Positions 1 to 64,000 of a stretch of DNA of 64,000 nt are shown here, piece after piece. A model generated the notes under the pieces. The model was given only the letters and a program-made list of their open reading frames with translations, made no database searches and was not told where the DNA came from. The position numbers and the translations under genes are program-made. The DNA is from Candidatus Saccharimonadota bacterium (GTDB lineage: Bacteria; Patescibacteriota; Saccharimonadia; Saccharimonadales; SLHW01): positions 243,071 to 307,070 of the forward strand of contig JBJHDA010000001.1 of the NCBI GenBank assembly GCA_050486305.1. The letters run 5' to 3'. The number at the start of each line of letters is the position of its first letter. The stretch's first letter is position 1.

Positions 1-92
1 ATAAGTCCGAGACTGGCGCTGGTCTTGCCTTTGCTGTCTCCGGTGTACACCAGTACTACCGATTGCTTTGTCTTGAAGTCCTCGAATGCCAT
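1..92 (-). CDS. N-terminal fragment of a CobO/BtuR-type cob(I)yrinic acid a,c-diamide adenosyltransferase-like P-loop protein (gene runs off the window)
   Basis: Reverse-strand translation from ATG at 92 gives MAFEDFKTKQSVVLVYTGDSKGKTSASLGL. The VYTG-x-GKGKT-x-A-x-G pattern is typical of this family. Only 30 codons are visible. Confidence 0.45.
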   Translation of the reverse strand, partial: MAFEDFKTKQSVVLVYTGDSKGKTSASLGL

Positions 93-107
93 AGCATTCA
101 GTGTACA

Positions 108-536
108 TTATGCGACTTGCGGCCTGTAATGATCGGTACTTGGCTTGCTCTCGTGCAGTTCTAATGTAACGTAGTTTTTGAATAAAACGTGCTGGGCGGC
201 CACGACGCTGGAGCGGATGCGGATTAGCCTAGCTTTTTCAGGGGTGAGCTTAGTCGGATCTGTCGGTCTGAGCCGTTCTAAAATCTCATCTGAATCGATG
301 GCGCTCTCAATGGCATCGTCGTCAACATAAATCTCTCGATTTTCGGAAAATTGCGTGTATGCATCAAGCAGCTCCGGATTTTCCGTCGGGGGGAACGGAT
401 AATTCTCGAAGTGCCCATAAGCAAATGCGTGCTCCTGGTAGTCATTGACCACCTCAAGTTGCTCCGGCGATATAAGTCTCGGAAAATCCTCTGGGTCTAA
501 AAATACCTTACGGTCGAATTCACCGCTCTCGTTCAT
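108..536 (-). CDS. hypothetical acidic protein (142 aa)
   Basis: Clean ORF. Its stop lies 16 nt upstream of the next minus-strand start at 92. No recognisable motif. Confidence 0.6.
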   Translation of the reverse strand: MNESGEFDRKVFLDPEDFPRLISPEQLEVVNDYQEHAFAYGHFENYPFPPTENPELLDAYTQFSENREIYVDDDAIESAIDSDEILERLRPTDPTKLTPEKARLIRIRSSVVAAQHVLFKNYVTLELHESKPSTDHYRPQVA

Positions 537-820
537 TCAAGAATCCCCCATATGTCTTTAGGTTCGCGCAATTATAAATGAAAACATAAAAATAGCTTGT
601 AATTTATTTCACACCTATCTTTCGCGTTGTCCTATTTGTCTGCGGTTGGCGGAGAAGGTTCACGATCTTTCGATACAGCGTAAAAATTACACTTGCGTGA
701 GCCAGAGGTGCGTTGGTATACTGCGCTTCGTATGCTTCGAGGTGTCGAAAGTAGGATACGAAACGGCTTGCTTAGACCAGTATTGGTCCAAGCCGCAGAC
801 GCGTAGGCTAGATTGACATC

Positions 821-1795
821 TTGAGCAGAAAATATCAATTGAGCGAGGTAGTAAACCATCCCGTGCGTAATATCTTTGCGTCGACAGAAGGAATCCACAT
901 AAGTTTAAGCGCTGAACCGTTGCTTCATATTGGGCCGTTCACGTTTACGAACGCCATGCTGTATGGAATGATTACTGCTGCCGTCATGTATGTGGTGTTA
1001 AAAGCGGTAGCAAATAATATAACTATCGAGCCAACGAAACGGGCGCTGATCAGCATATTTGAAGCTATCGTTGAATACGTCATTGGTATGCTTCAAGGTG
1101 CATTTGGATCCCGGGAAAAAGGCGTCAAGTTTGCGCCGGTATTCGCGTTCTTCTTTATATTTATTATTTTCAGTAATTTTGGGGGTCTCATACCGCTTGT
1201 TAGCCCTGCATTCAGTGTCGGGGACTCTAACCTATTCCGGCCGCTGACGGCAGACTTAAACGGCACGATCGCTATGAGTATTATCGCGATAATCGCGGTA
1301 CAAGTCCTTAGCATTAAAGAGCAAGGTATAAAGGGGCACCTGAAGCACTATTTTAGTGATAAGCCGCTCAATCCTATAAACTTTTTTATTGGGGTACTAG
1401 AGGTCTTTGGTGAGCTTACCCGCATCCTTAGCCTCAGTCTTCGACTTTTCTTAAATACGGCAGTCGGTGAGATACTTATCAGCGTGTTTACCAGTATGAT
1501 TCTAACTTATGGCCGAACACCGATCGCTGTAATCCCGATACTGATGTTTGAGGTGCTGGTTGCATACATCCAGGCGTATGTGTTTACGATTTTGACGGCG
1601 AATTACCTAGGTATTGCGATATCGCACGCCGATCATCATGATGAAGAAGCTCACGAAGAGGGCGAAGAGGCTGTGCCGGCATCTCGACCTCGCGCAATGG
1701 GGACACCCGAGACCGCCCCGACCGCCGGCCCACATTCTATTGACCATCACTCCCCTGCTACACTTAAGAACCGGTTGGTAGGTCAAGATGGTTAA
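821..1795 (+). CDS. atpB: F0F1 ATP synthase subunit a
   Basis: Multi-pass membrane protein with the a-subunit 'LSLSLRLFLN' arginine helix. It is the first gene of an atpB-E-F-H-A-G-D-C order. Start is uncertain: TTG at 821 or in-frame GTG at 863 preceded by GAGGT. Confidence 0.88.
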   Translation: MSRKYQLSEVVNHPVRNIFASTEGIHISLSAEPLLHIGPFTFTNAMLYGMITAAVMYVVLKAVANNITIEPTKRALISIFEAIVEYVIGMLQGAFGSREKGVKFAPVFAFFFIFIIFSNFGGLIPLVSPAFSVGDSNLFRPLTADLNGTIAMSIIAIIAVQVLSIKEQGIKGHLKHYFSDKPLNPINFFIGVLEVFGELTRILSLSLRLFLNTAVGEILISVFTSMILTYGRTPIAVIPILMFEVLVAYIQAYVFTILTANYLGIAISHADHHDEEAHEEGEEAVPASRPRAMGTPETAPTAGPHSIDHHSPATLKNRLVGQDG

Positions 1796-1830
1796 GGGTT
1801 AAATTAAAGGAAAAAAGAGAGGAATAACAT

Positions 1831-2064
1831 ATGGTTCACTTACTAGCAGACGTAGAGAGCACAATTGCTCTTTCAAAAGGTATTATGCTCGGTGTAGCAT
1901 TTGCCGCAGCAGCACTCGGGCTTGCATTGCTTGGTGCACAATACATGAAGGCCCTCGGCCGTAATCCAGAAGCTGGCAAGACAGCTAACGCGATTATTAT
2001 TATCGCGGCCATGATTGAGGTGACAGCATTGCTCGCCTTCTTGCTTGGCGCATTCTTGTTCTAG
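1831..2064 (+). CDS. atpE: F0F1 ATP synthase subunit c
   Basis: 77-aa two-helix proteolipid with a Glu in helix 2 (AAMIEVTALLAF). Strong SD (AGAGAGGAA) upstream. Confidence 0.9.
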   Translation: MVHLLADVESTIALSKGIMLGVAFAAAALGLALLGAQYMKALGRNPEAGKTANAIIIIAAMIEVTALLAFLLGAFLF

Positions 2065-2107
2065 CAATTTACAAAGATAACACGTAGGAAAGGTAACGAA
2101 ATACAAT

Positions 2108-2632
2108 ATGAGCAATTACTTCGCAGCAGCAGAATTAGAAGGAATTGGCGCATTAGGCATTGATCCGCTGGCCATTTTGGCGCAGGGCGTTACCTTTCTT
2201 GTTCTCTTTTATGTAGTTAAGAAGTTTGCGCTAGAGAAAATAGTGTCGACGCTTCAGGAACGACACAAGAAGATAGATAGCGGTGTTCGGCTTGGTTTCA
2301 AGATGGAAAAGGAGTTCGAAAAGCTCCAGCACACTGTAGACCAAAAGCTGCATCAGGCCCGCCTAGATGCAGACAGAATTCTTGATGATGCAAATCAAGA
2401 GTCTGGCCAGATTATCAAAGCTGCTGAAGAAAAGGCCAGTCACAAGGTCAACCAGATGCTGGCTGACGCTGAGGCAAAGATCGAGTCCGAAATGGAGCGA
2501 GCACAGCGACAGCTACGTAAAGAGCTGGTTGAGCTGGTGGCCGACGCGACAGAAGTTGTCCTAGAGGAAAAGCTTGATAAAGATAAGGACATGAAGCTGA
2601 TCGAGCGGTCTATCGCGGAGGTTTCCAGGTGA
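2108..2632 (+). CDS. atpF: F0F1 ATP synthase subunit b
   Basis: N-terminal TM helix followed by a long charged coiled-coil. Position in the operon fits. Overlaps the next gene by 4 nt. Confidence 0.85.
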   Translation: MSNYFAAAELEGIGALGIDPLAILAQGVTFLVLFYVVKKFALEKIVSTLQERHKKIDSGVRLGFKMEKEFEKLQHTVDQKLHQARLDADRILDDANQESGQIIKAAEEKASHKVNQMLADAEAKIESEMERAQRQLRKELVELVADATEVVLEEKLDKDKDMKLIERSIAEVSR

Positions 2633-3024
2633 GCGCCAGGAGCAAAACACCACGTAAGCAATTAGTAGCTGCATTGCTGCAGTTAGCCGAACAGCAGCGC
2701 GATCCGAAGGTGCTGGCACAGAAAATCGCCGCGTATTTAATTAGCGAGGGTCGAGTGAATGAGATTGACCTGCTAGCCCGCGACATTGAGCGGCTGCAGT
2801 ACCAGGCGACCGGAACGTTAGAGATTCACGCTGTTAGCGCCCGCACATTGAGCAGCAACGTAAAGCAAGCAATCATAGGATTGTTTGCGGCAAAGAACAT
2901 TATTTTACACGAAGATATTGAGCAAGACCTTATTGGTGGTGTTCGCGTGCGCGCACAGGACCAGGTGTTAGACCTGAGTGTGCGTACACGTTTACGTCAC
3001 CTGAGGCAAGACACCAAAATCTAG
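2629..3024 (+). CDS. atpH: F0F1 ATP synthase subunit delta (short, 131 aa)
   Basis: Operon position. C-terminal '[22 protein letters not shown]' resembles the OSCP/delta C-terminus. GTG start overlaps the atpF stop. Confidence 0.72.
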
Positions 3025-3040
3025 GAGGAGAGGATTTATT

Positions 3041-4618
3041 ATGAGTGCGAAAGAAGCAAACCAATTATCAGTCAAAGAACTAAGCCAGGATATTCGTGAC
3101 GCGATAGCTGACCTGAAGCGCCGTCCGGAGATTGAAGAAGTAGGTATTGTTACCCGGGTTGGTGACGGCATCGCTTGGATATACGGTCTAAGGAAATGTG
3201 GCTACAGCGAAATGATTGATATTGAAACCGAAGACGGTGGCACCGTGACCGCCTTTGCCCTCAACCTTGGCGATGACGAAATTGGCACAGTACTCCTCGG
3301 CGAGGAGATTGGTGTTCGGGCTGGTGCGACTGCTCGACTCACCGGCAAAATCCTTGAAGTCCCAGTTGGTCCTGAGCTGGTCGGACGGGTCGTTAACCCG
3401 CTTGGGCAGCCACTTGACGACAAGGGCGCGATTAAGACCAAGCAATCTAGTCCTGTTGAGCGACCTGCCCCGAGTGTGCTCGACCGAAAGAGTGTACACG
3501 AGCCACTGATGACCGGCCTGTTATCGATTGACGCTATGGTGCCGATCGGTCGTGGACAACGTGAGCTGATTATCGGTGACCGCCAAACTGGTAAGACCGC
3601 GGTTGCAGTCGATACGATGATTAACCAGCACGCGCAAGAAACCGGAGTCATTAATATTTATGTAGCAGTCGGCCAGAAACTCAGTAAGGTTGCCCGTTTG
3701 GTAGAGCGGCTTAAGCGCGAGGGGGTCATGGAGCAATCTATCATCGTGGCAACTTCGGCAGCTGACCCGGCGAGCTTACAGTACCTCGCCCCGTACGCTG
3801 GTTGTGCTATGGGCGAATACTTCCGGGATAACGGGCAACACGCGCTGATTATCTACGACGACTTATCTAAGCACGCGGCTGCGTACAGGCAGATGTCACT
3901 CCTCCTGCGTCGGCCTCCCGGACGCGAAGCGTATCCAGGGGATGTATTTTATCTGCACTCTCGTCTACTCGAACGTGCCGCAAAGCTGAACGATGACCTT
4001 GGTGCGGGGAGTCTCACTGCCCTGCCTATTATCGAGACGCAGGCTGGCGACATCAGTGCCTACATTCCAACCAACGTTATTTCTATTACGGATGGTCAGA
4101 TTTTTATGGAGACCAGTTTGTTCAATCAAGGTATTCGCCCGGCGGTTTCGGTCGGCTTGTCGGTATCACGTGTTGGAGGTGCTGCGCAGACCAAGGCGGT
4201 CAAGAGCGTTGCTGGTAACTTGCGCCTCAGCCTTGCACAGTTCCGCGAGCTGGCAGCCTTTGCTCAGTTCTCGAGCGACCTGGATGCTGATACAAAACAG
4301 CGAATCGAGCGTGGCCAGCGCCTCACCGAACTGCTCAAACAGCCACAATACAACCCGTTGAGCGTGTGGGAGCAGACCGCCCTTTTGCTTGCGGCGAACG
4401 AAGGTGCATTTGACACGGTAGCGATAGAAGATATACCGAACATAAAGGAAAGCCTGCTAAGCGAGCTCGCAAAACATCACGGGAAGCTGATAGCTACACT
4501 TGACGATGGCGACAAGCCAGACGACAAAATGAAGAAGACCATCCTTGACGTCGCACAGAAGATCGCTAAGTCATACGAGGCAGATGAGCAGGCAGACGAA
4601 GCGGAGGCAAAAAAATAG
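3041..4618 (+). CDS. atpA: F0F1 ATP synthase subunit alpha
   Basis: Walker A 'GDRQTGKT', 'IYDDLSKHA', and typical alpha-subunit sequence throughout. Confidence 0.97.
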
Positions 4619-4624
4619 CACCTC

Positions 4625-5491
4625 ATGGCAAGTACACAGCAGCTAAAGCAGCGCATCACCAGTGTTAAGAATACGAAGCAGATTACCAAAGCAATGGAAA
4701 TGGTAGCTGCCAGTAAGATGCGTCGTGCCCAGGAGCATGCTTTAAAAAGCCGGGATTTCCGACGCTTAGCCCGCCAAATACTCACTCGCCTGAGTGAAGT
4801 TACTGACGTGACGGTCCACCCGCTGTATGTTCAGCGTGATGTCAAGCATCGCTTACACGTATTTATCACAAGTGATCGCGGGCTGGCCGGAGCGTTTAAC
4901 AGCAATCTCTTCCGGGCTTTTATGAATGAGCTGCATCAGGACATCGATAATGGTGTAAAGAGCAGTGTCATCGTGATTGGCCGTAAAGGTGCACGGCTTG
5001 TTAACAAGCTTGAGGGTGTCGAGGTAGTTGCTGCGTACGAAAACTTTCCTGAGTTACCGTCAGCAAAAGAGATCCACCCGATACTCCGTACGGTAATTCA
5101 GCAGTTTACTGACGAATCAATAGACGCTGCTGATGTGACGTACACACACTTTCAGTCAAGTATCAGCCAGGTCGTAACGACAGAGCGGTTACTGCCTGCT
5201 GTGTTCCGTGAAGTAGAAATTTCACCTGATCTCGGCCGGGCAATCGTCGAGCCAGACCCAAAGATAGTACTAGAGCAGGTCACCGAACGTTTGGTAGAAG
5301 TGCAGCTGAACCAAGCCTTTAACGAAAGTCAAGCGAGCGAACATTCTGCCCGGATGATGGCTATGAAGAATGCAACAGATAATGCCGGCGATTTGATAGA
5401 TGATTTAACCCTGTCGTACAATACGGCCAGACAGGCTGCTATCACGCAAGAGCTTGCTGAGATAACGGGTGGCGCAGAGGCAATTAATTAA
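4625..5491 (+). CDS. atpG: F0F1 ATP synthase subunit gamma
   Basis: N-terminal 'LKQRITSVKNTKQITKAMEMVAASKMRRAQ' and C-terminal 'RQAAITQELAEITGGAEA' gamma signatures. Confidence 0.95.
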   Translation: MASTQQLKQRITSVKNTKQITKAMEMVAASKMRRAQEHALKSRDFRRLARQILTRLSEVTDVTVHPLYVQRDVKHRLHVFITSDRGLAGAFNSNLFRAFMNELHQDIDNGVKSSVIVIGRKGARLVNKLEGVEVVAAYENFPELPSAKEIHPILRTVIQQFTDESIDAADVTYTHFQSSISQVVTTERLLPAVFREVEISPDLGRAIVEPDPKIVLEQVTERLVEVQLNQAFNESQASEHSARMMAMKNATDNAGDLIDDLTLSYNTARQAAITQELAEITGGAEAIN

Positions 5492-5500
5492 GGAGTGAGT

Positions 5501-7353
<1,853 letters not shown>

Positions 7354-7355
7354 GC

Positions 7356-7694
7356 ATGACATCCCCAGAAGACATTACAAGCCAGGATGTTTATGAGCCA
7401 GAGCAGTCACGATTAGCTGCCGAAGCGGATGTTTATTCTGGTTACGGCGATAAACGACCAGATGCGCCTCTCGCTGGTGATGCTGCTGGTATGCGACGGA
7501 TCGGTACCGTTGCGATTGGTGGCCATGCTCCAGCCGACGATTTACCCGCTGGGCGTGTAGTCGATGGCTGGGGAGACGGTCAACGATCGGATGCGGTAGA
7601 GACACAGTGGGGTCTGACGCGTCTCAATCAAGTAAGCTCAGTTACAAGAGCAATTATCGAGCGAGAAGAACAAGAGGGGTTTAACGAGTCATGA
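7356..7694 (+). CDS. hypothetical protein embedded between atpD and atpC (112 aa)
   Basis: ATG lies 2 nt after the atpD stop. Its TGA (7692-7694) overlaps the atpC ATG (7691) as ATGA. Acidic and Gly/Asp-rich, with no recognisable domain. Confidence 0.6.
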   Translation: MTSPEDITSQDVYEPEQSRLAAEADVYSGYGDKRPDAPLAGDAAGMRRIGTVAIGGHAPADDLPAGRVVDGWGDGQRSDAVETQWGLTRLNQVSSVTRAIIEREEQEGFNES

Positions 7695-8143
7695 TACAGC
7701 TTGAGCTCGTCACGCTAGCAGGCACCAAGTTTAATAAGGAAGTCCATGAGGTACTCTTGCCTACTCCGGATGGCCAGATTGCTATTTTTAAAAATCATGC
7801 GCCGCTCGTGAGCCTCGTTTCAGGAGGTATGATCGGTGTACGGCATAAGCCGGAGCATTTTGACGACATGATCGAGTATTTTGCTACTCAGGGCGGCGTT
7901 GCCGAAATGAGCGAAAACGGTGTCCGGGTTTTGGTTGATGAGGCTGCCGGCAGTGATGAGCTTGATGAGGCAGAAGTGAAAGAAGCGCTTGAGCGGGCTC
8001 ATAAACTGCGCGATGAAGCCAAAGACCAGATGTCACTCGAGCACGCTCAAGCGATGATCGATCGCTCACGCACTGAGCTAAAAGTAGCTGAGCTCAAGAA
8101 GCGCAAACGAACCAGAAGCAGAGCCCCGGACAATATCCAATAG
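7691..8143 (+). CDS. atpC: F0F1 ATP synthase subunit epsilon
   Basis: N-terminal beta-sandwich pattern 'LELVTLAG...EVLLPTPDGQIAIFKNHAPLVS', a C-terminal helical region, and last position in the operon. Confidence 0.9.
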   Translation: MIQLELVTLAGTKFNKEVHEVLLPTPDGQIAIFKNHAPLVSLVSGGMIGVRHKPEHFDDMIEYFATQGGVAEMSENGVRVLVDEAAGSDELDEAEVKEALERAHKLRDEAKDQMSLEHAQAMIDRSRTELKVAELKKRKRTRSRAPDNIQ

Positions 8144-8213
8144 GTATCGATTGGCGTCAGTGCCAATAATTAATAGTCGATGGCTTTCCAATAAGCCCAA
8201 ACTTTTTAAACTC

Positions 8214-8795
8214 TTATCCTTTCCAGTAATGTTCAGGAGGCTTAACCCAAGGTACGTTCGCGCTACGTAGAGTTTTTGTAACACTAGCTGTTATAACGCT
8301 TTCATCAATAATCCATGTATTGAGCGAACTCTCTGTTGGGTTTCGCTTGCGGACTGGTGCATACAGCTGGAAATCGGTAGATATATATAGATCTTCAGTA
8401 GTTCTTACATCTTTGCCGCTGGAAGAGTATTCGCCCTCTTGGGTTTCAACACTCCAGCCTTCTACTGTTTGGCGTGTCAGAATGTGTCGCAATGCGTCAT
8501 ATGGCCCACTTCCGGCCATAACAGTGCTGCGGACGTACCGATTCGGGTCTATGCCACTCTTTGCCATAGAATGTACTAGGCCTGCGATCGCCAGCCTACC
8601 TATGACAGGAATAAGCGTAGCTCGGTTTAGGGCTAGCCCTTCCTTCGAATATACTTTATCCCAGAACGACTGAGCTGGATTAGGCTTATTACCTTCTTGT
8701 TGATGACCAGTTGCATGCTGTTGCTCGCGGCTAGAGTCTGGTCGCGTTGCTCGTTCCATCTCATTAGAAAACTCATCACCGATATTCATAAACAT
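8214..8795 (-). CDS. hypothetical protein
   Basis: Long ORF. The upstream extension to 8852 is AT-rich and Cys/Tyr-rich, so the ATGs at 8795 or 8789 are preferred. No clear SD and no domain recognised. Confidence 0.5.
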   Translation of the reverse strand: MFMNIGDEFSNEMERATRPDSSREQQHATGHQQEGNKPNPAQSFWDKVYSKEGLALNRATLIPVIGRLAIAGLVHSMAKSGIDPNRYVRSTVMAGSGPYDALRHILTRQTVEGWSVETQEGEYSSSGKDVRTTEDLYISTDFQLYAPVRKRNPTESSLNTWIIDESVITASVTKTLRSANVPWVKPPEHYWKG

Positions 8796-8987
8796 ATAAT
8801 AATATAAACAACAACAATCGTCAATTATCAAATTTTGGCTATACGTGCACACAATTGCGTCAACGATATCGAGTTTACTGGCAAAAATAAGCTAAAACGT
8901 TCACCCGGTGTTTTTTATGGTTGATTTATTGCTTTACTGGGAGTAAGATTGCTAATTGTGATTAATTCTAAGTAAAAGGTGTGATAA

Positions 8988-9998
8988 ATGTCACTAGAAC
9001 AGCAAGGTCCATCTCCTGAAAGGATACATATGAAGGAATTGAAAACTGTCTGTCTTGCCCCGCAGGGGCTTGGCTTTGGCGAAGGCGTTATTTCTTATAA
9101 CAGTCGTGCCATCCACGATATACCAGAGGACGAACTGGAGCAGGTAGAAGCAATTATCAAAAGCCCAGAACAGATACTGACAGAAGTCGACAAGCAGGAC
9201 GGCGAATATCTGGATGATGATGGCTGCGGTGACGGTCGGGGTGTAACAAATGAATCTGGCGAAGTTGTCTACATAAAGCAAGGAAACAATGAGTTGAAAC
9301 GCTCGTTAAACCGCGCGAAATTATTCGGTGGCAGTGTAGCGATGACCGTAGCTGCCAAAATAGCGCAGTCAGGGGCAGAAAACCCCCGGCTTTACTCGCT
9401 TGCTGTAGAAAGCATGGATTTGCTAGACAGCCAGGGAGTTGACTACGGCGCACACACTGACGAGCATGCAGGCGCACGAAAAAGCGGTTGCGGTGCGATA
9501 GACAATGCGCCGACCATTCTTGCCAATATAGTAAATTATGAGCAGGAGATTGCGGACACGATACACGCGCTTGATCCGGCTGTTGACGCCGAACTGCTAA
9601 ACGAAGTACTTGAGAATTTCCGCGAATACTCTAGTGCTGACCAGGAAGGCTATAGCGGTGCAGATGTTATGGATGAAATCGACCGTCGGGAAAAAGTAAT
9701 AAAGCGTCTCGTTAGCGGGCACAATGAAATGTATATCGTCCTTAACGATGTCGAAAATTACACCGTCAACCAATTCACTGTTCGCGATGCCAGCCACGAG
9801 AGCATCCAAGTATTCGCAGTAGACTTATGGCGAGCGCAGAATATAAACAACCGTTTATTCGAAGACTCAGTCGAGCAGCAAAAAGCTATGCTTGGCCAGC
9901 TTATTTACACGCTTGGAACGGCCGCGACCCTAACGGACGGAACACTGCCGGTTTACCGTATTCAAAACATGAGACAACCGCAAAATATCTATAGCTAG
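8988..9998 (+). CDS. hypothetical protein with CxDxR and H..H..CGA motifs
   Basis: SD AAGGTG lies 6 nt upstream of the ATG. Motifs are 'DDDGCGDGRG' (nt 9225-9239) and 'GAHTDEHAGARKSGCGAIDN' (nt ~9447-9500). Confidence 0.7.
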   Translation: MSLEQQGPSPERIHMKELKTVCLAPQGLGFGEGVISYNSRAIHDIPEDELEQVEAIIKSPEQILTEVDKQDGEYLDDDGCGDGRGVTNESGEVVYIKQGNNELKRSLNRAKLFGGSVAMTVAAKIAQSGAENPRLYSLAVESMDLLDSQGVDYGAHTDEHAGARKSGCGAIDNAPTILANIVNYEQEIADTIHALDPAVDAELLNEVLENFREYSSADQEGYSGADVMDEIDRREKVIKRLVSGHNEMYIVLNDVENYTVNQFTVRDASHESIQVFAVDLWRAQNINNRLFEDSVEQQKAMLGQLIYTLGTAATLTDGTLPVYRIQNMRQPQNIYS

Positions 9999-10060
9999 AA
10001 TATTATAATATTATTATAATAACGTTATAATATTGTTATAATAATTAAGAAGTAAACAAT

Positions 10061-13000
10061 TCATTGTTGTAATAGATCTTCTTGGAATTTTACTATGCCG
10101 TCATACGATTGTTCGTAGCTGCTGGTGTCTGGAAAATCAAGCTTCATAATGCGCTGCCATACCACATCTATCAATCGTTCTGTTTCTGCAATGTCTTCTT
10201 TAGTTGGAGTGTAGCTTCGAATCAGGTCTTTCTCGCTATCTGCTTGCAAGTACATCATCGCGCCCTCAATGTTTATATACGTTCCGAACCGTGGGCTGTT
10301 TTTTAGAAGCACTGCGTAGAACTTAAGCTGTGTTTTTTGCTTCCAGGCTTTGATCTGCAGGTTTTTGTCTTTCGTTTCAAAGCTGCGGAGCGGATTTCCA
10401 GTTTTGTAGTCGATAACGCGCAGGCTTTCCTTTGATAAAACGTCTATTCGGTCAAGCTTACCGCTGAGTCGTGCCTGCTTTAGTGCGATATCTTTAAATG
10501 ATTGCTCTGGCTTGCTGCCCTTTGGCATGGTCAGCCCAATATTTGTAAATAGGTTATCAAGCATTTGTTCGCCGTGTGGGATGTAACGTTCTGTTTCTTC
10601 TGCTGGCAAATACTCGCTTTTTAGTGCGGTTACGTAGGCTCGTTTTACTTTATCCAGGTTAAACGTGCCGGTATTCGTAAGCAGCTGCGCTTCTTGGAGT
10701 GCGGCGTGCATGGCAGTTCCGAATGCTAGACTGGTGGTCTTTGCCTCTGGTAAACGCAGCAAATTGCGTTCAACGAAATATGCCGGCCCGCCACTGGTGA
10801 TGTCTAGAAAGTTTAAAAGATGGGTAACGCTCAAGTTGTATGTCTCTAGCCTGCCGCGTAAGTATGCTTCCTGCCGGACGGATCCGACGCTAGGCCAGCG
10901 CAAATGGTCTTCTAGGATGGCGGTCTGCTCGGCAACCGATCCGGCTGGCATTTTTTCATAACTATCTATAGCGTTGCGGATGAGCGGTGTTGGCAGGACG
11001 TCCTCCCCGGCGTGATCATAATAGTAGCTTGTCGCGATGATGGAATGCTTTGCCCTAGTTACTGCCACGTACATAAGACGAGCGTAATCATCTGCGTCGT
11101 CGCCGTGCGGCTGGAGCGGTAGGTTTGCCGGTGCTTTTTTGCCGCCAGTGCGTGGCTGCCAGTTGTCTTCTATCGCATCGATGATATATGCCGTATCGAA
11201 CTCCAGGCCTTTGGCTTTGTGGACTGTTAGTAACTGAACGGCTTGCTCATTGATGACGAATGGCGACTCGTCCGTAATGACCTGTCCATTTTCGCGGTTT
11301 AGCTCTATAAAGCGCAGCAAATCTTCTAAGTCTGGCTTTTCGCTGCCTCGCGAAAAATCGGTTACACTCGTACGCAGCAACTGGATGGCCGATAGTCCGT
11401 GCAGATAGTCCTCTGTTTTGTCGGTTTTGTCAGATATAAAATACTGTTTGAGTGGGCTGGTATAGCCTTCCCCTTCTCTGAGGCCGAGGAAATGCTCTAT
11501 CAGAATAGGCAATGGCTGGCTGGAACTTTCCTGCGAAAGCCAAAGGAGCCAGTTGGCTATTGCCTGGATGGACTCGTTTTCGTGATTGCGTAGCGAATCC
11601 AGCCAGGCTGGCTCTTTAAAGTTCGCGGCAGCTAGCTGCCATAATTCGTCCGGCTTGATCTTCCAGGCCGGGTGGCGGATAAGTTGGCTGAGCGTGTAGT
11701 CAACCCGGGCAGTATCTCCGCTTCGTATCGCCAGCACCACATCTGCTAGGAGCGCTACCTGGTTTATTAGCTCGTGGTCTAAGATATTGCGTTGCTTTTC
11801 GTAACGGACTGGGACGCCTCGTTCAATTAGCAGGTGCGCGATTGACTGCAAGCTCCCGTGACCTCGGGCGATAACCGCAATGCTTTCATTTGCTTTATTG
11901 CCGTGGCGGGTTTTTATGTCTTGTGCCACTGCGCTTAACTGTTCTTCGCGTGAGGCATAGCTTTTATGGAGTATCTCGCCTTTTTGCTTGGGTGGGTTTT
12001 TAGCAACGAGGTCTTTCGTGATAGTATCGTCGCGCTTTACCAAGCGGTCTTCGGCGTGTTCGATTACCTTAGCTGCGGTATCCAGTACTTGCTGGCTGGA
12101 GCGGTAGTTTTCTGTTAAGACAATCTGCTTGGTTGCCGGATAGGTTCGTCGGAAACTGAGCATGTTGTTTAGCTCGGCACCATTAAACTTATAAATAGAT
12201 TGGTCATCATCGCCCACTACCATAAGATTCGGCTTGCCCTCTGCCGTGTGATGATCGGATACGAGGTGTGCCAAGCGGAGTTGTGCGGCGTTCGTATCCT
12301 GGAACTCGTCAATCAGTACATACAGAAAGCGCTCTTGCACTTCTGCCCGTAAGTCAGCGCGTTGCTCAAGCTGGCTTATTACTTCTACCAGCATGTCTGA
12401 ATAGTCATAGTAGCCGCGGGCGTGCAGTTCGTCCCGGTATGATTGGTATACGTCTGCTAGGGATTTCCACCAGGCGTTTCGTTTTCGCTCTGTGTGCATA
12501 CCTTTCTCGCCAGCGACGGATTGTATCCAGCGGCGCTTCCAGGCACTGGTGTTGGTTGATTTATTTGTGCCTTCGTCTTTAGCGATCGCTTCATCCAGGC
12601 TTTCTTTTATTGCATCGTCTAATGGTAAGAGCGGCATGCTGTCGCGGCTAAGGCCTTGTTCTGGCAGGTCTTGGATTGCTACTTGCAAGTCTGGTAATTT
12701 TTTTGCACTGAGCGTCGTAGATAATATTTCGATAAGCTGGGGCTCGATAAGGTCTATGTAAACTTCGTTTAGCTGGATGATGGCGTGCAACTTCTCTGGT
12801 GTTAGGCCGGCTTCTTTCGTTAACTTTAGCCCGGAGCGCACGTCTTTTACGCCTGTAAACTGTCCGGCAAATTTCATAGCAAGCGGGTTATCAAGTGGCA
12901 GCTTGGTCAATATATCCTGGATTATTTCCAGCTGTACGGCATCCGGCGCGGTTGAAAGCCGAGCGCCATTCCAGAAATACTCCGGGTACATGTTCATGAT

Positions 13001-13291
13001 TTCTGCAGCAAAGCTATGGAAGGTTTTAACTACTGCGGATCGCCCCGCTGATCCGACGAGACCTGTGAGCCTATCGCGCATGTTAGTAGCGGCTTTGTTG
13101 GTGAACGTCAGACATAATATGTTGCTGGCGTTTGTGTCTGTTTTTGCAAGGATGTTGGCAACGCGTGCGCTGAGGAGCTGGGTCTTCCCTGTGCCCGGGC
13201 CGGCAATCACGAGCAGCGGCCCGTCGATCGTGTCGACGGCTTTGCGCTGCTGCTGGTTTAGCTTTTTGTACTCCGTGTCAAAATCTGTCAT
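10061..13291 (-). CDS. UvrD/PcrA/AddA-type superfamily-1 helicase with C-terminal PD-(D/E)XK nuclease-like module
   Basis: Walker A 'AGPGTGKT', motif II 'LIDEFQDTN', 'VGDDDQSIY', 'TVHKAKGLEF', 'YVAVTRAK', and a C-terminal 'GKLDRIDV...LRVIDYKTG' nuclease-like motif. Confidence 0.9.
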   Translation of the reverse strand: MTDFDTEYKKLNQQQRKAVDTIDGPLLVIAGPGTGKTQLLSARVANILAKTDTNASNILCLTFTNKAATNMRDRLTGLVGSAGRSAVVKTFHSFAAEIMNMYPEYFWNGARLSTAPDAVQLEIIQDILTKLPLDNPLAMKFAGQFTGVKDVRSGLKLTKEAGLTPEKLHAIIQLNEVYIDLIEPQLIEILSTTLSAKKLPDLQVAIQDLPEQGLSRDSMPLLPLDDAIKESLDEAIAKDEGTNKSTNTSAWKRRWIQSVAGEKGMHTERKRNAWWKSLADVYQSYRDELHARGYYDYSDMLVEVISQLEQRADLRAEVQERFLYVLIDEFQDTNAAQLRLAHLVSDHHTAEGKPNLMVVGDDDQSIYKFNGAELNNMLSFRRTYPATKQIVLTENYRSSQQVLDTAAKVIEHAEDRLVKRDDTITKDLVAKNPPKQKGEILHKSYASREEQLSAVAQDIKTRHGNKANESIAVIARGHGSLQSIAHLLIERGVPVRYEKQRNILDHELINQVALLADVVLAIRSGDTARVDYTLSQLIRHPAWKIKPDELWQLAAANFKEPAWLDSLRNHENESIQAIANWLLWLSQESSSQPLPILIEHFLGLREGEGYTSPLKQYFISDKTDKTEDYLHGLSAIQLLRTSVTDFSRGSEKPDLEDLLRFIELNRENGQVITDESPFVINEQAVQLLTVHKAKGLEFDTAYIIDAIEDNWQPRTGGKKAPANLPLQPHGDDADDYARLMYVAVTRAKHSIIATSYYYDHAGEDVLPTPLIRNAIDSYEKMPAGSVAEQTAILEDHLRWPSVGSVRQEAYLRGRLETYNLSVTHLLNFLDITSGGPAYFVERNLLRLPEAKTTSLAFGTAMHAALQEAQLLTNTGTFNLDKVKRAYVTALKSEYLPAEETERYIPHGEQMLDNLFTNIGLTMPKGSKPEQSFKDIALKQARLSGKLDRIDVLSKESLRVIDYKTGNPLRSFETKDKNLQIKAWKQKTQLKFYAVLLKNSPRFGTYINIEGAMMYLQADSEKDLIRSYTPTKEDIAETERLIDVVWQRIMKLDFPDTSSYEQSYDGIVKFQEDLLQQ

Positions 13292-13376
13292 ATTGCTAGC
13301 CTTATTGTAGCAGTCAATTGCCTACTTATAACTTATGCTTGCAGGCTGTAGCGGCGTTCGGTTACTATAACCCATT

Positions 13377-13796
13377 ATGAGAGAGCCAGTACCAGAACAG
13401 TTAACAACTCCAGAAACAAAAGAACAACTTACAGAAGCTGACCTACGGGTCGGTATACTTATGGCCGTGGGTGCCCAAGGCGCTGCTGATTCGGCGGAAG
13501 AAGTCTTTGACGTATTGCCGGACGAGCTCGAGCCAGTCGTGGATCGGGTTATCCGCCGGGCAAACATCTATACGGATTACTACGACGATGACTCAAGGCT
13601 TTTTGAAGATTACTTGGTGGAGGACGAGACCGTCCATGAATGGGTTATGCGCGACGCGGAAGACAGGTATGTACTTACGGGTGCCGGATCGTTGAAGCTA
13701 ACGAGCATAATTACCCATCCCGACACAGTGAACCGTGACATGTTTGACGCGGTCTGCCTGAAGATTTGCCAGCGCTTTCCTGAAGAAGCGGTTTAG
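13377..13796 (+). CDS. hypothetical acidic protein (139 aa)
   Basis: ORF followed by a strong hairpin. No domain recognised. Confidence 0.6.
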   Translation: MREPVPEQLTTPETKEQLTEADLRVGILMAVGAQGAADSAEEVFDVLPDELEPVVDRVIRRANIYTDYYDDDSRLFEDYLVEDETVHEWVMRDAEDRYVLTGAGSLKLTSIITHPDTVNRDMFDAVCLKICQRFPEEAV

Positions 13797-13814
13797 CAGT
13801 ACGGGATAATAAGA

Positions 13815-13840
13815 AAGACCGCCGGTGGGGTGGCGGTCTT
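13815..13840. terminator. bidirectional hairpin between convergent genes
   Basis: AAGACCGCC (13815-13823) pairs perfectly with GGCGGTCTT (13832-13840) around an 8-nt loop. On the minus strand it is followed by TCTTATT. Confidence 0.55.
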
Positions 13841-13873
13841 ACGTAGTGGTGGTAGGATTTTTGCTTGGAGCTG

Positions 13874-14041
13874 TTACCAGGCAGTCTTCTGCCGAAGCTT
13901 TCTCCAGCGCCGTGCCTGCATCCGCTTGGCCTTTAGCCTCCAGTTAGAGTCTATCGGCTCCTCTAGGATGTCCATTAGGTCTGCGCTTTTTATTTCTGAG
14001 GTTTGTATTGGTTTGGTCCAACGTTTTTTTTCGTATTTCAT
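13874..14041 (-). CDS. small basic protein, 55 aa (below the ORF-track cutoff)
   Basis: Minus-strand ATG at 14041 is preceded by AAGGGGAGG with ~5-nt spacing. It translates to MKYEKKRWTKPIQTSEIKSADLMDILEEPIDSNWRLKAKRMQARRWRKLRQKTAW and ends just before the 13815-13840 hairpin. Confidence 0.45.
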   Translation of the reverse strand: MKYEKKRWTKPIQTSEIKSADLMDILEEPIDSNWRLKAKRMQARRWRKLRQKTAW

Positions 14042-14339
14042 GTGGCCTCCCCTTAACTCTTATTTTTGTTACCTTATATTATCGTGCCGGTGGCTGAGCT
14101 GTCCGTGAGATTAGGCACAATTTTATTTGATAAATGTCACACAAAACAAAATGTACTTGCGTTTATGCGAAATTAGTCGCATAATTCGCAACAGAAATAT
14201 TTGGGTGGCGGTACATTAAGCTAATAACTTCGTTTCATGGAAGTCACTTGAAACATTCCCGGTAATTTGGTCGCTTAGGGGATGCGTAGACAGTAGCGAA
14301 ACCGTTCCGTGATTGAGTCTGTTTGTAAGGAGATTCAAC

Positions 14340-17300
14340 ATGGGTACGGTTCAACTCAGTCAATTTAAGAATATCTTAGGGCGCTCACGCAACATCTTGC
14401 TAGCGTTCGTTTTTATCTTCACCCAGCTTTTCGTCCCGCTGAGTTTTGCGATTAACGTCGCTGAGGCTGGTTCGGACGCAATATCTACCTCGACTCATCA
14501 GGGACAGCTAAAGGATGAGGATACCGGTAACTTGCTTGGATATACTTCCGGCAATGTTACAACCTATAAGGAGCTTGACTCTATTAACTTTAGATTTACC
14601 CTAGACAGCGACGATGAGGCCTCTGGAAGAATGAGGGTCAGTTTCGCTGGCGACATAACAACTGGTCAGCAGTGTGTATTTTTTCAGCAAGCTTTTTCAC
14701 TAGGTACTCATGACAATTCAGCACCAGCTGTTGAAAGTATTTCCGGCGTAGAACCCAGCGTAACGACAGTCGGTACACCGATTAAGGATGGGAATAGGTG
14801 GGCACAGGTATTGGATGTTGACTTCAGCGGCGGCTCGGGTATAGCAGTAGTAAACTATCACTTAACTCTCACAGATGAAGCTGGCAATTGTGGTGGTTCT
14901 TCAACCCACACAAGCTTAGACAATGCAAAACCTGAAGATTTTGATGACCCTGATGACTATACAGACGACTTTAAAACTATTGGTACTCAGTCAGTATCAA
15001 TACCAGCAAAAGACATACTGATACTCCCGTCAATTACCATTATTAAATCGGTTGAAAGCGGTGACGCAGAGCCGCATGAATTTAGTTTTGCTGTGTCCCC
15101 AGAGATTAATGGGCAATCTAGCTTTTCAATTTCGGAGGGTCAAAGTTCAGTGCTCATAGACAATGTTGACCCTGGGTTCCCAGATAATCCAATTGAATAT
15201 ACGTTCACAGAATCAGGACCAGAGGGTTATGTTTTCGATGGAGGATCTGGAGTTAACTGCTCTGTCGTTGATGCTTCAATTGGTACTCCTGATGGACAAA
15301 TGCTAGTTTCCGGACTTGAGGCTAGCTCAAATGAAAACCATGTAAAAAACGCAGAATGTACTTTTAGTAATGTAGAACAAACCGGCTCAATAAAGATTGA
15401 AAAAGCTGCCGATGGCGACCAGGAACAAGACTTTAAATTTACAGCTACTGGCGGCGGTGTCGATGACTTTACTCTAACTGGCACTGACAACAAGACATTT
15501 TCTGGACTTTCAGCTGGCGAATACACATTTACTGAAGAGGATGTTACTGAATTTGGCTGGGATTTGACAGCGATTAGTTGTGAGGACGCAGACGGCACAA
15601 CGTGGGATGTCGACACGCGAACTGCGACAGTTGATCTTGCGGCGGGTCAGGATGTGACCTGTAAGTTTACTAACGTGGAGCGTGGTGAAATCGTAGTCAC
15701 GAAAGAAACTAACCCGTCCGATAGTGAAACGGAATTTGAGATAACTGCATCAACTAATGACGGGACAATTTTTGATGATGCTACGCAAACTATAAAGGAC
15801 GATGGAAGCACTGTAACCTACGGAGTAACGCCAGGTACTTACGATGTGACTGAGAATCTGCCGGAGGGCTGGCGATTGGCAGAAAACGGTTGCTTAGGCG
15901 TCGAGGTGGCTGCTGGTCAGTCAGTTGACTGTACGATTAAGAATGAGCGGCTGGCACAGCTTACAATCATCAAGGAAGCTATCCCAGCAAGCAATCAAGT
16001 ATTTGAATTTTTCACTGACAACCTTTCTCCAGCTGAATTTACATTAGTTGATGATAAGGAAGATGATGACAGTAATATAAAAGTATTTGATAACTTAAAC
16101 CCAGGCGAGATGTATAAGGTTACAGAACAGTCAACTCCAGGATGGCAGCTGACTGACCTGGACTGTAGCTCGACGGCTACGGTTGATAAAGATGCGCGCC
16201 AAGTTACGTATGCCCCTGCACCTGGTGATGATGTGACATGTACGTTTACAAATACGAAGCTTGGTTCAATCTCCGGCACGAAGTTTGAGGCCAATGCTGA
16301 CGGATCAACAAGCAATACATTAGCTGAGTGGACAATTAAACTATTGCTAGAAGGTGCTGAGGTAGACGAGACCGAGACCGATGTTAACGGCAACTACACA
16401 TTTGAAGGCCTTCTCCCGGGCAACTACACGATAATCGAAGTATTAAAAGATGACTGGACACAAATATTTGAGCCAGACGAAGTAGATCTGTCTGCTGGTG
16501 AAAACAGCACGGATAATGATTTCGGCAACTTTGAGAACGTGACCATCAGCGGCTATAAGTGGAATGACCTTGATGGTAACGGTGAATGGAATACCGAAAC
16601 AGAGCCTGGACTAGAAAACTGGGCAATCCACCTCTACCAGAGCGATGACAATACTGCGGAAGGAAATTACGAACCCTTCGCTGATACAACTACGGATGAA
16701 GACGGTTTTTACAGTTTTGACGATATCAGCCCCCTTCCTTCCCGCTTCTACAAGATTTGCGAGGTGCAGCAAACAGGCTGGAAGCAAACCTATCCTAATA
16801 CAGATGACGATTGCCATGAAGTAGAAGTGCTACAATCTGGCACAGATATAACTGATAAAAACTTTGGTAACCAGGGTCGCGGAACCATCCAGGTGTTTAA
16901 GAATGTAGACGAAAACGGCGATGGCACGATTGACAACCAAGGCGCAGACGACTGGGCCTGGGATATAGACGGCGGGGGCAACCTCCAAACCGGCGGACTA
17001 GCTAAAGAGGTAGCCGCGGGAGACTACACAGTTAGCGAACAGATGAAAGACGGCTACCACTTCACCTCAGTTGAATGTACCGTGAACGGAAATGAACTCA
17101 CTGTAGCCCAGACTGAATCATTTGACGTGACAGTTGGTCCGGGAGAAAGCGTGGTTTGTACTTTCGTAAATACTCGTGACACTGGCCAAATAAGGTTAGT
17201 AAAACACCTTGAGCCGAAAAATGACAAAGGGCGGTTTAATCTACACATTGAAGGAGAAGACTTTAGTCATACCAGATGGCTTGCCACACATGGAAGCTCA

Positions 17301-18854
17301 ACTGGCTTTCAGACGGTCGCAACTGGTAAATATACTTTAAGTGAAACCGGAAGTAAGCTATTTAAGACCAATCTCGATGAATACGACACAACGTACAAGT
17401 GTTACCGTGCTGGATTTTGGTGGCCGATACTTGTTGCTAGCGGTGAAGGAGCCGTTATCGAAGATGTTCCGGTGAAAAAGGATTGGAGAGTTACCTGTAC
17501 ATTTACCAACAAGCGAAAACCACAAATCACGGTGATAAAAAATGCCGAGCCAAAGAGCCTGGAGAGATTCTTGTTCTCGATACGTCAGGAAAAGCAGAAC
17601 GACAAACCAGTTGAATTTCCTGGTGTATTTAACGGAGAGCAACCGTTTGATCCGCTCTACTTTGGCGAGCAGTGGTGGTCAAAGCCTATCAGCATCTTTT
17701 CGCTTCGTCACACCCACTCAAGCCACAAGACGAACAGCAATCAGCATACAGAAGTGCTGAAGCCAGGGACCTATAAGATAACCGAGATGAAGAAAAAAGG
17801 CTGGTTCTTAGAAAATATCGAATGCGATGGCATTGACTATACTATTGAGGACAACGCTGTTTATCTGACTGTAGGCTATGGCGACAAAGTTAGCTGTACG
17901 TTTAAGAATGAAAAGGCTGGAGAAGTTGTAGTTACGAAATACGAAGATCTTGAACGTACTGGCTCTAGAAGCGAGACAGACAAGCTACTTGAGGACTGGA
18001 CAATTACTCTTACCTGCAGTGACCAGTATGGCGAAGATTGCGATGACGCAGAGTTGAAGACCGATGAAAACGGACAAGCTGTTTTTGAAAACGTACGGCC
18101 GAACCGCCATTACGAGGTTGGGGAAGTACAGCAGGAAGGCTGGCAATTAATCGGCATTACTTGCTGGACTAATTCTCAGAAATTCCGGTTACTTGGGCCT
18201 AATCCGAAGATATACTACGAGCAAGGAAGCATATCCGTTATGCCTGGTCAAACTGTTCATTGTGAAATTGGAAATGCGCGTGATTTGATTATTGAGCTTG
18301 AAAAAGAGAATGATGCGGATGATGTTCGGTCAATCGGAGATATCGTTACCTATACGTTGACGGTATCGATACCAGAAACTAGCGGCATATCGTACAACAC
18401 GACCGTTACTGACTTGCCACCGGAGAACTTTGAGTACATAGAGGGTAGCTGGACCGTTGATAGCAATAACCTGAATGTAGCTACGGAAGTTGGGGCAGGC
18501 CCGACTTATGCCTCACCTGGCGACTGGAATCTCGGAACACTCTTCCCTGGCGATGAAGTTGTCCTGACATATCAGGCTCGAATTCTAGAAGAGGTAACAC
18601 CGGGCACCTACCCTGACATTGCTTACGCGAGTGGATTTAATACTGACGTGGGCGGAGACATCGTGTACTCTAATGTGCACTTTGCTGATGAGCCATTTGA
18701 TGGGTCGGAAGTTACAGTTGCGGACGAGCGACCAGAGCCGAGAGTTTTGGCCAAAACTGGAGCGCCAGTCACTTGGCAATATATAGCAGTACCGGTATTA
18801 CTGATTGGACTCGCTATCTCACTTGTTCGACGCGAAACGAAAGGAGCGCTCTAA
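14340..18854 (+). CDS. giant cell-surface protein: signal peptide, ~10 Ig/prealbumin-like (Cna-B / SdrD-B / SpaA-like) repeats, DUF11-like domain, LAXTG sorting signal
   Basis: AAGGAG lies 7 nt before ATG 14340, and the N-terminal signal peptide ends ...AINVAEA. A recurrent ~100-aa unit starts 'G.I.V.K' and ends 'V.C.F.N'. 'YKWNDLDGNGEWN' resembles SdrD-B. The C-terminus is LAKTG (18747-18761), then a hydrophobic helix, then RRETK. Confidence 0.9.
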   Translation: MGTVQLSQFKNILGRSRNILLAFVFIFTQLFVPLSFAINVAEAGSDAISTSTHQGQLKDEDTGNLLGYTSGNVTTYKELDSINFRFTLDSDDEASGRMRVSFAGDITTGQQCVFFQQAFSLGTHDNSAPAVESISGVEPSVTTVGTPIKDGNRWAQVLDVDFSGGSGIAVVNYHLTLTDEAGNCGGSSTHTSLDNAKPEDFDDPDDYTDDFKTIGTQSVSIPAKDILILPSITIIKSVESGDAEPHEFSFAVSPEINGQSSFSISEGQSSVLIDNVDPGFPDNPIEYTFTESGPEGYVFDGGSGVNCSVVDASIGTPDGQMLVSGLEASSNENHVKNAECTFSNVEQTGSIKIEKAADGDQEQDFKFTATGGGVDDFTLTGTDNKTFSGLSAGEYTFTEEDVTEFGWDLTAISCEDADGTTWDVDTRTATVDLAAGQDVTCKFTNVERGEIVVTKETNPSDSETEFEITASTNDGTIFDDATQTIKDDGSTVTYGVTPGTYDVTENLPEGWRLAENGCLGVEVAAGQSVDCTIKNERLAQLTIIKEAIPASNQVFEFFTDNLSPAEFTLVDDKEDDDSNIKVFDNLNPGEMYKVTEQSTPGWQLTDLDCSSTATVDKDARQVTYAPAPGDDVTCTFTNTKLGSISGTKFEANADGSTSNTLAEWTIKLLLEGAEVDETETDVNGNYTFEGLLPGNYTIIEVLKDDWTQIFEPDEVDLSAGENSTDNDFGNFENVTISGYKWNDLDGNGEWNTETEPGLENWAIHLYQSDDNTAEGNYEPFADTTTDEDGFYSFDDISPLPSRFYKICEVQQTGWKQTYPNTDDDCHEVEVLQSGTDITDKNFGNQGRGTIQVFKNVDENGDGTIDNQGADDWAWDIDGGGNLQTGGLAKEVAAGDYTVSEQMKDGYHFTSVECTVNGNELTVAQTESFDVTVGPGESVVCTFVNTRDTGQIRLVKHLEPKNDKGRFNLHIEGEDFSHTRWLATHGSSTGFQTVATGKYTLSETGSKLFKTNLDEYDTTYKCYRAGFWWPILVASGEGAVIEDVPVKKDWRVTCTFTNKRKPQITVIKNAEPKSLERFLFSIRQEKQNDKPVEFPGVFNGEQPFDPLYFGEQWWSKPISIFSLRHTHSSHKTNSNQHTEVLKPGTYKITEMKKKGWFLENIECDGIDYTIEDNAVYLTVGYGDKVSCTFKNEKAGEVVVTKYEDLERTGSRSETDKLLEDWTITLTCSDQYGEDCDDAELKTDENGQAVFENVRPNRHYEVGEVQQEGWQLIGITCWTNSQKFRLLGPNPKIYYEQGSISVMPGQTVHCEIGNARDLIIELEKENDADDVRSIGDIVTYTLTVSIPETSGISYNTTVTDLPPENFEYIEGSWTVDSNNLNVATEVGAGPTYASPGDWNLGTLFPGDEVVLTYQARILEEVTPGTYPDIAYASGFNTDVGGDIVYSNVHFADEPFDGSEVTVADERPEPRVLAKTGAPVTWQYIAVPVLLIGLAISLVRRETKGAL

Positions 18855-19528
18855 TGAAACGCCTACTACTATCACTTGCAATTTTACTTGCTCTACCACT
18901 TGTATTTTCTAGCTTGGCTCATGCCGACTTTTCGAGATGGAAGGTAGAAATGTCTGACCCAACAACATCAGACCAGCTACGCAGCTTTAATATTGAGTTC
19001 ACTGCCCTGACAGTCGAGGACACGACAATAACCGTCCGGCTCATAGAGAACGGCACGCAGATTGGCGACGATAGAGTAACGCCAAGCGGCGGAGGTTCTG
19101 GCGTATTCCACGTAACCGTACCTGAAGACGGTGTGTATGCGTACCACTTGCGCTCTACCAGCAACTCAGAAACTAGAAATACAGAAACCAGAAACGTCAG
19201 AGTGTCTACCGTTGATGACGAGACGACAATAGAAGTTGACCCAGAGCTAACACCAGAGGAAGAAGCGCAATTAATACAAGCGCAAACTGGCCAGCCAGTA
19301 GCCGGAACGCAGGTTGGTGATGGTGAAGCCACAGACGCAGACGGCGAAATTACCGACGAGGCAGCCGTAACTGATGAGGACGAGAATGGTGATGTACTTG
19401 GTGTTGACGATGACGAAGACGACGAAGACGATGGAACCGGTGCAATCTTACGCAACATCCTTATCGTGATTGCGTTACTCGGGGTTATGTACTATATCTT
19501 CTTCCGCAAACGAGGAAACGAAAGCTAA
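18854..19528 (+). CDS. secreted, C-terminally membrane-anchored acidic protein (224 aa)
   Basis: Its ATG overlaps the upstream TAA as TAATG. Signal peptide is MKRLLLSLAILLALPLVFSSLAHA. It has a D/E-rich tract and a C-terminal TM helix followed by FRKRGNES. Confidence 0.75.
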   Translation: MKRLLLSLAILLALPLVFSSLAHADFSRWKVEMSDPTTSDQLRSFNIEFTALTVEDTTITVRLIENGTQIGDDRVTPSGGGSGVFHVTVPEDGVYAYHLRSTSNSETRNTETRNVRVSTVDDETTIEVDPELTPEEEAQLIQAQTGQPVAGTQVGDGEATDADGEITDEAAVTDEDENGDVLGVDDDEDDEDDGTGAILRNILIVIALLGVMYYIFFRKRGNES

Positions 19529-19821
19529 AACAGCCATAAAAAGCGAGTGGGGTTAATACGGTGAAGCATCTGAACAGCTCTAACTCTGGTATCGAAGGGC
19601 TAGAGCGTGTGCCAGAAGTGCTGTTTACTCATCATAGCGACGAGGAAAGATTTCACTTCGATAAAAGCTTGCCGCTAGAAATGCGCATCCCCCGCCGTTT
19701 AGGCCGGGCCTGCTTGCTGAGCCTGCGGGGCGAAAGCAGCAACGCGCGGCGGCAGGTTAGCTCGGCTCGACGTGAACTGCGCAGTTATAAAAAATCTGCG
19801 TGTGTAATGGAGGGTCGATTT

Positions 19822-20436
19822 ATGGTAGAAATAATGGCCAGCCACTACGGTGATTATATAAACCACGCACGGAACATTGAGTCGTTAGCTCGCACCCGCG
19901 AAGATCAATATGACCTTGAGATGTCTCGGCTTACTCATGCCCTAAAGGCGATAGACTATGCACCGAATCGAGACAGAAGAGGCCGATGGGCAGGGTTTAT
20001 TAATGAGCTGACAGTTATGTCGGTTATGAACCGGCAAATGCTACCGACGCAAGCCGCCTTCCCTGCCCTCAGCCACCATGAGAACGGCGAGGAGTCAGCT
20101 GATAATCACGATGTTTTATTGGTAATGCCGAACAGGTACCGCGAGGATACGGTTGTACACAAAACGCAGGTAAAATCATCCCGGGAAAACGCCGAGAGAG
20201 CCCGGCTAGAGCAAAGCGATGATGTTTACGTCGTGTGCGCAGAAGACGTATTGGGTTACAAAAAACGAGGGCAGTCTACGGCAGAAATGTTTCCGATTGC
20301 TCATTTGTTGGTTAAGGAGCATCAAGGGCTTGCGGATAACCAAGCTGCTGGCGTGCTAGATGGTGTGGCAGGAGCGATTGTAGATGAAGTATCAGGCCAG
20401 TTCGGCCGTTATGAACAACTTCGGGTGGCTAGTTAG
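19822..20436 (+). CDS. hypothetical protein (204 aa from ATG 19822; in-frame GTG 19561 would give 291 aa)
   Basis: GGAGGG lies 7 nt before ATG 19822. The upstream in-frame stretch is Arg-rich, GC-rich and hairpin-rich, so it may be non-coding. Confidence 0.55.
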   Translation: MVEIMASHYGDYINHARNIESLARTREDQYDLEMSRLTHALKAIDYAPNRDRRGRWAGFINELTVMSVMNRQMLPTQAAFPALSHHENGEESADNHDVLLVMPNRYREDTVVHKTQVKSSRENAERARLEQSDDVYVVCAEDVLGYKKRGQSTAEMFPIAHLLVKEHQGLADNQAAGVLDGVAGAIVDEVSGQFGRYEQLRVAS

Positions 20437-21103
20437 TAACCCCGTTGCCAAACACTGGCATGACCTCGGCGTTTTCCGGCGGAGTAATCGTCACATCCTG
20501 ATAATCGTACGTAATGTTAAAGCTGCCTTCCGGACCAGTTACGGAGACCTGGCTAATCGTGTTATCGCTGGTGCTGATATAGATTCTTGATGTGTCTGCA
20601 CCTTCAGTAACTTCCCAGACGTTACACGTACCTGCCGGGCACTCTTCTTGGCCGGCAAATGTTGCATTTGCCTGTAGTACATCCATGTCGTCCTCGCTGT
20701 ATACGAAGTCATCCGGCTCAAAGAATGAACCCTCTACGTCTTCGCTGGCGAACTGCATGCAGTCATCGTTTTCGCACGAGTAGGCGGCATCTGGCGTAAT
20801 AATAAACTGCAGCGTCGTGCCATTCTGTTCCGTTACGAAACGCGAGCTGCCCTGCCCGTCTTGCTCCATCGTTACGTTGATCGGCCCTTCTGTTGAGTCT
20901 CCGGTTATTGTTGCTATGAATGATGCATCGCTCATAGCTTCTGTAGCGCGAGCTAGTTCTTCGTAATCATTGTCTGTTTGCTCGGCAGCCTGCTGATCAC
21001 CATTTTCATCACCGTTTTGTAGCCGCGTAAAGGCGAGCACTCCGCCCACAATCAGTAGTAGCGCTACTACCAGCCCGACAACCTGCTGTTTTGATAAATT
21101 CAT
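20429..21103 (-). CDS. membrane-anchored exported protein (224 aa)
   Basis: N-terminal TM helix (VVGLVVALLLIVGGVLAF) followed by an acidic beta-rich ectodomain with 4 Cys. Convergently overlaps the previous gene by 8 nt. Confidence 0.7.
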   Translation of the reverse strand: MNLSKQQVVGLVVALLLIVGGVLAFTRLQNGDENGDQQAAEQTDNDYEELARATEAMSDASFIATITGDSTEGPINVTMEQDGQGSSRFVTEQNGTTLQFIITPDAAYSCENDDCMQFASEDVEGSFFEPDDFVYSEDDMDVLQANATFAGQEECPAGTCNVWEVTEGADTSRIYISTSDNTISQVSVTGPEGSFNITYDYQDVTITPPENAEVMPVFGNGVTN

Positions 21104-21284
21104 ACAAAGACCCCTAACGTAACTTTAAATTTTTCTGCTATGTATAACGTAACAGACTATTTGCTATCTGCAACCAAAAAGATAACAGCCGCATAAATCA
21201 TCTGAAAGATTTTGCGACACAAACAACTCTAGGTGTTCTTTCTAGGCGACTAAAGGCTTTTTTGCGGGGCGAAGTACAGCAAAA

Positions 21285-21689
21285 TTACTTGTTATTGTTT
21301 TTCTTGAGGTTGCGCATCTTTTCTTCGAGCTGGTGTATGCGGGCATGATCTAGTCCGTAGTGGTGAGCAATCTCGTGCCAGAGCGTGTTTTTAACTTGCT
21401 CTTTTAGCTCTGCCATATTACGCGTGCTATGCTCTATCGGCTTTTTAAAAATCGTAATCTTATCTGGCAGCACAAGGTTATAGCTAGAGCCGCGTTCGGT
21501 TCGCGGGATGCCTTCGTACAGACCATAGAGTGACTCATGGCAACGCAACTTTAGCTTTACGCGTTGCTCTGGGCTTGGCTCATCCTCAAACGTAATGGCT
21601 ACGTTATCAAGCTTGGAGACATACCCTTCGGGTAACTCGCCCATCGCCTCGTTAATTAGCTCCATGAACTGATCGTCAGTTACTTCCAT
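21285..21689 (-). CDS. small zincin-like metallopeptidase family protein
   Basis: 'TLWHEIAHHYGLDH' HExxH motif in a ~130-aa protein. The N-terminus 'LPEGYVSKLDNVAITFEDEPS' is typical of the minimal metallopeptidase family. Confidence 0.8.
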   Translation of the reverse strand: MEVTDDQFMELINEAMGELPEGYVSKLDNVAITFEDEPSPEQRVKLKLRCHESLYGLYEGIPRTERGSSYNLVLPDKITIFKKPIEHSTRNMAELKEQVKNTLWHEIAHHYGLDHARIHQLEEKMRNLKKNNNK

Positions 21690-21740
21690 GTGCTGATTGT
21701 AGCAGGAAAGATGAAAAAAGAGTTGGCGGTGTGCTAGCTG

Positions 21741-22070
21741 TTACATTTGTTCGATATCGGCTAGAACGCTGAAGATGTCGCGGTCTGTCGACTCGGGAGA
21801 CCAGTCAAACCCAAGCAAGCTTGTCTCGTACCTGGCAACGCTGCCGAACGCACGTAGCACTCTTGCTGCGCGGTCTGAAATATCTGTTTTGTTGCACACG
21901 AATACGTCAACGTCTATCTCATTGTTTATGACTTTCCTCACTGTATCAACGAGCTGCGTCGTGTCCTGTGCCTGAGCCGTTACCTCGTGTCCAGCTAGCT
22001 CTAAAACGGCACATGTCGAGCGCCGGTCGCGCTCATCAAAATCCACAAGGACTATTTTTGCCTCTTCCAT
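21741..22070 (-). CDS. hypothetical protein, possibly a degenerate receiver-like fold
   Basis: 'KIVLVDFDERD...' at the N-terminus and 'DVDVFVCN' mid-protein loosely resemble a CheY-like layout. This is weak evidence. Confidence 0.45.
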   Translation of the reverse strand: MEEAKIVLVDFDERDRRSTCAVLELAGHEVTAQAQDTTQLVDTVRKVINNEIDVDVFVCNKTDISDRAARVLRAFGSVARYETSLLGFDWSPESTDRDIFSVLADIEQM

Positions 22071-22297
22071 GTATATATTATATAATATTACTGGTACTTA
22101 TACAATGTTTATGGGGTGTGATTTGGTAGCAAGTGACTCGTCTTCCCTGTTATAATCTGGTACAATCTAGTGCGTGTTAGAAGCTTTTGAGTGTATACAT
22201 ACACTTAGCAGTGGTATACAAAAAAATCGAAAAAGGATTTTCGATTTTTAGAGGAGGATGTTTCGTAAGGTTGGTAGAGTTGCCGAGCAAATTCATA

Positions 22298-22325
22298 TTG
22301 TCGGCGACTCAGGTAACCTTACAAT
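22298..22325 (+). promoter_or_regulatory. candidate sigma70-type promoter for tRNA-Gln
   Basis: TTGTCG (22298-22303), a 16-nt spacer, then TACAAT (22320-22325), 13 nt upstream of the tRNA 5' end. Confidence 0.35.
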
Positions 22326-22338
22326 TACAATCAGACGA

Positions 22339-22413
22339 TGGGGTGTGGCCAAGTGGTAAGGCACATGGTTTTGGTCCATGCATTCGGGGGTTCGAATCCC
22401 TCCACCCCAGCCA
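22339..22413 (+). tRNA. tRNA-Gln (anticodon UUG), CCA encoded
   Basis: TGGGGTG acceptor arm pairs with CACCCCA. D-loop is GCCAAGTGGTAAGGC. Anticodon stem CATGG/CCATG carries loop TTTTGGT. T-arm is GGGGGTTCGAATCCCTC and the 3' end is GCCA. Close to the E. coli tRNA-Gln layout. Confidence 0.93.
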
Positions 22414-22421
22414 AACAAAGA

Positions 22422-22450
22422 GTCGGGCTTCGTGCCCGGCTTTTTGTTTG
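22422..22450 (+). terminator. rho-independent terminator after tRNA-Gln
   Basis: GTCGGGC-TTCG-TGCCCGGC hairpin followed by TTTTTGTTTGTTTG. Confidence 0.6.
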
Positions 22451-22573
22451 TTTGTGGTTGGGGTCCGCACCCTCGAATGTGCTCGCTGAAAGCGAGCATG
22501 CATTCGTTGGGCTCGGGCATCAAGCTCGTGCACAAGAGTTTACTCGGAGCACGAGCGCAGCATGCACTATGTC

Positions 22574-22591
22574 ATCCCTCCACCCCAGCCA
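22574..22591 (+). repeat. 18-nt direct copy of the tRNA-Gln 3' end (ATCCCTCCACCCCAGCCA)
   Basis: Identical to 22396-22413. The sequence upstream of the copy cannot form a T-arm, so it is not a second tRNA. Confidence 0.85.
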
Positions 22592-22747
22592 GAGCAATTG
22601 GCCTCTTCCCTGCTTAAAAGTGAAACTCATCACCTCGGAAGGTTCTACCATTTGGTCTACGTTGAGCTAGCTTGCTCACTTTTCTCATAGCGCTATATAT
22701 TTGAATTATCTGATAAGATATTCCATAAGAAGACGAAAGGCTATAAC

Positions 22748-23272
22748 ATGAGCACAGAAAATCTATTAGATAGCGACAAAGATGCTGTATTTGGGGTAAG
22801 ATCACCTAGCGCTGTGATACGAGAGACCGTTGTAGCAGCTATATTCGAACCAGATTCTAAAAAATATTTGTGTCAGTATTGGAAAGATTACGATGGGCTT
22901 ACTTGCCTGCTTTCTGGCGGCATTGAACCGCAAGAGAGTAGGCTAAGCGCTCTTAAGAGGGAGATAGCAGAAGAAACAGGTTATACGGACTTCGAAATAG
23001 TAGGAGTGCTTGGTGGTAGCATAAAAAGTTACTATAAAAAGCGGACAACCGGTGAAAATTTTGTGAAGCATATAACAGCTTACTTGGTAGTTCTTAACTC
23101 ATTGATACAAAAACCATTAAATCGTGAAAAAGACGAGAAGTTTGAGAATTTCCTGAAGTCGCCCGAGGAGATTATTGAGATGATGGAGCAATACGAGCAA
23201 AAGACAGGGTCCCCACTTGGTGACCACAAAGAGATATTATGTCGTGCGCAAAAATACCTGAACGTAAACTGA
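22748..23272 (+). CDS. Nudix hydrolase
   Basis: Complete Nudix box 'GGIEPQESRLSALKREIAEETGY' (G-x5-E-x7-REUxEExGU). Confidence 0.88.
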   Translation: MSTENLLDSDKDAVFGVRSPSAVIRETVVAAIFEPDSKKYLCQYWKDYDGLTCLLSGGIEPQESRLSALKREIAEETGYTDFEIVGVLGGSIKSYYKKRTTGENFVKHITAYLVVLNSLIQKPLNREKDEKFENFLKSPEEIIEMMEQYEQKTGSPLGDHKEILCRAQKYLNVN

Positions 23273-23279
23273 GTAAAAG

Positions 23280-23308
23280 TTGACAGTACAAACGTTCTGT
23301 TTTATAGT
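23280..23308 (+). promoter_or_regulatory. near-consensus sigma70-type promoter for the 988-aa gene
   Basis: TTGACA (23280-23285), a 17-nt spacer, then TATAGT (23303-23308). SD AAGGTG lies 5 nt before GTG 23335. Confidence 0.5.
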
Positions 23309-23334
23309 ACTTGCAATTTAACTAAGGTGTATGC

Positions 23335-26301
23335 GTGAAGAATAGTCCGGAACTAGAGAGTTCATCAGTTATGCCACCAGCGAATATTATTATTCTTGGT
23401 TTGCCTGGCTCAGGAAAAACTACGCTTGGTGAATTGATGGCTGATGGAAACCCTGGGATGGAGTATGTATCTGTCGGGGAGATATCACGCGGATTACCTG
23501 AAGGCGATGAAAGGCGAGGGTACGTCGACAGCCTTTATGCTGAATTTAACAGCCCTGTTGGAAATCCAGATTTTTTTATTGAATTAGTAAGACCATCAAT
23601 CCAAGATGCCAGGGATAGAAGCAAAGGGATAATACTTGATGGCTTACCCAAAAAGCCAGAAGAGGTTGAACCCTTAAATAGGCTTCTTGAAGAAGAAGGC
23701 ATTAAGGTTGACGGTATTGTGATTTGTGAAGTTTCGCCTTTCACTGCTCTTCAGCGCGTTATTGATAGAGGGCCTCGAGAAGGTGGTTTAGATACGATTG
23801 ACACTGCGATAAATCGAGGAGCTGCATACTGGAAAGCGATCGAGGGCTTTAAGAATAAGCTCGGTGGGTTTCTCGGTGTTAAGATTGTTAACGTTGATAC
23901 GGAAAATCTAGATCCACAAACTGCGGCACAGACAGCAACAGATGTTTTAAACACAATACGACTCAGAGAAGCAAGCGCAAATGTTATCGACATAAAAACA
24001 AGTGAAGTAACTCTGGATGAAAGCGAGCTGCTCCGGATTCAAGAAAAGTTTGAGGCTAACGATCAGAAAGAAGCAATGTCGGCATTGTCTGATTTATTTG
24101 TGCCAGAAAAGTTCCGGCCACTTGTAGAAGCAGTTCTAGAGGCTGATCCAGAGACCAGCCCCGACGATATTATTCTCGAAATAGTCTCAGAAAACCCAGA
24201 GTTTGAAAACATGCCGCATTCTGCTCGTCGCTATGCAGGTATGTTGGCGAGAAATGTATACAGCCCTTTAAAAAACCTCGCCAGTGTTATTCCTGATGAG
24301 GCAAGACTGCGTGCAGAAGGACGGCTAGAGCCTGAGGCGCTTGGCGAAGTTCTTAGAGAGGCACTGGTGGCGAAAGAAATCATTCACTGTTATCAATATA
24401 AGGCGAACAGCGTTAAAATATCTGACGAATTTGTTGGCGAGGAATACGAAAACAGAAAAGAAGACCTGGAATACACCGAGTCATTTCTTAGAGATGAGGG
24501 GGCGTTGCCGGATGGCATGACGCTCAGATCTTTAATGATGATTCAGCCTAAGTACTGGAATATATTTACATCGAGTGTACTACTTGGCTCAATTGATGGT
24601 AATTACCAAAAGCGGACCAATAGTCTCCCAGGCTCACATCATTCATTGTCAGTACCCATTGATATGCCACGGCGCATGATAGCAAATTCAATCGGAGAAT
24701 ATCAGCCTTTCATAGAGGCGGTCTCTACAACCGAAAGAAGCGGTTTTGATACAAGCCTCGGCTTTTTACATGTGGTAGGGATGGATGAATCAGGTAGAGC
24801 ATTCCAGGTTGAGTGGCCTCTGCTTATGCAAGACTCAAGGTTAGCCACACATCCAAACTCATTACTTAGGGATATGTTGGCTCGTGGGCATGAAATATAT
24901 TTTAATCACGATTTTTGGCACAATCTTGTGCCAGTTTATGCCGAAAGCTTTAATCTTTACCATCCACATGCTCCCATTGCTTACGGCGGACTGATGCCTG
25001 AGTACTTAGAGTTCGGCAAGAAGCTTAGATCGGAAAAAGAGGAATACGAGATATTCGTCGCGATGGCGCATGCACAGGCACAGCAATACAGAATGATGCA
25101 GGATCCTGAGTATCGAAGGTCACAGATAGAGGCTGCTCTGACAATAATAAACGACATTCCCCACCTTAAGCAGCAGCTCACACAAAGTGACGGGACTGAG
25201 TTTGCCGAAAGTGTCTCGGAATATTTTATGACAGTAACAGTAGGCAGATTACTTAATATTATTCCGCCGGACTCGGAAGATCTTGCGCCTATTGTCGATA
25301 AGCTGGAGCTTGACCCAAGCCTATCACAAAATATTTCAAACTCTGATGTCCTAAAGCTGCTCTTTACCCAAAGGATGGCACTTGCAACAAAAGAAAGTCG
25401 ATTAAGTTTCATGCAGGATATTCTTTCGGAGCCAGAGATTTCCGAATCTATAAAGGAAGAAATTATTGAGAGCTTGCTGCCAACCATCAACAATATTGAA
25501 CGAAAGCCAGCATTGACTAATGAGCTGACCGAGGAGATATGTAAGTATGAGCAAATCGTTTCTATTGCGCTACAGTATATTGAGCCTGATAGTGCCCATG
25601 CAGAGTCTGGCTCAGAAGCGTTATATGATGCACTAGTGTCAATAGGACTACAGCCGCTAATCGACCGGAAAGAGAGCCAAGTTGAGTTAAGAGGGGTGTC
25701 GTTGTTGAGGTGGCTGGCAATTAATGCACCACAGCGTGATCCCCTAAAAGGTCATATGGAAAAAGTACACGGGAAGCCAGGGGTTGTGTTTGGAGACGAA
25801 GTCGTATCCCCAGCCGAAGTAGTGAGGCAGCACACTGAAACCATTACTCAAAATCAAGATGTGTATGAATATCGGAAGTGGGCGAGAGAATTTGGGCAAA
25901 CGCTTGCACTTAATATCTATGACACCCTTTTTCATGATGGTCAAAAAAGCAACAGAGATCATAGAACTACGCTTTACATTCTTTCAAGATACAGCGGAGT
26001 TGAGGATGGTCAAAGTAAGATCATAAGAAATGGCATGAAAAAACTCGATTTGATGCTTGATGCGCTTGTGAATGCTGATTATTCGATCCAGGCAACAGAC
26101 CTTCAGGACATCACTGCGTTAGCCGATGTATGCGAAGCATATAGTCCTGAAGTTGGAGAGGAGATTCGGGATATAGTGAAGCGCTATTCATTCCTGCACC
26201 AACAAGAGGTATCCTATCAGTCATTTGCTGCAACGAACTACACTGACTCAAAATCAACCATAGAAGAATCTACAATGAACCTGTTTAGCGGTGAAGGCTA
26301 G
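23335..26301 (+). CDS. 988-aa fusion protein: N-terminal adenylate/nucleoside-monophosphate-kinase-like P-loop domain plus ~770-aa uncharacterised C-terminal region
   Basis: 'IIILGLPGSGKTTLGELMA' P-loop, 'VSVGEISRG', and 'ILDGLPKKPEEVEPL' (AK 'ILDGFPR' equivalent). Nothing recognisable after about aa 215. Confidence 0.8.
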   Translation: MKNSPELESSSVMPPANIIILGLPGSGKTTLGELMADGNPGMEYVSVGEISRGLPEGDERRGYVDSLYAEFNSPVGNPDFFIELVRPSIQDARDRSKGIILDGLPKKPEEVEPLNRLLEEEGIKVDGIVICEVSPFTALQRVIDRGPREGGLDTIDTAINRGAAYWKAIEGFKNKLGGFLGVKIVNVDTENLDPQTAAQTATDVLNTIRLREASANVIDIKTSEVTLDESELLRIQEKFEANDQKEAMSALSDLFVPEKFRPLVEAVLEADPETSPDDIILEIVSENPEFENMPHSARRYAGMLARNVYSPLKNLASVIPDEARLRAEGRLEPEALGEVLREALVAKEIIHCYQYKANSVKISDEFVGEEYENRKEDLEYTESFLRDEGALPDGMTLRSLMMIQPKYWNIFTSSVLLGSIDGNYQKRTNSLPGSHHSLSVPIDMPRRMIANSIGEYQPFIEAVSTTERSGFDTSLGFLHVVGMDESGRAFQVEWPLLMQDSRLATHPNSLLRDMLARGHEIYFNHDFWHNLVPVYAESFNLYHPHAPIAYGGLMPEYLEFGKKLRSEKEEYEIFVAMAHAQAQQYRMMQDPEYRRSQIEAALTIINDIPHLKQQLTQSDGTEFAESVSEYFMTVTVGRLLNIIPPDSEDLAPIVDKLELDPSLSQNISNSDVLKLLFTQRMALATKESRLSFMQDILSEPEISESIKEEIIESLLPTINNIERKPALTNELTEEICKYEQIVSIALQYIEPDSAHAESGSEALYDALVSIGLQPLIDRKESQVELRGVSLLRWLAINAPQRDPLKGHMEKVHGKPGVVFGDEVVSPAEVVRQHTETITQNQDVYEYRKWAREFGQTLALNIYDTLFHDGQKSNRDHRTTLYILSRYSGVEDGQSKIIRNGMKKLDLMLDALVNADYSIQATDLQDITALADVCEAYSPEVGEEIRDIVKRYSFLHQQEVSYQSFAATNYTDSKSTIEESTMNLFSGEG

Positions 26302-26374
26302 CTAGGCGACATACTTGGCTCTCTCGCGGCTATATTACCTATACATATATACTCATGAACATCTGCTTAGCCAA

Positions 26375-26410
26375 GTCGAGAGTCGGGCTTTCACGCTCGA
26401 CTCTTTGTTT
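26375..26410 (+). terminator. hairpin / weak terminator after the 988-aa gene
   Basis: GTCGAG...CTCGAC or AGAGTCG...CGACTCT pairing, followed by TTGTTTGT. Shares AGAGTCGGGCTT with the post-tRNA terminator. Confidence 0.4.
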
Positions 26411-26527
26411 GTAATACATTTTACATAGCAGTAGTAAAAAGCCTTACAGTAAAAATATCATTTGAGGTATATCATTCACTCACTTAGAGGTGAGGTCTAT
26501 AGATTTTTTAATTGAAGGGGGGTTCGT

Positions 26528-27283
26528 ATGCTAAAAAAACTGATACCGGTAGTGGCGATCGTACTCGTGTTAGGAGCGGTTTTTACAGTGATGCCATCGA
26601 GGGCTGAAGGAAGCACAAGCACTGTTGATTATACCGGGCAAGGATTTGATAACGGAAATTTAGAAACGGTAAAATGTGATCCGTTTGACACTGGTCAAGC
26701 ATCAAGCGAAGGGCTGACGGAAGAAACCGGCTACCTGCACTGGATTTTAGCTGGCTCTCAGGCTGATTCTGCTACGCTCACCGGACCTTGGGGTACGATT
26801 GACATGGTGAAGGCCGGTGGAGAGCAAGGTCAAGGCGCATTTCATGGAGCGACAGAATACCACGCTCTTGAAGCATTAATCGGTAACGTGTACGCAACGC
26901 ATGATGGAGATGGTGCAAACCCACAGTTGACTGTAAGTAACGGGTGCCCTGGCGAACCAGTTGAACCTCCCGAACCACCAGAGCCACCTGAACCGCCGGA
27001 ACCTCCCGAACCACCAGAGCCACCCGAACCTCCTGAGCCACCACTACCAGTAGGAGGCCCGATTAGAGAGCCGGAGCAGCCACGTCCCCAAGGGGAGCCA
27101 GTTGTAGTTGCTGAGCGGGAGCAAGAGGGAGAGGTTCTCGGAGCACAAGTAATTGCTCCAGAAGGTCCGGTTGACGCAGGAATGGGAGTTGCCGGAATAG
27201 CAATAAGCTCTTTATTTGGCCTAGGTAATTCCGTAGCGGCAATTGGTTATGGTACTTCCAGGCTTCGTAAGAAAGAATTTTAA
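26528..27283 (+). CDS. secreted protein with (PEP)n repeat stalk and C-terminal hydrophobic/basic anchor
   Basis: Signal peptide MLKKLIPVVAIVLVLGAVFTVMPSRAEG, then 'EPVEPPEPPEPPEPPEPPEPPEPPEPPEPPLP'. The C-terminus is a hydrophobic segment followed by RLRKKEF. Confidence 0.75.
   Translation: MLKKLIPVVAIVLVLGAVFTVMPSRAEGSTSTVDYTGQGFDNGNLETVKCDPFDTGQASSEGLTEETGYLHWILAGSQADSATLTGPWGTIDMVKAGGEQGQGAFHGATEYHALEALIGNVYATHDGDGANPQLTVSNGCPGEPVEPPEPPEPPEPPEPPEPPEPPEPPEPPLPVGGPIREPEQPRPQGEPVVVAEREQEGEVLGAQVIAPEGPVDAGMGVAGIAISSLFGLGNSVAAIGYGTSRLRKKEF
26963..27043 (+). repeat. coding tandem repeat (9-nt PEP codon unit, with a 26-nt exact copy at 36-nt period)
   Basis: GAACCTCCCGAACCACCAGAGCCACC occurs at 26963-26988 and again at 26999-27024. 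Confidence 0.8.
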
Positions 27284-27292
27284 AGGACATGA

Positions 27293-28240
27293 GTGGTGGC
27301 AACAAAGAAAGCAGCCACTAAAAAGAAGGCCAGCAAGCGGCAACCACCCAAAAGCAAGTTGCCGCTTGATCGTGTCGGTAAAAAAACAAGTTCTAGTCGA
27401 AGCACGAAAGCAAAGCAAGCACCCAGCGTAAAGAAAAAGGCAGCAAAAGCTAGGCCTACAAAACAGGTCTCTCGAAAAAAACCAGCGCGTACAAGGTATA
27501 AAAAGAGGCAGCTAAGTATACGGCTCGGCCCAAACGTAACATTAGAAATCACGCTAAAGAATTCTAGGTCTAAGGCGAAAAAATCTAAGTCTCGGCGGTT
27601 AAGTAAAAAGCAATTGCAGCTAGCACATAAACGACGCCAAATTTCAGCAGTCGCGTTCGTAGTATTTGGCGTTATCGGCACCGTTTATTTTGCTAGCAAC
27701 CTGTTCCAGTCTGAATCGCCTCCCCCAGTTGTGTATTCGCCACCGGCACCAGCCGAAATCGCACAAACAGAACTAGAGAGGGCCGCTGGGCTGCCAGCCT
27801 CTGAACCGGTGCATTTGCAAATTCCGGATGCCGATATTGACACATCGCTTATAACCGTAGGCCGTAACAGTGACGGCACTATGGAGGTGCCGGAATCATT
27901 CGAAGTAGCTGGGTGGTATAAATACGGCCCGACTCCGGGAGAAATCGGGCCGTCAATCATAGTTGGTCATGTTGATAGTATTGCGGGTCCGGCCGTGTTC
28001 TGGCAGCTTAGCCAACTAAAGCCTGGTCAGCTGATTGAGATAAAAAGAACAGATGGTACTTTGGTTACGTTTGCCGTGACCGACAGCAAGCAGTTTGAGC
28101 AAGATAACTTTCCTACAGATGAGGTGTACGGCAATATTGACTATGCGGGCCTGCGACTTATAACTTGCGGCGGATGGTTTGACCGCGATGTCGGCCGGTA
28201 TAGTCATAACACGGTGGTGTATGCCAGGCTGCAAGAGTAG
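27293..28240 (+). CDS. sortase (class E/F-like) with ~110-aa polybasic N-terminal tail and one TM helix
   Basis: 'IIVGHVDS' (catalytic His), 'LRLITCGG' (TLxTC-type Cys), and 'RYSHNTVVYARL' (Arg). The N-terminus is K/R-rich up to the TM helix 'ISAVAFVVFGVIGTVYFA'. GTG start is 10 nt after the previous stop. Confidence 0.85.
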   Translation: MVATKKAATKKKASKRQPPKSKLPLDRVGKKTSSSRSTKAKQAPSVKKKAAKARPTKQVSRKKPARTRYKKRQLSIRLGPNVTLEITLKNSRSKAKKSKSRRLSKKQLQLAHKRRQISAVAFVVFGVIGTVYFASNLFQSESPPPVVYSPPAPAEIAQTELERAAGLPASEPVHLQIPDADIDTSLITVGRNSDGTMEVPESFEVAGWYKYGPTPGEIGPSIIVGHVDSIAGPAVFWQLSQLKPGQLIEIKRTDGTLVTFAVTDSKQFEQDNFPTDEVYGNIDYAGLRLITCGGWFDRDVGRYSHNTVVYARLQE

Positions 28241-28251
28241 CACGATAGAGC

Positions 28252-28605
28252 TTATTGCTTTCGTAAAATCTTCTCTATTGCCTTTCCTTTTGCTAGCTCA
28301 TCAATCAGCTTATCCAGATAGCGGATTTCCTGCATGGTTGGCTCTTTAATATCTTCTACCCGGACCCCGCAAACGACACCGTTAATTAATTTTCGCGATG
28401 GATTTAGTGTGGGAGCTTCTGCAAGAAACGTCTCAAAATCTGTTTGTTTTTCTAGCTGTGCTTCTAGTTCTTCTTGGGTATATCCCGTTAGCCAGCGAAT
28501 AATCTCATTAACCTCTGCTTTTGTGCGTGATTTATTTTCCGCTTTAGCTACGTAGTGGGGATAGACCTTCGCAAAGCTCATTGTGTAAATCGGGTGTTTT
28601 TCCAT
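28252..28605 (-). CDS. DUF2200-family protein
   Basis: '[37 protein letters not shown]' matches my recollection of the DUF2200 N-terminus. Confidence 0.7.
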
Positions 28606-28746
28606 GATACTCCCCTGCGCTTACTATTTATCTGTATTTTAGCACCGGATCGGCTTGATAATCATACACGCAACCCATCTGCTAATTGTTGTAATAAATA
28701 TAATATAACGGTATTATAGTGAGCATACGTAAAAAATGGAGAAAAT

Positions 28747-29442
28747 ATGACAGAAAATTTACAAAAACTCGGGGGTCTTGCGTCGTTACTAATGGCATCT
28801 ACATTCATATTTGGCATGGTTATATTCTTTACGCTGCTCGATCCAGCAGGATTTATTGAGGCGGATACAGACCCGGTACAAAACGCCGGCTTTCTGGTAG
28901 ATAATCAAGCAATTATATCTTTGTGGTACTTAGTAATTTACGTCGTGTTTGGTGTTTTGCTCGTTTTCTTAGCCGTTGCGCTGCATGAAAGGCTAAAGAG
29001 CGTGGCACCTGCAAAGATGAAGATTGCTACTACATTTGGTCTCATTTGGGCTGGGCTCATGTTTGCCAGCGGTATGATAGCGAATATCGGTACATCTGCA
29101 GTTGTAAACTTGTATGCACAGAACCCGGACCAAGCCGGTCTGCTGTGGCTATCGATTAACTCAGTTGTTACCGGCTTAGGTGGTGGGAATGAAATTGTCG
29201 GCGGATTGTGGATATTAGTTATTAGCTGGGTGGCACTCCGCGCAGCAAACGTATTGCCAAAAGGCTTGGTGTACTTAGGGCTCGTGGTTGGCGCGACCGG
29301 CATCTTTCAGACGCTGGTTGCCGACATTGAAGCACTAGGAGCTATCTTTGGCCTAGGAACAATTGTTTGGTTTGTTTGGGTAGGTGTTTATCTGCTCAAA
29401 GCGCGGCCCAGCAAAAACAGCACCATTGAACGCGCAGGTTGA
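28747..29442 (+). CDS. multi-pass membrane protein (possibly DUF4386-like)
   Basis: About six hydrophobic helices. The family assignment is tentative. Confidence 0.7.
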   Translation: MTENLQKLGGLASLLMASTFIFGMVIFFTLLDPAGFIEADTDPVQNAGFLVDNQAIISLWYLVIYVVFGVLLVFLAVALHERLKSVAPAKMKIATTFGLIWAGLMFASGMIANIGTSAVVNLYAQNPDQAGLLWLSINSVVTGLGGGNEIVGGLWILVISWVALRAANVLPKGLVYLGLVVGATGIFQTLVADIEALGAIFGLGTIVWFVWVGVYLLKARPSKNSTIERAG

Positions 29443-29462
29443 CTTGCGCGTTCAGTTTTTTG
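29428..29462 (+). terminator. rho-independent terminator
   Basis: GAACGCGCA (29428-29436) pairs perfectly with TGCGCGTTC (29445-29453) and is followed by AGTTTTTT. It overlaps the stop codon. Confidence 0.7.
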
Positions 29463-29502
29463 GCTGCGTATATGTACGGGGTTAGCTTACTCTGTGTGCT
29501 TA

Positions 29503-32421
29503 CTACTTCAAGGAACGGACGACACTTCTCACTTCTTCGAGCGATACTTGTGCCGAGTTCAATCCGTCACCATCGTAATAGCTCGCCTGCGGGTTGCTCC
29601 CTGTGCCTTTTGGCAGAGCTGCCCATTCTTTGGAGAGGTTCAGGATGAACTGCTGCTCTGATATTTCACCGTTTAGGTATTTACTTAGGCCACGACCTTC
29701 CAGTAAGGATAGGGCAAGTTTGTCTTGGAGTGCCTCGTCAAACTTTGCGTCCATTCGTATATTGTTGCCTTGTACGAGACCTCGTAATGTACCGCGAATG
29801 AACTGGTAGCCGCCTACCGCGCTACTAGGTTTACCAAGAACATCAACGAAGTGATCTTGCCAGGCCAATACTTCGCCTACTGACATCTCAGTAAATTTAA
29901 TTTCTGTATTTTTGCCATTTCCATAATGCGCATTGTAGTTTCCGACAGCTTCATGCTCCATAATAAACGTAAGAAGCGGCTTTACTCTTTCGACCATCGG
30001 ATCGTCTGCTTCGGCTGTTTCTGGCTGTGCTTCGCGGGTTGTTTCTGGGTTGCCATTGTGTGCTCCGGTAAACAAGTAGTCTGCCGGGTCGGTCGATTCG
30101 GCATTGGCTACACCAACGTATTTTCCGTTTTCATCGCGCACATCGCCATATCGCACTTCAAGATGAAGGTGAGGCCCGGTAGCACTTCCAGTTTCTCCAG
30201 ACGTCCCCAGCATTTCACCTTCGTTGACGCGGTCGCCCGCTTCTACGCCAAGCGTATCCAGGTGTGCATATATAAATGTCATGTCATGCTCTTTGGAGTA
30301 GAGCATAACGGTGTTTCCATATCCTGAGTTTTGCGACCCGTTCATACCGCTGTATACCACGACCGCGTCCTTTACAGCCAAAAGCGGGGTACCCGTTGGC
30401 ATCGCGAAATCGATACCGTGGTGCATGCTGCGTTCACCGGAGATTGGGTGTACCCGCATGCCATATTCACTAGAAACTCGGAAGTTTCCAGAAAACGGCA
30501 TGCCCATCTCTACACTCTCCGGGCTATTGTCTTTATTTCGCGTTTCATACCCTTGCTGTCTGTCAGATGCGTTGTTTCTGCCGTTAGTTGAAGTAGAAGG
30601 TCTTGTCCCCCCTTGTGAGCGGGCCTGGTTTTCTCGCTGCTGTGCTTCTCTTCGTTGAGCTTCTTCTTCGGCAGCTTTTCTTTCGGCCTCTTCCTGCAAG
30701 CGTTTCTCTTCAGCGGCTATCGCCTCATCCGCAGCCTGGTTAACTGCATCGAGTAATTCGTTAAATTCTTCTTCGGACAATTCTGCCAGATCTATATTCG
30801 CTAGCTGTTCATCTATATCAACATGTTCTTTAAATGCGTCAAGACCTTCCCGGCGTTCTGTTCGTAATACTCCCGTTTCGAACACGGCTTCTGCGTCCTC
30901 AAGTACCGCCTCGAATTCACTATCTGACATTCGGCCGATACCAAAATCGTCGTCTTCATAAACGGATAGGTCAACATGCTCTTTAAACTGCTCCAATTGG
31001 CCTAATCGTTGCGCCTTTGTTTGTTCGTAGGTTTCTTTGAGTTCGGCAATATGTGCTTCAAACACCTCTTCTTCGTAGAGTGTTCGTAGTGGTGTTTCGG
31101 TCGGGTCATCATTTGTGTATTGAGCAATCTCGCTGTAGCGATCGCTTAAGAATGCCTGTTCCTGTTCTTCGTAAAGAGCTTCCGATGCTGTAACATCAGC
31201 AGCTACAGCATCTTGCTGCAAAGAGCGGACTTGTTCGACGGAGCCCTTACGTTCAACGTCAGCAATCACATCGCTGACGAGCGAATCGAGCTCATCCGCT
31301 AGCGCATCACGTGCCTCTCCATTAATACGTACGCCTGCTACGACATCTGACCCGCGTTCTCGTTTTACATCTTCCTCGTCGGTAAATCCTGGAATAAGCA
31401 TGGTCGACTTCTTCTGTTTTTCAACAATAGTTTCGTCATCTGGCTGCTCTGCAGCTGAATCTTCTTCAGTTACTTCCCCGCTAGTTGCGGCAGCGTCTTC
31501 GTTCGCAGATTCTTCCGCTGGAGATTCTTGTGCTTCGCTCTCACGAGTGGTGTCTTGTGACTCGTCTTCTATACCGAGAATCTTTGCTATCTCTTCGTCG
31601 GACAAAACGGTTACCTTAAGGCCAGTCGTATCGCGAGGTTTCCGTTGCTCATTTTTTGGCTTATCGTCCGGTTGACGAGGAGGGTGTTCGTTTTCATCGC
31701 CAGGTGTTGCCTCCTCTGCTGCACTTTCTCGATTTTCTTGGGAGTCTTCAGGTTCTTCAGCCTCAGGTTCAGGCGGATTGCTTTGTTCTTCTGCCTCTTC
31801 CTCTGCCTCTGCCTGCTGCTCATTTACTGGCTCATCGACCTGGTTCTGTTCTGCAGTATCTTGCTCTTGATCAGAAACTTCAGCTTCTTGGCCTTGTACA
31901 TCTTCCTGTGTTGTTTGGTCGTCGGTTGTCGTATCTTCAGCTTCTACCGCAGTATCTTCGGTAGCCTCAGCATTGGCGTCTACATCATGTACCGGCTCTT
32001 CAGCTTTATCGCTAGTAGCTTCGGGGTGCCCAGATTCATGGTTCGGGTTCGGCATATCGGTGGATGGTTGATCCGCTTCTGTGTCAGGCTTTGGTTCATC
32101 AGGTCGCTCTATAGTAGCTTCAGTGTCGCTTTCATCCTGAGCGTCCGTTCCAGGTTCAGGCTCATTCTCTGCTATTTTCTGCTTGCGTTCTGTATTGCTG
32201 TTTGCACGATTTTCAGCACCGTTGCGCGAGAGCTGCTTCTCAACACTCTCCACGGCCTCCCGTGCAAGCGCATCGATCTCCGCAGTAACTTCAGGTGGTA
32301 GGTCTGCTCTCTGCCGTTGGCTATCTTGCGCACTAGAATTTCCATCATCATCCACTATTTCTTGCGCAGTGATAACGCGACCATCCTCGTTTTCTAATCC
32401 AACTTCCGGTGAAAATAACAT
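29503..32421 (-). CDS. 972-aa bifunctional cell-wall hydrolase: acidic disordered N-terminal half, coiled coil, M23 (LytM) peptidase domain, C-terminal lysozyme / lytic-transglycosylase-like domain
   Basis: M23 motifs are 'HHGIDFAMPTGTPLLAV', 'GYGNTVML' and 'GPHLHLEVR' (nt ~30140-30520). The C-terminal 'GNYNAHYG...SSAVGGYQFIRGTLRGL' (nt ~29506-29992) resembles phage-type muramidase/GH104 'AAGRYQ'. No N-terminal signal peptide. Confidence 0.88.
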   Translation of the reverse strand: MLFSPEVGLENEDGRVITAQEIVDDDGNSSAQDSQRQRADLPPEVTAEIDALAREAVESVEKQLSRNGAENRANSNTERKQKIAENEPEPGTDAQDESDTEATIERPDEPKPDTEADQPSTDMPNPNHESGHPEATSDKAEEPVHDVDANAEATEDTAVEAEDTTTDDQTTQEDVQGQEAEVSDQEQDTAEQNQVDEPVNEQQAEAEEEAEEQSNPPEPEAEEPEDSQENRESAAEEATPGDENEHPPRQPDDKPKNEQRKPRDTTGLKVTVLSDEEIAKILGIEDESQDTTRESEAQESPAEESANEDAAATSGEVTEEDSAAEQPDDETIVEKQKKSTMLIPGFTDEEDVKRERGSDVVAGVRINGEARDALADELDSLVSDVIADVERKGSVEQVRSLQQDAVAADVTASEALYEEQEQAFLSDRYSEIAQYTNDDPTETPLRTLYEEEVFEAHIAELKETYEQTKAQRLGQLEQFKEHVDLSVYEDDDFGIGRMSDSEFEAVLEDAEAVFETGVLRTERREGLDAFKEHVDIDEQLANIDLAELSEEEFNELLDAVNQAADEAIAAEEKRLQEEAERKAAEEEAQRREAQQRENQARSQGGTRPSTSTNGRNNASDRQQGYETRNKDNSPESVEMGMPFSGNFRVSSEYGMRVHPISGERSMHHGIDFAMPTGTPLLAVKDAVVVYSGMNGSQNSGYGNTVMLYSKEHDMTFIYAHLDTLGVEAGDRVNEGEMLGTSGETGSATGPHLHLEVRYGDVRDENGKYVGVANAESTDPADYLFTGAHNGNPETTREAQPETAEADDPMVERVKPLLTFIMEHEAVGNYNAHYGNGKNTEIKFTEMSVGEVLAWQDHFVDVLGKPSSAVGGYQFIRGTLRGLVQGNNIRMDAKFDEALQDKLALSLLEGRGLSKYLNGEISEQQFILNLSKEWAALPKGTGSNPQASYYDGDGLNSAQVSLEEVRSVVRSLK

Positions 32422-32430
32422 AGTATTCCC

Positions 32431-34377
32431 CTACTCCCCTCTTATTCGTAGCGCTTGCATTGCATCGCTGTCGTTTATTAATCCATTATCATCGACAAAT
32501 GCATCGCATTTCAGGTCTATCATGTGCGCATATTTTATTCGAATCTGGTTATACTGCTGCCCACGTAGCTGATTAATTACACTGTCGTCACCTCGCCGAA
32601 TTCCACGAAATATATCCGTCACAAGTCCACCGCCGTCATCTGTACCGGCAATGCTATCGGTGTCACCGTAAAAGTCGGTGATTGCTACGGCGTAAATTTT
32701 GTATAGAGACTCTTCATACTCTTCTTGCGTTACAGTTAAGTTGTAAGAATCACTCTCTTCGTCGTAGATCAACTTACCTTGCTCTTCAAGTTCGTCATAA
32801 TAATCAACCAAGCCAAGCATGACAGAGGTACTTATGTGATCATACGCCACTAAGATTTGCTTAGTCGCCTCGATTGCGTTTTGCTCGCCTTCTGTGAGCT
32901 CCGGTATGCGTTCAGGCAGGTCTTCCATGCTATACCCGAGCTCATTAAACCGCTGCTCTACTTCTGCTGGGTTCATACCAAACAGTCCGGTCATCGTGCC
33001 GGTTTTTGCTCTTGGTGCTTCCTCGAACAAATTGCCGTTCGAGGCGTACTCAATCAACGAATATATTGTTGCTAGAGTAAAAGATCGCGGTAGCTGTAAG
33101 TCGCTTGGGTGGAGTTCCCGAGCAATATCTACACACCTTTCATACTGCGTAACAGTGCTGTCGAAAAAGCTCATCCCAGGAAACAACTCGGAAGTGCTAC
33201 TTAGTTCGGTTTCGTTGACCGTCTCAGTCGGTTCGTTTCGCGACTCTTCCACTGGTATTCTTGTAAGTTCTTCTGAGCCGGCTTCATCACTTTTTATCGT
33301 TTCCGGCTGAATATGTTCAATCTTATCTGATTCAGCCTCGCTCAGTCCTAGTGGTGCCGGCGATTCATTCAATGCGGGAGTATCGTTCGAGTTCACCTCT
33401 CGATCGCTCGTTCCTGCCGGGTTCTGTATGCCATCAGTCTCTACCGGCTCAGCTCGGCTTTCTCTGTCTAGAAATGAAGGTGCTGAGAAGCTGAATACCA
33501 TTGCCGCCGATGCTGCAAGACAAACGGCTCCTGCATGTTTAGCGCGCAATGGTCGTATGCGACGGATTTGTTTTTTCTCTCCGTCAATTGTGGGTAAATT
33601 GAATTTCTCCGTTGTGTCTTTATGTGTCGTTGAGTTTTGGGTTATTTGCGTTGTCTTTGCTTCGCTTTGACTGGTCGGCACTTTACCTAATAGGTGCTCT
33701 ACGTTTACTTGCGGCCCTCCCCGCGCTTCATAATATTCAAGTATCCGTTCCACCTCTGCAGTTCTTTGGCTTTCTTTATGAGCTTCTTCGCTACCTAATT
33801 CATCGGCATGATCTGCTAAGGTCTCCTTAAAGTCACGGAGTATTCGCGCTTCTACCTCAGGAAAAAGTGTTTCTTCTGAATCAAATGACTCTGCAGTAGC
33901 TTCGTCTTGCTCCTCTGGCCTAACTGTAGGTTGTGCCAGGTTTTTTGTATCTCTTGTTTGTCCGGTGTTTTTGTCTGCTGCATTTTTTTCGGGAGCGCCG
34001 GGCTCAGAATATGCTCTTTTTTCAGCTAATGCTGTCATGGTGGACTCGATAAAATCCGGTGATTTACCGGTTGCAGCCATACTTTCACGCAGTCTTACAT
34101 AAATGCCGTCCGCGTATTCAGCTGGAGTTGGGGTCGATCCATGGTCTCGATTGGATTCATCTGTCGTAGCTCGAAGTTGCGATGCTTTACCATCAATGCA
34201 TATACTGCCGGTTCGCGGATCGAAAAAATTCTCTGCAGGATCAATGTGTAGACTAGCGGCATGCACCTGCATCAGCTCGTCATCAACGAACGTTGTAGTC
34301 TCGGACTGCTCCAATGTCTTAACCGTACCCAGCTCCGTAAACCTTTCACGTCCATTTTGTGCGTTAGATCCAGTCAT
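32431..34377 (-). CDS. 648-aa hypothetical protein with one central TM helix
   Basis: SD-like GGGGTG upstream. TM helix 'AGAVCLAASAAMVFSFSAP' is near aa 300. Its stop lies 9 nt before the downstream hydrolase start. Confidence 0.75.
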   Translation of the reverse strand: MTGSNAQNGRERFTELGTVKTLEQSETTTFVDDELMQVHAASLHIDPAENFFDPRTGSICIDGKASQLRATTDESNRDHGSTPTPAEYADGIYVRLRESMAATGKSPDFIESTMTALAEKRAYSEPGAPEKNAADKNTGQTRDTKNLAQPTVRPEEQDEATAESFDSEETLFPEVEARILRDFKETLADHADELGSEEAHKESQRTAEVERILEYYEARGGPQVNVEHLLGKVPTSQSEAKTTQITQNSTTHKDTTEKFNLPTIDGEKKQIRRIRPLRAKHAGAVCLAASAAMVFSFSAPSFLDRESRAEPVETDGIQNPAGTSDREVNSNDTPALNESPAPLGLSEAESDKIEHIQPETIKSDEAGSEELTRIPVEESRNEPTETVNETELSSTSELFPGMSFFDSTVTQYERCVDIARELHPSDLQLPRSFTLATIYSLIEYASNGNLFEEAPRAKTGTMTGLFGMNPAEVEQRFNELGYSMEDLPERIPELTEGEQNAIEATKQILVAYDHISTSVMLGLVDYYDELEEQGKLIYDEESDSYNLTVTQEEYEESLYKIYAVAITDFYGDTDSIAGTDDGGGLVTDIFRGIRRGDDSVINQLRGQQYNQIRIKYAHMIDLKCDAFVDDNGLINDSDAMQALRIRGE

Positions 34378-34490
34378 CTCTTACACCCCGGTGCTTTTCT
34401 GTGTGCGTACAATTACCCCTAGCAGACTTTGTATGCTTTTTCTGGTTTCGTGCTGCGTGAGCTTTGTAGAGTATTGCATGCCTATTCCCT

Positions 34491-35747
34491 TTATTGCTCT
34501 ATCTCATCCTCATCGAGATATATCGGTTCCAGCTCTATTGTTCCTAGGTCAGCATCGCTGATTTCTGTTGCAGTCAAACCTTCCAAGAAAGAAAGCACAT
34601 TGTTTTGTCCTTCTCCGACCTTTACTTCGTCGTGTACGATAACGTTATATTCGTCCTGGTTTGTCAACTCTTCGCACTTTCTTGGCTGTCGTACAGCTCG
34701 ATCAATGGTTGCTTCGGTAACTTGAGCAGGACCATGGACTCCTTCGCCTAATCCAGACGCACGACGCTCCATTAATCGAAGGTGTGACTGTATGGCTGGC
34801 GCCACGTCATAGTTAATCTGATACGGTTCATTGCTATCTTTTAATACGGGTTCGATCGCGGCAGTATAATTATTGACAGCATCACAAGCCGCGGCGAGTA
34901 CGACATACCCTGAGTGATCAAGCCGTAAAATCTCATCAGCTTCGACGTGACCATCAGTAGCAAGCTGCAATGTGTCTGGAATCAAGCCTCTGTCTCTGTA
35001 ATAATCCCACACGCGCCGCCAATGTACGTCTTTTTCCGTCGTGCCTTCGTTGCTATTGCCTGTGTTATATCTAATGAAGTTTTCCAGGATTTCAACCTCA
35101 TTTACCGTGATGGTTATTACTTTGGATTCGGTAGCGTTTTCCATAGTATCGATAGAAGGTGTCGTGTCTGGAATCGGGTTACCCCGCTGGTCGATCAGCT
35201 CATTATCAATTGCTATTTCTATGCCCTCACGAGGTGCTCGTGCAACGGTCGTACCATAAGTCGTTGCAGATAGCGATTCGATATTTCGCCAATTATCATC
35301 TTGTAAATTTGGAATCGGCGTTCTGTCTAGGATTCGATTTGCCTGTCTTGCAAAGACGCTTCCGCCTTTTAATGCGTAAACATCTTTCGTGGTCGTAAAT
35401 TCATAATTCTGATACCCGTGGCCAGGAGCGCCTGACTCTTCTGCTGCTTCTTGGATAAGCTCATTCAATGTCGGACCAGTGTCTGCGCGCAGGGCAAGGT
35501 CCCGAGAAATTGCATTGTTGAACCAGGGTTCTCTTTCTATATCTACCTCTGCGTTGTCTGGTAAGCCACCTTCTTGGTTTAGCCTAATATACCCGGCTAC
35601 TGCTACAGTAGCTCCTAACACAAAGGGGACGAGCACACCCGCGACTTTTTTTCTCCAGCTGTTTGTTTTCGCTTCGGAGCTTACCGAAACATGTATGTTA
35701 TTTGGCTGATGAGATAGTTGTTCTGGGCCCTTTTCGCTGTCCTGCAT
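34491..35747 (-). CDS. hypothetical N-terminally membrane-anchored protein (418 aa from ATG 35747)
   Basis: GAAGGTG lies 7 nt before ATG 35747. TM helix is 'VAGVLVPFVLGATVAVAGYI'. The longer ORF to 35879 runs through AT-rich sequence that is probably non-coding. Confidence 0.7.
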   Translation of the reverse strand: MQDSEKGPEQLSHQPNNIHVSVSSEAKTNSWRKKVAGVLVPFVLGATVAVAGYIRLNQEGGLPDNAEVDIEREPWFNNAISRDLALRADTGPTLNELIQEAAEESGAPGHGYQNYEFTTTKDVYALKGGSVFARQANRILDRTPIPNLQDDNWRNIESLSATTYGTTVARAPREGIEIAIDNELIDQRGNPIPDTTPSIDTMENATESKVITITVNEVEILENFIRYNTGNSNEGTTEKDVHWRRVWDYYRDRGLIPDTLQLATDGHVEADEILRLDHSGYVVLAAACDAVNNYTAAIEPVLKDSNEPYQINYDVAPAIQSHLRLMERRASGLGEGVHGPAQVTEATIDRAVRQPRKCEELTNQDEYNVIVHDEVKVGEGQNNVLSFLEGLTATEISDADLGTIELEPIYLDEDEIEQ

Positions 35748-35955
35748 AGTACTACACCTTCTATTATTTGCGCATAAATCAAACTTATTACTAAATATTA
35801 TTTGGATAATAGTACTAAATAATATTGTTGTCAAATACATTGCATAATTAGTAAACGTAAGGGTTTTCAGGTGTAACACATACGATAAATGAACCGAACT
35901 ACGAGCTATATACCTATATTCGTTACACGAAATAAGGCGTAGCTGGTGTTTTGCT

Positions 35956-37452
35956 CTACGATCGTATGGTTAGCTTAATGAGCTCAAGCTCACCTGTTGA
36001 GACAAGGTCATCTAAGAGCTGAGTGTAGTCGGCGTTATTCATGCTGATGCGCGTACGGTGCTCAATGCCTGGCAGCTGCTTGATGGTATCTGCACGTGAA
36101 ACGAGTTGGTTTCCGCTATGAGTAAAGCGATATATATAGAGTTCATTATCGTCGATAGCTCTCTGAAAAACTTGCTGGTCGTTTTTTTCGTATATCATGT
36201 AAAGCTTGTCGAGCTGGTTATCATACTCCATCCGTGGCGCAGAATATAAAGTAGGAAAATGTGCATTTCCGCTTGTGTCAATGTAAAGACCGTTGATACC
36301 GCCATCTGCTCCGATTGCCTCAATAGTACCAATCACTTCGTCACGACTCAGCCTTACTTCAGGCAATGTCTTTTCCGTATGGATTTCGTTGTGTGGCTGT
36401 AGCCTTAATGCACGTGTCTTATCTTCAGCAAAATCGATGAATCCAGGAAATTGCTGTTCGATGCGATCGAGTATCATCGCCTGCTTTTTTTGCAGAACGG
36501 AACCGTAATCCTCATCACCTTCTTGGATGATGCCGCGCTCAGTCAATGTAAACTCGACAATAGTAGCAAAATACTCCATTTCGTTTGTGGCGCCATAGTA
36601 GCGCGGATAGACACGTTCTGGTCCATACGCAACGTGCTCATCAGGGACCATGTCTTCCTGGTAGCCGCTATCACCGATTTTTCTGCCATAGAACGTTACG
36701 CCTTCACGAAGTGACGGGTCATTACGGAAGTTTCCGCCGCACAATGCGTCATGCAGCGCATGTGCGATTTCGTGCGCTACCACACTATCTATGCTTGAGC
36801 GGTCACGTTGAAAGTTGAGCAAGTCACCTATCGCTATCTGTATCTCATGTTCTTTTGGTATATATTTGCCACCGAATTCTTCATTCATGCGATTGAGCCG
36901 TATTGTCTCAATATTAAGTGCGTCGAGAAGCCCGGAGGGATATTCCTCTAGTGAGTATCGTAGCTCATTCATTCCCCTAACCACATTCATTTGTTTTGAG
37001 TGGAAGGGCTGAACAACCGTGTGAATTGCAATATCATTTTCGATGTCAGCTCCAGCGCCCGCAATGCTATGGGAGTCGTTTCGCTGAAGTGTCTCGTCAA
37101 TGACTACCTGATAATCGCCTGGCAAATGTTCGGAGATTACTGAGGCATAATTTTCTGCTGTATAAAACGGGTCTTCTTTTGTAGTAGTAGCAACAGAATC
37201 TTCAAGAAGGTGCTCGTACGGGACATGACTGGATGTTGATTCGTCAAGAAATTGATAATTCTCAAACGGTAAAATCACGTCAGCAGATGCAGGGGTGTTA
37301 CACTCTGGCAGCTGGTCGTGACGCTGCTGTTCGCTTGCGATGTGATCGTCGTAGACGGACGCGTACACTGCAGCAGTATCTTGGTCATCTCGTGCGACCG
37401 CGACATCGCCAGATAAAACGCTTGCCAATAGCATACAGGCTGCGGCTTTCAT
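35956..37452 (-). CDS. putative secreted HExxH zinc metalloprotease (gluzincin, M34/anthrax-lethal-factor-like signature)
   Basis: 'VVAHEIAHALHD' (HExxH at 36760-36774) and a downstream 'NEMEYFATIVEF' (~36565-36590). A signal-peptide-like 'MKAAACMLLASVLSGDVAVA' follows ATG 37452. Start is uncertain, since the ORF extends to 37563. Confidence 0.68.
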   Translation of the reverse strand: MKAAACMLLASVLSGDVAVARDDQDTAAVYASVYDDHIASEQQRHDQLPECNTPASADVILPFENYQFLDESTSSHVPYEHLLEDSVATTTKEDPFYTAENYASVISEHLPGDYQVVIDETLQRNDSHSIAGAGADIENDIAIHTVVQPFHSKQMNVVRGMNELRYSLEEYPSGLLDALNIETIRLNRMNEEFGGKYIPKEHEIQIAIGDLLNFQRDRSSIDSVVAHEIAHALHDALCGGNFRNDPSLREGVTFYGRKIGDSGYQEDMVPDEHVAYGPERVYPRYYGATNEMEYFATIVEFTLTERGIIQEGDEDYGSVLQKKQAMILDRIEQQFPGFIDFAEDKTRALRLQPHNEIHTEKTLPEVRLSRDEVIGTIEAIGADGGINGLYIDTSGNAHFPTLYSAPRMEYDNQLDKLYMIYEKNDQQVFQRAIDDNELYIYRFTHSGNQLVSRADTIKQLPGIEHRTRISMNNADYTQLLDDLVSTGELELIKLTIRS

Positions 37453-37628
37453 TGCTTTTGATTTACTGAAATCGCTACAGTAGCCCTCTTGTAAATCAGG
37501 CCTAGAAAGCCCGGGCTCTGTATTTGTTAACCTCATTATTATATAATAACATATCTTTGACAAAACAACAACAGTAGCATAAATAAATCATTGATAATAT
37601 CACGATTTGTTGTATAATTTATCACCTA

Positions 37629-38255
37629 ATGAGTGAATGTTTAGGCGTAGATCAGTTGAACTGGGAGCGATGTGTCGGGAGAGACCGCAAATTTCTGCTG
37701 GAGGATTCTATCGGCAGTATCGCCTGCTCTACCTGCGTTAGCTCAGAGATTAGCCACCTGAGACAGGAAGCCAAACGGCTTGAGCAGCTTTCCCACGAGG
37801 ATGACCTGACAGGCTTGCCGAATCGACGGTATTTGCAGCAGCGGTTTAGTGAGCTAGCACAGGAGGATGACACTTTTGGCTTGCTATATGTAGACATTAT
37901 TAATTTTGGACTCGTTAACAGTAAAAATGGTCATGATTCTGGTGATCGTATGCTCATAAATGTAGCGGAGTTCTTGAGCTTCGACACCAAGAAAATGGAT
38001 GGGCACGCAGCGCGCTTGGGCGGTGATGAATTCGGGCTGCTGGTTCGCGTAGGTGACAAGACACTATTAGACACTGTTGCATCAAGGCTGCGGACGGAAT
38101 TTTTGGAGCAAGAGTTTACGATTGCATACAACAGCCGGGCTAAAGAAGACGAGCAACTCGGTTTAAATATAGGCACTGCGATGCACAGCAAAAATATGAC
38201 ATATGCTGAGCTTCAGGTATGCGCTGACCCAAAAGGCAGAGGCCTAAAGTCGTAA
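37629..38255 (+). CDS. GGDEF-domain diguanylate cyclase with short Cys-containing N-terminal region
   Basis: 'DDLTGLPNRRYL', 'LLYVDIINFGLVNSKNGHDSGD', and an intact 'RLGGDEFGLL'. Confidence 0.85.
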   Translation: MSECLGVDQLNWERCVGRDRKFLLEDSIGSIACSTCVSSEISHLRQEAKRLEQLSHEDDLTGLPNRRYLQQRFSELAQEDDTFGLLYVDIINFGLVNSKNGHDSGDRMLINVAEFLSFDTKKMDGHAARLGGDEFGLLVRVGDKTLLDTVASRLRTEFLEQEFTIAYNSRAKEDEQLGLNIGTAMHSKNMTYAELQVCADPKGRGLKS

Positions 38256-38381
38256 CACGGCAAAACGAATTACCTGATAGTTTGTGGGTGTAATTAAAAA
38301 ATATTGCCCTCAACACCTATTTGTGAGCTGCCGTAAAGAAAGACACTCATTTAGTTAAAAAACGTACTATAATGTAGTGTT

Positions 38382-39374
38382 GTGACAAATAAACGATACG
38401 CAATTGAAGCGAAAGGCATTCATAAATCCTTTGGAAAGCTAGAGGTTCTTAAGGGTGTCGATCTTAAGGTGGAGAGAGGATCTGTTTTAGCCTTGCTCGG
38501 TCCAAATGGCGCCGGTAAGACAACAATGGTACGGATACTTTCTACACTTCTTCGTGCTGACAAGGGGCGAGTTTCAATAGAAGGCCTCGATGTCGTGAAA
38601 GATGCGCATGAAGTTCGCTCGCTCATCGGCCTGACCGGGCAATATGCTGCCATTGATGAATACTTGAGCGGGCGCGAGAACCTAAAAATGATGGGCAGGC
38701 TTTATCATTTAAGCCACGAGGACACCGCTCGTCGCACGGAAGAGCTTCTTGGGCAGTTTGACTTACTGGATGCTGCCGGCAGATATGCGAAAACGTATTC
38801 AGGTGGTATGAGGCGACGGCTTGATCTGGCGGCCAGCTTGATAGCTATGCCGCCGATAATATTCCTGGATGAGCCTACGACAGGGCTGGACCCACGAAGC
38901 CGTATTGCCATGTGGAATATTATTCAGGATTTGGTTCGTGGTGGTACGACAATCTTGCTAACGACCCAGCAGCTTGAAGAGGCTGACCGGCTTGCCGACG
39001 AGATAGCCGTAATAGATGACGGCAACATTATTGCACGTGGCACTGCTGACGAACTCAAGAGTAAAGTCGGCGGCGAGAGGATACTGTTTTATTTTGAAAC
39101 CAGCAAAGACTTTAACAAAGCAGCAAAGTTTATCGGTAAAGACATCTTACACAGCGATGAGCGGCAAAAGAGCCTATCTGTCACGAACGACAAAGGCGTC
39201 TCGAAATTAAGGAAGTTGCTGGGCGAGTTTGAGGAATCGAAAATCGAGGTATCCGGCGCTCAGCTCAGCAAGCCGACGCTAGATGACGTCTTCCTGACCT
39301 TAACCGGCCGCAAAGCTTCAAACCATAAATCGAATGCGGATAATAGCCATAATCCCAAGGAGTCCAAAGTATGA
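38382..39374 (+). CDS. ABC transporter ATP-binding protein (DrrA / ABC-2 type)
   Basis: Walker A 'GPNGAGKTT', signature 'YSGGMRRRL', Walker B 'IIFLDEPTTGLD'. Confidence 0.92.
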   Translation: MTNKRYAIEAKGIHKSFGKLEVLKGVDLKVERGSVLALLGPNGAGKTTMVRILSTLLRADKGRVSIEGLDVVKDAHEVRSLIGLTGQYAAIDEYLSGRENLKMMGRLYHLSHEDTARRTEELLGQFDLLDAAGRYAKTYSGGMRRRLDLAASLIAMPPIIFLDEPTTGLDPRSRIAMWNIIQDLVRGGTTILLTTQQLEEADRLADEIAVIDDGNIIARGTADELKSKVGGERILFYFETSKDFNKAAKFIGKDILHSDERQKSLSVTNDKGVSKLRKLLGEFEESKIEVSGAQLSKPTLDDVFLTLTGRKASNHKSNADNSHNPKESKV

Positions 39375-40168
39375 AACGGGTAACGCCAGAGGAGCGCAGC
39401 AGGCTGTACTGGGCGCTAAGTGATTTTAAGGTATTAACGAAGCGTAGCATGGTTTATATCGTCCGGAATATGGATCAAGCACTTTCGACCGTCTTTATGC
39501 CTATTATGTTTTTACTACTCTTTCGTTATGTATTTGGCGGTGCGATAGAGACTCCGGGAGTTTCGTATGTGGACTTTTTGTTCGCCGGTATCCTAGTGCA
39601 ATCGGCTGCGTTTGGCGCAACTTACACCGCGCTTGGGGTGACCACCGATATACGCCGCGGAATAATTGATCGGTTTAAAAGCTTGCCGATGGTAAGCTCA
39701 GCTGTATTGGTAGGCCACACGGTAACTGATCTTGTTCGCAATACCATATCAGCAATCATCATGGTATTGGTCGGCCTGCTTGTTGGGTTTCGGCCAGAAG
39801 CTGGTTTAGTCGATTGGCTGCTCGTGTTTGGTATTTTGATGGTGTTTACCTTCGCGATATCTTGGCTAAGCGCAATAATGGGTCTGCTTTCTAAGACGGT
39901 TGAGGGGGTGCAGTGGATGACGTTTGTATTTGTCTTCCCTATCACGTTTATAAGCAGTGCTTTCGTCCCGACGGCAGGAATGCCAGCAGGATTACGGGTG
40001 TTTGCTGAGAACCAGCCGGTGACACATGTGATTGAAGCTATAAGATCACTGACGGTTGGGACGCCGATGAATAATCACGGTTGGCTTGCTGTTGCTTGGT
40101 CGCTTGGCTTGCTGGTCGTTTCTTACATTATCGCTGTCCAGATGTTTAAGCGTAAAACCACAGCGTAA
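39371..40168 (+). CDS. ABC-2 type transporter permease
   Basis: Six-TM protein. ATGA overlap with the ATPase gene. Confidence 0.88.
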   Translation: MKRVTPEERSRLYWALSDFKVLTKRSMVYIVRNMDQALSTVFMPIMFLLLFRYVFGGAIETPGVSYVDFLFAGILVQSAAFGATYTALGVTTDIRRGIIDRFKSLPMVSSAVLVGHTVTDLVRNTISAIIMVLVGLLVGFRPEAGLVDWLLVFGILMVFTFAISWLSAIMGLLSKTVEGVQWMTFVFVFPITFISSAFVPTAGMPAGLRVFAENQPVTHVIEAIRSLTVGTPMNNHGWLAVAWSLGLLVVSYIIAVQMFKRKTTA

Positions 40169-40284
40169 CAGGCACATACCTTGGCAATAGACAATCTAAA
40201 GCGTCACATTTTTGGTGGCTGACATACCTAAGAGTGCTGTTTAAATAGTTCGATAAGCGCAGATCAGTCGCCTGCTCTCGTTTC

Positions 40285-40659
40285 TTATGCGGTCTTCTTG
40301 TTCTGTGCTTTTTCTATGAGCTGCAACATTTTCTTTGGCGTCATAGATGACTTGAGGATGCACTTATCAGCCCCGAGAGTAAGAGCTTGTTTTTGTATTT
40401 TCGGCTCAATCATGTTGCTGAAAAATATAATCGTAGTGTCTGCAGGGCGTTTTTTTTGGAATTTTTCTAAGAATACCAGCCCGTTCATAACCGGCATGTG
40501 CATATCTAGCAGGATTACATCATAGGTCGCTGATTCAATACAAGACAACGCCTCCGCGCCATTGTAGGCTGAGGTAACTTTATGCCCTTGAGCATTGAGC
40601 AAGAAGCTGTAAGCCTCTTGGAGTGCTGCATCATCTTCAACGACAAGTACTCTCGCCAT
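40285..40659 (-). CDS. stand-alone response-regulator receiver (CheY-like)
   Basis: 'RVLVVEDD', 'DVILLDMHMPVMNG', and a conserved Lys region. No output domain. Confidence 0.9.
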   Translation of the reverse strand: MARVLVVEDDAALQEAYSFLLNAQGHKVTSAYNGAEALSCIESATYDVILLDMHMPVMNGLVFLEKFQKKRPADTTIIFFSNMIEPKIQKQALTLGADKCILKSSMTPKKMLQLIEKAQNKKTA

Positions 40660-40691
40660 GCTCCCCCTCTACTATGCTGTCATTTTACCAC

Positions 40692-42380
40692 TTATTTATT
40701 GTTTGTGCGTATACGCTTGAGCCTGATTTTGAATGTCGTGCCGTGGCGGTAGCGAGACTTAACGGTTATAGAGCCACCATGGAGCCTCACAATATACTTG
40801 GCAAGATAAAGTCCGAGGCCAGACCCACCGACCGTTTCGCTGGCTGGGTCATGCAATCTGCGGAATTTTTGAAAAAGCTCGGGCAGAAGATTCGCGGGTA
40901 TGCCTATGCCGGTATCGGCTACATCTATATATGCAGAGGACTTGTTACCGTAAACCGAAACAGTAATCTGCCCTTTATCCGGAGTATATTTGATGGCATT
41001 TGATATCAGATTATCCAAAGCCATCCGAAGATGGTTCGGGTCCACGTTTACCAATAGTGCTTCTTTGCTTCGTGTAAACGATATTTTTTGGCCTCTTGAT
41101 CGGGCTACAGGGCGATGATTCGGCAAGCTTTTGCTCACAAGATTATTCAGATTTATCTCTTTTTTACTTAGTCTCAATTGTCCGGATTCAATTGCCGCGA
41201 GGTTAAGTAAATTGTCTATAATATCGAGCTGTCGTTCATTTGATTCGTATGCTTTTTTTATAAATTTACGCTGTTGTTTAGTGAATTCGTCAGAATAACC
41301 ATCAAGCAATAACGACAAAAACGATTTAACTCCGCTAGCTGGCGTCCGGAGCTGATGTGAGGCGAGCGATACAAACTCTTGTCTGGCATCATCAAGCTTA
41401 TGCATTTCTGTCACATCTTGTGCCGTACCGGCTAGCTTGACGACCCTTCCCCGCTGGTTCAAAAGCGGACGCCCTTCACTCCGGATGTATCCGTAAGACC
41501 TGTCTGGATACACAACTCTGTGGTCAACAGCAAACGGCCGTTTTTGCTTTATCGCACGGTTGATAGCTTTCTTCACTTCGTCGACATCGTCTGGGTGAAC
41601 GTATTGCAAATAGGAATCATATGTTATCTTGTCTGGCTTATTGTCTTCCAGCCCGAATATTTTGAATAATTCATCCGACCACGTTACTTCGTTTTTGTTT
41701 ATATCCCACTCCCAGCTGCCGAGTTTAGCGATACTCTGAGCACGAAGTAATTCCTCCAGGCTGTTTCTTGCCTGGCGCTGTTTCTCAATGAGCATGCTTG
41801 TTATCGCGTTTACTGCCATTGCTACAACGAGCAATACGGCGGGCATAAAACTGATGGTATTAATGACGTACGGAAGGTCGGATCGAAGGGTTGGGTCAAA
41901 AGCTCCGACTGATTGAATAACGTCGTGGTAATCAGCAACAATTAAACTTGAATAAACGATGGCGCATGAGGCAGCCGTCACGTATGTCGCCCGTTTACCG
42001 AAAATTGCTGATGCCATAAGGATAGGAATGGTATATAAAATTGGGCTTCGGCTTTCTATGCCGCCTTTTGTAAATATCAAAAAAGTGACAATTGCGATAT
42101 CCAGGATTATCCAGCCGACTACAAGGTAGGTATGAAATGTTGGATTTTTGTAGAGTTTGTACAGCGCATAAAAAAGGCCATTACTGGCTAGAGCAGCCAG
42201 AGCGAGTATTGTGTCGCGCTGGACTTGTTCGCTCCAGCCTTCAAACACATACAACGATGCAATACCAGGTACTGCGACAGCAAGCAAGAAAAACCATCGG
42301 ATAACGATATACCATTGGGTGCGCTGGGATAGGTCGGCTGTCTGGAGGTTCCTGCTGATATGAGCCATTACCAATACCAT
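40692..42380 (-). CDS. membrane-bound PAS sensor histidine kinase
   Basis: About six N-terminal TM helices and a PAS-like region ('WEWDINKNEVTWSDELFKIFG'). H-box 'SHQLRTP', N-box 'NLISNAIKYTP', G-boxes 'DTGIGIP' and 'GGSGLGL'. Confidence 0.92.
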   Translation of the reverse strand: MVLVMAHISRNLQTADLSQRTQWYIVIRWFFLLAVAVPGIASLYVFEGWSEQVQRDTILALAALASNGLFYALYKLYKNPTFHTYLVVGWIILDIAIVTFLIFTKGGIESRSPILYTIPILMASAIFGKRATYVTAASCAIVYSSLIVADYHDVIQSVGAFDPTLRSDLPYVINTISFMPAVLLVVAMAVNAITSMLIEKQRQARNSLEELLRAQSIAKLGSWEWDINKNEVTWSDELFKIFGLEDNKPDKITYDSYLQYVHPDDVDEVKKAINRAIKQKRPFAVDHRVVYPDRSYGYIRSEGRPLLNQRGRVVKLAGTAQDVTEMHKLDDARQEFVSLASHQLRTPASGVKSFLSLLLDGYSDEFTKQQRKFIKKAYESNERQLDIIDNLLNLAAIESGQLRLSKKEINLNNLVSKSLPNHRPVARSRGQKISFTRSKEALLVNVDPNHLRMALDNLISNAIKYTPDKGQITVSVYGNKSSAYIDVADTGIGIPANLLPELFQKFRRLHDPASETVGGSGLGLYLAKYIVRLHGGSITVKSRYRHGTTFKIRLKRIRTNNK

Positions 42381-42542
42381 TATAGAGCATTACAGATGGC
42401 AGCTTCGGCTTATAGGTGTGGATATTGAGCTGTTACTTGTAATATTTTTTACCATAAAGTTTCTGGCTTGTTAAAAAAGTTATGGAGATTTTCTCAGACG
42501 AGCCTATAGTCAAAAGTCCAAAAAGGCGACGAGAGGAGAAAA

Positions 42543-43139
42543 ATGAAGCTGATACTTGGCATAGTGGCTGTGTTTGGTGTAATGCTATTAACTAGCGGGA
42601 GCCTGGCTGCCGAACCTGCGCCTAGCAATGGGCCTTCTAACGATGCGAGAGAACTGGTGTCTGTTATTGACGACATAGATGTTCCTGTTGCAGTACTTAT
42701 CTCTGTACAGTCTGATCACCTTGGCTATGCGGTAACGCAGGCCGATGAAGTAAGCTCCGGAGGCGAGGAGGGCTACAGGCTACGCTTAAACCGAGACGAT
42801 AGACCGAATGGCGGTGAAGGAATATATTTAACGTTTGACAAGAACTGGGAGCTTATAGATGAGCAAGAGCGAGCAGCAGCACCTGAGCCAGAAGACGACG
42901 ATGATGACGATGAGCAGGAGCGAAGACGATCCGAAGAGGAAGATGATGACGATGAGGATGATGAGCCTGGACCTGTTGGGGGGAGCAACCGGAACGGGCC
43001 GCCTGAGGGCAGACCTAATAATGAAAACGAAAATAATGGTAACGGGAATGACGACGAGGATGACGATGATGACGACGATGATGACGACGGAGAGGATGAA
43101 AACGAAGGCAACGGGAACGGGAATAGTGAGCAGGAGTAA
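42543..43139 (+). CDS. secreted protein with extreme D/E/N/G low-complexity tail (possible PepSY-like core)
   Basis: Signal peptide MKLILGIVAVFGVMLLTSGSLAA. The C-terminal ~90 aa are runs of D, E, N and G. Confidence 0.7.
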   Translation: MKLILGIVAVFGVMLLTSGSLAAEPAPSNGPSNDARELVSVIDDIDVPVAVLISVQSDHLGYAVTQADEVSSGGEEGYRLRLNRDDRPNGGEGIYLTFDKNWELIDEQERAAAPEPEDDDDDDEQERRRSEEEDDDDEDDEPGPVGGSNRNGPPEGRPNNENENNGNGNDDEDDDDDDDDDDGEDENEGNGNGNSEQE

Positions 43140-43226
43140 GAGCTTTAAATCTTGGTATTAATTTTCGCTCATCGTTTTGAAGAGCCTGAGGACAGCTGAT
43201 TCCTGAGTGCTGTGTGCTGCTTTCTG

Positions 43227-43250
43227 AATGCACCAGTCGAGTGGTGCATT
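43227..43250. terminator. hairpin between convergent genes
   Basis: AATGCACCA pairs perfectly with TGGTGCATT (9 bp) around a 6-nt loop. Confidence 0.5.
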
Positions 43251-43285
43251 GAACTAACCCTCGACTAAATAGATACTAAGCAACT

Positions 43286-45121
43286 CTAGGATTTCTTGCT
43301 GCGTTTGCGAGCGCTATGGTCGAGCTGTTTTTTACGGAGGCGTAAGCTTTTTGGCGTCACCTCAAGCAGTTCGTCGTCTTCAATAAAATCGATTGCCTGC
43401 TCAAGGCTGAGAATCGTCGGCGGCGTGAGGCTGACAACGCCGTCACTAGAGGAGCTGCGCATATTTGTAAGCTGCTTTGCCTTACAGACATTCATCTCCA
43501 TATCTTCTTGTCGCTTGTTTAACCCGATAATTTGCCCGGCATAAACTTTCTCTCCAGGTCCGATAAAAATTTCGCCGCGGCTTTCTGCCATTTGTAGAGC
43601 GTAAGGTGTAGTTGTTCCTTGCTCAAACGCGATAAGAGCGCCATTTCGTAGCTGTGACAAATTAGCACCGAGCGGCTGATAACCGATCATGAGGCTGTTC
43701 ATGATAACCGTACCTTTTGTTTTTGTAAGTAAGACGTTCCGTAACCCGAGCATTGTCCGGGTCGGTAAGTCATATACAAGCTTTACTGCGTTGCCATCAG
43801 TCGAAAGCTGTTGTTTTAGGGTTGCACGTCGTGATCCGAGCTCCATTTGTACGGCGCCGACATACTCGTCCGGAACTTCTATAGTAAGTTCTTCAACCGG
43901 CTCTTCTATTACCCCATTGTTTTCCCTTGTTACGACCTGCGGACGCCCTACCTCGAACTCGTACCCTTCTCGTCGCATAGTTTCAATAAGCACGCTTAAG
44001 TGCAGTTCGCCCCTACCGGATACGAGGAAGTTAATCCCCTGCTCTTCAACCTGAAGGCCTACGTTCGTCTCTAGTTCTTTTTGCAGACGGCTGCCAAGCT
44101 GGCGGGAAGTTGAGAATTTTCCCTCGGTCCCCTTGAACGGCGAGGTGTTTGGTCCAAGAAATATCTGTAGAGTCGGTGGCTCTACCTCGATAAGCGGTAA
44201 TGCATCTGGTGAGTCAGGGTGAGTGATGGTTTCTCCGATTTGAACGTTTGCGATGCCGGTAATCTGTACGATGTCGCCGGCAATTCCACTAGACACCTCG
44301 AAGCGATTAACGCCTTGACTCATAAAGACTGCCTCAACCTTGGCTTTTTCTATCTGGCCGTCCTTTTTGCAGACGGCAACCGGTTCTCCTGCCTCTACGG
44401 ATCCGCGGGTGATGCGTCCAATTGCATATTTACCCTTATAGGTGTCCCAAGCGAGTGCTGTAACGAGTAATTGTAGCGGTTTATCGACTTCTACTGCCGG
44501 GGCTGGAATCTCGTTGATGATCGCCTCGAATAAATGCTCAAAACTCGCTGGTCCGTCTGAATTTGCGGGCGGCGTTTGCCATGCTTTCCCGTCTCGTCCA
44601 ATTGCATAATAAACCGGGTAATGCAACTGATCTTCGTCTACAGCGAGCTCTAAGAAAAGATCAGACAGCTCATTTTCTACCGCTTGGATACGCTTGCCAG
44701 GTTTATCGATTTTATTTATGACGACGATCGGCTTAAGCCCGTTGGCGAGCGCTTTGCTTAACACAAATTTGGTCTGTGGCATCGGACCCTCCTGTGCGTC
44801 AACGATAAGCAGGCAGCCATCTGCCATATTGAGTGTCCGCTCGACTTCACCAGAGAAGTCAGCGTGCCCAGGAGTATCAATTATATTAATCCGGTAATCT
44901 CCGTGCTGAACAGCCGTAATCTTTGCCGTAATGGTGATACCACGTTCTTTTTCCTGGTCGCCACTGTCCATAATGAGCTCTTGGCTCATTTCAGCTTGGT
45001 TGTCGCGAAATGCCTTTGATTGTTTTAGTAGTCCATCAACAATTGTCGTCTTGCCGTGATCGACGTGTGCGATAATTGCGATGTTTCGAATTTTGGTGGG
45101 GTTTTGTGTGGCTTGAATCAT
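43286..45121 (-). CDS. typA: translational GTPase TypA/BipA
   Basis: '[16 protein letters not shown]', 'DTPGHADF', 'NKIDK', and an overall EF-G-like layout of 611 aa. Confidence 0.96.
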
Positions 45122-45338
45122 AAAATCTTGTAATTTACCGGTTCGCTTTGCAATAAAAATGCGCTTATTACTTCATAAGCGCTCATCGAACGTAGTGAAA
45201 TTATTGCTAAATTATACCATGAACGACTGGCGATGGCACCAGTATTGCTTTTATGTGTCATAAATCTAACGGTATGAGCGAGGGCAAGCTTCTATACTTA
45301 AGCGCTGGGCAATAATCAATGTAAGTTCAGGAGGTGAA

Positions 45339-45707
45339 ATGAAATATCGAGAACTTGTAAAGCGCGTTCAGCATTACTCAGGATTTTCCGATAGCGAGTC
45401 AGAACAGGCCTTACGTCTATTTATTATGGTCTTAGCCTCGAGGTTAACAGATGATGAGAGAAAGGATTTTGGCAGCCAATTGCCAGAAGAGTTAAAAGCA
45501 GAAACAGCGAAGATCAGTGATACAATAAAATTTTCGAAAGACGATATGTATGAAGCTATCTCTCAAATACAAGAAATCGAGCCAGAGCATGCAAAAAAGC
45601 AGGTAATGGCCTCTTGGAATGCATTGAAAGATCAGCTGACACCTGGCCAGATTGATGATATTAAGTCACAGCTTCCGCCCGACCTTGACGAGGAACTATA
45701 CGCCTAA
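45339..45707 (+). CDS. DUF2267-family protein
   Basis: 'YRELVKRVQHYSGFSDSESEQALRLFIMVLASRLTDDERKDFGSQLPEELK' matches my recollection of DUF2267. SD is AGGAGG. Confidence 0.72.
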   Translation: MKYRELVKRVQHYSGFSDSESEQALRLFIMVLASRLTDDERKDFGSQLPEELKAETAKISDTIKFSKDDMYEAISQIQEIEPEHAKKQVMASWNALKDQLTPGQIDDIKSQLPPDLDEELYA

Positions 45708-45755
45708 TACTTGATTGCGGCACTGGTTCGACAAAAAATATGTGCGCTTGAGGCG

Positions 45756-46103
45756 CTATATGCTTTCGTCCTCCTCGTCTTTTTCTTGCATTTTGTCCTG
45801 TTCAGGTACACCGCCCGCTATCGTGTCAGGGCTAATCGGTTCGTATTCGTTTGTTTTTGTCGGGCTTGGTGGGTCTGCTTCCGACGCAGATTCAATACCT
45901 TCATCATAAAGCTCATGCGGATCGACATTTGAATCGGTCTCGGGTTGAGTGTAATCTACCCGGTCCTGTATTCCACTAGGAGATGAAAAAGGCGGGTCAT
46001 TATCCTCAGGTAAACGACTAGCTTCCTTCATTTCTTCAGCCGGGTTTATGTCGCCCTCTTCGTTGTATGGTTCATTGTCTTGCAGGAAATCATCGTCTGC
46101 CAT
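45756..46103 (-). CDS. hypothetical highly acidic protein (115 aa)
   Basis: ORF with SD-like AGGGAGG upstream. No domain recognised. Confidence 0.55.
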   Translation of the reverse strand: MADDDFLQDNEPYNEEGDINPAEEMKEASRLPEDNDPPFSSPSGIQDRVDYTQPETDSNVDPHELYDEGIESASEADPPSPTKTNEYEPISPDTIAGGVPEQDKMQEKDEEDESI

Positions 46104-46261
46104 AGCACCTCCCTTTACTAACAGGGATTTACTATGACAAATATGGTCCTTGAGTCTGTAACAAAAGATACAAAAATATCACGTAACTTAAAAAGCTATA
46201 AAACCATAAAAATAAATAATGTACATTGCGCCTTCTGTTGATTAAGGGTAAAATCTCTGGC

Positions 46262-46579
46262 ATGAGTGAGAAAAAACCATTCTTGAAACCAGTTGGCGGA
46301 AAAGAGCGTGCCAGAAGCCACGATGAAGTAGGGGCAGAATTTATACAGGTGTTAGGCGCGATAAGCGGAGCTGAAACGGGGGATAACGGCGCAAATGAAG
46401 TTAATAGAGTCGAGAGCCGTATCGTAACCTTGGAATCCAAGGGTCAATCCGGTCATCCGTTTTTGGCGCGGCTAGCAATGCAGAAGCTACGCGAGCTTGG
46501 TGAGACGGGGCATGTTGATAAAGTAACCGTTGTCACGGCTGATTCAGCTACTCACGTTGAGTCACCTCCCATACGCTGA
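46262..46579 (+). CDS. hypothetical protein (105 aa)
   Basis: ORF from ATG 46262. No domain recognised. Confidence 0.5.
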   Translation: MSEKKPFLKPVGGKERARSHDEVGAEFIQVLGAISGAETGDNGANEVNRVESRIVTLESKGQSGHPFLARLAMQKLRELGETGHVDKVTVVTADSATHVESPPIR

Positions 46580-46661
46580 GGCTTTTAAAGCAGTATCGAT
46601 GTAGTATTTTTTGCTCCGATGTATTTAGGGTAGCTTTATTATTTTTCGGTTTGTTTGTTTG

Positions 46662-47576
46662 CTATTTTTCTTCTGCTGCTTTTTCCAGGTCGGCAATAAC
46701 AAGCTTCTTCATATCGAGCATGGCCTTCATAACCCGCTCTGCTTTCGCCGGGTCCGGATCTTTTAACAGACGAGTTAATGCAACCGGTACAATTTGCCAG
46801 GCTACACCGTACTTATCCTTGAGCCAGCCGCACTGCTCGGCCTCGGGTACTGCAGACAAGCTATTCCAGTAGTGGTCTATTTCTTCTTGCGTTTCGCAAT
46901 TTACGACGAAAGATACCCCCTCGTTAAAAGTAAAATCGTGCTTTTGGGCGCTATCCATCGCTGCGAAAGTTTGACCCTCAAGCTCGAAGTCTGCATATGC
47001 TATCGTTCCTTCTTTATCTGGCGCCTGACCAGCTTCGTAGCGGTAGATTTCTTTCTTCTTAGAATTCTTGAAAATAGATGTATAAAACGTAATCGCCTCT
47101 TCTGCTTTGCCGCTATGTTCGCCGACGAATAGTAGTGAAGGCATGATTTTTTGCGGGAAGCCTCCCTCGGCTAACAACAGCTGCCATGAGACCCCGAATT
47201 TATCTTGGACCCAACCATATTTTTCGCTAAAAAAATACTTATCCAGTGGCATCAGTATCTTGCCGCCATCAGAGAGCTTTTCCCAGAGGCTGTCGACTTC
47301 TTCGGCTGTTTTACAATTAACGAAAAAAGATACAGAAGGGTTTGGGGTAAAGTTCGGCCCACCATTTAACGTCATAAAGTCACAACCATCGATAACAAAT
47401 TCTACCGTTAAAACACTGCCCTCCGGTTTGCCGGATACCTCAGAGCTTGCTTTGTCGTAGCGGGAAATGTCGCCAAGTTCTGAGTTTGCAAAAACTGATG
47501 TGTAAAACTTTGCTGCAGGTTCTGCCTGATCATCGAGCCATAAACAATTTCCTATTTTTTGTACTGGTTTTGCCAT
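46662..47576 (-). CDS. tandem-domain VOC/glyoxalase-superfamily protein (PhnB / 3-demethylubiquinone methyltransferase-like fold)
   Basis: Two homologous halves ('CLWLDDQAEPAAKFYTSVF...WGVSWQ' and 'LLFVGEHSGKAEEAITFYTSIF...YGVAWQI'). SD is GAGAGGAGAG. Confidence 0.78.
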   Translation of the reverse strand: MAKPVQKIGNCLWLDDQAEPAAKFYTSVFANSELGDISRYDKASSEVSGKPEGSVLTVEFVIDGCDFMTLNGGPNFTPNPSVSFFVNCKTAEEVDSLWEKLSDGGKILMPLDKYFFSEKYGWVQDKFGVSWQLLLAEGGFPQKIMPSLLFVGEHSGKAEEAITFYTSIFKNSKKKEIYRYEAGQAPDKEGTIAYADFELEGQTFAAMDSAQKHDFTFNEGVSFVVNCETQEEIDHYWNSLSAVPEAEQCGWLKDKYGVAWQIVPVALTRLLKDPDPAKAERVMKAMLDMKKLVIADLEKAAEEK

Positions 47577-47642
47577 GCCTCGTCTCTCCTCTCGGTTAGT
47601 TTATAAAAGAAAAGCCAGACATAGCCGACAGTGTGCGAATGT

Positions 47643-48059
47643 TTATTCTAGCTCGACACCTTCGTCTTGTGTGGCCGGGGTCAGTATCTTATCAACGAGC
47701 CGATCGATATCATCGTTTGAGAGGTTAGCTTTTACTGCGTAGCCCTCAATGTTGTAGTCTCGTAGTCCTGCAGGTGCATCGGCTTCATTTAAGTTAGAGA
47801 TAATAAAGACGCGTATATTTTTACCCCACTCGCTCGCACGCATACGTGCTAGTATTTGGTCCCCGGCGATTTTTGGCACCATCATGTCCAGTAATACCAA
47901 GGCTGGCCGCTCGCGTTCAATGATAGTGAGCGCCTCTTCACCGTCATATGCTGTGAAACACTTATAGCCGATCATTTCGAGCCTGGTTTTATATATTTCT
48001 GCCAGGCTTTGGTTATCTTCTACGATAACAATTTTTAGTGCTGAGCTTGTGTCATCCAT
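47643..48059 (-). CDS. stand-alone response-regulator receiver (138 aa)
   Basis: 'KIVIVEDN', 'LVLLDMMVPKIAG', and 'AVKANL' from ATG 48059. The ORF-track extension to 48335 overlaps the upstream rpf-like gene and is rejected. Confidence 0.88.
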   Translation of the reverse strand: MDDTSSALKIVIVEDNQSLAEIYKTRLEMIGYKCFTAYDGEEALTIIERERPALVLLDMMVPKIAGDQILARMRASEWGKNIRVFIISNLNEADAPAGLRDYNIEGYAVKANLSNDDIDRLVDKILTPATQDEGVELE

Positions 48060-48171
48060 AATGGTACATTTTACACCATTGGTGGCAAAAATGCCTGTTA
48101 TACAGTAGTTAATATTAAAAAATCTCCACCGAGTTTCACCCGATGGAGATGCAGTCTTGGCGTAGTTTTTG

Positions 48172-48933
48172 TTATCTGAGGCCGAGCTTAGACGAACAAG
48201 CTGGCCATGCGCCCCAACCTTGTATCTGAAGGAGCTGTTCGGCGCGTGAAATTTGCTCAGATTTACTTGCTTGATGCGGATAGCCTGAACCGCCGACCGC
48301 TCGCCAGCTTGATAGGCTGAACTGCAGGCCGCCATAGTATCCGTTGCCGGTGTTTATGCTCCAGTTGCCGCCGGACTCACATTCTGCTAAGCGATCCCAG
48401 ACGCTGGTGCTCGTGGATGTGGTCTGTGGCGCGGTTTCTTGGCGTGGCTCCGAGCTGGCCTGACGTGTTGTAGCTGCTTGGCGCTCTGCTTCTCTCTCTT
48501 GTGCATGGGCAATGCGCTTCTGCTCTTCCTCGCGTTGCGCCTCTTGTGCGGCCAAGAACTCCCCCATCCTGTCTTCAAGATCTTCGTCATCTTCGGGTAT
48601 GAGAAGCTTCTCTCCTACCGGAATAATATTTGGATTTTCTATCACCTCGTTTGCGTTGAAGATACGTCGGTATGTGGTGTCGTGCTCTTTTGCTATTTTT
48701 GCAAGCGTGTCACCCGGCCTAACCTTAACGAGTGTCGGTTCATCATCTGCTTCTTCGTTTTCGTTTTTTTCAGCCTCTGACTTCTCTTGCTTTTCTTTTT
48801 CTGGCTGGACTATTTCTTCTGTTTTCGATACGTTTGCGTTTTCTGTTTGCTCTTCAGCATTGTTCGTCGAGCTCGTTACTGCGAATAATGTCGCAGCAAG
48901 AACAAGCCCAACTGCAAGTGCAGCTGAGTGCAT
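48172..48933 (-). CDS. secreted LysM + Rpf (resuscitation-promoting-factor-type transglycosylase) protein
   Basis: Signal/anchor helix at the N-terminus. LysM is 'VRPGDTLAKIAKEHDTTYRRIFNANEV...VGEKLLIP'. Rpf core 'AECESGGNWSINTGNGYYGGLQFSLSSW...GWGAWPACSSKLGL' is close to the mycobacterial Rpf domain. Confidence 0.92.
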   Translation of the reverse strand: MHSAALAVGLVLAATLFAVTSSTNNAEEQTENANVSKTEEIVQPEKEKQEKSEAEKNENEEADDEPTLVKVRPGDTLAKIAKEHDTTYRRIFNANEVIENPNIIPVGEKLLIPEDDEDLEDRMGEFLAAQEAQREEEQKRIAHAQEREAERQAATTRQASSEPRQETAPQTTSTSTSVWDRLAECESGGNWSINTGNGYYGGLQFSLSSWRAVGGSGYPHQASKSEQISRAEQLLQIQGWGAWPACSSKLGLR

Positions 48934-49125
48934 TATGTTACCTCCCTAGCTAACCCTAGAATGATCCCCAAATTAAATTACTATTAAATTAATGATTTTC
49001 AATGTTGAATGGCAACCAAGGGTAGCCGTCGTGTCTTCTCCACCTCACATGAAAAAGGCACAAGGATAATCGTACTCCCGTAAGATTTTTAGTCAAAGTA
49101 TTTTTTAAAACATTTGCAAAGTTAT

Positions 49126-49347
49126 CTAGGCCGCTTTTATTTTTGCGGGCTTTTTTAGCTTGTGCTGCCGCCACGCTTCCGCTGCCCCTGCCTCGCCGAG
49201 ATTAATTATTGCGCCGAGCATAAGAACTTCTTGGTAGGCCGGCAAATAAACACCTGCGCCAATTAAGCCGATAGCGCCGATAATGTTTACATTGCGAAAC
49301 CACTTTAAACGCTCTGGATGAGTTAGCTCTAGCTTCTCTTTTGCCAT
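49126..49347 (-). CDS. small two-TM membrane protein (73 aa)
   Basis: Two hydrophobic helices and a basic C-terminus. Confidence 0.6.
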   Translation of the reverse strand: MAKEKLELTHPERLKWFRNVNIIGAIGLIGAGVYLPAYQEVLMLGAIINLGEAGAAEAWRQHKLKKPAKIKAA

Positions 49348-49473
49348 TGAGTATATTATAGCCGATTTGGCTACTGCTACGCTTGAAAAAACACTCGTTT
49401 TAGTGCATATGTTTGCAGTTTATGCACTTATGGCTATAATGTGGATATAACATCAACTAAATTGGAGGGTTAG

Positions 49474-50175
49474 ATGAACGATTTCACGGAACTACTATCT
49501 GAGTCCGCGAATGAGTTTTGGCAGGCCGTAGGTGGCTTTTTGCCTAGTTTATTCGGTGCGATTCTATTAATACTGCTTGGTGCCTTGGTGGCCAAGGTAG
49601 CTGACGGCCTTGTGCGAAGGCTTGTCGAATGGGTGCTGACGGTAAGTAGGTTTAACAAGAGCAAGGCAGTCAAGAAGACGCTTGATACAACAGAACTTAA
49701 CATTGACCTGGCAAATCTACTCGGGCGGATCAGCTTCTGGGTAGTAATCGTAATTTTTGCGCTTGCAGCGGCAGAGGTGCTTGGGTTAGACGCAATGCGC
49801 GAAACGCTAGGCGACTTGCTCGCATACTTACCGAACGTATTAGCAGCAATCATTGTGTTGACGGTAGCTATTGCTGGAGCACGGCTGCTACGTGATGCTG
49901 TAAAGGCTGCCTTGGTTCGTATGAGCGTAGATTTTGCACAGCCTGTCGCGAACATCAGCTATTATGTCATCGTTGTGTTCGGTGTTCTAATGGCTGTTGA
50001 CCAGCTTGGGTTCGACACAACAATCATTGCAAACAACATCACGATAATCGTTGCTGGTGTTGTCTTCTCTCTTGCTCTTGCTTTTGGGCTTGGCGGACGA
50101 GATGTAGCAAAGACTGTTGTAGACCGCGCATACGACAATGCTACGAAGCACACAAAAAAGCGTTCTAGAAAATAA
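49474..50175 (+). CDS. membrane protein with repeated 'conserved TM helix' units (mechanosensitive-channel-associated type)
   Basis: Repeating helix pattern ('LPSLFGAILLILLGALVAKVADGLVRRLV', 'LPNVLAAIIVLTVAIAGARLLRDAV', and so on). SD is GGAGGG. Confidence 0.68.
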   Translation: MNDFTELLSESANEFWQAVGGFLPSLFGAILLILLGALVAKVADGLVRRLVEWVLTVSRFNKSKAVKKTLDTTELNIDLANLLGRISFWVVIVIFALAAAEVLGLDAMRETLGDLLAYLPNVLAAIIVLTVAIAGARLLRDAVKAALVRMSVDFAQPVANISYYVIVVFGVLMAVDQLGFDTTIIANNITIIVAGVVFSLALAFGLGGRDVAKTVVDRAYDNATKHTKKRSRK

Positions 50176-50195
50176 TAAGAATCGTTTAATCGCAC

Positions 50196-50236
50196 AAAAA
50201 CTAGCGGTGTAACTACCGCTAGTTTTATTTTTTTTG
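50196..50236 (+). terminator. strong rho-independent terminator
   Basis: AAAACTAGCGGT ... ACCGCTAGTTTT stem with a 6-nt loop, followed by ATTTTTTTT. Confidence 0.8.
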
Positions 50237-50273
50237 GGTTGCAACGCATACTGCATATGTTACGGTGGGAGTC

Positions 50274-50666
50274 ATGACTCAAAATTCACTCAATCAACCA
50301 GGCAACAATAATAATCAAAAAGCTTTTTATACAGATAGCAGGAGTCCGTTCCAGCGATTTATGAAAACTTTGTTTTATACGGTGTGGTCTGTTCTGGGGA
50401 TTATGCTGATCGCTTTACTCTCGATCGCGGTATTCGGTAGCGGCACATGGGTAGAAAACCTAGACATATCTGAGCCGGTTGCTACTGAAGCCCCTCCAGC
50501 ACAGCAAGAGCAGCCTCCTGCTGCTCAGCAGCCAGCAGAACCAACTGAAGAGCAGTTAGCTTGTGTGGCCGATGAGGTTGGCGAAGAGCGCCTGATGGAG
50601 CTACAGCAAGGTGCACAGCCTGAAGCTGATGAGGCTGTCTTAATCCAAGAATGCTTGACCGAATAG
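50274..50666 (+). CDS. membrane-anchored protein with P/Q/A-rich linker
   Basis: TM helix 'VWSVLGIMLIALLSIAVFG', then 'APPAQQEQPPAAQQPAEP'. Confidence 0.6.
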   Translation: MTQNSLNQPGNNNNQKAFYTDSRSPFQRFMKTLFYTVWSVLGIMLIALLSIAVFGSGTWVENLDISEPVATEAPPAQQEQPPAAQQPAEPTEEQLACVADEVGEERLMELQQGAQPEADEAVLIQECLTE

Positions 50667-50800
50667 CCACAAAGCCCAGCTAGGTCAGACAGAATATTGT
50701 TAAACATGAAGCTGCCTTGGGGTGAAGTAACATATGTTACTTCATTGATTTGCTGTGCGTGCTACAACTCAACGTACACAAATTAGCAAGGAGGCAGTAG

Positions 50801-50944
50801 ATGATTCGAACGATTATTGCGGTATTGATACTATTATGGTTGTTGGGACTAGTGTTTGAGGTTGCCGGAAATTTGATTCATCTTCTCCTCGTTATCGCCC
50901 TGATAGCATTTATTTATAATTTGCTAGCTAGCCGCCGAGCTTAA
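50801..50944 (+). CDS. lmo0937-family small membrane protein (47 aa; below ORF-track cutoff)
   Basis: AAGGAGG lies 7 nt before the ATG. MIRTIIAVLILLWLLGLVFEVAGNLIHLLLVIALIAFIYNLLASRRA matches the family pattern 'LLWLLG....GG.IHLLLVIA'. Confidence 0.65.
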   Translation: MIRTIIAVLILLWLLGLVFEVAGNLIHLLLVIALIAFIYNLLASRRA

Positions 50945-51069
50945 ACTAGGCTTAATAGTGCCGGTGTATTAGTAAAGTCAGATATATGCAGGCTTATCGC
51001 CGATACATCTGTATTGGAAACCGAGCGATTTAGTTGTTATGCTGGTTTTATGATCAGGAGAAACAGAAC

Positions 51070-51522
51070 ATGAACAAGAACTTCATTATTATCGCAATAA
51101 TCGCCGTACTTTTAGGTGTAGGAGCTGCCGTACTAATGGCAATGAGAGATGGCAATGTAAACGATGCCGACCAGCCGACCGAAACACAGCAGCCTGCTGG
51201 ACCGCTTGGTGAAGGCGAACAGACCGAAAACGAAGCCAATGGTACCACGGCCGGAAACACCGTCACTTATACAAGCGATGGTTTTTCACCAGCTGATTTA
51301 ATAGTACGAGCCGGTGATACCGTTGAATTTGTAAACGAAAGCAACACTAATTTTTGGGTTGCGTCGGATCCCCACCCTACACACACCGATCTCCCAAACT
51401 TTGATTCAGAGCGCGGGCTTCAGCCTGGAGAATCATATACGTTTACATTTGATGAAACTGGCGAGTGGGGCTTTCACAACCACCTTGCTCCGCAACAGTT
51501 TGGAACGATCATAGTCGAGTAA
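51070..51522 (+). CDS. membrane-anchored cupredoxin-like domain protein
   Basis: N-terminal TM helix. 'LIVRAGDTVEFVNESNTNFWVASDPHPTHTD...GEWGFHNHLAPQQFGTIIVE' resembles the cupredoxin-like family, but no Cys ligand is present. Confidence 0.65.
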   Translation: MNKNFIIIAIIAVLLGVGAAVLMAMRDGNVNDADQPTETQQPAGPLGEGEQTENEANGTTAGNTVTYTSDGFSPADLIVRAGDTVEFVNESNTNFWVASDPHPTHTDLPNFDSERGLQPGESYTFTFDETGEWGFHNHLAPQQFGTIIVE

Positions 51523-51584
51523 CGCGCAACACTATATGCAAAATTTGTTTAGCCGTTAAGTTACGCATTTTATACGAGAAATAT

Positions 51585-52229
51585 ATGAAACTATATCTTT
51601 CTTCTTACCGCATACCCGTACCCGATGAACTGTTTCAGCTCGTCGGTAAGCCGGCAAGCAGCATAAAGCTTGCATTGCTGCCGAATGCAAAAGACTATTA
51701 TGCGAAACGAGCTAAGGCTTATAAAATTCAAGAAATTATCGCTTATCAAAAAGAACGTGGTATAGGTTTAGTCGACACCGTTGACCTGCTTGACTATCGA
51801 AGCTCCGACACATTGCGAAAAAAGCTGCGAAATTATGACGTTGTGTGGGCGGTTGGGGGCAATACGTTTTGTTTGCGGCAAGAAATGCGGCGAAGCGGAT
51901 TTGAAGTAATAGTCAACGACCTGCTAGATGACGGCATTGTTTACGGAGGTGACAGTGCCGGAGCGGTTGCTGCCGGAACTTCCCTGCGCGGCATAGAATC
52001 TGTCGATATACCAGATTTTACCGAAGACGTCATATACGATGGTCTCAGCCTGGTACCGCAGGTAATTATTCCGCACGTTGGCAACGAATATTTTACCGAG
52101 GCCAATAACGTGACCCGCAGCATCCATGCCGGACAAGCTATATGTGAGATTAGTGATGACGAGGCTCTGATAATCAATGGCGACATGACCAAAAAGGTTC
52201 ATGCAAATATACCTGAAATCGACAGCTAA
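51585..52229 (+). CDS. S51 peptidase E-like / type-1 glutamine-amidotransferase-like protein
   Basis: 'VWAVGGNTFCLRQEM' and 'VYGGDSAGAVAAG' (S51 Ser motif). Confidence 0.78.
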   Translation: MKLYLSSYRIPVPDELFQLVGKPASSIKLALLPNAKDYYAKRAKAYKIQEIIAYQKERGIGLVDTVDLLDYRSSDTLRKKLRNYDVVWAVGGNTFCLRQEMRRSGFEVIVNDLLDDGIVYGGDSAGAVAAGTSLRGIESVDIPDFTEDVIYDGLSLVPQVIIPHVGNEYFTEANNVTRSIHAGQAICEISDDEALIINGDMTKKVHANIPEIDS

Positions 52230-53209
52230 AACGAAACAATAGACTGCATAGTGATGAATCCAGCATAAACCAAGAGCAGTATTATGCCTGTGCGTCGAGA
52301 AATGATATGTTTTTTTCGCAAAACGGTGAAAAGGAATAACACAATAAGCAGAGTTACAGCTGCAGTGAGAATGAATTGCTGTGGCTCAGTGACGTGAATC
52401 GGCTCAATAAGAGCCACAATGCCTAAAACCAAAGAGACGTTAGTTGTTACAGCTCCGAAGATGTTTCCGATCGACACTGAAGCAACTTTATCCCTTATGC
52501 TGCGTAATCCGACAGTAAGTTCTGGTAAGCTTGTGCCAATCGCAATAATAAACAGCCCGATAATGAACTCAGAGACCCCGATAGTGCGGGTAATGCCCTC
52601 TATAGACTGGACCGCAATAAATGCGGAGCCAACCAAGAAACAGACTGCAAGTATGAAAATAAAAATCGCCTGAATGAAATGCCGACGAGACGATATTGAA
52701 TGGTAGGCGTGTGCATGCAACGACAGCTTAAGTGGGAGTATTTTTCGATTCTTTTCTGTTCGAGCTAAGCTTAGCAGGTGGTACACAAACAGTACCAGCA
52801 ACACAAGCCCGTCAAGTCGTGACAATGCCCCGTCATACATTAATAAAAACGGCATTATGAGCAATACCACAGTCATTGTACGTATGTCCTTGAATTGTTT
52901 ATAGTCATCAAGCTTTACGCCGTTTCCCGCTACCGCAAGAATTCCTAAGATGAGAGTAAGGTTAACAACGTTAGTTCCCAGTACATCTCCTAGCGACAAT
53001 ATCGGAATTCCTGCCACAGCTGCGTTGACGCCGATCGTAAGCTCCGATAATGATGTAGCAAGCGCTAAAAGAATAAATGCGATTACAAATTCTGATATAC
53101 GCAAATACCGCGCAATTACCGATAGCGAACGTACTACGTAAAAGCTCGATTTAATTAATAAAAAAATTGCAGACAAAAATATAATGCCGGGCAGTGCAAG
53201 TTCAGCCAT
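52226..53209 (-). CDS. Na+/Ca2+ exchanger (CaCA) family membrane protein
   Basis: Two alpha-repeats: 'GDVLGTNVVNLTLILG' and 'GNIFGAVTTNVSLVLG'. About 10 TM helices. Confidence 0.88.
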   Translation of the reverse strand: MAELALPGIIFLSAIFLLIKSSFYVVRSLSVIARYLRISEFVIAFILLALATSLSELTIGVNAAVAGIPILSLGDVLGTNVVNLTLILGILAVAGNGVKLDDYKQFKDIRTMTVVLLIMPFLLMYDGALSRLDGLVLLVLFVYHLLSLARTEKNRKILPLKLSLHAHAYHSISSRRHFIQAIFIFILAVCFLVGSAFIAVQSIEGITRTIGVSEFIIGLFIIAIGTSLPELTVGLRSIRDKVASVSIGNIFGAVTTNVSLVLGIVALIEPIHVTEPQQFILTAAVTLLIVLFLFTVLRKKHIISRRTGIILLLVYAGFITMQSIVSF

Positions 53210-53268
53210 GAAAGAATAGTAACATTCTGCATAAGACGGCGCCGATATTTGACGTATAATAGGAGTTG

Positions 53269-53898
53269 ATGAAGCTGCTAGTTTTTGGAGCGAACGGAAG
53301 GGTTGGTCGCATGCTTACAGCCGAAAGCGTAAGCAGAGGCTATGACGTGACGGCTTTTGTGCGAAATAAATCAAAAATGGGTCTAAAGTCAAAAAAACTC
53401 AAAACCGTAGAGGGAGATGCAACTAATTACTCGGCTGTGGCTGCGGCTGTGCGCGGACATGACGCAGTAATAAGCGTGCTCGGCCACGGCAAAAACACAG
53501 ATGCTGAAATGCAATCTAACGCAATGCGGGCGATAACCTCTGCAATGAGAAAGCACGGCGTCAAGAGAATAGTGAGTCTGACTGGCTATAACATTTTTAC
53601 AAATGGTGACGTACCGACACTTTATGACCATTTAACGGCCGGGGCATTGATGTTTTTCGACCAGAAACGCTTCCAGGATGGCATCAAGCATGTAGAGGTA
53701 TTAAAGGATAGCTCCTGTGATTGGGTAGCCCTTCGAACACCAAAACATAGAAATGCAAGAGGCGTATCCGACTATACCTTACGACCGACGATTAAGGGAG
53801 CTTCTCTTACCGTTTCGAGGCCAAATATTGTTGACTGTCTCTTAAGTCTTGCTGAATCTAAGAAGATTTCAAGTAGAATGCCGGTTATTAGCGACTGA
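53269..53898 (+). CDS. NAD(P)H-binding (NmrA / atypical SDR-like) protein
   Basis: 'MKLLVFGANGRVGRML' Rossmann motif. Confidence 0.85.
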   Translation: MKLLVFGANGRVGRMLTAESVSRGYDVTAFVRNKSKMGLKSKKLKTVEGDATNYSAVAAAVRGHDAVISVLGHGKNTDAEMQSNAMRAITSAMRKHGVKRIVSLTGYNIFTNGDVPTLYDHLTAGALMFFDQKRFQDGIKHVEVLKDSSCDWVALRTPKHRNARGVSDYTLRPTIKGASLTVSRPNIVDCLLSLAESKKISSRMPVISD

Positions 53899-53958
53899 TT
53901 GATTTCATGCTTTCGGCAGTACATGAGATAATATATAAGGAATTAATGCAAGAACTAC

Positions 53959-55116
53959 ATGAAAAAAGAAGAACGGGACATTAAAAAGCTCGAGCGCTTA
54001 AAGACTACGAGCTATCAGCCGGACAGCTCCGACAAAGGTCAGCGAACAGAGCCGGACAAACCAAAAAGAAAGCTTACGAAAAAGAGCTGGATAAAAAGAG
54101 TGTTTCTTTTTGTTATATTAGCCGGGCTCGGGTTCGTCCTCGTAGTGGCTGGTTTAAGTGCTCGGAACTTTCAGCGAGCGAGTGAGCATATATTTGGAGA
54201 GAAGAGCGTATTAGGTCTGGTGCCGCCAACAGAGCTACGAACAGACGCAGCAAACCGTACAAACATTTTACTAATAGGAAACGCCACTGACCGAGATGCT
54301 CACGGTGGTGCTGACTTAACAGATACTATCTTAATACTAAGTCTTGCTGCATCGGCGGAGGATGCGTATATGCTCAGCATTCCGAGGGATTTGTACGTTA
54401 ATATACCTAGCTATGGAACGGCAAAAATAAACGAGGCCTTCCCTGCTGGCGAGCGTCATGGGTTCCAGCAAATAGGTTATCGGGCTGATGGCGTTGGCTT
54501 GCTTGAACGTGTTGTGACAGAAAATTTCGGACTCGAGGTGCATTATGCAATGGTTGTTAATTTTTCTGCGGTGGAAGACATTGTTGACGCGCTCGGAGGC
54601 ATCACCGTCACCATCGATAGCCCGGATGATAGAGGAATTTACGATCCGAATTTTCAGCCACACGAAGGGGGTCCATTGCAGCTAGAGAATGGCGTACAGC
54701 AGATTGATGGACAAACAGCGCTACGTCTAACGCGGGCGCGCGATTCTACCTCTCGCGGCTATGGATTTCCGCAGTCTGACTTTAACCGAACGAAAAATCA
54801 GCAAGAAGTAATAAAAGGCATCACTAGCGAGTTAGACTGGCGTCTTGCCCTTGACCCTCGAAAGAATGGCGTAATTTTTGATTCTGTGGCGGCGAATATC
54901 GAAACCGATATTTCTATGAGTGAGGTCATTCCGCTCTATCGGAAGCTCGTCAATCTGCCGATTACCCAAATGGATTCTTATACTTTGCGTGACATCGATG
55001 GTGTGAATTATTTACAGAGCTATACCACTACAGCTGGATTATCGGCACTTATTCCAACAAGCGGTTTGGGTGAATACGATGAGATACGCCAAGCAATCCG
55101 CAGTATTCATCAGTGA
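53959..55116 (+). CDS. LCP (LytR-CpsA-Psr) family cell-envelope phosphotransferase
   Basis: N-terminal TM helix, 'NILLIGNATDRD...GADLTDTILILSL', 'SIPRDLYVNIP', and 'KINEAF'. Confidence 0.9.
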   Translation: MKKEERDIKKLERLKTTSYQPDSSDKGQRTEPDKPKRKLTKKSWIKRVFLFVILAGLGFVLVVAGLSARNFQRASEHIFGEKSVLGLVPPTELRTDAANRTNILLIGNATDRDAHGGADLTDTILILSLAASAEDAYMLSIPRDLYVNIPSYGTAKINEAFPAGERHGFQQIGYRADGVGLLERVVTENFGLEVHYAMVVNFSAVEDIVDALGGITVTIDSPDDRGIYDPNFQPHEGGPLQLENGVQQIDGQTALRLTRARDSTSRGYGFPQSDFNRTKNQQEVIKGITSELDWRLALDPRKNGVIFDSVAANIETDISMSEVIPLYRKLVNLPITQMDSYTLRDIDGVNYLQSYTTTAGLSALIPTSGLGEYDEIRQAIRSIHQ

Positions 55117-55209
55117 GCTTTTTAATAAGCAGATCATTTGAGGTTTGTTGTTAGATTAATGCTTTTGTTGCTATGATATAAAACATAAGCGTAAAAGGTA
55201 GAACAACAC

Positions 55210-55878
55210 ATGGATCTACATACTATCTTAGTGACATTCCATCTAGTTGGCTTTGCTTTTGGTATCGGCGGAGCCACTAGCAGCGATTTAGTTTTTTTAC
55301 GCTCAATCAAAAACGGCAGCATATCAAAAGATCAGTACGATGTCATGAAGACGCTATCGAGAGTTGTCTGGGCGAGCGTAGTTTTGCTGCTCGTGTCTGG
55401 AGCGGCACTCTTGGCATTACAGCAGTACCAGACGGGCAGCGTACCGCGGTTTGAGTGGAGTTTTTTTCAGCTTAAGCTGACCGCCTTTGCGTTTGTCGTA
55501 GCGAATGGGACGGCATTCCACTACTTAGTGTTTCCTCTGGTAAAGAAATCAACAGGCAAATCTTTTCGCACAGCAGCTATGAAGCGCAGGTATCCGCTTT
55601 TTGCGCTGACGGGGGCTATTTCTATCGTATCGTGGTATACAGCGTTTTTAATGGTCGCGTTCGGCCGGTTCTTTATCGACTATTCTTATGTCGTTTTACT
55701 ATCGGGTTATATTGCAGCAATCGGAGCTGCTGCCGTAGGTGCCTACAGTACAATTTGGCTCTACGCTAGCAATAAAGGACCACTGATAGATAAAGCTGAA
55801 CGAATAGTAATCCGGGGCATATTAATTGTGCTGTTGTTCGTATTGCTGGCATCAGCTTATATATTGTTTTTTACATAA
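55210..55878 (+). CDS. multi-pass membrane protein, function unknown
   Basis: About six TM helices. Confidence 0.7.
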   Translation: MDLHTILVTFHLVGFAFGIGGATSSDLVFLRSIKNGSISKDQYDVMKTLSRVVWASVVLLLVSGAALLALQQYQTGSVPRFEWSFFQLKLTAFAFVVANGTAFHYLVFPLVKKSTGKSFRTAAMKRRYPLFALTGAISIVSWYTAFLMVAFGRFFIDYSYVVLLSGYIAAIGAAAVGAYSTIWLYASNKGPLIDKAERIVIRGILIVLLFVLLASAYILFFT

Positions 55879-55924
55879 ACTAAATTAAAGGCGTAAGCCC
55901 GATTGGAATAAAAATCTGCAGATT

Positions 55925-57577
55925 ATGAATGAGCTAAAAGCAAAACTCGAAAATATTATTAAAGGCAATGTGGTAAACGATGAGGCATCGCTTGATTTTT
56001 ATAGTCATGATGCAAGTATGCTGGAGCTTCGCCCTCAGGTTGTTGCCCAGCCGAAGGATAGTAAGGACGTACAAGAGCTCGTTAAGTTTGTCTCCAGGGA
56101 AAAATTAAAACACCCAGACCTATCACTGACGGTTCGCAGCGGTGGTACGTGTATGTCTGGCGGCTCTATTAACGACTCTATCATCATGGATTTTTCGAAA
56201 TATTTTACTGCTATCGGTGAAGTTACAAGCAGATCGGCTAGTGTTCAGCCCGGGGTGTACTACCGAGACTTCGAGCCGGCTACTCTGGAAAAAGGTGCAA
56301 TTATGCCAAGCTACCCGGCATCTCGTGATCTATGTACAGTCGGTGGCATGGTTGCTAATAATGCAGGTGGCGAAAAATCATTACAGCACGGGAAAACCGA
56401 GCAGTTTATACAAGAACTAAAGGTAGTTTTTGCTGATGGAAATGAGTACACGGTTCGACCACTCACAAAAGATGAGCTAGATAAAAAGATGGCACAAGAT
56501 GATTTCGAGGGTCATATATACAAGCAGCTGTATGAGCTTCTAGAAGCAAACTATGACACCATTAAGGCAGCACAACCGAAAGTAAGCAAGGACTCTACCG
56601 GCTACCATCTCTGGCGTGTATGGGATAGAGAAACCGGCATTTTTGACCTCACGCAAGTAATCGTGGGGTCTCAGGGTACACTCGGCTTTGTTACTGATAT
56701 TACGTTTCGGCTCGTCCCTGCTCCGAAGCATTCTGGTACGCTCGTTGTCTTTCTTAGAAAGATGGATGATCTCGGAGAAATCATCAATGATGTGCTTCGA
56801 CATAAACCAGCGACGTTCGAGGGGTTCGATAACCATACATTAATGCTGAGCTTTAAGTTATTTATTTATTTCCGAAAAAACCTCGGCTGGCTCGGTATGA
56901 TGAAGCTTGGCCTGCAGTTGCTCCCGGACGCGTTAAAGCTCCTGCGCGGGATACCAAAGATGGTGCTACTCGTTGAATTTAACGGCGAAACACCCGAAGA
57001 AGTCGCCAAAAAGGTGCACAACTTACGAGAGGAACTTCGTCCTTATGGGCACGACGCCCTGTTTGAAGAAGATGAAACCGAGGCAAAGGCTAGAAAGTTT
57101 TGGATTATGCGCCGTGAGAGCTTTAATTTGCTGCGCAAAAAAGTAAAAGACAAGCATACTGCCCCGTTTATAGATGACCTCGTGGTACCACCGGAGCACT
57201 TACCAAAATTTCTGCCAGAAGTGAGGGAGATACTAAACCGGTACAAGTTTCTTGCAACAATAGCCGGGCATATGGGAGATGGGAACTTTCATATTATCCC
57301 GCTTATGGAAATCGAAAAACAGGAAGAGCGGGATAAGCTCGAACCAGCCATGAAAGAAGTAAACAATCTTGTGCTTTCATACGGAGGCTCATTATCGGGC
57401 GAACATAACGACGGCATGATACGCGGCCCATGGTTAGAGACGATGTACGGGAAAGAGGTCTTCGGGTTATTTAAAGAAGTAAAGCACATATTCGACCCAC
57501 AGAATATGTTTAACCCACATAAGAAAACAGACGCAGATTGGGATTACACGTTCGGTAATATTCGGGAAAGTTTTTAA
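55925..57577 (+). CDS. FAD-linked oxidase (GlcD / D-lactate dehydrogenase-like)
   Basis: FAD-binding PCMH pattern 'LTVRSGGTCMSGG' and 'VGGMVANNAGG'. The C-terminal 'GSLSGEHNDGMIR' is typical of the family. Confidence 0.9.
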   Translation: MNELKAKLENIIKGNVVNDEASLDFYSHDASMLELRPQVVAQPKDSKDVQELVKFVSREKLKHPDLSLTVRSGGTCMSGGSINDSIIMDFSKYFTAIGEVTSRSASVQPGVYYRDFEPATLEKGAIMPSYPASRDLCTVGGMVANNAGGEKSLQHGKTEQFIQELKVVFADGNEYTVRPLTKDELDKKMAQDDFEGHIYKQLYELLEANYDTIKAAQPKVSKDSTGYHLWRVWDRETGIFDLTQVIVGSQGTLGFVTDITFRLVPAPKHSGTLVVFLRKMDDLGEIINDVLRHKPATFEGFDNHTLMLSFKLFIYFRKNLGWLGMMKLGLQLLPDALKLLRGIPKMVLLVEFNGETPEEVAKKVHNLREELRPYGHDALFEEDETEAKARKFWIMRRESFNLLRKKVKDKHTAPFIDDLVVPPEHLPKFLPEVREILNRYKFLATIAGHMGDGNFHIIPLMEIEKQEERDKLEPAMKEVNNLVLSYGGSLSGEHNDGMIRGPWLETMYGKEVFGLFKEVKHIFDPQNMFNPHKKTDADWDYTFGNIRESF

Positions 57578-57646
57578 TGTAATGCGACGCATGATAAACT
57601 AAACCATAAGCGTACAATATTGTAAAAAGAGTATACGAATAAAAAT

Positions 57647-60172
57647 ATGAAACCGTTTTACAGCCAAACGACAGATGAATCGTTGCGTCAACTTAATGTG
57701 AGTAAAGCCGGCTTATCCTCAGAAGAAGCCGGTCAGCGGCTAAAAAAGTACGGGCCGAACACCCTTAAAGTAAAGGGCGAACCGTTGTGGCGTAAGCTCA
57801 TCGAACCGTTTCGAAGTATTTTTATGCTAATCCTGTTTCTTGCTGCTGGTATTAGCTATATTACCGGCGAAAATCTCGATGCAGGCATCATACTTGTCAT
57901 TATCTCCATAACCGCAGTAATTTATTACATACAGCGTTTTTCTACTGAACGGGTACTGAAATCACTAAAAAAATATGAAGCTGCCGATGTTGAAGTATGG
58001 CGTGACGGGAAGTCGCAACAAGTCGGAACGGAGCTGCTAGTTCCCGGTGATATTATCCGGCTGTACGAAGGCCAGAAAGTCCCTGCTGACGCTCGGGTTA
58101 TCGAAGCTGATAATGTCCGTTGTGATGAAGCGCTTCTGACCGGTGAGTCAGCGCCAGTAAGCAAGCACGCCGATGCGCTTGACGGCGAAAAAGCGATCTA
58201 TGAGCAAAACAACATTGTTTTCTCTGGTTCGTTTTTAGTATCGGGAGAAATCACTGCACTTGTTGTCGGTACTGGAAACGATACTGAGTTTGGCAAGATC
58301 GCAGTACTATCAAGCAACCGTGAAACAAGCTCCCCTGTCCAACAAAAAATCGACAAGCTCATCGAGCAGATTGTTGGCGTCGTCGCAATATTGGCTGCGG
58401 CACTCATGATTCTTAGTATCTATAGAGGCATCGACTTATCTGAGGCGTTCCATTTCGTGATTGCACTATCTGTTTCAGTAATCCCTGAAGGACTGCCGGT
58501 TGCTATATCTGTGGTGCTTGTATTTGGCATGCGGCGTATGGCTCGCCGTAAAGCACTCGTACGAAACATGCCGGCGATAGAAAATATCGGACTCATCACT
58601 ACTATCGCCAGCGACAAGACGGGTACACTCACGAAAAACCAACTCGAGGTAGAAAGTGTCTGGCGTGTGGATGGCGAAAACAAACCTGACGAAACAGCGT
58701 CATATCTGACACTTAGCTCTAACCAGAAAGAAGGCGTGTCGCATGATCCGCTTGACACCGCGTTCACACTGTACGCTCAAAAACACTCCCCTGATATTTC
58801 AGGGTACAAGCATGTTCTCTCTTTACCGTTTGACCAAGTGCTCGCAATGAGCGGCAATGTCTGGAAAAAAGGTAAAGAGTATGCCGTATATATAAAGGGC
58901 TCGCCGGAAAAACTTTTACAGAACGCGTCTTTATCAAACGAGCAAAAGAAAAATGCCGAAGCGCAGCTACATGAGCTTACGACGCAAGGGCTTCGTGTTA
59001 TCGCTCTCGGCCGAGTTAATGGTAAACAGGTCAAAGAATTGGCCGAGCTCGAAAAGGAAAAGATTGAGTTCCTCGCCCTACTCGCCGTTGCCGATGAGCT
59101 TCGGCCGGAGGCAAAAGCGTCAATAAAAGCTGCCCAATCTGCCGGAGTGACCGTACGGATGATTACTGGCGATCATTTTGAAACTGCCTATAGTATCGGA
59201 AAGCAGCTTGGACTGTGCGAGAGCCGAGACCAGGTATTTGATAGCCGTAGAATAAAAGATATGACGGACGCTGAGTTATCTGAAACGGTTGCAAATGCAC
59301 GAGTGTTTTCTCGTGTGATTCCGGAGCATAAGCACCGGATCCTCACCGTTTTAAAAGAGCACGACATTACCGCGATGACGGGTGATGGCGTTAATGACGT
59401 TCCGGCATTATCGAATGCTCATATCGGTTTGGCTATGGGTAGTGGCTCGCAGATTGCTCAGGACGCTGGCGATATCATCTTGCTTGATAATAATTTCAAG
59501 AGCATCATTACTGCCCTAGAAGAAGGACGGAAAATATTCGACAATATCCGCCGGATGTTGTTCTTACTCCTTACTACAAGTGCCGGCGAGGCACTTACAT
59601 TTTTAAGCGCGCTGTTGCTTGGCATGCCGCCCCCTGTGCTTGCCGTACAAATTCTGTGGATTAATCTCGTGACTGATACTGCAATGGTGATTCCGCTTGG
59701 GTTGGAGCCGGCCGAGAGCGATATAATGAAGCGAAAGCCGCGAAAACCAAATAAGCCGATTCTCGGCAAAGTAGTATTAAGCCGTATGATTCTTATCGCA
59801 ATAGTTATGGCAGCCGTAACGCTTGGTCTTTTTGCGTACTTTAACCAGGCTTATGACGAAGCATATGCACGTACCATCGCTTTTAGTGCTTTAGTAGTGA
59901 TGCAGTGGGCAGATGCATTCAACGCCCGAAGCTTGTGGCAATCAATATTCATTCGAATTAAGACGATGAATAAGGCATTTTATGTCGGGCTGAGCATTGC
60001 TGTGACCGTTCACATGTTAACGCTGTTCGGGCCGTTCCAAGGCCTCTTGTCTCTTGAGGTTATCTCTGTTGAGCACTTCATTGTTACGACGCTTATTGCA
60101 GTGACGCCTGTGATAGTGGCAGGAGAAATCCACAAACTATTTATCAAGAGGCTGGATCCTGATTTTCGTTAG
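57647..60172 (+). CDS. cation-translocating P-type ATPase (type II, Ca2+-ATPase-like), copy 1
   Basis: 'TGES', 'PEGLPVAISV', 'ASDKTGTLT', 'MITGDH' and 'TGDGVNDVPAL' motifs. 841 aa. Confidence 0.95.
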   Translation: MKPFYSQTTDESLRQLNVSKAGLSSEEAGQRLKKYGPNTLKVKGEPLWRKLIEPFRSIFMLILFLAAGISYITGENLDAGIILVIISITAVIYYIQRFSTERVLKSLKKYEAADVEVWRDGKSQQVGTELLVPGDIIRLYEGQKVPADARVIEADNVRCDEALLTGESAPVSKHADALDGEKAIYEQNNIVFSGSFLVSGEITALVVGTGNDTEFGKIAVLSSNRETSSPVQQKIDKLIEQIVGVVAILAAALMILSIYRGIDLSEAFHFVIALSVSVIPEGLPVAISVVLVFGMRRMARRKALVRNMPAIENIGLITTIASDKTGTLTKNQLEVESVWRVDGENKPDETASYLTLSSNQKEGVSHDPLDTAFTLYAQKHSPDISGYKHVLSLPFDQVLAMSGNVWKKGKEYAVYIKGSPEKLLQNASLSNEQKKNAEAQLHELTTQGLRVIALGRVNGKQVKELAELEKEKIEFLALLAVADELRPEAKASIKAAQSAGVTVRMITGDHFETAYSIGKQLGLCESRDQVFDSRRIKDMTDAELSETVANARVFSRVIPEHKHRILTVLKEHDITAMTGDGVNDVPALSNAHIGLAMGSGSQIAQDAGDIILLDNNFKSIITALEEGRKIFDNIRRMLFLLLTTSAGEALTFLSALLLGMPPPVLAVQILWINLVTDTAMVIPLGLEPAESDIMKRKPRKPNKPILGKVVLSRMILIAIVMAAVTLGLFAYFNQAYDEAYARTIAFSALVVMQWADAFNARSLWQSIFIRIKTMNKAFYVGLSIAVTVHMLTLFGPFQGLLSLEVISVEHFIVTTLIAVTPVIVAGEIHKLFIKRLDPDFR

Positions 60173-60271
60173 TGCACGGATAGATTTCGAGGCCGGCTTT
60201 TCAGATTGGCTATCCGGTGCTACACTAGCCATAAGCGAAAAACGTGTTAAAAAGAGAATTCTAATAAAAAT

Positions 60272-62797
60272 ATGAAACCGTTTTATAACCAAACGACTGA
60301 TGAGGCCTTGCAATCACTCAAGTCCAGGGCTGCGGGCTTAAACTCAGAAGAAGTCAAGCAAAAATTAGCTGAATACGGCCCGAACAAACTAAAGATAAAG
60401 GGTGAACCGCTCTGGAAGAAGCTCATAGAGCCATATAAGAGCGTTTTTATGCTGATACTGTTCATAGCGGCCGGCATCAGCTACATGACCGGTGAAACAC
60501 TGGACGCGGTTATTATCTTGGTGATTATCGGTATCACTGCGATGATTTACTACATTCAGCGTTTTTCGACTGAGCGGGTTCTAAAGTCATTAAAAAAGTA
60601 TGAAGCTGCCGATGTAGAGGTCTGGCGGGATGGTAAATCAGAACAGATATCAACAGAAAAACTAGTGCCCGGCGATGTTATTCGCCTATATGAAGGCCAG
60701 AAGGTCCCAGCAGACGCCAGAATTTTAGATGCCGATAATGTGCGCTGTGATGAGGCCTTGTTAACCGGTGAGTCAAAGCCCGTTAGCAAGCACCCGGATG
60801 CTCTTGAAGGTGAAAAGGCAGTCTACGAGCAGCACAACTTGGTTTTCCAAGGGTCATTTTTAGTATCTGGAGAAGCAACCGCGCTCGTAATCGGCACTGG
60901 TAACAATACCGAGTTTGGTAAAATCGCCGTATTATCCAGCGACCGTGAAACAAGCTCGCCGGTGCAACAAAAAATCGATAAACTCATTGAAAAGATCGTT
61001 GCTGTTGTAGCTGTGCTTGCCGCAGTTCTTCTTGTTGTAGCTCGTTTCCGAGGCATGGAGATGGCCGAGGCATTTCATTTCGTTATTGCGTTGTCGGTTT
61101 CTGTTATTCCAGAGGGATTACCTGTTGCGATATCGGTAGTGCTTGTATTTGGCATGCGGCGTATGGCCCGCCGCAAAGCGCTGGTTCGCAATATGGCTGC
61201 GATAGAGAACATAGGCTTAGTTACAACTATCGCTAGTGATAAGACAGGTACACTAACCAAGAACTTGCTTGAAGTCTCCAGTGTCTGGCGACTCAACGGC
61301 GAGGAAAATTCAGAAGAGACTGCCCGTCAGCTAACCTTGAGCGCCAACCAGAAAGAAGGCGTGTCGCATGATCCGCTTGATACCGCGTTTACCATATATG
61401 CAAAAGCTCACAAGTTCGACGTGTCGGGCTACGAACATGCCCAGGGGCTGCCGTTTGATCAGGTTATTGCAATGAGCGGTAATGTCTGGAAAAAGAGCGG
61501 CAAACACGTTATTTACGTCAAAGGTTCCCCAGAAAAAATCCTAGAAAACACTACATTATCGCCAGAAGAGAAAAAGAAGGCCGAAGATCAGCTACATGAG
61601 CTTACAACACAAGGGCTTCGAGTTATCGCGCTTGGCCGGATAAAAGATAAAACGGCAAAAGAGCTGAAAGAAATTGAGCACGAGAAAATCGAATTCCTGG
61701 CACTACTTGCAGTTGCTGATGAGCTCCGGCCAGAGGCGAAGTCATCAATAAAAGCAGCACACTCTGCTGGGGTAACCGTCCGTATGATTACCGGTGATCA
61801 TGTTGAAACAGCCTATAGTATTGGCAGGCAGCTTGGGTTATGTGAGACTCGGGATCAGGTATTTGACAGCCGCAAGATGAAGGACATGTCCGATGAAGAG
61901 ATATCAGAAACTGTGACAAATGCCAGAGTTTTCGCTCGAGTTATACCAGAACACAAACATAAAATTCTGTCAGTCCTTAAAGAGCGTGACATTACTGCCA
62001 TGACAGGCGATGGTGTCAACGACGTCCCTGCCCTGACGAATGCCCATATTGGCTTAGCGATGGGAAGCGGTTCGCAAATCGCACAGGATGCAGGTGATAT
62101 TATTTTGCTGGACAACAACTTCAAGAGCATCATCGCAGCGCTAGAAGAGGGCCGGAAGATATTCGACAACATCCGACGGATGCTTTTTTTCCTTTTGACA
62201 ACGAGCACCGGTGAAGCATTAACGTTCCTCAGTGCCCTGCTGCTCGGCATGCCACTGCCTGTACTGCCAGTGCACATACTTTGGATAAATCTGGTAACAG
62301 ACACTGCTATGGTGATTCCGCTTGGTTTGGAGCCGGGTGAGAGCGACATCATGAAGCGCAAACCGCGCAGCCCGAAGCGCCCGATTCTTGGATTTTCAGT
62401 TATAAGTACGATGGTAACGGTAGGCGCAGTGATGGCTATCGTCACTCTAAGTATGTTTGCCTACTTTAGCGATTTTCGAAGCGAAGAATATGCCCGTACG
62501 GTCGCATTTAGCGCATTAGTCGTTATGCAGTGGGCACACGCCTTCAATGGCCGGAGTTTATGGCAATCAGCATTTATTAGGGCGAAGACGATGAGTAAAC
62601 CGTTTTATGTAGGCCTCGGTATCGCCTTCTTTGTACATATGCTGACTGTTTTTGGGCCGTTCCAGGGAATACTTCAGCTTCGGCCGATAAGCGTTGTCCA
62701 CTTTGTCGTCACTACAATTATCGCAGTTATTGCGGTGATTTTGGCCGGCGAACTCAATAAGTTCATCTTGAGAAAATTCTCTGCCGACTTTCGTTAA
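60272..62797 (+). CDS. cation-translocating P-type ATPase (type II, Ca2+-ATPase-like), copy 2
   Basis: Same motifs and same length (841 aa). Colinear with copy 1 at an offset of 2625 nt. Confidence 0.95.
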   Translation: MKPFYNQTTDEALQSLKSRAAGLNSEEVKQKLAEYGPNKLKIKGEPLWKKLIEPYKSVFMLILFIAAGISYMTGETLDAVIILVIIGITAMIYYIQRFSTERVLKSLKKYEAADVEVWRDGKSEQISTEKLVPGDVIRLYEGQKVPADARILDADNVRCDEALLTGESKPVSKHPDALEGEKAVYEQHNLVFQGSFLVSGEATALVIGTGNNTEFGKIAVLSSDRETSSPVQQKIDKLIEKIVAVVAVLAAVLLVVARFRGMEMAEAFHFVIALSVSVIPEGLPVAISVVLVFGMRRMARRKALVRNMAAIENIGLVTTIASDKTGTLTKNLLEVSSVWRLNGEENSEETARQLTLSANQKEGVSHDPLDTAFTIYAKAHKFDVSGYEHAQGLPFDQVIAMSGNVWKKSGKHVIYVKGSPEKILENTTLSPEEKKKAEDQLHELTTQGLRVIALGRIKDKTAKELKEIEHEKIEFLALLAVADELRPEAKSSIKAAHSAGVTVRMITGDHVETAYSIGRQLGLCETRDQVFDSRKMKDMSDEEISETVTNARVFARVIPEHKHKILSVLKERDITAMTGDGVNDVPALTNAHIGLAMGSGSQIAQDAGDIILLDNNFKSIIAALEEGRKIFDNIRRMLFFLLTTSTGEALTFLSALLLGMPLPVLPVHILWINLVTDTAMVIPLGLEPGESDIMKRKPRSPKRPILGFSVISTMVTVGAVMAIVTLSMFAYFSDFRSEEYARTVAFSALVVMQWAHAFNGRSLWQSAFIRAKTMSKPFYVGLGIAFFVHMLTVFGPFQGILQLRPISVVHFVVTTIIAVIAVILAGELNKFILRKFSADFR

Positions 62798-62832
62798 AGA
62801 TTCTTTTATATTCGCGTACAATAATAGAGGCA

Positions 62833-63501
62833 ATGAGAGGTAGCTTCATGTCCAGTGTGCTGATTCGGTACGTAGCGATAATGGTGTTCGTTATTGTTGC
62901 TTTACTTGTGGCACTGGTTTTCTCGCATATGACGGTTCGGTCGTATGACTCATACATAATTGATGACACGGCCGAAATATCCGAGAAGCTTTCAGAAAAT
63001 AGCCGCGTGGCGATTGTGTTTGGCAGCGCTGTTGACGACATTGCAAAAGAGCCTCGTGCAGTAGTGCGACAGCGCCTCGACGCAGCTTATCAGCTGTACG
63101 TTGATGGCTACATTGACTCTATCGTGCTGTCTGGCTACGAGGACACAGAGGGAAATGACTACAACGAGCCGAATGTCATGGATATCTATTTACAGCGACG
63201 CGGCGTGAATCCCACGGATATAATTATCGATGCTCATGGCGACAATTCCCTGCTGACATGCAGGAACGCCAAACACGCACTAGAAATTGATGAAGCAATA
63301 CTGATATCGCAAGATACTCACCTTGCTCGAGCCCTTTATTTGTGTCGATCGATGGACATAGACGCCTACGGGTTCGCCGCCAAATCCGTCCCTTCCCGGC
63401 GATGGTTCTTTATACAGACCACGCGTGAAGCCTTAGGGAACGTCAAGGCGGTCTACGATATACAGGTCCGGTATAATATATGGCATGAGAATATCCGGTA
63501 A
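62833..63501 (+). CDS. SanA/YdcF (DUF218) family protein
   Basis: N-terminal TM helix. 'VAIVFGSAV...RLDAAYQLYVDGYIDSIVLSG' and 'IIIDAHGDNSLLTC' are typical of DUF218. Start is 62833 or 62848. Confidence 0.78.
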   Translation: MRGSFMSSVLIRYVAIMVFVIVALLVALVFSHMTVRSYDSYIIDDTAEISEKLSENSRVAIVFGSAVDDIAKEPRAVVRQRLDAAYQLYVDGYIDSIVLSGYEDTEGNDYNEPNVMDIYLQRRGVNPTDIIIDAHGDNSLLTCRNAKHALEIDEAILISQDTHLARALYLCRSMDIDAYGFAAKSVPSRRWFFIQTTREALGNVKAVYDIQVRYNIWHENIR

Positions 63502-64000
63502 ACGTCAGAAAATTCTGCTTGGTATTCTTGGGGTTTTGGTGTTGCTGCTTGGGTTTGGCTACTTCTTTCGTGATGATATTTACCGGCAATTTTTCCGCCC
63601 GACAGGCACTAACTTTGACGTTGGCGTACAGGCTCCGAGTTTTGATGTACCGCAAGAGGATGTTGCCATTGTGGCGGACGGATTGGATATTCCGTGGGAG
63701 ATTGCCTTTTTGCCGGATGGCGACATGCTGGTGACTGAGCGCCCCGGAACGCTTAAGCGGATAGGCGAAGGCCAGCAAACGTTCGATATTGAAGGTGTTA
63801 GGCATATCGGTGAGGGCGGTTTGCTTGGAATGGCGGTACATCCGGATTTTGAAGATAATAACTGGCTTTATTTGTACATGACGACAGAAACGGGTACGGG
63901 CTTGATTAATCGTATTGAGCGGTATGAATTAAATAATGACCAATTATCAAACGGTGAGGTGGTGTTTGACAACATTCCAGGCGCCCGCTTTCACGATGGC
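63485..64000 (+). CDS. PQQ-dependent (soluble glucose/sorbosone) dehydrogenase-like beta-propeller protein, 5' part only
   Basis: The frame is open from ATG 63485 to the window end. It has an N-terminal TM/signal helix, then 'LDIPWEIAFLPDGDMLVTERPGTLKRI', 'GEGGLLGMAVHPDF' and 'PGARFHDG'. Confidence 0.75.
   Translation, partial: MRISGKRQKILLGILGVLVLLLGFGYFFRDDIYRQFFRPTGTNFDVGVQAPSFDVPQEDVAIVADGLDIPWEIAFLPDGDMLVTERPGTLKRIGEGQQTFDIEGVRHIGEGGLLGMAVHPDFEDNNWLYLYMTTETGTGLINRIERYELNNDQLSNGEVVFDNIPGARFHDG

What the first reader, a model, noticed from the sequence alone, without database searches (positions are those of the whole stretch)
15030..18290. Giant LAXTG surface protein built from ~10 Ig-like repeats, most with a conserved cysteine pair
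Repeats of ~90-130 aa begin 'G-x-I/V-x-V/I-x-K' and end with '[VA]-x-C-[TKE]-[FI]-x-N' (AECTFSN, VTCKFTN, VDCTIKN, VTCTFTN, VVCTFVN, VTCTFTN, VSCTFKN, VHCEIGN). Each of these has a second Cys ~25-45 residues upstream (VNCSV, ISCED, NGCLG, LDCSS, VECTV, YKCYR, IECDG, ITCWT). That implies one disulfide per domain. The series is interrupted by Cys-free Cna-B/SdrD-B-type units (nt ~16260-16900) and capped by a DUF11-like domain. Disulfide-stapled stalk domains are unusual for sortase-anchored adhesins, which more often use isopeptide bonds. They would give a rigid ~1500-aa fibre, an obvious candidate for host attachment if this is an epibiont.
Basis: partly seen in the sequence, partly recalled or inferred. 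Interest (0 to 1): 0.55.

Follow-up and report, generated by a model that had tools for sequence, protein, structure and literature searches.

The report
Doubly cross-linked sortase-anchored stalk adhesin
This is a 1,504-residue cell-wall-anchored surface fibre of a Saccharibacteria (TM7) bacterium, and its stalk domains carry both a Lys-Glu-Asn isopeptide triad and a conserved cysteine pair, a combination already published for these Pfam families, so the finding is real but ordinary.

Summary
The gene at 14340..18854 (+) encodes a secreted LAKTG-anchored protein.

The interpretation needs correcting.
- The repeats are CnaB-type domains of Pfam SpaA_4, SpaA_2, SpaA_3, SpaA and SdrD_B. A "YxVxE" glutamate completes the triad in all ten units.
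- The cysteine pair therefore adds to the isopeptide bond and does not replace it.
- In 2,120 homologous domains, 1,986 have both Cys and 2,032 have K/E/N.
- Direct-coupling analysis ranks K-E first and C-C second. It places the two cysteines opposite each other on adjacent antiparallel strands.
- A 2025 survey (PMC12617251) already reports predicted disulfides in 99.5% of SpaA_4, 95.5% of SpaA_2 and 99.5% of SpaA_3 isopeptide domains.
- The domain type occurs in about 24,500 representative proteins.

The organism is a Saccharibacterium. A class F sortase lies 8.4 kb downstream. No disulfide oxidase is in the window. The N-terminal 180-residue beta-sandwich has no family assignment. Verdict: new member of a known kind, low interest.

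The parts
14340..18854 (+). Gene for the 1,504-aa surface protein. ATG 14340 is the real start; the TTG at 14313 is only the longest-ORF start. Stop codon TAA at 18852-18854.
   Evidence: ORF. (AAGGAG then ATG). (P0001, 1504 aa, 100% identical).
14340..14468 (+). Signal peptide: a basic n-region, the hydrophobic core ILLAFVFIFTQLFVPLSFA, and a likely cleavage near AEA/G. The boundary is approximate.
   Evidence: Read directly from the translation. Inference; no predictor was run.
14469..15017 (+). N-terminal all-beta domain (residues ~53-235) with invariant C121/C193 and two invariant His. It has no Pfam family and is the putative ligand-binding tip.
   Evidence: no Pfam hit at E<=5. (conserved in 14 homologues; invariant residues). 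(AF2 pLDDT 86.6, all beta). (only weak Foldseek hits to cohesin, CBM3 and integrin-leg beta-sandwiches, TM <=0.37).
15018..15371 (+). Unit 1, SpaA_4-like CnaB domain: K245 / E300 / C316-C349 / N353.
   Evidence: SpaA_4, 21.5 bits when scanned alone.
15372..15674 (+). Unit 2, SpaA_4: K364 / E408 / C423-C450 / N454. This unit was modelled.
   Evidence: 51.7 bits. (AF2 pLDDT 95; nine strands, with the Cys on strands 66-70 and 93-99).
15675..15944 (+). Unit 3, SpaA/SpaA_4: K464 / E514 / C527-C540 / N544. It has the shortest Cys-Cys loop, 13 residues.
15945..16253 (+). Unit 4, SpaA_4: K554 / E605 / C618-C643 / N647.
   Evidence: 54.7 bits.
16254..16529 (+). Unit 5, SpaA/SdrD_B-type CnaB domain without Cys: K657 / E709 / N739 (the Asn is assigned from the 'DFGN' motif).
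   Evidence: The Asn assignment is an inference from the motif.
16530..16871 (+). Unit 6, SdrD_B-like: K749 / E817 / N853 ('NFGN'). It has its own Cys pair, C816 (directly before the catalytic Glu) and C834.
   Evidence: 33.9 bits. The pair is conserved as Y-x-[VI]-C-E...C in orthologues.
16872..17171 (+). Unit 7, SpaA_2/SpaA_4: K863 / E909 / C922-C949 / N953.
   Evidence: 38.4 bits.
17172..17510 (+). Unit 8, SpaA_3: K964 / E1011 / C1030-C1062 / N1066.
   Evidence: 33.3 bits.
17511..17909 (+). Unit 9, SpaA_4 with a ~50-residue insertion: K1076 / E1158 / C1171-C1195 / N1199.
17910..18275 (+). Unit 10, SpaA-type: K1209 / E1271 / C1284-C1317 / N1321, plus an extra loop pair C1235/C1243.
18276..18722 (+). 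Unit 11, DUF11 ('CLIPPER', CnaA-like) domain. Candidate triad K1331 / D1367 / N1454.
   Evidence: DUF11, 31.5 bits against a cut-off of 24.6. (TIGR04226 isopeptide-forming domain, 28.3 bits against a cut-off of 30). The triad is inferred from conservation in the orthologues and was not tested.
18747..18851 (+). Cell-wall sorting signal: LAKTG (18747-18761), a hydrophobic helix, and the RRETKGAL tail.
   Evidence: The closest orthologues have LAKTG or LARTG; others have LVNTG, LADTG or LPATG.
18854..19528 (+). Co-transcribed downstream gene (the TAATG overlap joins it to the giant gene). It encodes a 224-aa secreted protein with an acidic linker and a C-terminal TM anchor. Function unknown.
   Evidence: (no family). 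(a 49%-identical orthologue in the same overlapping position in L005).
27293..28240 (+). Class F sortase (catalytic LITCGG), the candidate anchoring enzyme.
   Evidence: Pfam Sortase, 5e-20. (NF033748 class F sortase, 183 bits against a cut-off of 166)..

Best explanation
The gene encodes a monomeric, sortase-anchored fibrillar surface protein (adhesin type) of a Saccharibacteria (TM7) bacterium.

**Architecture.**
- A signal peptide exports the protein.
- The C-terminal LAKTG motif, TM helix and basic tail make it a sortase substrate.
- An unclassified 180-residue beta-sandwich sits at the far end.
- Eleven tandem Ig-like domains form the stalk: ten CnaB-type and one CnaA-type DUF11.

**Cross-links.**
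- Each CnaB unit has the triad for a self-catalysed Lys-Asn isopeptide bond. The Lys is on the first strand, the Asn is the last residue of the last strand, and the Glu lies in YxxxE.
- This bond ties the first strand to the last, so tension along the stalk bypasses the fold.
- Eight units also have a cysteine on the last strand, four residues before the Asn. It faces a cysteine on the neighbouring antiparallel strand.
- The last strand is therefore bonded to both of its neighbours.
- The disulfide lies inside the isopeptide-closed loop. It should therefore add little resistance to pulling. It more likely adds thermal and protease stability, or holds the last strand in register during folding before the isopeptide forms.

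**What is shown and what is inferred.**
- Shown: the domain families, the triad and Cys-pair positions and their family-wide conservation, the coupling pattern, the sorting signal, and the nearby sortase.
- Inferred: that the bonds actually form, that an MdbA/VKOR-type oxidase elsewhere in the genome makes the disulfides, and that the tip binds the host cell surface.
For: **Families.** SpaA_4 (170 bits for the whole protein), SpaA, SpaA_2, SpaA_3, SdrD_B and DUF11.

**Triad and Cys columns.** K/E/C/C/N residues were located in each unit.

**Family-wide conservation.**
- Among 438 full-length domains, K10 is 92%, E57 92%, C70 95%, C96 98% and N100 92% conserved.
- Among 2,120 domains from 203 proteins, 1,986 have both Cys, 65 have neither, 69 have only one, and 2,032 have K/E/N.
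- The 65 domains with neither Cys carry hydrophobic pairs instead: S/L, I/V, L/L or F/V.
- The 65 domains that lost both K and E keep the Cys pair in 64 cases. The two links are therefore independent of each other.

**Direct coupling on 2,216 domains.**
- Rank 1 is K10-E57, rank 2 is C70-C96, rank 6 is E57-N100 and rank 11 is K10-N100.
- An antiparallel ladder 68-98 / 70-96 / 72-94 / 67-99 links the Cys strand to the last strand.
- A parallel ladder 7-93 / 9-95 / 11-99 links strand A to the last strand.

**Structure.** The AF2 model of unit 2 has pLDDT 95, with strands at 4-11, 66-70 and 93-99. The best Foldseek PDB hits are Gram-positive pilin CnaB domains. Profile hits in the PDB are pilins: PitB, RrgA and GBS ancillary pilins.

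**Literature.**
- PMC12617251 lists SpaA_4, SpaA_2, SpaA_3 and SdrD_B as predicted Lys/Glu/Asn isopeptide domains. It finds predicted disulfides in 99.5%, 95.5% and 99.5% of SpaA_4, SpaA_2 and SpaA_3 isopeptide domains.
- FimP and SpaA pilins have an isopeptide and a disulfide in one CnaB domain (PMC3485203).
- An MdbA-like oxidoreductase family is enriched in CPR bacteria and is sometimes adjacent to VKOR; sortase is found in more than half of CPR (PMC6744442).

**Anchoring and taxonomy.** Sorting signal. Class F sortase 8.4 kb downstream. An orthologous locus also has a sortase 4 kb downstream. The best named hits for ATP synthase beta are Saccharimonadales/Saccharibacteria at 82-83% identity.
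Against: - No bond was observed.
- The coupling between near-invariant columns rests on few loss events: 12 proteins for the Cys pair and 19 for K/E. Domains within one protein are not independent, so the Fisher P values overstate significance.
- No DsbA, MdbA, VKOR or thioredoxin-like gene is in the 64-kb window. The rest of the genome could not be read.
- Foldseek E-values against the PDB are weak (>=5e-3). No solved structure of this sub-family exists.
- The sortase is class F, and its motif preference for LAxTG is not established here.
- The adhesive role of the tip rests on architecture only. Fold matches for it are not significant.
Confidence: 0.8

Rival explanations
1. One reading: the stalk domains are stapled by disulfides instead of isopeptide bonds, making this an unusual alternative design for a sortase-anchored adhesin.
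For: The Cys pair is real and is conserved in 8 units.
Against: - All ten CnaB units keep the full Lys/Glu/Asn triad at the canonical positions.
- 1,902 of 2,120 homologous domains have both the triad and the Cys pair.
- K-E is the strongest coupled pair in the family.
- These families are published as predicted isopeptide domains.
Confidence: 0.04
2. The cysteine pairs stay reduced, or act as a redox or metal switch, and are not permanent structural disulfides. This could apply because the organism lives in low-oxygen habitats or lacks an oxidase.
For: No oxidase gene is in the window. The habitat is unknown.
Against: - The cysteines face each other on adjacent strands and sit next to the buried isopeptide Asn.
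- When lost, they are lost together and replaced by hydrophobic pairs. That is typical of a buried structural disulfide and not of a metal site.
- AlphaFold-database models place the sulfurs within bonding distance in 99.5% of SpaA_4 isopeptide domains.
- CPR genomes commonly encode MdbA-like enzymes.
Confidence: 0.08
3. The protein is a pilus subunit that a pilus-specific sortase polymerises head to tail, not a single wall-anchored fibre.
For: CnaB and DUF11 domains and sortase signals also occur in pilins. PDB profile hits are mostly pilins.
Against: - There is no YPKN-type pilin motif.
- The neighbouring sortase is class F, not class C.
- Eleven tandem stalk domains plus a distinct tip is the fibrillar-adhesin layout, whereas pilins have 2 to 4 domains.
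- No pilin gene cluster surrounds the gene.
Confidence: 0.04
4. The fibre is real and cross-linked but does not mediate host attachment. It could serve as a surface spacer or sheath component, in nutrient or particle binding, or in self-aggregation.
For: - The tip domain has no recognisable ligand-binding family.
- Published work on Saccharibacteria attributes host binding to type IV pili and only proposes additional close-range cell-surface adhesins, without identifying them (PMC11623550).
- Homologous stalk proteins occur in free-living Pseudomonadota, cyanobacteria and archaea.
Against: The architecture matches fibrillar adhesins. The tip domain and the two-gene operon are conserved among related small-genome bacteria.
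Confidence: 0.2

Closest known systems
Pfam SpaA_4 (PF24514), SpaA_2 (PF19403) and SpaA_3 (PF20674): CnaB-like intramolecular isopeptide domains, as surveyed in PMC12617251
   Same: - HMM matches to these families.
- A Lys/Glu/Asn triad at the same relative positions as the paper's examples (for example Lys704/Glu766/Asn814 for SpaA_4).
- A co-occurring disulfide: 99.5%, 95.5% and 99.5% of isopeptide domains in the three families.
- Tandem use in the stalks of fibrillar adhesins.
   Different: - The host lineage is Saccharibacteria. The paper's disulfide-rich phyla are Actinomycetota, Pseudomonadota, Chloroflexota and Acidobacteriota, and 'other' bacteria score 2.8%.
- The tip domain here is unclassified.
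- Nothing differs at the level of the domains themselves.
Actinobacterial shaft pilins: FimP (Actinomyces oris) and SpaA (Corynebacterium diphtheriae), both with solved structures
   Same: - CnaB domains that contain both an isopeptide bond and a disulfide (PMC3485203).
- In FimA one Cys lies directly before the catalytic Glu, as in unit 6 here (C816-E817).
- Export, oxidative folding by MdbA/VKOR and sortase handling are the accepted pathway there.
   Different: - Those are 3-domain pilins with a pilin motif, polymerised by class C sortases. This protein has 12 domains, no pilin motif and a class F sortase nearby.
- The disulfide positions differ. FimP C385-C449 joins a sheet to a hairpin, whereas here the two Cys are cross-strand partners next to the isopeptide Asn.
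DUF11 / CLIPPER domain (PDB 9IFR)
   Same: The last stalk unit matches DUF11 above Pfam's cut-off. Its orthologues conserve candidate Lys/Asp/Asn residues.
   Different: It has no Cys and therefore no CTTC-type disulfide. It carries a ~30-residue insertion. The triad was not verified here.
Staphylococcal Sdr-family B repeats and Cna B repeats (stalks of MSCRAMM adhesins)
   Same: Tandem CnaB-fold stalk units project a ligand-binding tip away from a sortase-anchored C-terminus. Units 5 and 6 match SdrD_B.
   Different: Classical SdrD B repeats are Ca2+-stabilised. Only 36 of 9,185 were predicted to carry isopeptides. Here the triad is present in both units, and unit 6 also has a Cys pair.

Membership tests
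Sortase-anchored (LPXTG-type) cell-wall surface protein | N-terminal Sec signal peptide | tested here: met
   Basic n-region plus hydrophobic core at residues 10-52, read. No dedicated predictor was run.
Sortase-anchored (LPXTG-type) cell-wall surface protein | C-terminal sorting signal: LPXTG-like pentapeptide, then a hydrophobic helix, then a basic tail | tested here: met
   LAKTG (1479-1483), 22 hydrophobic residues, then RRETKGAL. Orthologues carry LAKTG, LARTG, LVNTG, LADTG or LPATG.
Sortase-anchored (LPXTG-type) cell-wall surface protein | A sortase encoded in the genome | tested here: met
   Class F sortase at 27293..28240. Its specificity for LAKTG was not tested.
Sortase-anchored (LPXTG-type) cell-wall surface protein | Covalent linkage to peptidoglycan | not testable with these tools
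   Needs biochemistry.
CnaB-type intramolecular isopeptide domain (SpaA_4 / SpaA_2 / SpaA_3 / SpaA / SdrD_B) | Profile match above the curated cut-off | tested here: met
   Whole protein: SpaA_4 170 bits (cut-off 27.3), SpaA 82.9, SpaA_2 73.7, SpaA_3 67.2, SdrD_B 59.2. Scanned singly, units 2, 3, 4, 5, 6, 7, 8 and 10 pass a cut-off. Units 1 and 9 fall just below (21.5 and 23.1 bits).
CnaB-type intramolecular isopeptide domain (SpaA_4 / SpaA_2 / SpaA_3 / SpaA / SdrD_B) | Lys on the first strand, catalytic Glu, Asn on the last strand | tested here: met
   Present in 10 of 10 units. The Asn of units 5 and 6 was assigned by motif. 2,032 of 2,120 homologous domains have K/E/N. K-E, E-N and K-N are all among the top 11 couplings.
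CnaB-type intramolecular isopeptide domain (SpaA_4 / SpaA_2 / SpaA_3 / SpaA / SdrD_B) | CnaB (prealbumin-like) beta-sandwich fold | tested here: inconclusive
CnaB-type intramolecular isopeptide domain (SpaA_4 / SpaA_2 / SpaA_3 / SpaA / SdrD_B) | The isopeptide bond actually forms | not testable with these tools
   Needs mass spectrometry or crystallography.
Disulfide-bonded isopeptide domain (as in PMC12617251 Table S4) | Conserved Cys pair at fixed positions | tested here: met
   8 of 8 SpaA_4/2/3-type units. 1,986 of 2,120 homologous domains.
Disulfide-bonded isopeptide domain (as in PMC12617251 Table S4) | The two sulfurs lie within bonding distance | tested here: inconclusive
   Indirect evidence only: the coupling ladder puts the residues opposite each other on adjacent antiparallel strands, and the published AlphaFold-database statistic is 99.5%.
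Disulfide-bonded isopeptide domain (as in PMC12617251 Table S4) | An extracytoplasmic thiol oxidase (DsbA/MdbA with DsbB/VKOR) in the genome | tested here: inconclusive
   None in the 64-kb window. The remaining ~566 kb of the contig could not be read. Such enzymes are common in CPR genomes.
DUF11 / CLIPPER (CnaA-like isopeptide domain) | Profile match above the cut-off | tested here: met
   31.5 bits against a cut-off of 24.6.
DUF11 / CLIPPER (CnaA-like isopeptide domain) | Lys/Asp/Asn triad | not tested
   Candidates K1331/D1367/N1454 are conserved in the four orthologues read by eye. There was no alignment to 9IFR (one search gave no hit).
Sortase-assembled pilus shaft pilin | Pilin motif (YPKN-type Lys) and a class C sortase | tested here: not met
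   No YPK motif. The neighbouring sortase is class F.
Thioester-domain (TED) adhesin | TED profile match with a conserved Cys-Gln pair | tested here: not met
   No Pfam family in residues 10-240 even at E<=5. The only candidate Gln (W-x-Q) is replaced by Val in 4 of 15 homologues. The two invariant Cys look like a disulfide pair.

The most novel reading that the evidence does not exclude
This protein, its unclassified N-terminal beta-sandwich and the co-translated 224-aa membrane-anchored partner would together form a Saccharibacteria-specific close-range host-attachment device. This would be the kind of unidentified 'additional cell-surface adhesin' proposed to act after type IV pili. In this reading the buried cross-strand disulfide is not redundant. 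It is made first, by an MdbA-like oxidase, and it sets the last strand in register so that the isopeptide can form. Attachment competence would then depend on extracellular redox conditions.
Probability: 0.12. Interest if true: 0.55.

Novelty: new member of a known kind. Interest (0 to 1): 0.2.

Why it matters
- The finding adds a clear Saccharibacteria example to a documented class: fibrillar adhesins whose stalk domains carry both an isopeptide and a disulfide.
- It shows from sequence statistics alone where the two links sit relative to each other. Both are on the last strand, four residues apart, one to each neighbouring strand.
- For epibiont biology, the useful leads are the tip domain with no known family and the conserved two-gene operon, not the cysteines.
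- For protein engineering, these small (~100 aa) doubly locked domains could serve as very stable scaffolds or Tag/Catcher precursors.

Tried and rejected
**Searches that did not deliver.**
- Looking up the source contig through P0001 failed: not on record. The genome-collection scan returned only distant relatives, a Moraniibacteriota and a Zarconia. The rest of the genome could therefore not be searched for MdbA/VKOR.
- The whole protein against PDB sequences gave nothing at E<=0.01.
- Unit 11 against the PDB gave no usable hit to 9IFR.
- Cluster look-up gave no organism names. Taxonomy was instead taken from ATP synthase beta hits.

**Analysis that had to be redone.** The first direct-coupling run on 484 domains was dominated by gap and near-neighbour artefacts and was discarded. 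It was repeated on 2,216 domains with gaps excluded from the score and a sequence separation of at least 6.

**Ideas considered and rejected.**
- Thioester domain in the N-terminal region.
- Pilin identity.
- Chance occurrence of the cysteines.
- The 'GCPHC' thioredoxin-like motif at about nt 1705 on the minus strand. It lies in a 63-codon antisense ORF inside the ATP synthase a-subunit gene and is spurious.

Full report
**1. What is there.**

The region lies inside one long ORF, 14313..18854 on the + strand.
- The sequence upstream reads GTAAGGAGATTCAACATG, so the real start is the ATG at 14340 behind an AAGGAG ribosome-binding site.
- The product is then 1,504 aa, identical to a database protein found on a single 629,769-bp contig (P0001).
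- Residue numbers below use the 1513-codon ORF.

The protein begins with a signal-peptide-like segment. It ends in VLAKTG, followed by 22 hydrophobic residues and RRETKGAL, which is a classical sortase sorting signal.

**2. Checking the observation.**

- The protein has 22 cysteines, which I read as 11 consecutive pairs.
- The other proteins of the window have 0 to 5 cysteines each.
- An alignment of the repeat units puts both cysteines in the same columns in eight units.

Three details need correction.
- The Cys-Cys spacing is 13 to 33 residues, not about 25 to 45.
- The 'Cys-free' interruption is only half Cys-free. Unit 5 has no cysteine, but the SdrD_B-type unit 6 has its own pair, C816 and C834. 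C816 sits directly before the catalytic glutamate. This pair recurs as Y-x-[VI]-C-E...C in orthologues.
- There are two further pairs: C121/C193 in the N-terminal domain and C1235/C1243 in a loop of unit 10.

**3. What the repeats are.**

Pfam assigns the stalk to the 'prealbumin-like fold' families SpaA_4 (170 bits), SpaA, SpaA_2 and SpaA_3, plus SdrD_B and a terminal DUF11.

Scanned one by one, the units come out as follows:

| Unit | Best family |
|---|---|
| 1, 2, 4, 9 | SpaA_4 |
| 3, 10 | SpaA |
| 5 | SdrD_B and SpaA, nearly tied |
| 6 | SdrD_B |
| 7 | SpaA_2 |
| 8 | SpaA_3 |
| 11 | DUF11 |

These are CnaB-type (DUF11: CnaA-type) domains.

- The Lys is at the end of 'G-x-I-x-V-x-K' on the first strand.
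- The Asn ends 'C-T-F-x-N' on the last strand.
- The third member, the catalytic Glu, sits in a 'G-x-Y-x-[VF]-x-E' motif in the middle of every unit.
- All ten CnaB-type units have the complete triad.

The cysteine pair is therefore an addition to the isopeptide chemistry, not a substitute for it.

**4. Family-wide test.**

I built an HMM from the window's units and collected homologous domains. These came from the 58 homologues and the 150 best proteins of an exhaustive profile search.
- In 438 full-length domains, the five most conserved columns are exactly K10 (92%), E57 (92%), C70 (95%), C96 (98%) and N100 (92%).
- In 2,120 domains from 203 proteins, 1,986 have both cysteines, 65 have neither, 64 lack only the first and 5 lack only the second. 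2,032 have K/E/N.
- The 65 double losses come from 12 proteins and are replaced by hydrophobic pairs (S/L, I/V, L/L, F/V). This is as expected for two buried side chains that touch.
- The 65 domains that lost both Lys and Glu (mostly Glu to Gln) come from 19 proteins. They keep the cysteine pair in 64 cases, so the two cross-links are independent modules.
- These counts are not phylogenetically independent, so the very small Fisher P values are only indicative.

**5. Where the cysteines sit.**

I used two indirect routes instead.

The first route was a model. AlphaFold2 on unit 2 with a 72-sequence alignment gave pLDDT 95 and nine strands. The Lys is on strand 4-11, the first Cys is at the end of strand 66-70, and the second Cys is on the last strand, 93-99.

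The second route was mean-field direct-coupling analysis on 2,216 domains (effective number 1,928).
- It ranks K10-E57 first and C70-C96 second. These stand far above the rest, scoring 14.4 and 9.2 against 4.4 for the next pair.
- E57-N100 ranks 6th and K10-N100 ranks 11th.
- Flanking pairs form an in-register antiparallel ladder: 68-98, 70-96, 72-94 and 67-99.
- The first strand pairs in parallel with the last strand: 7-93, 9-95 and 11-99.

The last strand therefore lies between the first strand and the cysteine strand. It is tied to the first strand by the isopeptide and to the cysteine strand by a cross-strand disulfide four residues upstream.

An earlier run on 484 domains was dominated by gap artefacts and was discarded.

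**6. What is already known.**

A 2025 survey of intramolecular isopeptide bonds (PMC12617251) is directly relevant.
- It lists SpaA_2, SpaA_3, SpaA_4 and SdrD_B among families with a predicted Lys/Glu/Asn bond.
- It states that disulfides are prevalent in SpaA_2, SpaA_3 and SpaA_4.
- Its Table S4 gives 376 SpaA_4 isopeptide domains with a predicted disulfide (99.5%), 235 for SpaA_2 (95.5%) and 195 for SpaA_3 (99.5%). [quoted passage not shown]

Solved actinobacterial pilins provide structural precedent (PMC3485203).
- FimP and SpaA have an isopeptide and a disulfide in one CnaB domain.
- FimA has a cysteine directly before the catalytic glutamate, as in unit 6 here.

The domain type is abundant. 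24,498 of 1.84 billion representative proteins match at E<=1e-3 and 4,509 at E<=1e-30, with up to 34 copies per protein.

No solved structure of this sub-family exists.
- PDB sequence and profile searches find only Cys-less pilins.
- Foldseek gives weak hits led by streptococcal pilins.

**7. Organism and surroundings.**

The organism is a Saccharibacterium.
- The ATP synthase beta subunit encoded in the window (5965..7353) has its best named relatives in Candidatus Saccharimonadales/Saccharibacteria at 82-83% identity.
- Together with the 630-kb contig, this places the window in Saccharibacteria (TM7, Patescibacteria), a lineage whose cultivated members are epibionts.

Several neighbouring features are relevant.
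- A class F sortase (NF033748, 183 bits against a cut-off of 166) lies at 27293..28240.
- An orthologous locus also has a sortase 4 kb downstream of the giant gene.
- The gene immediately downstream (18854..19528) overlaps the stop codon (TAATG) behind its own AAAGGAG.
- That gene encodes a 224-aa secreted protein with an acidic linker and a membrane anchor. It has no family assignment.
- It has a 49%-identical orthologue in the same overlapping position in a related contig. This is a conserved two-gene operon.

No DsbA, MdbA, VKOR, DsbB or thioredoxin-like gene occurs in the window, and the rest of the genome could not be reached. Published comparative genomics reports that an MdbA-like oxidoreductase family is enriched in CPR bacteria and is sometimes adjacent to VKOR. 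It also reports sortase in more than half of CPR genomes (PMC6744442).

**8. The tip.**

Residues ~53-235 match no Pfam family even at E<=5.
- The domain is conserved in 14 homologues, with invariant C121/C193, two invariant histidines and a GSSxH motif.
- AlphaFold2 gives an all-beta model with pLDDT 86.6.
- Foldseek finds only non-significant resemblance to cohesin, CBM3 and integrin-leg beta-sandwiches (TM <=0.37).
- It is not a thioester domain. The only candidate Gln is not conserved.

Its position at the far end of the stalk suggests ligand binding. That is inference from architecture alone.

**9. Mechanism proposed.**

- After Sec export, each CnaB unit folds.
- A membrane-bound thiol oxidase (inferred, not found here) closes the cross-strand disulfide.
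- The Lys-Asn isopeptide then forms autocatalytically with the help of the Glu.
- The sortase cleaves LAKT/G and links the protein to the wall.
- The isopeptide joins residue ~10 to the last residue of each ~100-residue unit. Tension along the fibre is therefore carried by the cross-links and the short linkers, and the stalk cannot unfold.
- The disulfide lies inside that loop and is shielded from pulling. Its likely contribution is thermal and protease stability, or registration of the last strand before isopeptide formation.
- Eleven units of roughly 4-5 nm each would give a fibre of about 50 nm. This estimate is my own and comes from typical CnaB domain dimensions.

**10. Comparison between relatives.**

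Proteins sharing the tip domain carry 6 to 19 CnaB-type units (excluding a partial sequence, P0054, with one) and 18 to 39 cysteines. Their sorting motifs are LAKTG, LARTG, LVNTG, LVDTG, LADTG or LPATG. Stalk length therefore varies between strains, as is usual for fibrillar adhesins.

**11. Verdict.**

The disulfide inference is well supported, though indirectly. The claim that this is an unusual alternative to isopeptide bonding is wrong, because both links are present and the combination has been published for exactly these families. This is a new member of a known kind. The parts still worth attention are the unclassified tip domain and the conserved partner gene.

Noticed in passing
window 18854..19528 (+): This gene overlaps the giant gene's stop codon (TAATG) and has its own AAAGGAG. 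It encodes a 224-aa protein with a signal peptide, a ~120-aa domain, a long acidic linker and a C-terminal TM anchor. It has no Pfam or NCBIfam family. A 49%-identical orthologue sits in the same overlapping position in L005 (4795..5514).
   Followed up: partly
window 14469..15017 (+), residues ~53-235 of the giant protein: The N-terminal beta-sandwich matches no Pfam family and has no significant structural neighbour. It is conserved in 14 homologues with invariant C121/C193, H62 and H199 (ORF numbering) and a GSS-x-H motif.
   Followed up: partly
window 27293..28240 (+) and 26528..27283 (+): The class F sortase carries a ~120-residue Lys/Arg/Ser-rich N-terminal extension. The gene just upstream encodes a secreted protein with a (PEPPE)n repeat and a C-terminal TM helix plus an RKKEF tail, but no LPXTG-like motif.
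   Followed up: partly
window 57647..60172 and 60272..62797 (+): Two tandem genes encode 841-aa P-type cation ATPases. They are 78% identical over the full length with no gaps, which indicates a tandem duplication.
   Followed up: partly
window 5495..5962 (+): An extra 155-aa ORF with no Pfam match sits inside the F-type ATP synthase operon, between the gamma (4625..5491) and beta (5965..7353) subunit genes.
   Followed up: no
window 23335..26301 (+): In this 988-aa protein only the first ~170 residues match anything (an adenylate-kinase-like P-loop). The remaining ~800 residues are unassigned.
   Followed up: no
window 32431..37563 (-): Three consecutive large genes (648, 462 and 535 aa) have no confident Pfam family. 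They lie next to a 972-aa protein with an M23 peptidase domain (29503..32421).
   Followed up: no
window 14313 vs 14340: The longest-ORF start (TTG 14313) is not the real start. ATG 14340 has the Shine-Dalgarno sequence and matches the deposited protein length.
   Followed up: yes
L003 8069..8701 and L005 5537..7428: In a more distant orthologous locus (P0005) a sortase gene lies 4 kb downstream of the giant gene. In L005 the gene order after the giant gene (small partner gene, 224-aa gene, Zincin_1 gene) matches the window, which shows local synteny.
   Followed up: partly
homologous domains: In the few domains that have lost the isopeptide Lys, the catalytic Glu is nearly always changed as well (mostly to Gln), while the Asn and the Cys pair are kept. 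This looks like a recurrent 'isopeptide-off, disulfide-on' variant of the domain.
   Followed up: partly

Follow-up and report, generated by a model that had tools for sequence, protein, structure and literature searches.

The DNA that directly follows the tRNA-Gln(UUG) gene (22414-22591) is best explained as a cassette without genes, which recombination at the 3' end of the tRNA would add and remove; we give this reading about an even chance of being correct. The unit belongs to a recurrent class, and the term gene-less pseudo-tRNA cassette suits it better than att scar. In the window, i.e., the whole 64-kb stretch of DNA analysed here, tRNA-Gln(UUG) is the sole tRNA according to ARAGORN and Rfam, which agree on its position (22339-22413, + strand; 64.1 bits). 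ARAGORN detects neither a second functional tRNA nor a tmRNA in the window. The sequence ATCCCTCCACCCCAGCCA is found in two exact copies in the 64 kb, at 22396-22413 and 22574-22591 on the same strand, and no third match is present in the window when up to three mismatches are allowed (chance expectation 0.02). It corresponds to tRNA positions 59-76, namely, the last two T-loop bases, the 3' strands of the T and acceptor stems, the discriminator and CCA. This exact and oriented duplication of the tRNA 3' end is non-random. Only 160 nt and no gene lie between the repeats. The Logan assembly L001, which is independent, agrees with the window at every position of 22071-22747. The window comes from a Saccharibacterium (Patescibacteria/CPR): nearly all relatives of the Zincin_1 gene that flanks the locus are found in MAGs of Saccharibacteria or Patescibacteria. 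The features of the locus are as follows:

22112-22120, + strand: TGGGGTGTG, identical to tRNA positions 1-9, a possible displaced 5' fragment 218 nt upstream of the tRNA (a weak match of 9 nt)
22142-22170, + strand: conserved promoter module CTTCCCTGTTATAATCTGGTACAATC, common to the tRNA-Gln loci L002 and L084
22226-22338, + strand: leader with a bidirectional-terminator-like hairpin and a second promoter-like site, TTGTCG-16-TACAAT (22298-22325), from a promoter scan
22339-22413, + strand: functional tRNA-Gln(UUG), the last 18 nt of which are the first repeat copy; 100% identical to the tRNA of L086/L087 and L116
22412-22450, + strand: intrinsic terminator, a 17-bp stem starting at the CCA end plus a T run; first component of the unit
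22455-22464, + strand: TGGTTGGGGT, TGG and then a sequence like the acceptor 5' strand; takes part in a 10-bp closing stem
22465-22516, + strand: long hairpin A of 20 pairs, the tip of which, GCTCGCT-GAA-AGCGAGC (22481-22497), replaces the anticodon loop
22512-22573, + strand: ~60-nt insert in what would be the T loop of the pseudo-tRNA, with the hairpin GCTCGTGC-N17-GCACGAGC (22524-22556)
22574-22591, + strand: tRNA 3' end repeated (positions 59-76, CCA included); marks where the unit ends distally

An earlier, sequence-only reading of this DNA had pointed out the exact 18-nt recurrence of the tRNA-Gln 3' end at 22574-22591, which our search of the window confirms, as well as a tRNA terminator in the intervening DNA, which we find at 22412-22450, and two hairpins, both of which exist, shifted by 1-2 nt from the positions given there (22481-22497 and 22524-22556). 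The interior of the unit is related to the tRNA beyond the repeat itself. TGGTTGGGGT is complementary, with one G.U pair, to ACCCCAGCCA, which is found in the 18-mer copy and in the tRNA itself. The 3' strand of hairpin A is a sense copy of tRNA positions ~39-53: CATGCATTCG (tRNA positions 39-48) recurs at 22497-22506 and is followed by TTGGG. Comparison with the homolog in L116 extends the sense copy to approximately positions 39-57, after which come the ~60-nt insert and then positions 59-76. Where the anticodon loop would be, there is a hairpin of 7 bp with the loop GAA. The unit as a whole appears to consist of the terminator and a degenerate pseudo-tRNA-Gln that is colinear with the real gene. 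The pseudo-tRNA would run from TGG and the acceptor 5' strand through a replaced D region, the anticodon-loop hairpin and the variable loop to the T-stem 5' strand, the T-loop insert and the intact positions 59-76. With an insert between the sense copies of positions 39-57 and 59-76, the unit is unlike a simple attR. The functional tRNA retains its own promoter, complete sequence and terminator, and nothing was found to suggest that the unit benefits the cell.

The 75-nt tRNA-Gln is 100% identical in the window, in L086/L087 and in L116 (GCA_003563675.1). Nevertheless, the number of units at these loci differs, being zero in L086/L087, one in the window and two, in tandem, in L116. In the latter, the tRNA is followed by 149 nt and an exact 18-mer, and then by 166 nt and a 17/18 copy. 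Unit 2 of L116 is homologous to the window unit, with 86% column identity over the whole unit and nearly colinear first ~105 nt. L116 is orthologous on the upstream side, where the divergent upstream gene is homologous (31% identity, E = 3e-21). The downstream flanks differ among the window, L086/L087 and L116, and in L086/L087 the tRNA is followed by other DNA with a foreign T-arm fragment. Variable content between relatives, the comparison proposed in the sequence-only reading, is thus what we find: loci with the identical tRNA carry none, one or two units. Since the locus varies in this way, the relatives do not share a single fixed arrangement, which would have spoken against integration. 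Judging from sequence comparison, these loci show that units come and go as entire blocks, with the repeated tRNA 3' end as their boundary.

Another informative locus is L084, which came from a promoter-anchored scan of metagenome contigs (three other matches were irrelevant). It shares the promoter of the window, and its tRNA-Gln differs at nine positions. The 18-nt copy in L084 starts at the same tRNA position as that of the window and matches the tRNA of L084 itself, and the interior of its unit is not alignable with the window's. The distal boundary of the unit is thus precise and tracks the resident tRNA. The combination of an own-tRNA copy with an unrelated interior points to independent events with a precise boundary. 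Among the related loci, no exact empty site with the same downstream flank was seen, nor did the unit turn up in a circular or excised form. Except for the L116 ortholog, there are no other copies of the unit in the window or in the fetched loci.

The block pattern is also predicted by tandem duplication with unequal crossing-over. In this scenario, which we consider rather unlikely, a tRNA gene is duplicated in tandem together with its terminator and the copies decay to pseudo-tRNAs; unequal crossing-over or slippage alters the copy number, gene conversion holds the 3' ends identical and no mobile element is involved. The unit indeed has the order of a whole tRNA followed by a terminator, and the terminators resemble each other across units and genomes (AAGAAAGA.. 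/ A.CAAAGAG..). Compatible with duplication are also the upstream pseudo-tRNA of L116, which keeps tRNA positions 1-14, 22-30 and 38-51, and the two perfect 102-nt tandem repeats of L029, which begin with the tRNA 5' end. However, random decay would not systematically swap loops for hairpins while keeping the stems, and it does not predict the same sharp boundary between positions 58 and 59 across lineages with unrelated interiors. Besides, streamlined genomes would be expected to shed useless duplicates.

Further features that duplication and decay do not predict emerge from other tRNA genes. We examined a sample of 48 non-redundant tRNA loci, mostly from Patescibacteria and for the most part fetched for an unrelated protein, for copies of the last 14 nt of their own tRNA with at most two mismatches. 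Such a copy starts 122-178 nt downstream of the tRNA in 10 of the 48 loci (about a fifth) and is found upstream in none of the 48. Leaving aside the window and two loci that were retrieved on its account, 7/45 loci are positive. The tRNAs with a downstream copy are of the Gln, Gly, Phe, Ala and Thr types. In the control, comprising 67 tRNAs of phage tRNA arrays, the only matches are reciprocal ones between adjacent full tRNA genes, the clearest being a paralogous tRNA-Gln pair in L100. The identity in the positive loci always begins in or beside the T loop, and the copies in loci other than the window start at tRNA positions 53-64. Units measure 137-192 nt at the 10 different tRNA loci, and arrays of two or three units are present in L092 (three downstream copies) and L116. 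A terminator directly follows the tRNA-end copy in nearly every unit read, L062 being without a terminator hairpin. In six units, the T loop and stem also occur as an unambiguous antisense copy, exact over 12-15 nt. Neither these antisense copies nor the tight size range of 137-192 nt over five tRNA types is expected from duplication and decay. Beyond the tRNA-derived parts, there is no sequence similarity among units of different tRNAs, except for the few with similar interiors, namely, L004/L092, the window and L116 unit 2, L060 Gln/Thr and, weakly, L029/L062 (z = 5).

The structure of the units bears on another alternative, that of a functional non-coding RNA resembling a tRNA, in which an acceptor-like stem would close two or three arms. 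Such an RNA would be derived from the neighbouring tRNA and co-evolve with it, the 18-mer being part of the RNA and not a recombination site. We regard this as improbable. The fold of 22414-22591 is very stable (-90.1 kcal/mol, z = -7.6 versus shuffled sequence), as an RNA of this kind would be, but the stability is largely a by-product of the inverted tRNA-derived arms. More telling is the comparison of the window unit with L116 unit 2. All 15 pairs of the terminator are kept, one via a compensatory change, and so are all 20 pairs of hairpin A, with one compensatory and two wobble changes; the latter hairpin includes U.G to C-G changes, which leave the pairing intact on the + strand only, in favour of an RNA. 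The homologous units of L004 and L092 have likewise kept their hairpins via compensatory changes, and the DNA upstream of their identical tRNAs is unalignable. With two sequences per comparison, this evidence of structural conservation is no more than suggestive. The kept pairing of the terminator and hairpin A may be a hint of selection on structure, unlike in a pure scar. The closing stem, in which 8/10 pairs are kept in L116 unit 2, is for this reason probably a relic that is not under selection. The T-loop insert is unalignable with L116 unit 2, making it the fast-changing part of the unit. The decay of the closing stem and the 18-mer in L116 unit 2, where the distal hairpin of the window unit is not conserved, is at odds with a functional RNA, and so are the absence of a unit from L086 despite the identical tRNA and the unrelated interiors of units from different lineages. 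In addition, the unit lies behind a strong terminator, and the promoter scan found no promoter-like site for it. The spacer, for which an Rfam comparison had been suggested, belongs to no known RNA family: among the Rfam 15 covariance models, only tRNA passes the gathering score in the window. The next-best match in 22100-22800, SorX, overlaps the tRNA and terminator and scores 22.3 bits where 46.6 are required. In the window region and in L007, nothing but tRNAs was found, whether gathering or permissive thresholds were applied.

A separate observation concerns what we call the I-motif, a conserved 95-nt three-hairpin module found at six places, always within a D or T loop of a pseudo-tRNA. 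It shows much covariation, and four of the six places are likely co-transcribed with the tRNA. Its position inside pseudo-tRNAs, its covariation and this likely co-transcription would suit a tRNA-derived RNA. Searched with the covariance model of the I-motif, the window yields no copy, indicating that the T-loop insert of the window is a different sequence.

In the cassette explanation that we prefer, copies of the tRNA 3' segment would recombine and thereby move the blocks, most likely through a small tyrosine recombinase that a phage provides in trans and that acts at a site extending from the T loop to the 3' end. The unit would in effect be a tRNA-derived attP plus a terminator that keeps the tRNA functional. 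Once two copies are present, ordinary recombination between the repeats would also expand or contract the array. The terminator at the start of the units fits an integrating element, because rebuilding a tRNA 3' end needs a terminator. As in tRNA-integrated elements, the unit is bounded by an intact tRNA and a displaced fragment of the same tRNA in direct orientation; unlike them, it contains no internal integrase gene next to one att site.

Candidate recombinases of this kind are encoded by viruses. Scanning IMG/VR for the 18-mer and the related 3' end of tRNA-Gln(CUG) yielded three contigs, L103, L106 and L107. In each, a tyrosine recombinase of ~280 aa adjoins a tRNA-Gln-derived attP, which is followed by a terminator. 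The L103 recombinase matches PF00589, and pairwise identity among the three recombinases is 32-40%. The attP of L103 is identical to the window tRNA over 34 nt (positions 43-76), and a 15-nt antisense copy of the left part of the core is located immediately after the integrase stop codon of this contig. The match shows that the exact tRNA of the window is likely used by integrating elements, with blocks of identity starting near position 40, as in the unit. Against the cassette stand the lack of an integrase in the window and the fact that phage attP regions are unlike the unit interior. None of the 30 window ORFs scanned, which are of housekeeping type, contains an integrase or recombinase domain, and tblastn of the L103 and L107 integrases against the window gives no match; the absence of an integrase nearby is in line with duplication and decay. 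No L103-family integrase is present in 1.3 Mb of related loci. None of the phage attP arms of L103, L106 and L107 resembles the unit interior. Scanning viral contigs with GCTCGCTGAAAGCGAGC recovered unrelated terminators only, and scans with GCACGAGCGCAGCATGCAC and the I-motif consensus produced no matches.

Alternatively, the second 18-mer could be the attL-side repeat of a larger island located downstream, which would comprise a NUDIX gene, a gene for a 988-aa kinase fusion, a sortase gene and others, the 160 nt being its edge. L116 has the upstream gene in common with the window but not the genes downstream of the unit, and GC dips to 0.42 at 23-24 kb; both would suit an island. However, in the 41 kb downstream and 22 kb upstream there is no further 18-mer (up to three mismatches), 12-nt core (up to one mismatch) or T arm, and no integrase among the ORFs scanned. 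Because a third copy of the repeat is absent, we rate this possibility as highly improbable. For the same lack of a third 18-mer, 12-nt core or T arm in the window, the suggestion of the sequence-only reading that the spacer is the left end of a downstream islet finds no support. Another of its suggestions, a decayed or deletion remnant, is contradicted by the non-random character of the units, with their narrow sizes of 137-192 nt at 10 loci and their tandem arrays. A miniature non-autonomous element, the remaining one of its three options, fits best. The broader notion of an att-site-like scar is borne out by the displaced tRNA 3' fragment, the variable locus and the viral attP sites, but not as regards the spacer, which is not arbitrary leftover DNA. 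Similarly, a tyrosine-recombinase footprint agrees with the matching attP on L103, while no integrase was found among the 30 window ORFs scanned.

Elements with tyrosine integrases that reside in tRNA genes reportedly regenerate the tRNA and displace a fragment of it, a principle attributed to Reiter 1989 and Williams 2002. The units share with tRNA-integrated islands and prophages the direct repeat of a tRNA 3' segment from the T-loop/T-stem region, the restoration of the tRNA 3' end and terminator by the inserted DNA, tandem arrays and 5' fragments. The Islander paper describes the regenerated gene and displaced fragment principle, tandem arrays, 5' fragments and T-stem attP sites (PMC4383910). 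Displaced fragments, arrays and attP sites in the T stem are well-established marks of an integrase at work, in favour of the cassette. The Islander pipeline rejects candidates of <2 kb (PMC4383910), and discarding them would explain why such mini-units went unnoticed. Our literature searches found no earlier description of such mini-units. Islands measure 2-200 kb, in contrast to the 137-192 bp of the unit, which has no integrase or cargo and the interior of which is tRNA-derived. Elements without their own recombinase are also known: CIMEs (cis-mobilizable elements of streptococcal ICEs) and IMEX, which rely on host Xer, carry att-type sites and accrete in tandem. The unit is similar to CIMEs and IMEX in having att-type sites without its own recombinase and in being presumably mobilized in trans. 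CIMEs, however, are kb-sized and their mobilization was demonstrated experimentally, whereas the unit has approximately the size of a bare attP and is at most a candidate for mobilization.

Integron cassettes form arrays at one site, and each ends in an imperfect palindrome, the 3' arm of which repeats the recombination site. Integron attC and the unit have in common the short length (60-190 nt), the arrangement in arrays and an antisense arm followed by a sense arm. The unit differs in lacking IntI, attI and the R''/L''/L'/R' boxes and in sharing a segment of 18-38 nt of tRNA rather than a 7-nt core. An integron cassette was also rejected on direct inspection: there is no integrase and no paired RYYYAAC...GTTRRRY core, only GTTRRRY (22506-22512) without an inverse partner. 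tRNA pseudogenes that arise by tandem duplication have the order of the parent gene, adjacency and the same orientation, as does the unit, in which, however, hairpins replace loops, the 3' end is exact, the size is defined and gain and loss occur in blocks. Tandem duplication aside, tRNA-like RNAs, such as the tRNA-like domain of tmRNA and YrlA Y-RNA-like molecules, resemble the unit in that an acceptor-like stem closes a larger structured RNA. The unit is distinct from these in having no Rfam or ARAGORN match, a fully base-paired CCA and neither a canonical T loop nor an associated protein gene.

Several other candidates were considered and rejected. The 18 nt corresponding to positions 59-76 brought to mind a retroviral-type primer-binding site, but copies elsewhere start at positions 53-64 and follow the genomic sequence beyond the tRNA end, not the mature CCA end. 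T-box, retron, bridge-RNA/IS110, omega-RNA/TnpB and CAST homing guide are not accompanied by an adjacent cognate protein gene in Pfam scans of the neighbours, and the guide geometry is unsuited. For a MITE-type transposon, fixed terminal inverted repeats common to dispersed copies are missing; the inverted ends match the sequence of the neighbouring tRNA and therefore vary from one tRNA to the next.

The window unit may be one member of a wider, undescribed class in Patescibacteria, a proposal that we consider less likely than not. Such units of ~140-190 bp, gene-less and built from tRNA sequence, would each comprise a terminator and a pseudo-tRNA with structured inserts in its loops, among them the I-motif. 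They would be either the smallest integrative elements known (a bare tRNA-like attP mobilized in trans) or tRNA-derived RNAs from tRNA precursors, and their insertion and excision would build up arrays to either side of tRNA genes. If the units move by site-specific recombination, they would represent an integrative element reduced to a site and a terminator, and tRNA genes in very small genomes would be active recombination platforms missed by island finders, which discard anything of <2 kb. Should the conserved hairpins instead belong to a functional RNA, a phylum for which few non-coding RNAs are known would gain a new family of RNAs derived from tRNA. Failing both, the locus is an ordinary scar of no functional importance. 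In practice, CPR genomes should be checked for mini-units before tRNA 3' fragments are read as island ends, and tRNA flanks in these genomes would be useful as markers of strain-level variation. The broader class of units and the I-motif deserve a dedicated survey.

The upstream side of the tRNA also contains tRNA-related sequence. TGGGGTGTG is the longest upstream sense match to the tRNA and begins at tRNA position 1. Partial 5' tRNA copies are found upstream in L029, L092, L060, L010, L007 and L116, and those of L092, L060, L029, L010 and L116 are longer analogues of the 9-nt copy in the window. The CTTCCCTGTTATAATCTGGTACAATC module lies 170-180 nt from the tRNA in the window, versus 35-50 nt in L002 and L084. 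When the sequences are read side by side, the window leader (22226-22338) is homologous to the leader that precedes a pseudo-tRNA in L116.

An approximately 95-nt conserved module with three hairpins, named here the I-motif, was found in pseudo-tRNA fragments flanking functional tRNA-Gln and tRNA-Met genes of the compared loci, which are mostly from Patescibacteria. Its copies are as follows:

L004, 558-656, minus strand: I-motif
L092, 1324-1422, minus strand: I-motif
L092, 1620-1695, minus strand: I-motif
L007, 20190-20286, plus strand: I-motif
L007, 18323-18421, minus strand: I-motif
L010, 4103-4196, minus strand: I-motif
L116 (GCA_003563675.1, with a tRNA-Gln identical to that of the window), ~85-175 nt upstream of the tRNA-Gln at 1575-1649, minus strand: I-motif

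The module starts at its 5' side with U|GARAAYWGCCnGnGGCWGUUYGYAA and ends at its 3' side in a hairpin of the GGCCUGCC-GAA-GGUAGGUC type. Its position within the pseudo-tRNA fragments is exact: it follows either T54 in the T loop or G18/19 in the D loop. Compensatory changes are present at 15 of the 31 predicted base pairs. The I-motif corresponds to no Rfam family, has no matches in the viral contigs and is absent from the window.

Inserts and split tRNA copies were also observed at other tRNA loci:

L010, 3918-4200, minus strand: functional tRNA-Gln(CUG) with surrounding tRNA-Gln halves
L029, ~9079-9293: two perfect tandem 102-nt repeats, 5' of the tRNA-Phe at 9294-9369
L060, ~3789-3854 and 10703-10771: conserved long hairpin, placed at the T loop of pseudo-tRNA units

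The functional tRNA-Gln(CUG) of L010 lies between the arms of a 12-nt inverted repeat (TTTTATTACATG / CATGTAATAAAA). Beyond these arms, a different tRNA-Gln allele is split into two halves: upstream come its positions 1-17 with the I-motif, and downstream its positions 49-76. The arrangement resembles an older tRNA gene that holds a whole tRNA cassette within it. Each of the L029 repeats starts with tRNA-Phe positions 1-13, next to which come a D-loop hairpin insert and positions 19-32; the same tRNA-Phe also has a downstream unit, which terminates in a copy of the tRNA-Phe 3' end. The two L060 hairpins belong to one genome, where one unit follows a tRNA-Thr and the other a tRNA-Gln; the hairpins conform to GGGGTCGNGAGTACTTAG ... 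CTTAGTAACTCGTGACC, with a middle part that is variable yet paired.

Three IMG/VR viral contigs encode a family of ~280-aa tyrosine recombinases which, judging by their size, have no separate arm-binding domain:

L103, 743-1860: tyrosine recombinase and attP
L106, ~1100-2926: tyrosine recombinase and attP
L107, 8393-9384: tyrosine recombinase and attP

In each contig, the attP adjoining the recombinase takes the form of an entire but degenerate tRNA-Gln with a terminator after it. The contigs probably represent phages of Saccharibacteria-like hosts. Large tRNA arrays of five IMG/VR jumbo-phage contigs (L097, L098, L100, L104, L105) include a long suppressor tRNA(CUA), labelled 'Pyl' by ARAGORN, with a 3' end identical to the last 18 nt of the window tRNA-Gln.

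The region 5' of the window tRNA-Gln (22112-22338) is a mosaic:

22112-22120: possible 9-nt copy of the tRNA-Gln 5' end
22142-22170: promoter module common to the tRNA-Gln loci L002 and L084
~22205-22240: hairpin resembling a bidirectional terminator
22298-22325: second promoter-like site

The promoter module is ~135 nt farther from the tRNA in the window than in L002 or L084. The extra DNA, which contains the latter two features, has its homologue in a pseudo-tRNA leader of L116.

Elsewhere, the window encodes a repetitive surface-type protein and an (EPP)n protein with a sortase (14313-19528 and 26528-28240), as well as tandem paralogues:

27293-28240: sortase gene
57647-60172 and 60272-62797: tandem pair of paralogous genes (841 aa each)

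The surface-type protein (1513 aa) and the 251-aa protein encoded nearby, which has (EPP)n 9-nt repeats at 26954-27052 and adjoins the sortase gene, are probably substrates of this sortase. The 841-aa paralogues share ~72-75% DNA identity at a spacing of 2625 nt. A Pfam scan identified the gene at 57647-60172 as a P-type cation ATPase; its repeat relationship with the second gene suggests that the latter encodes one too.
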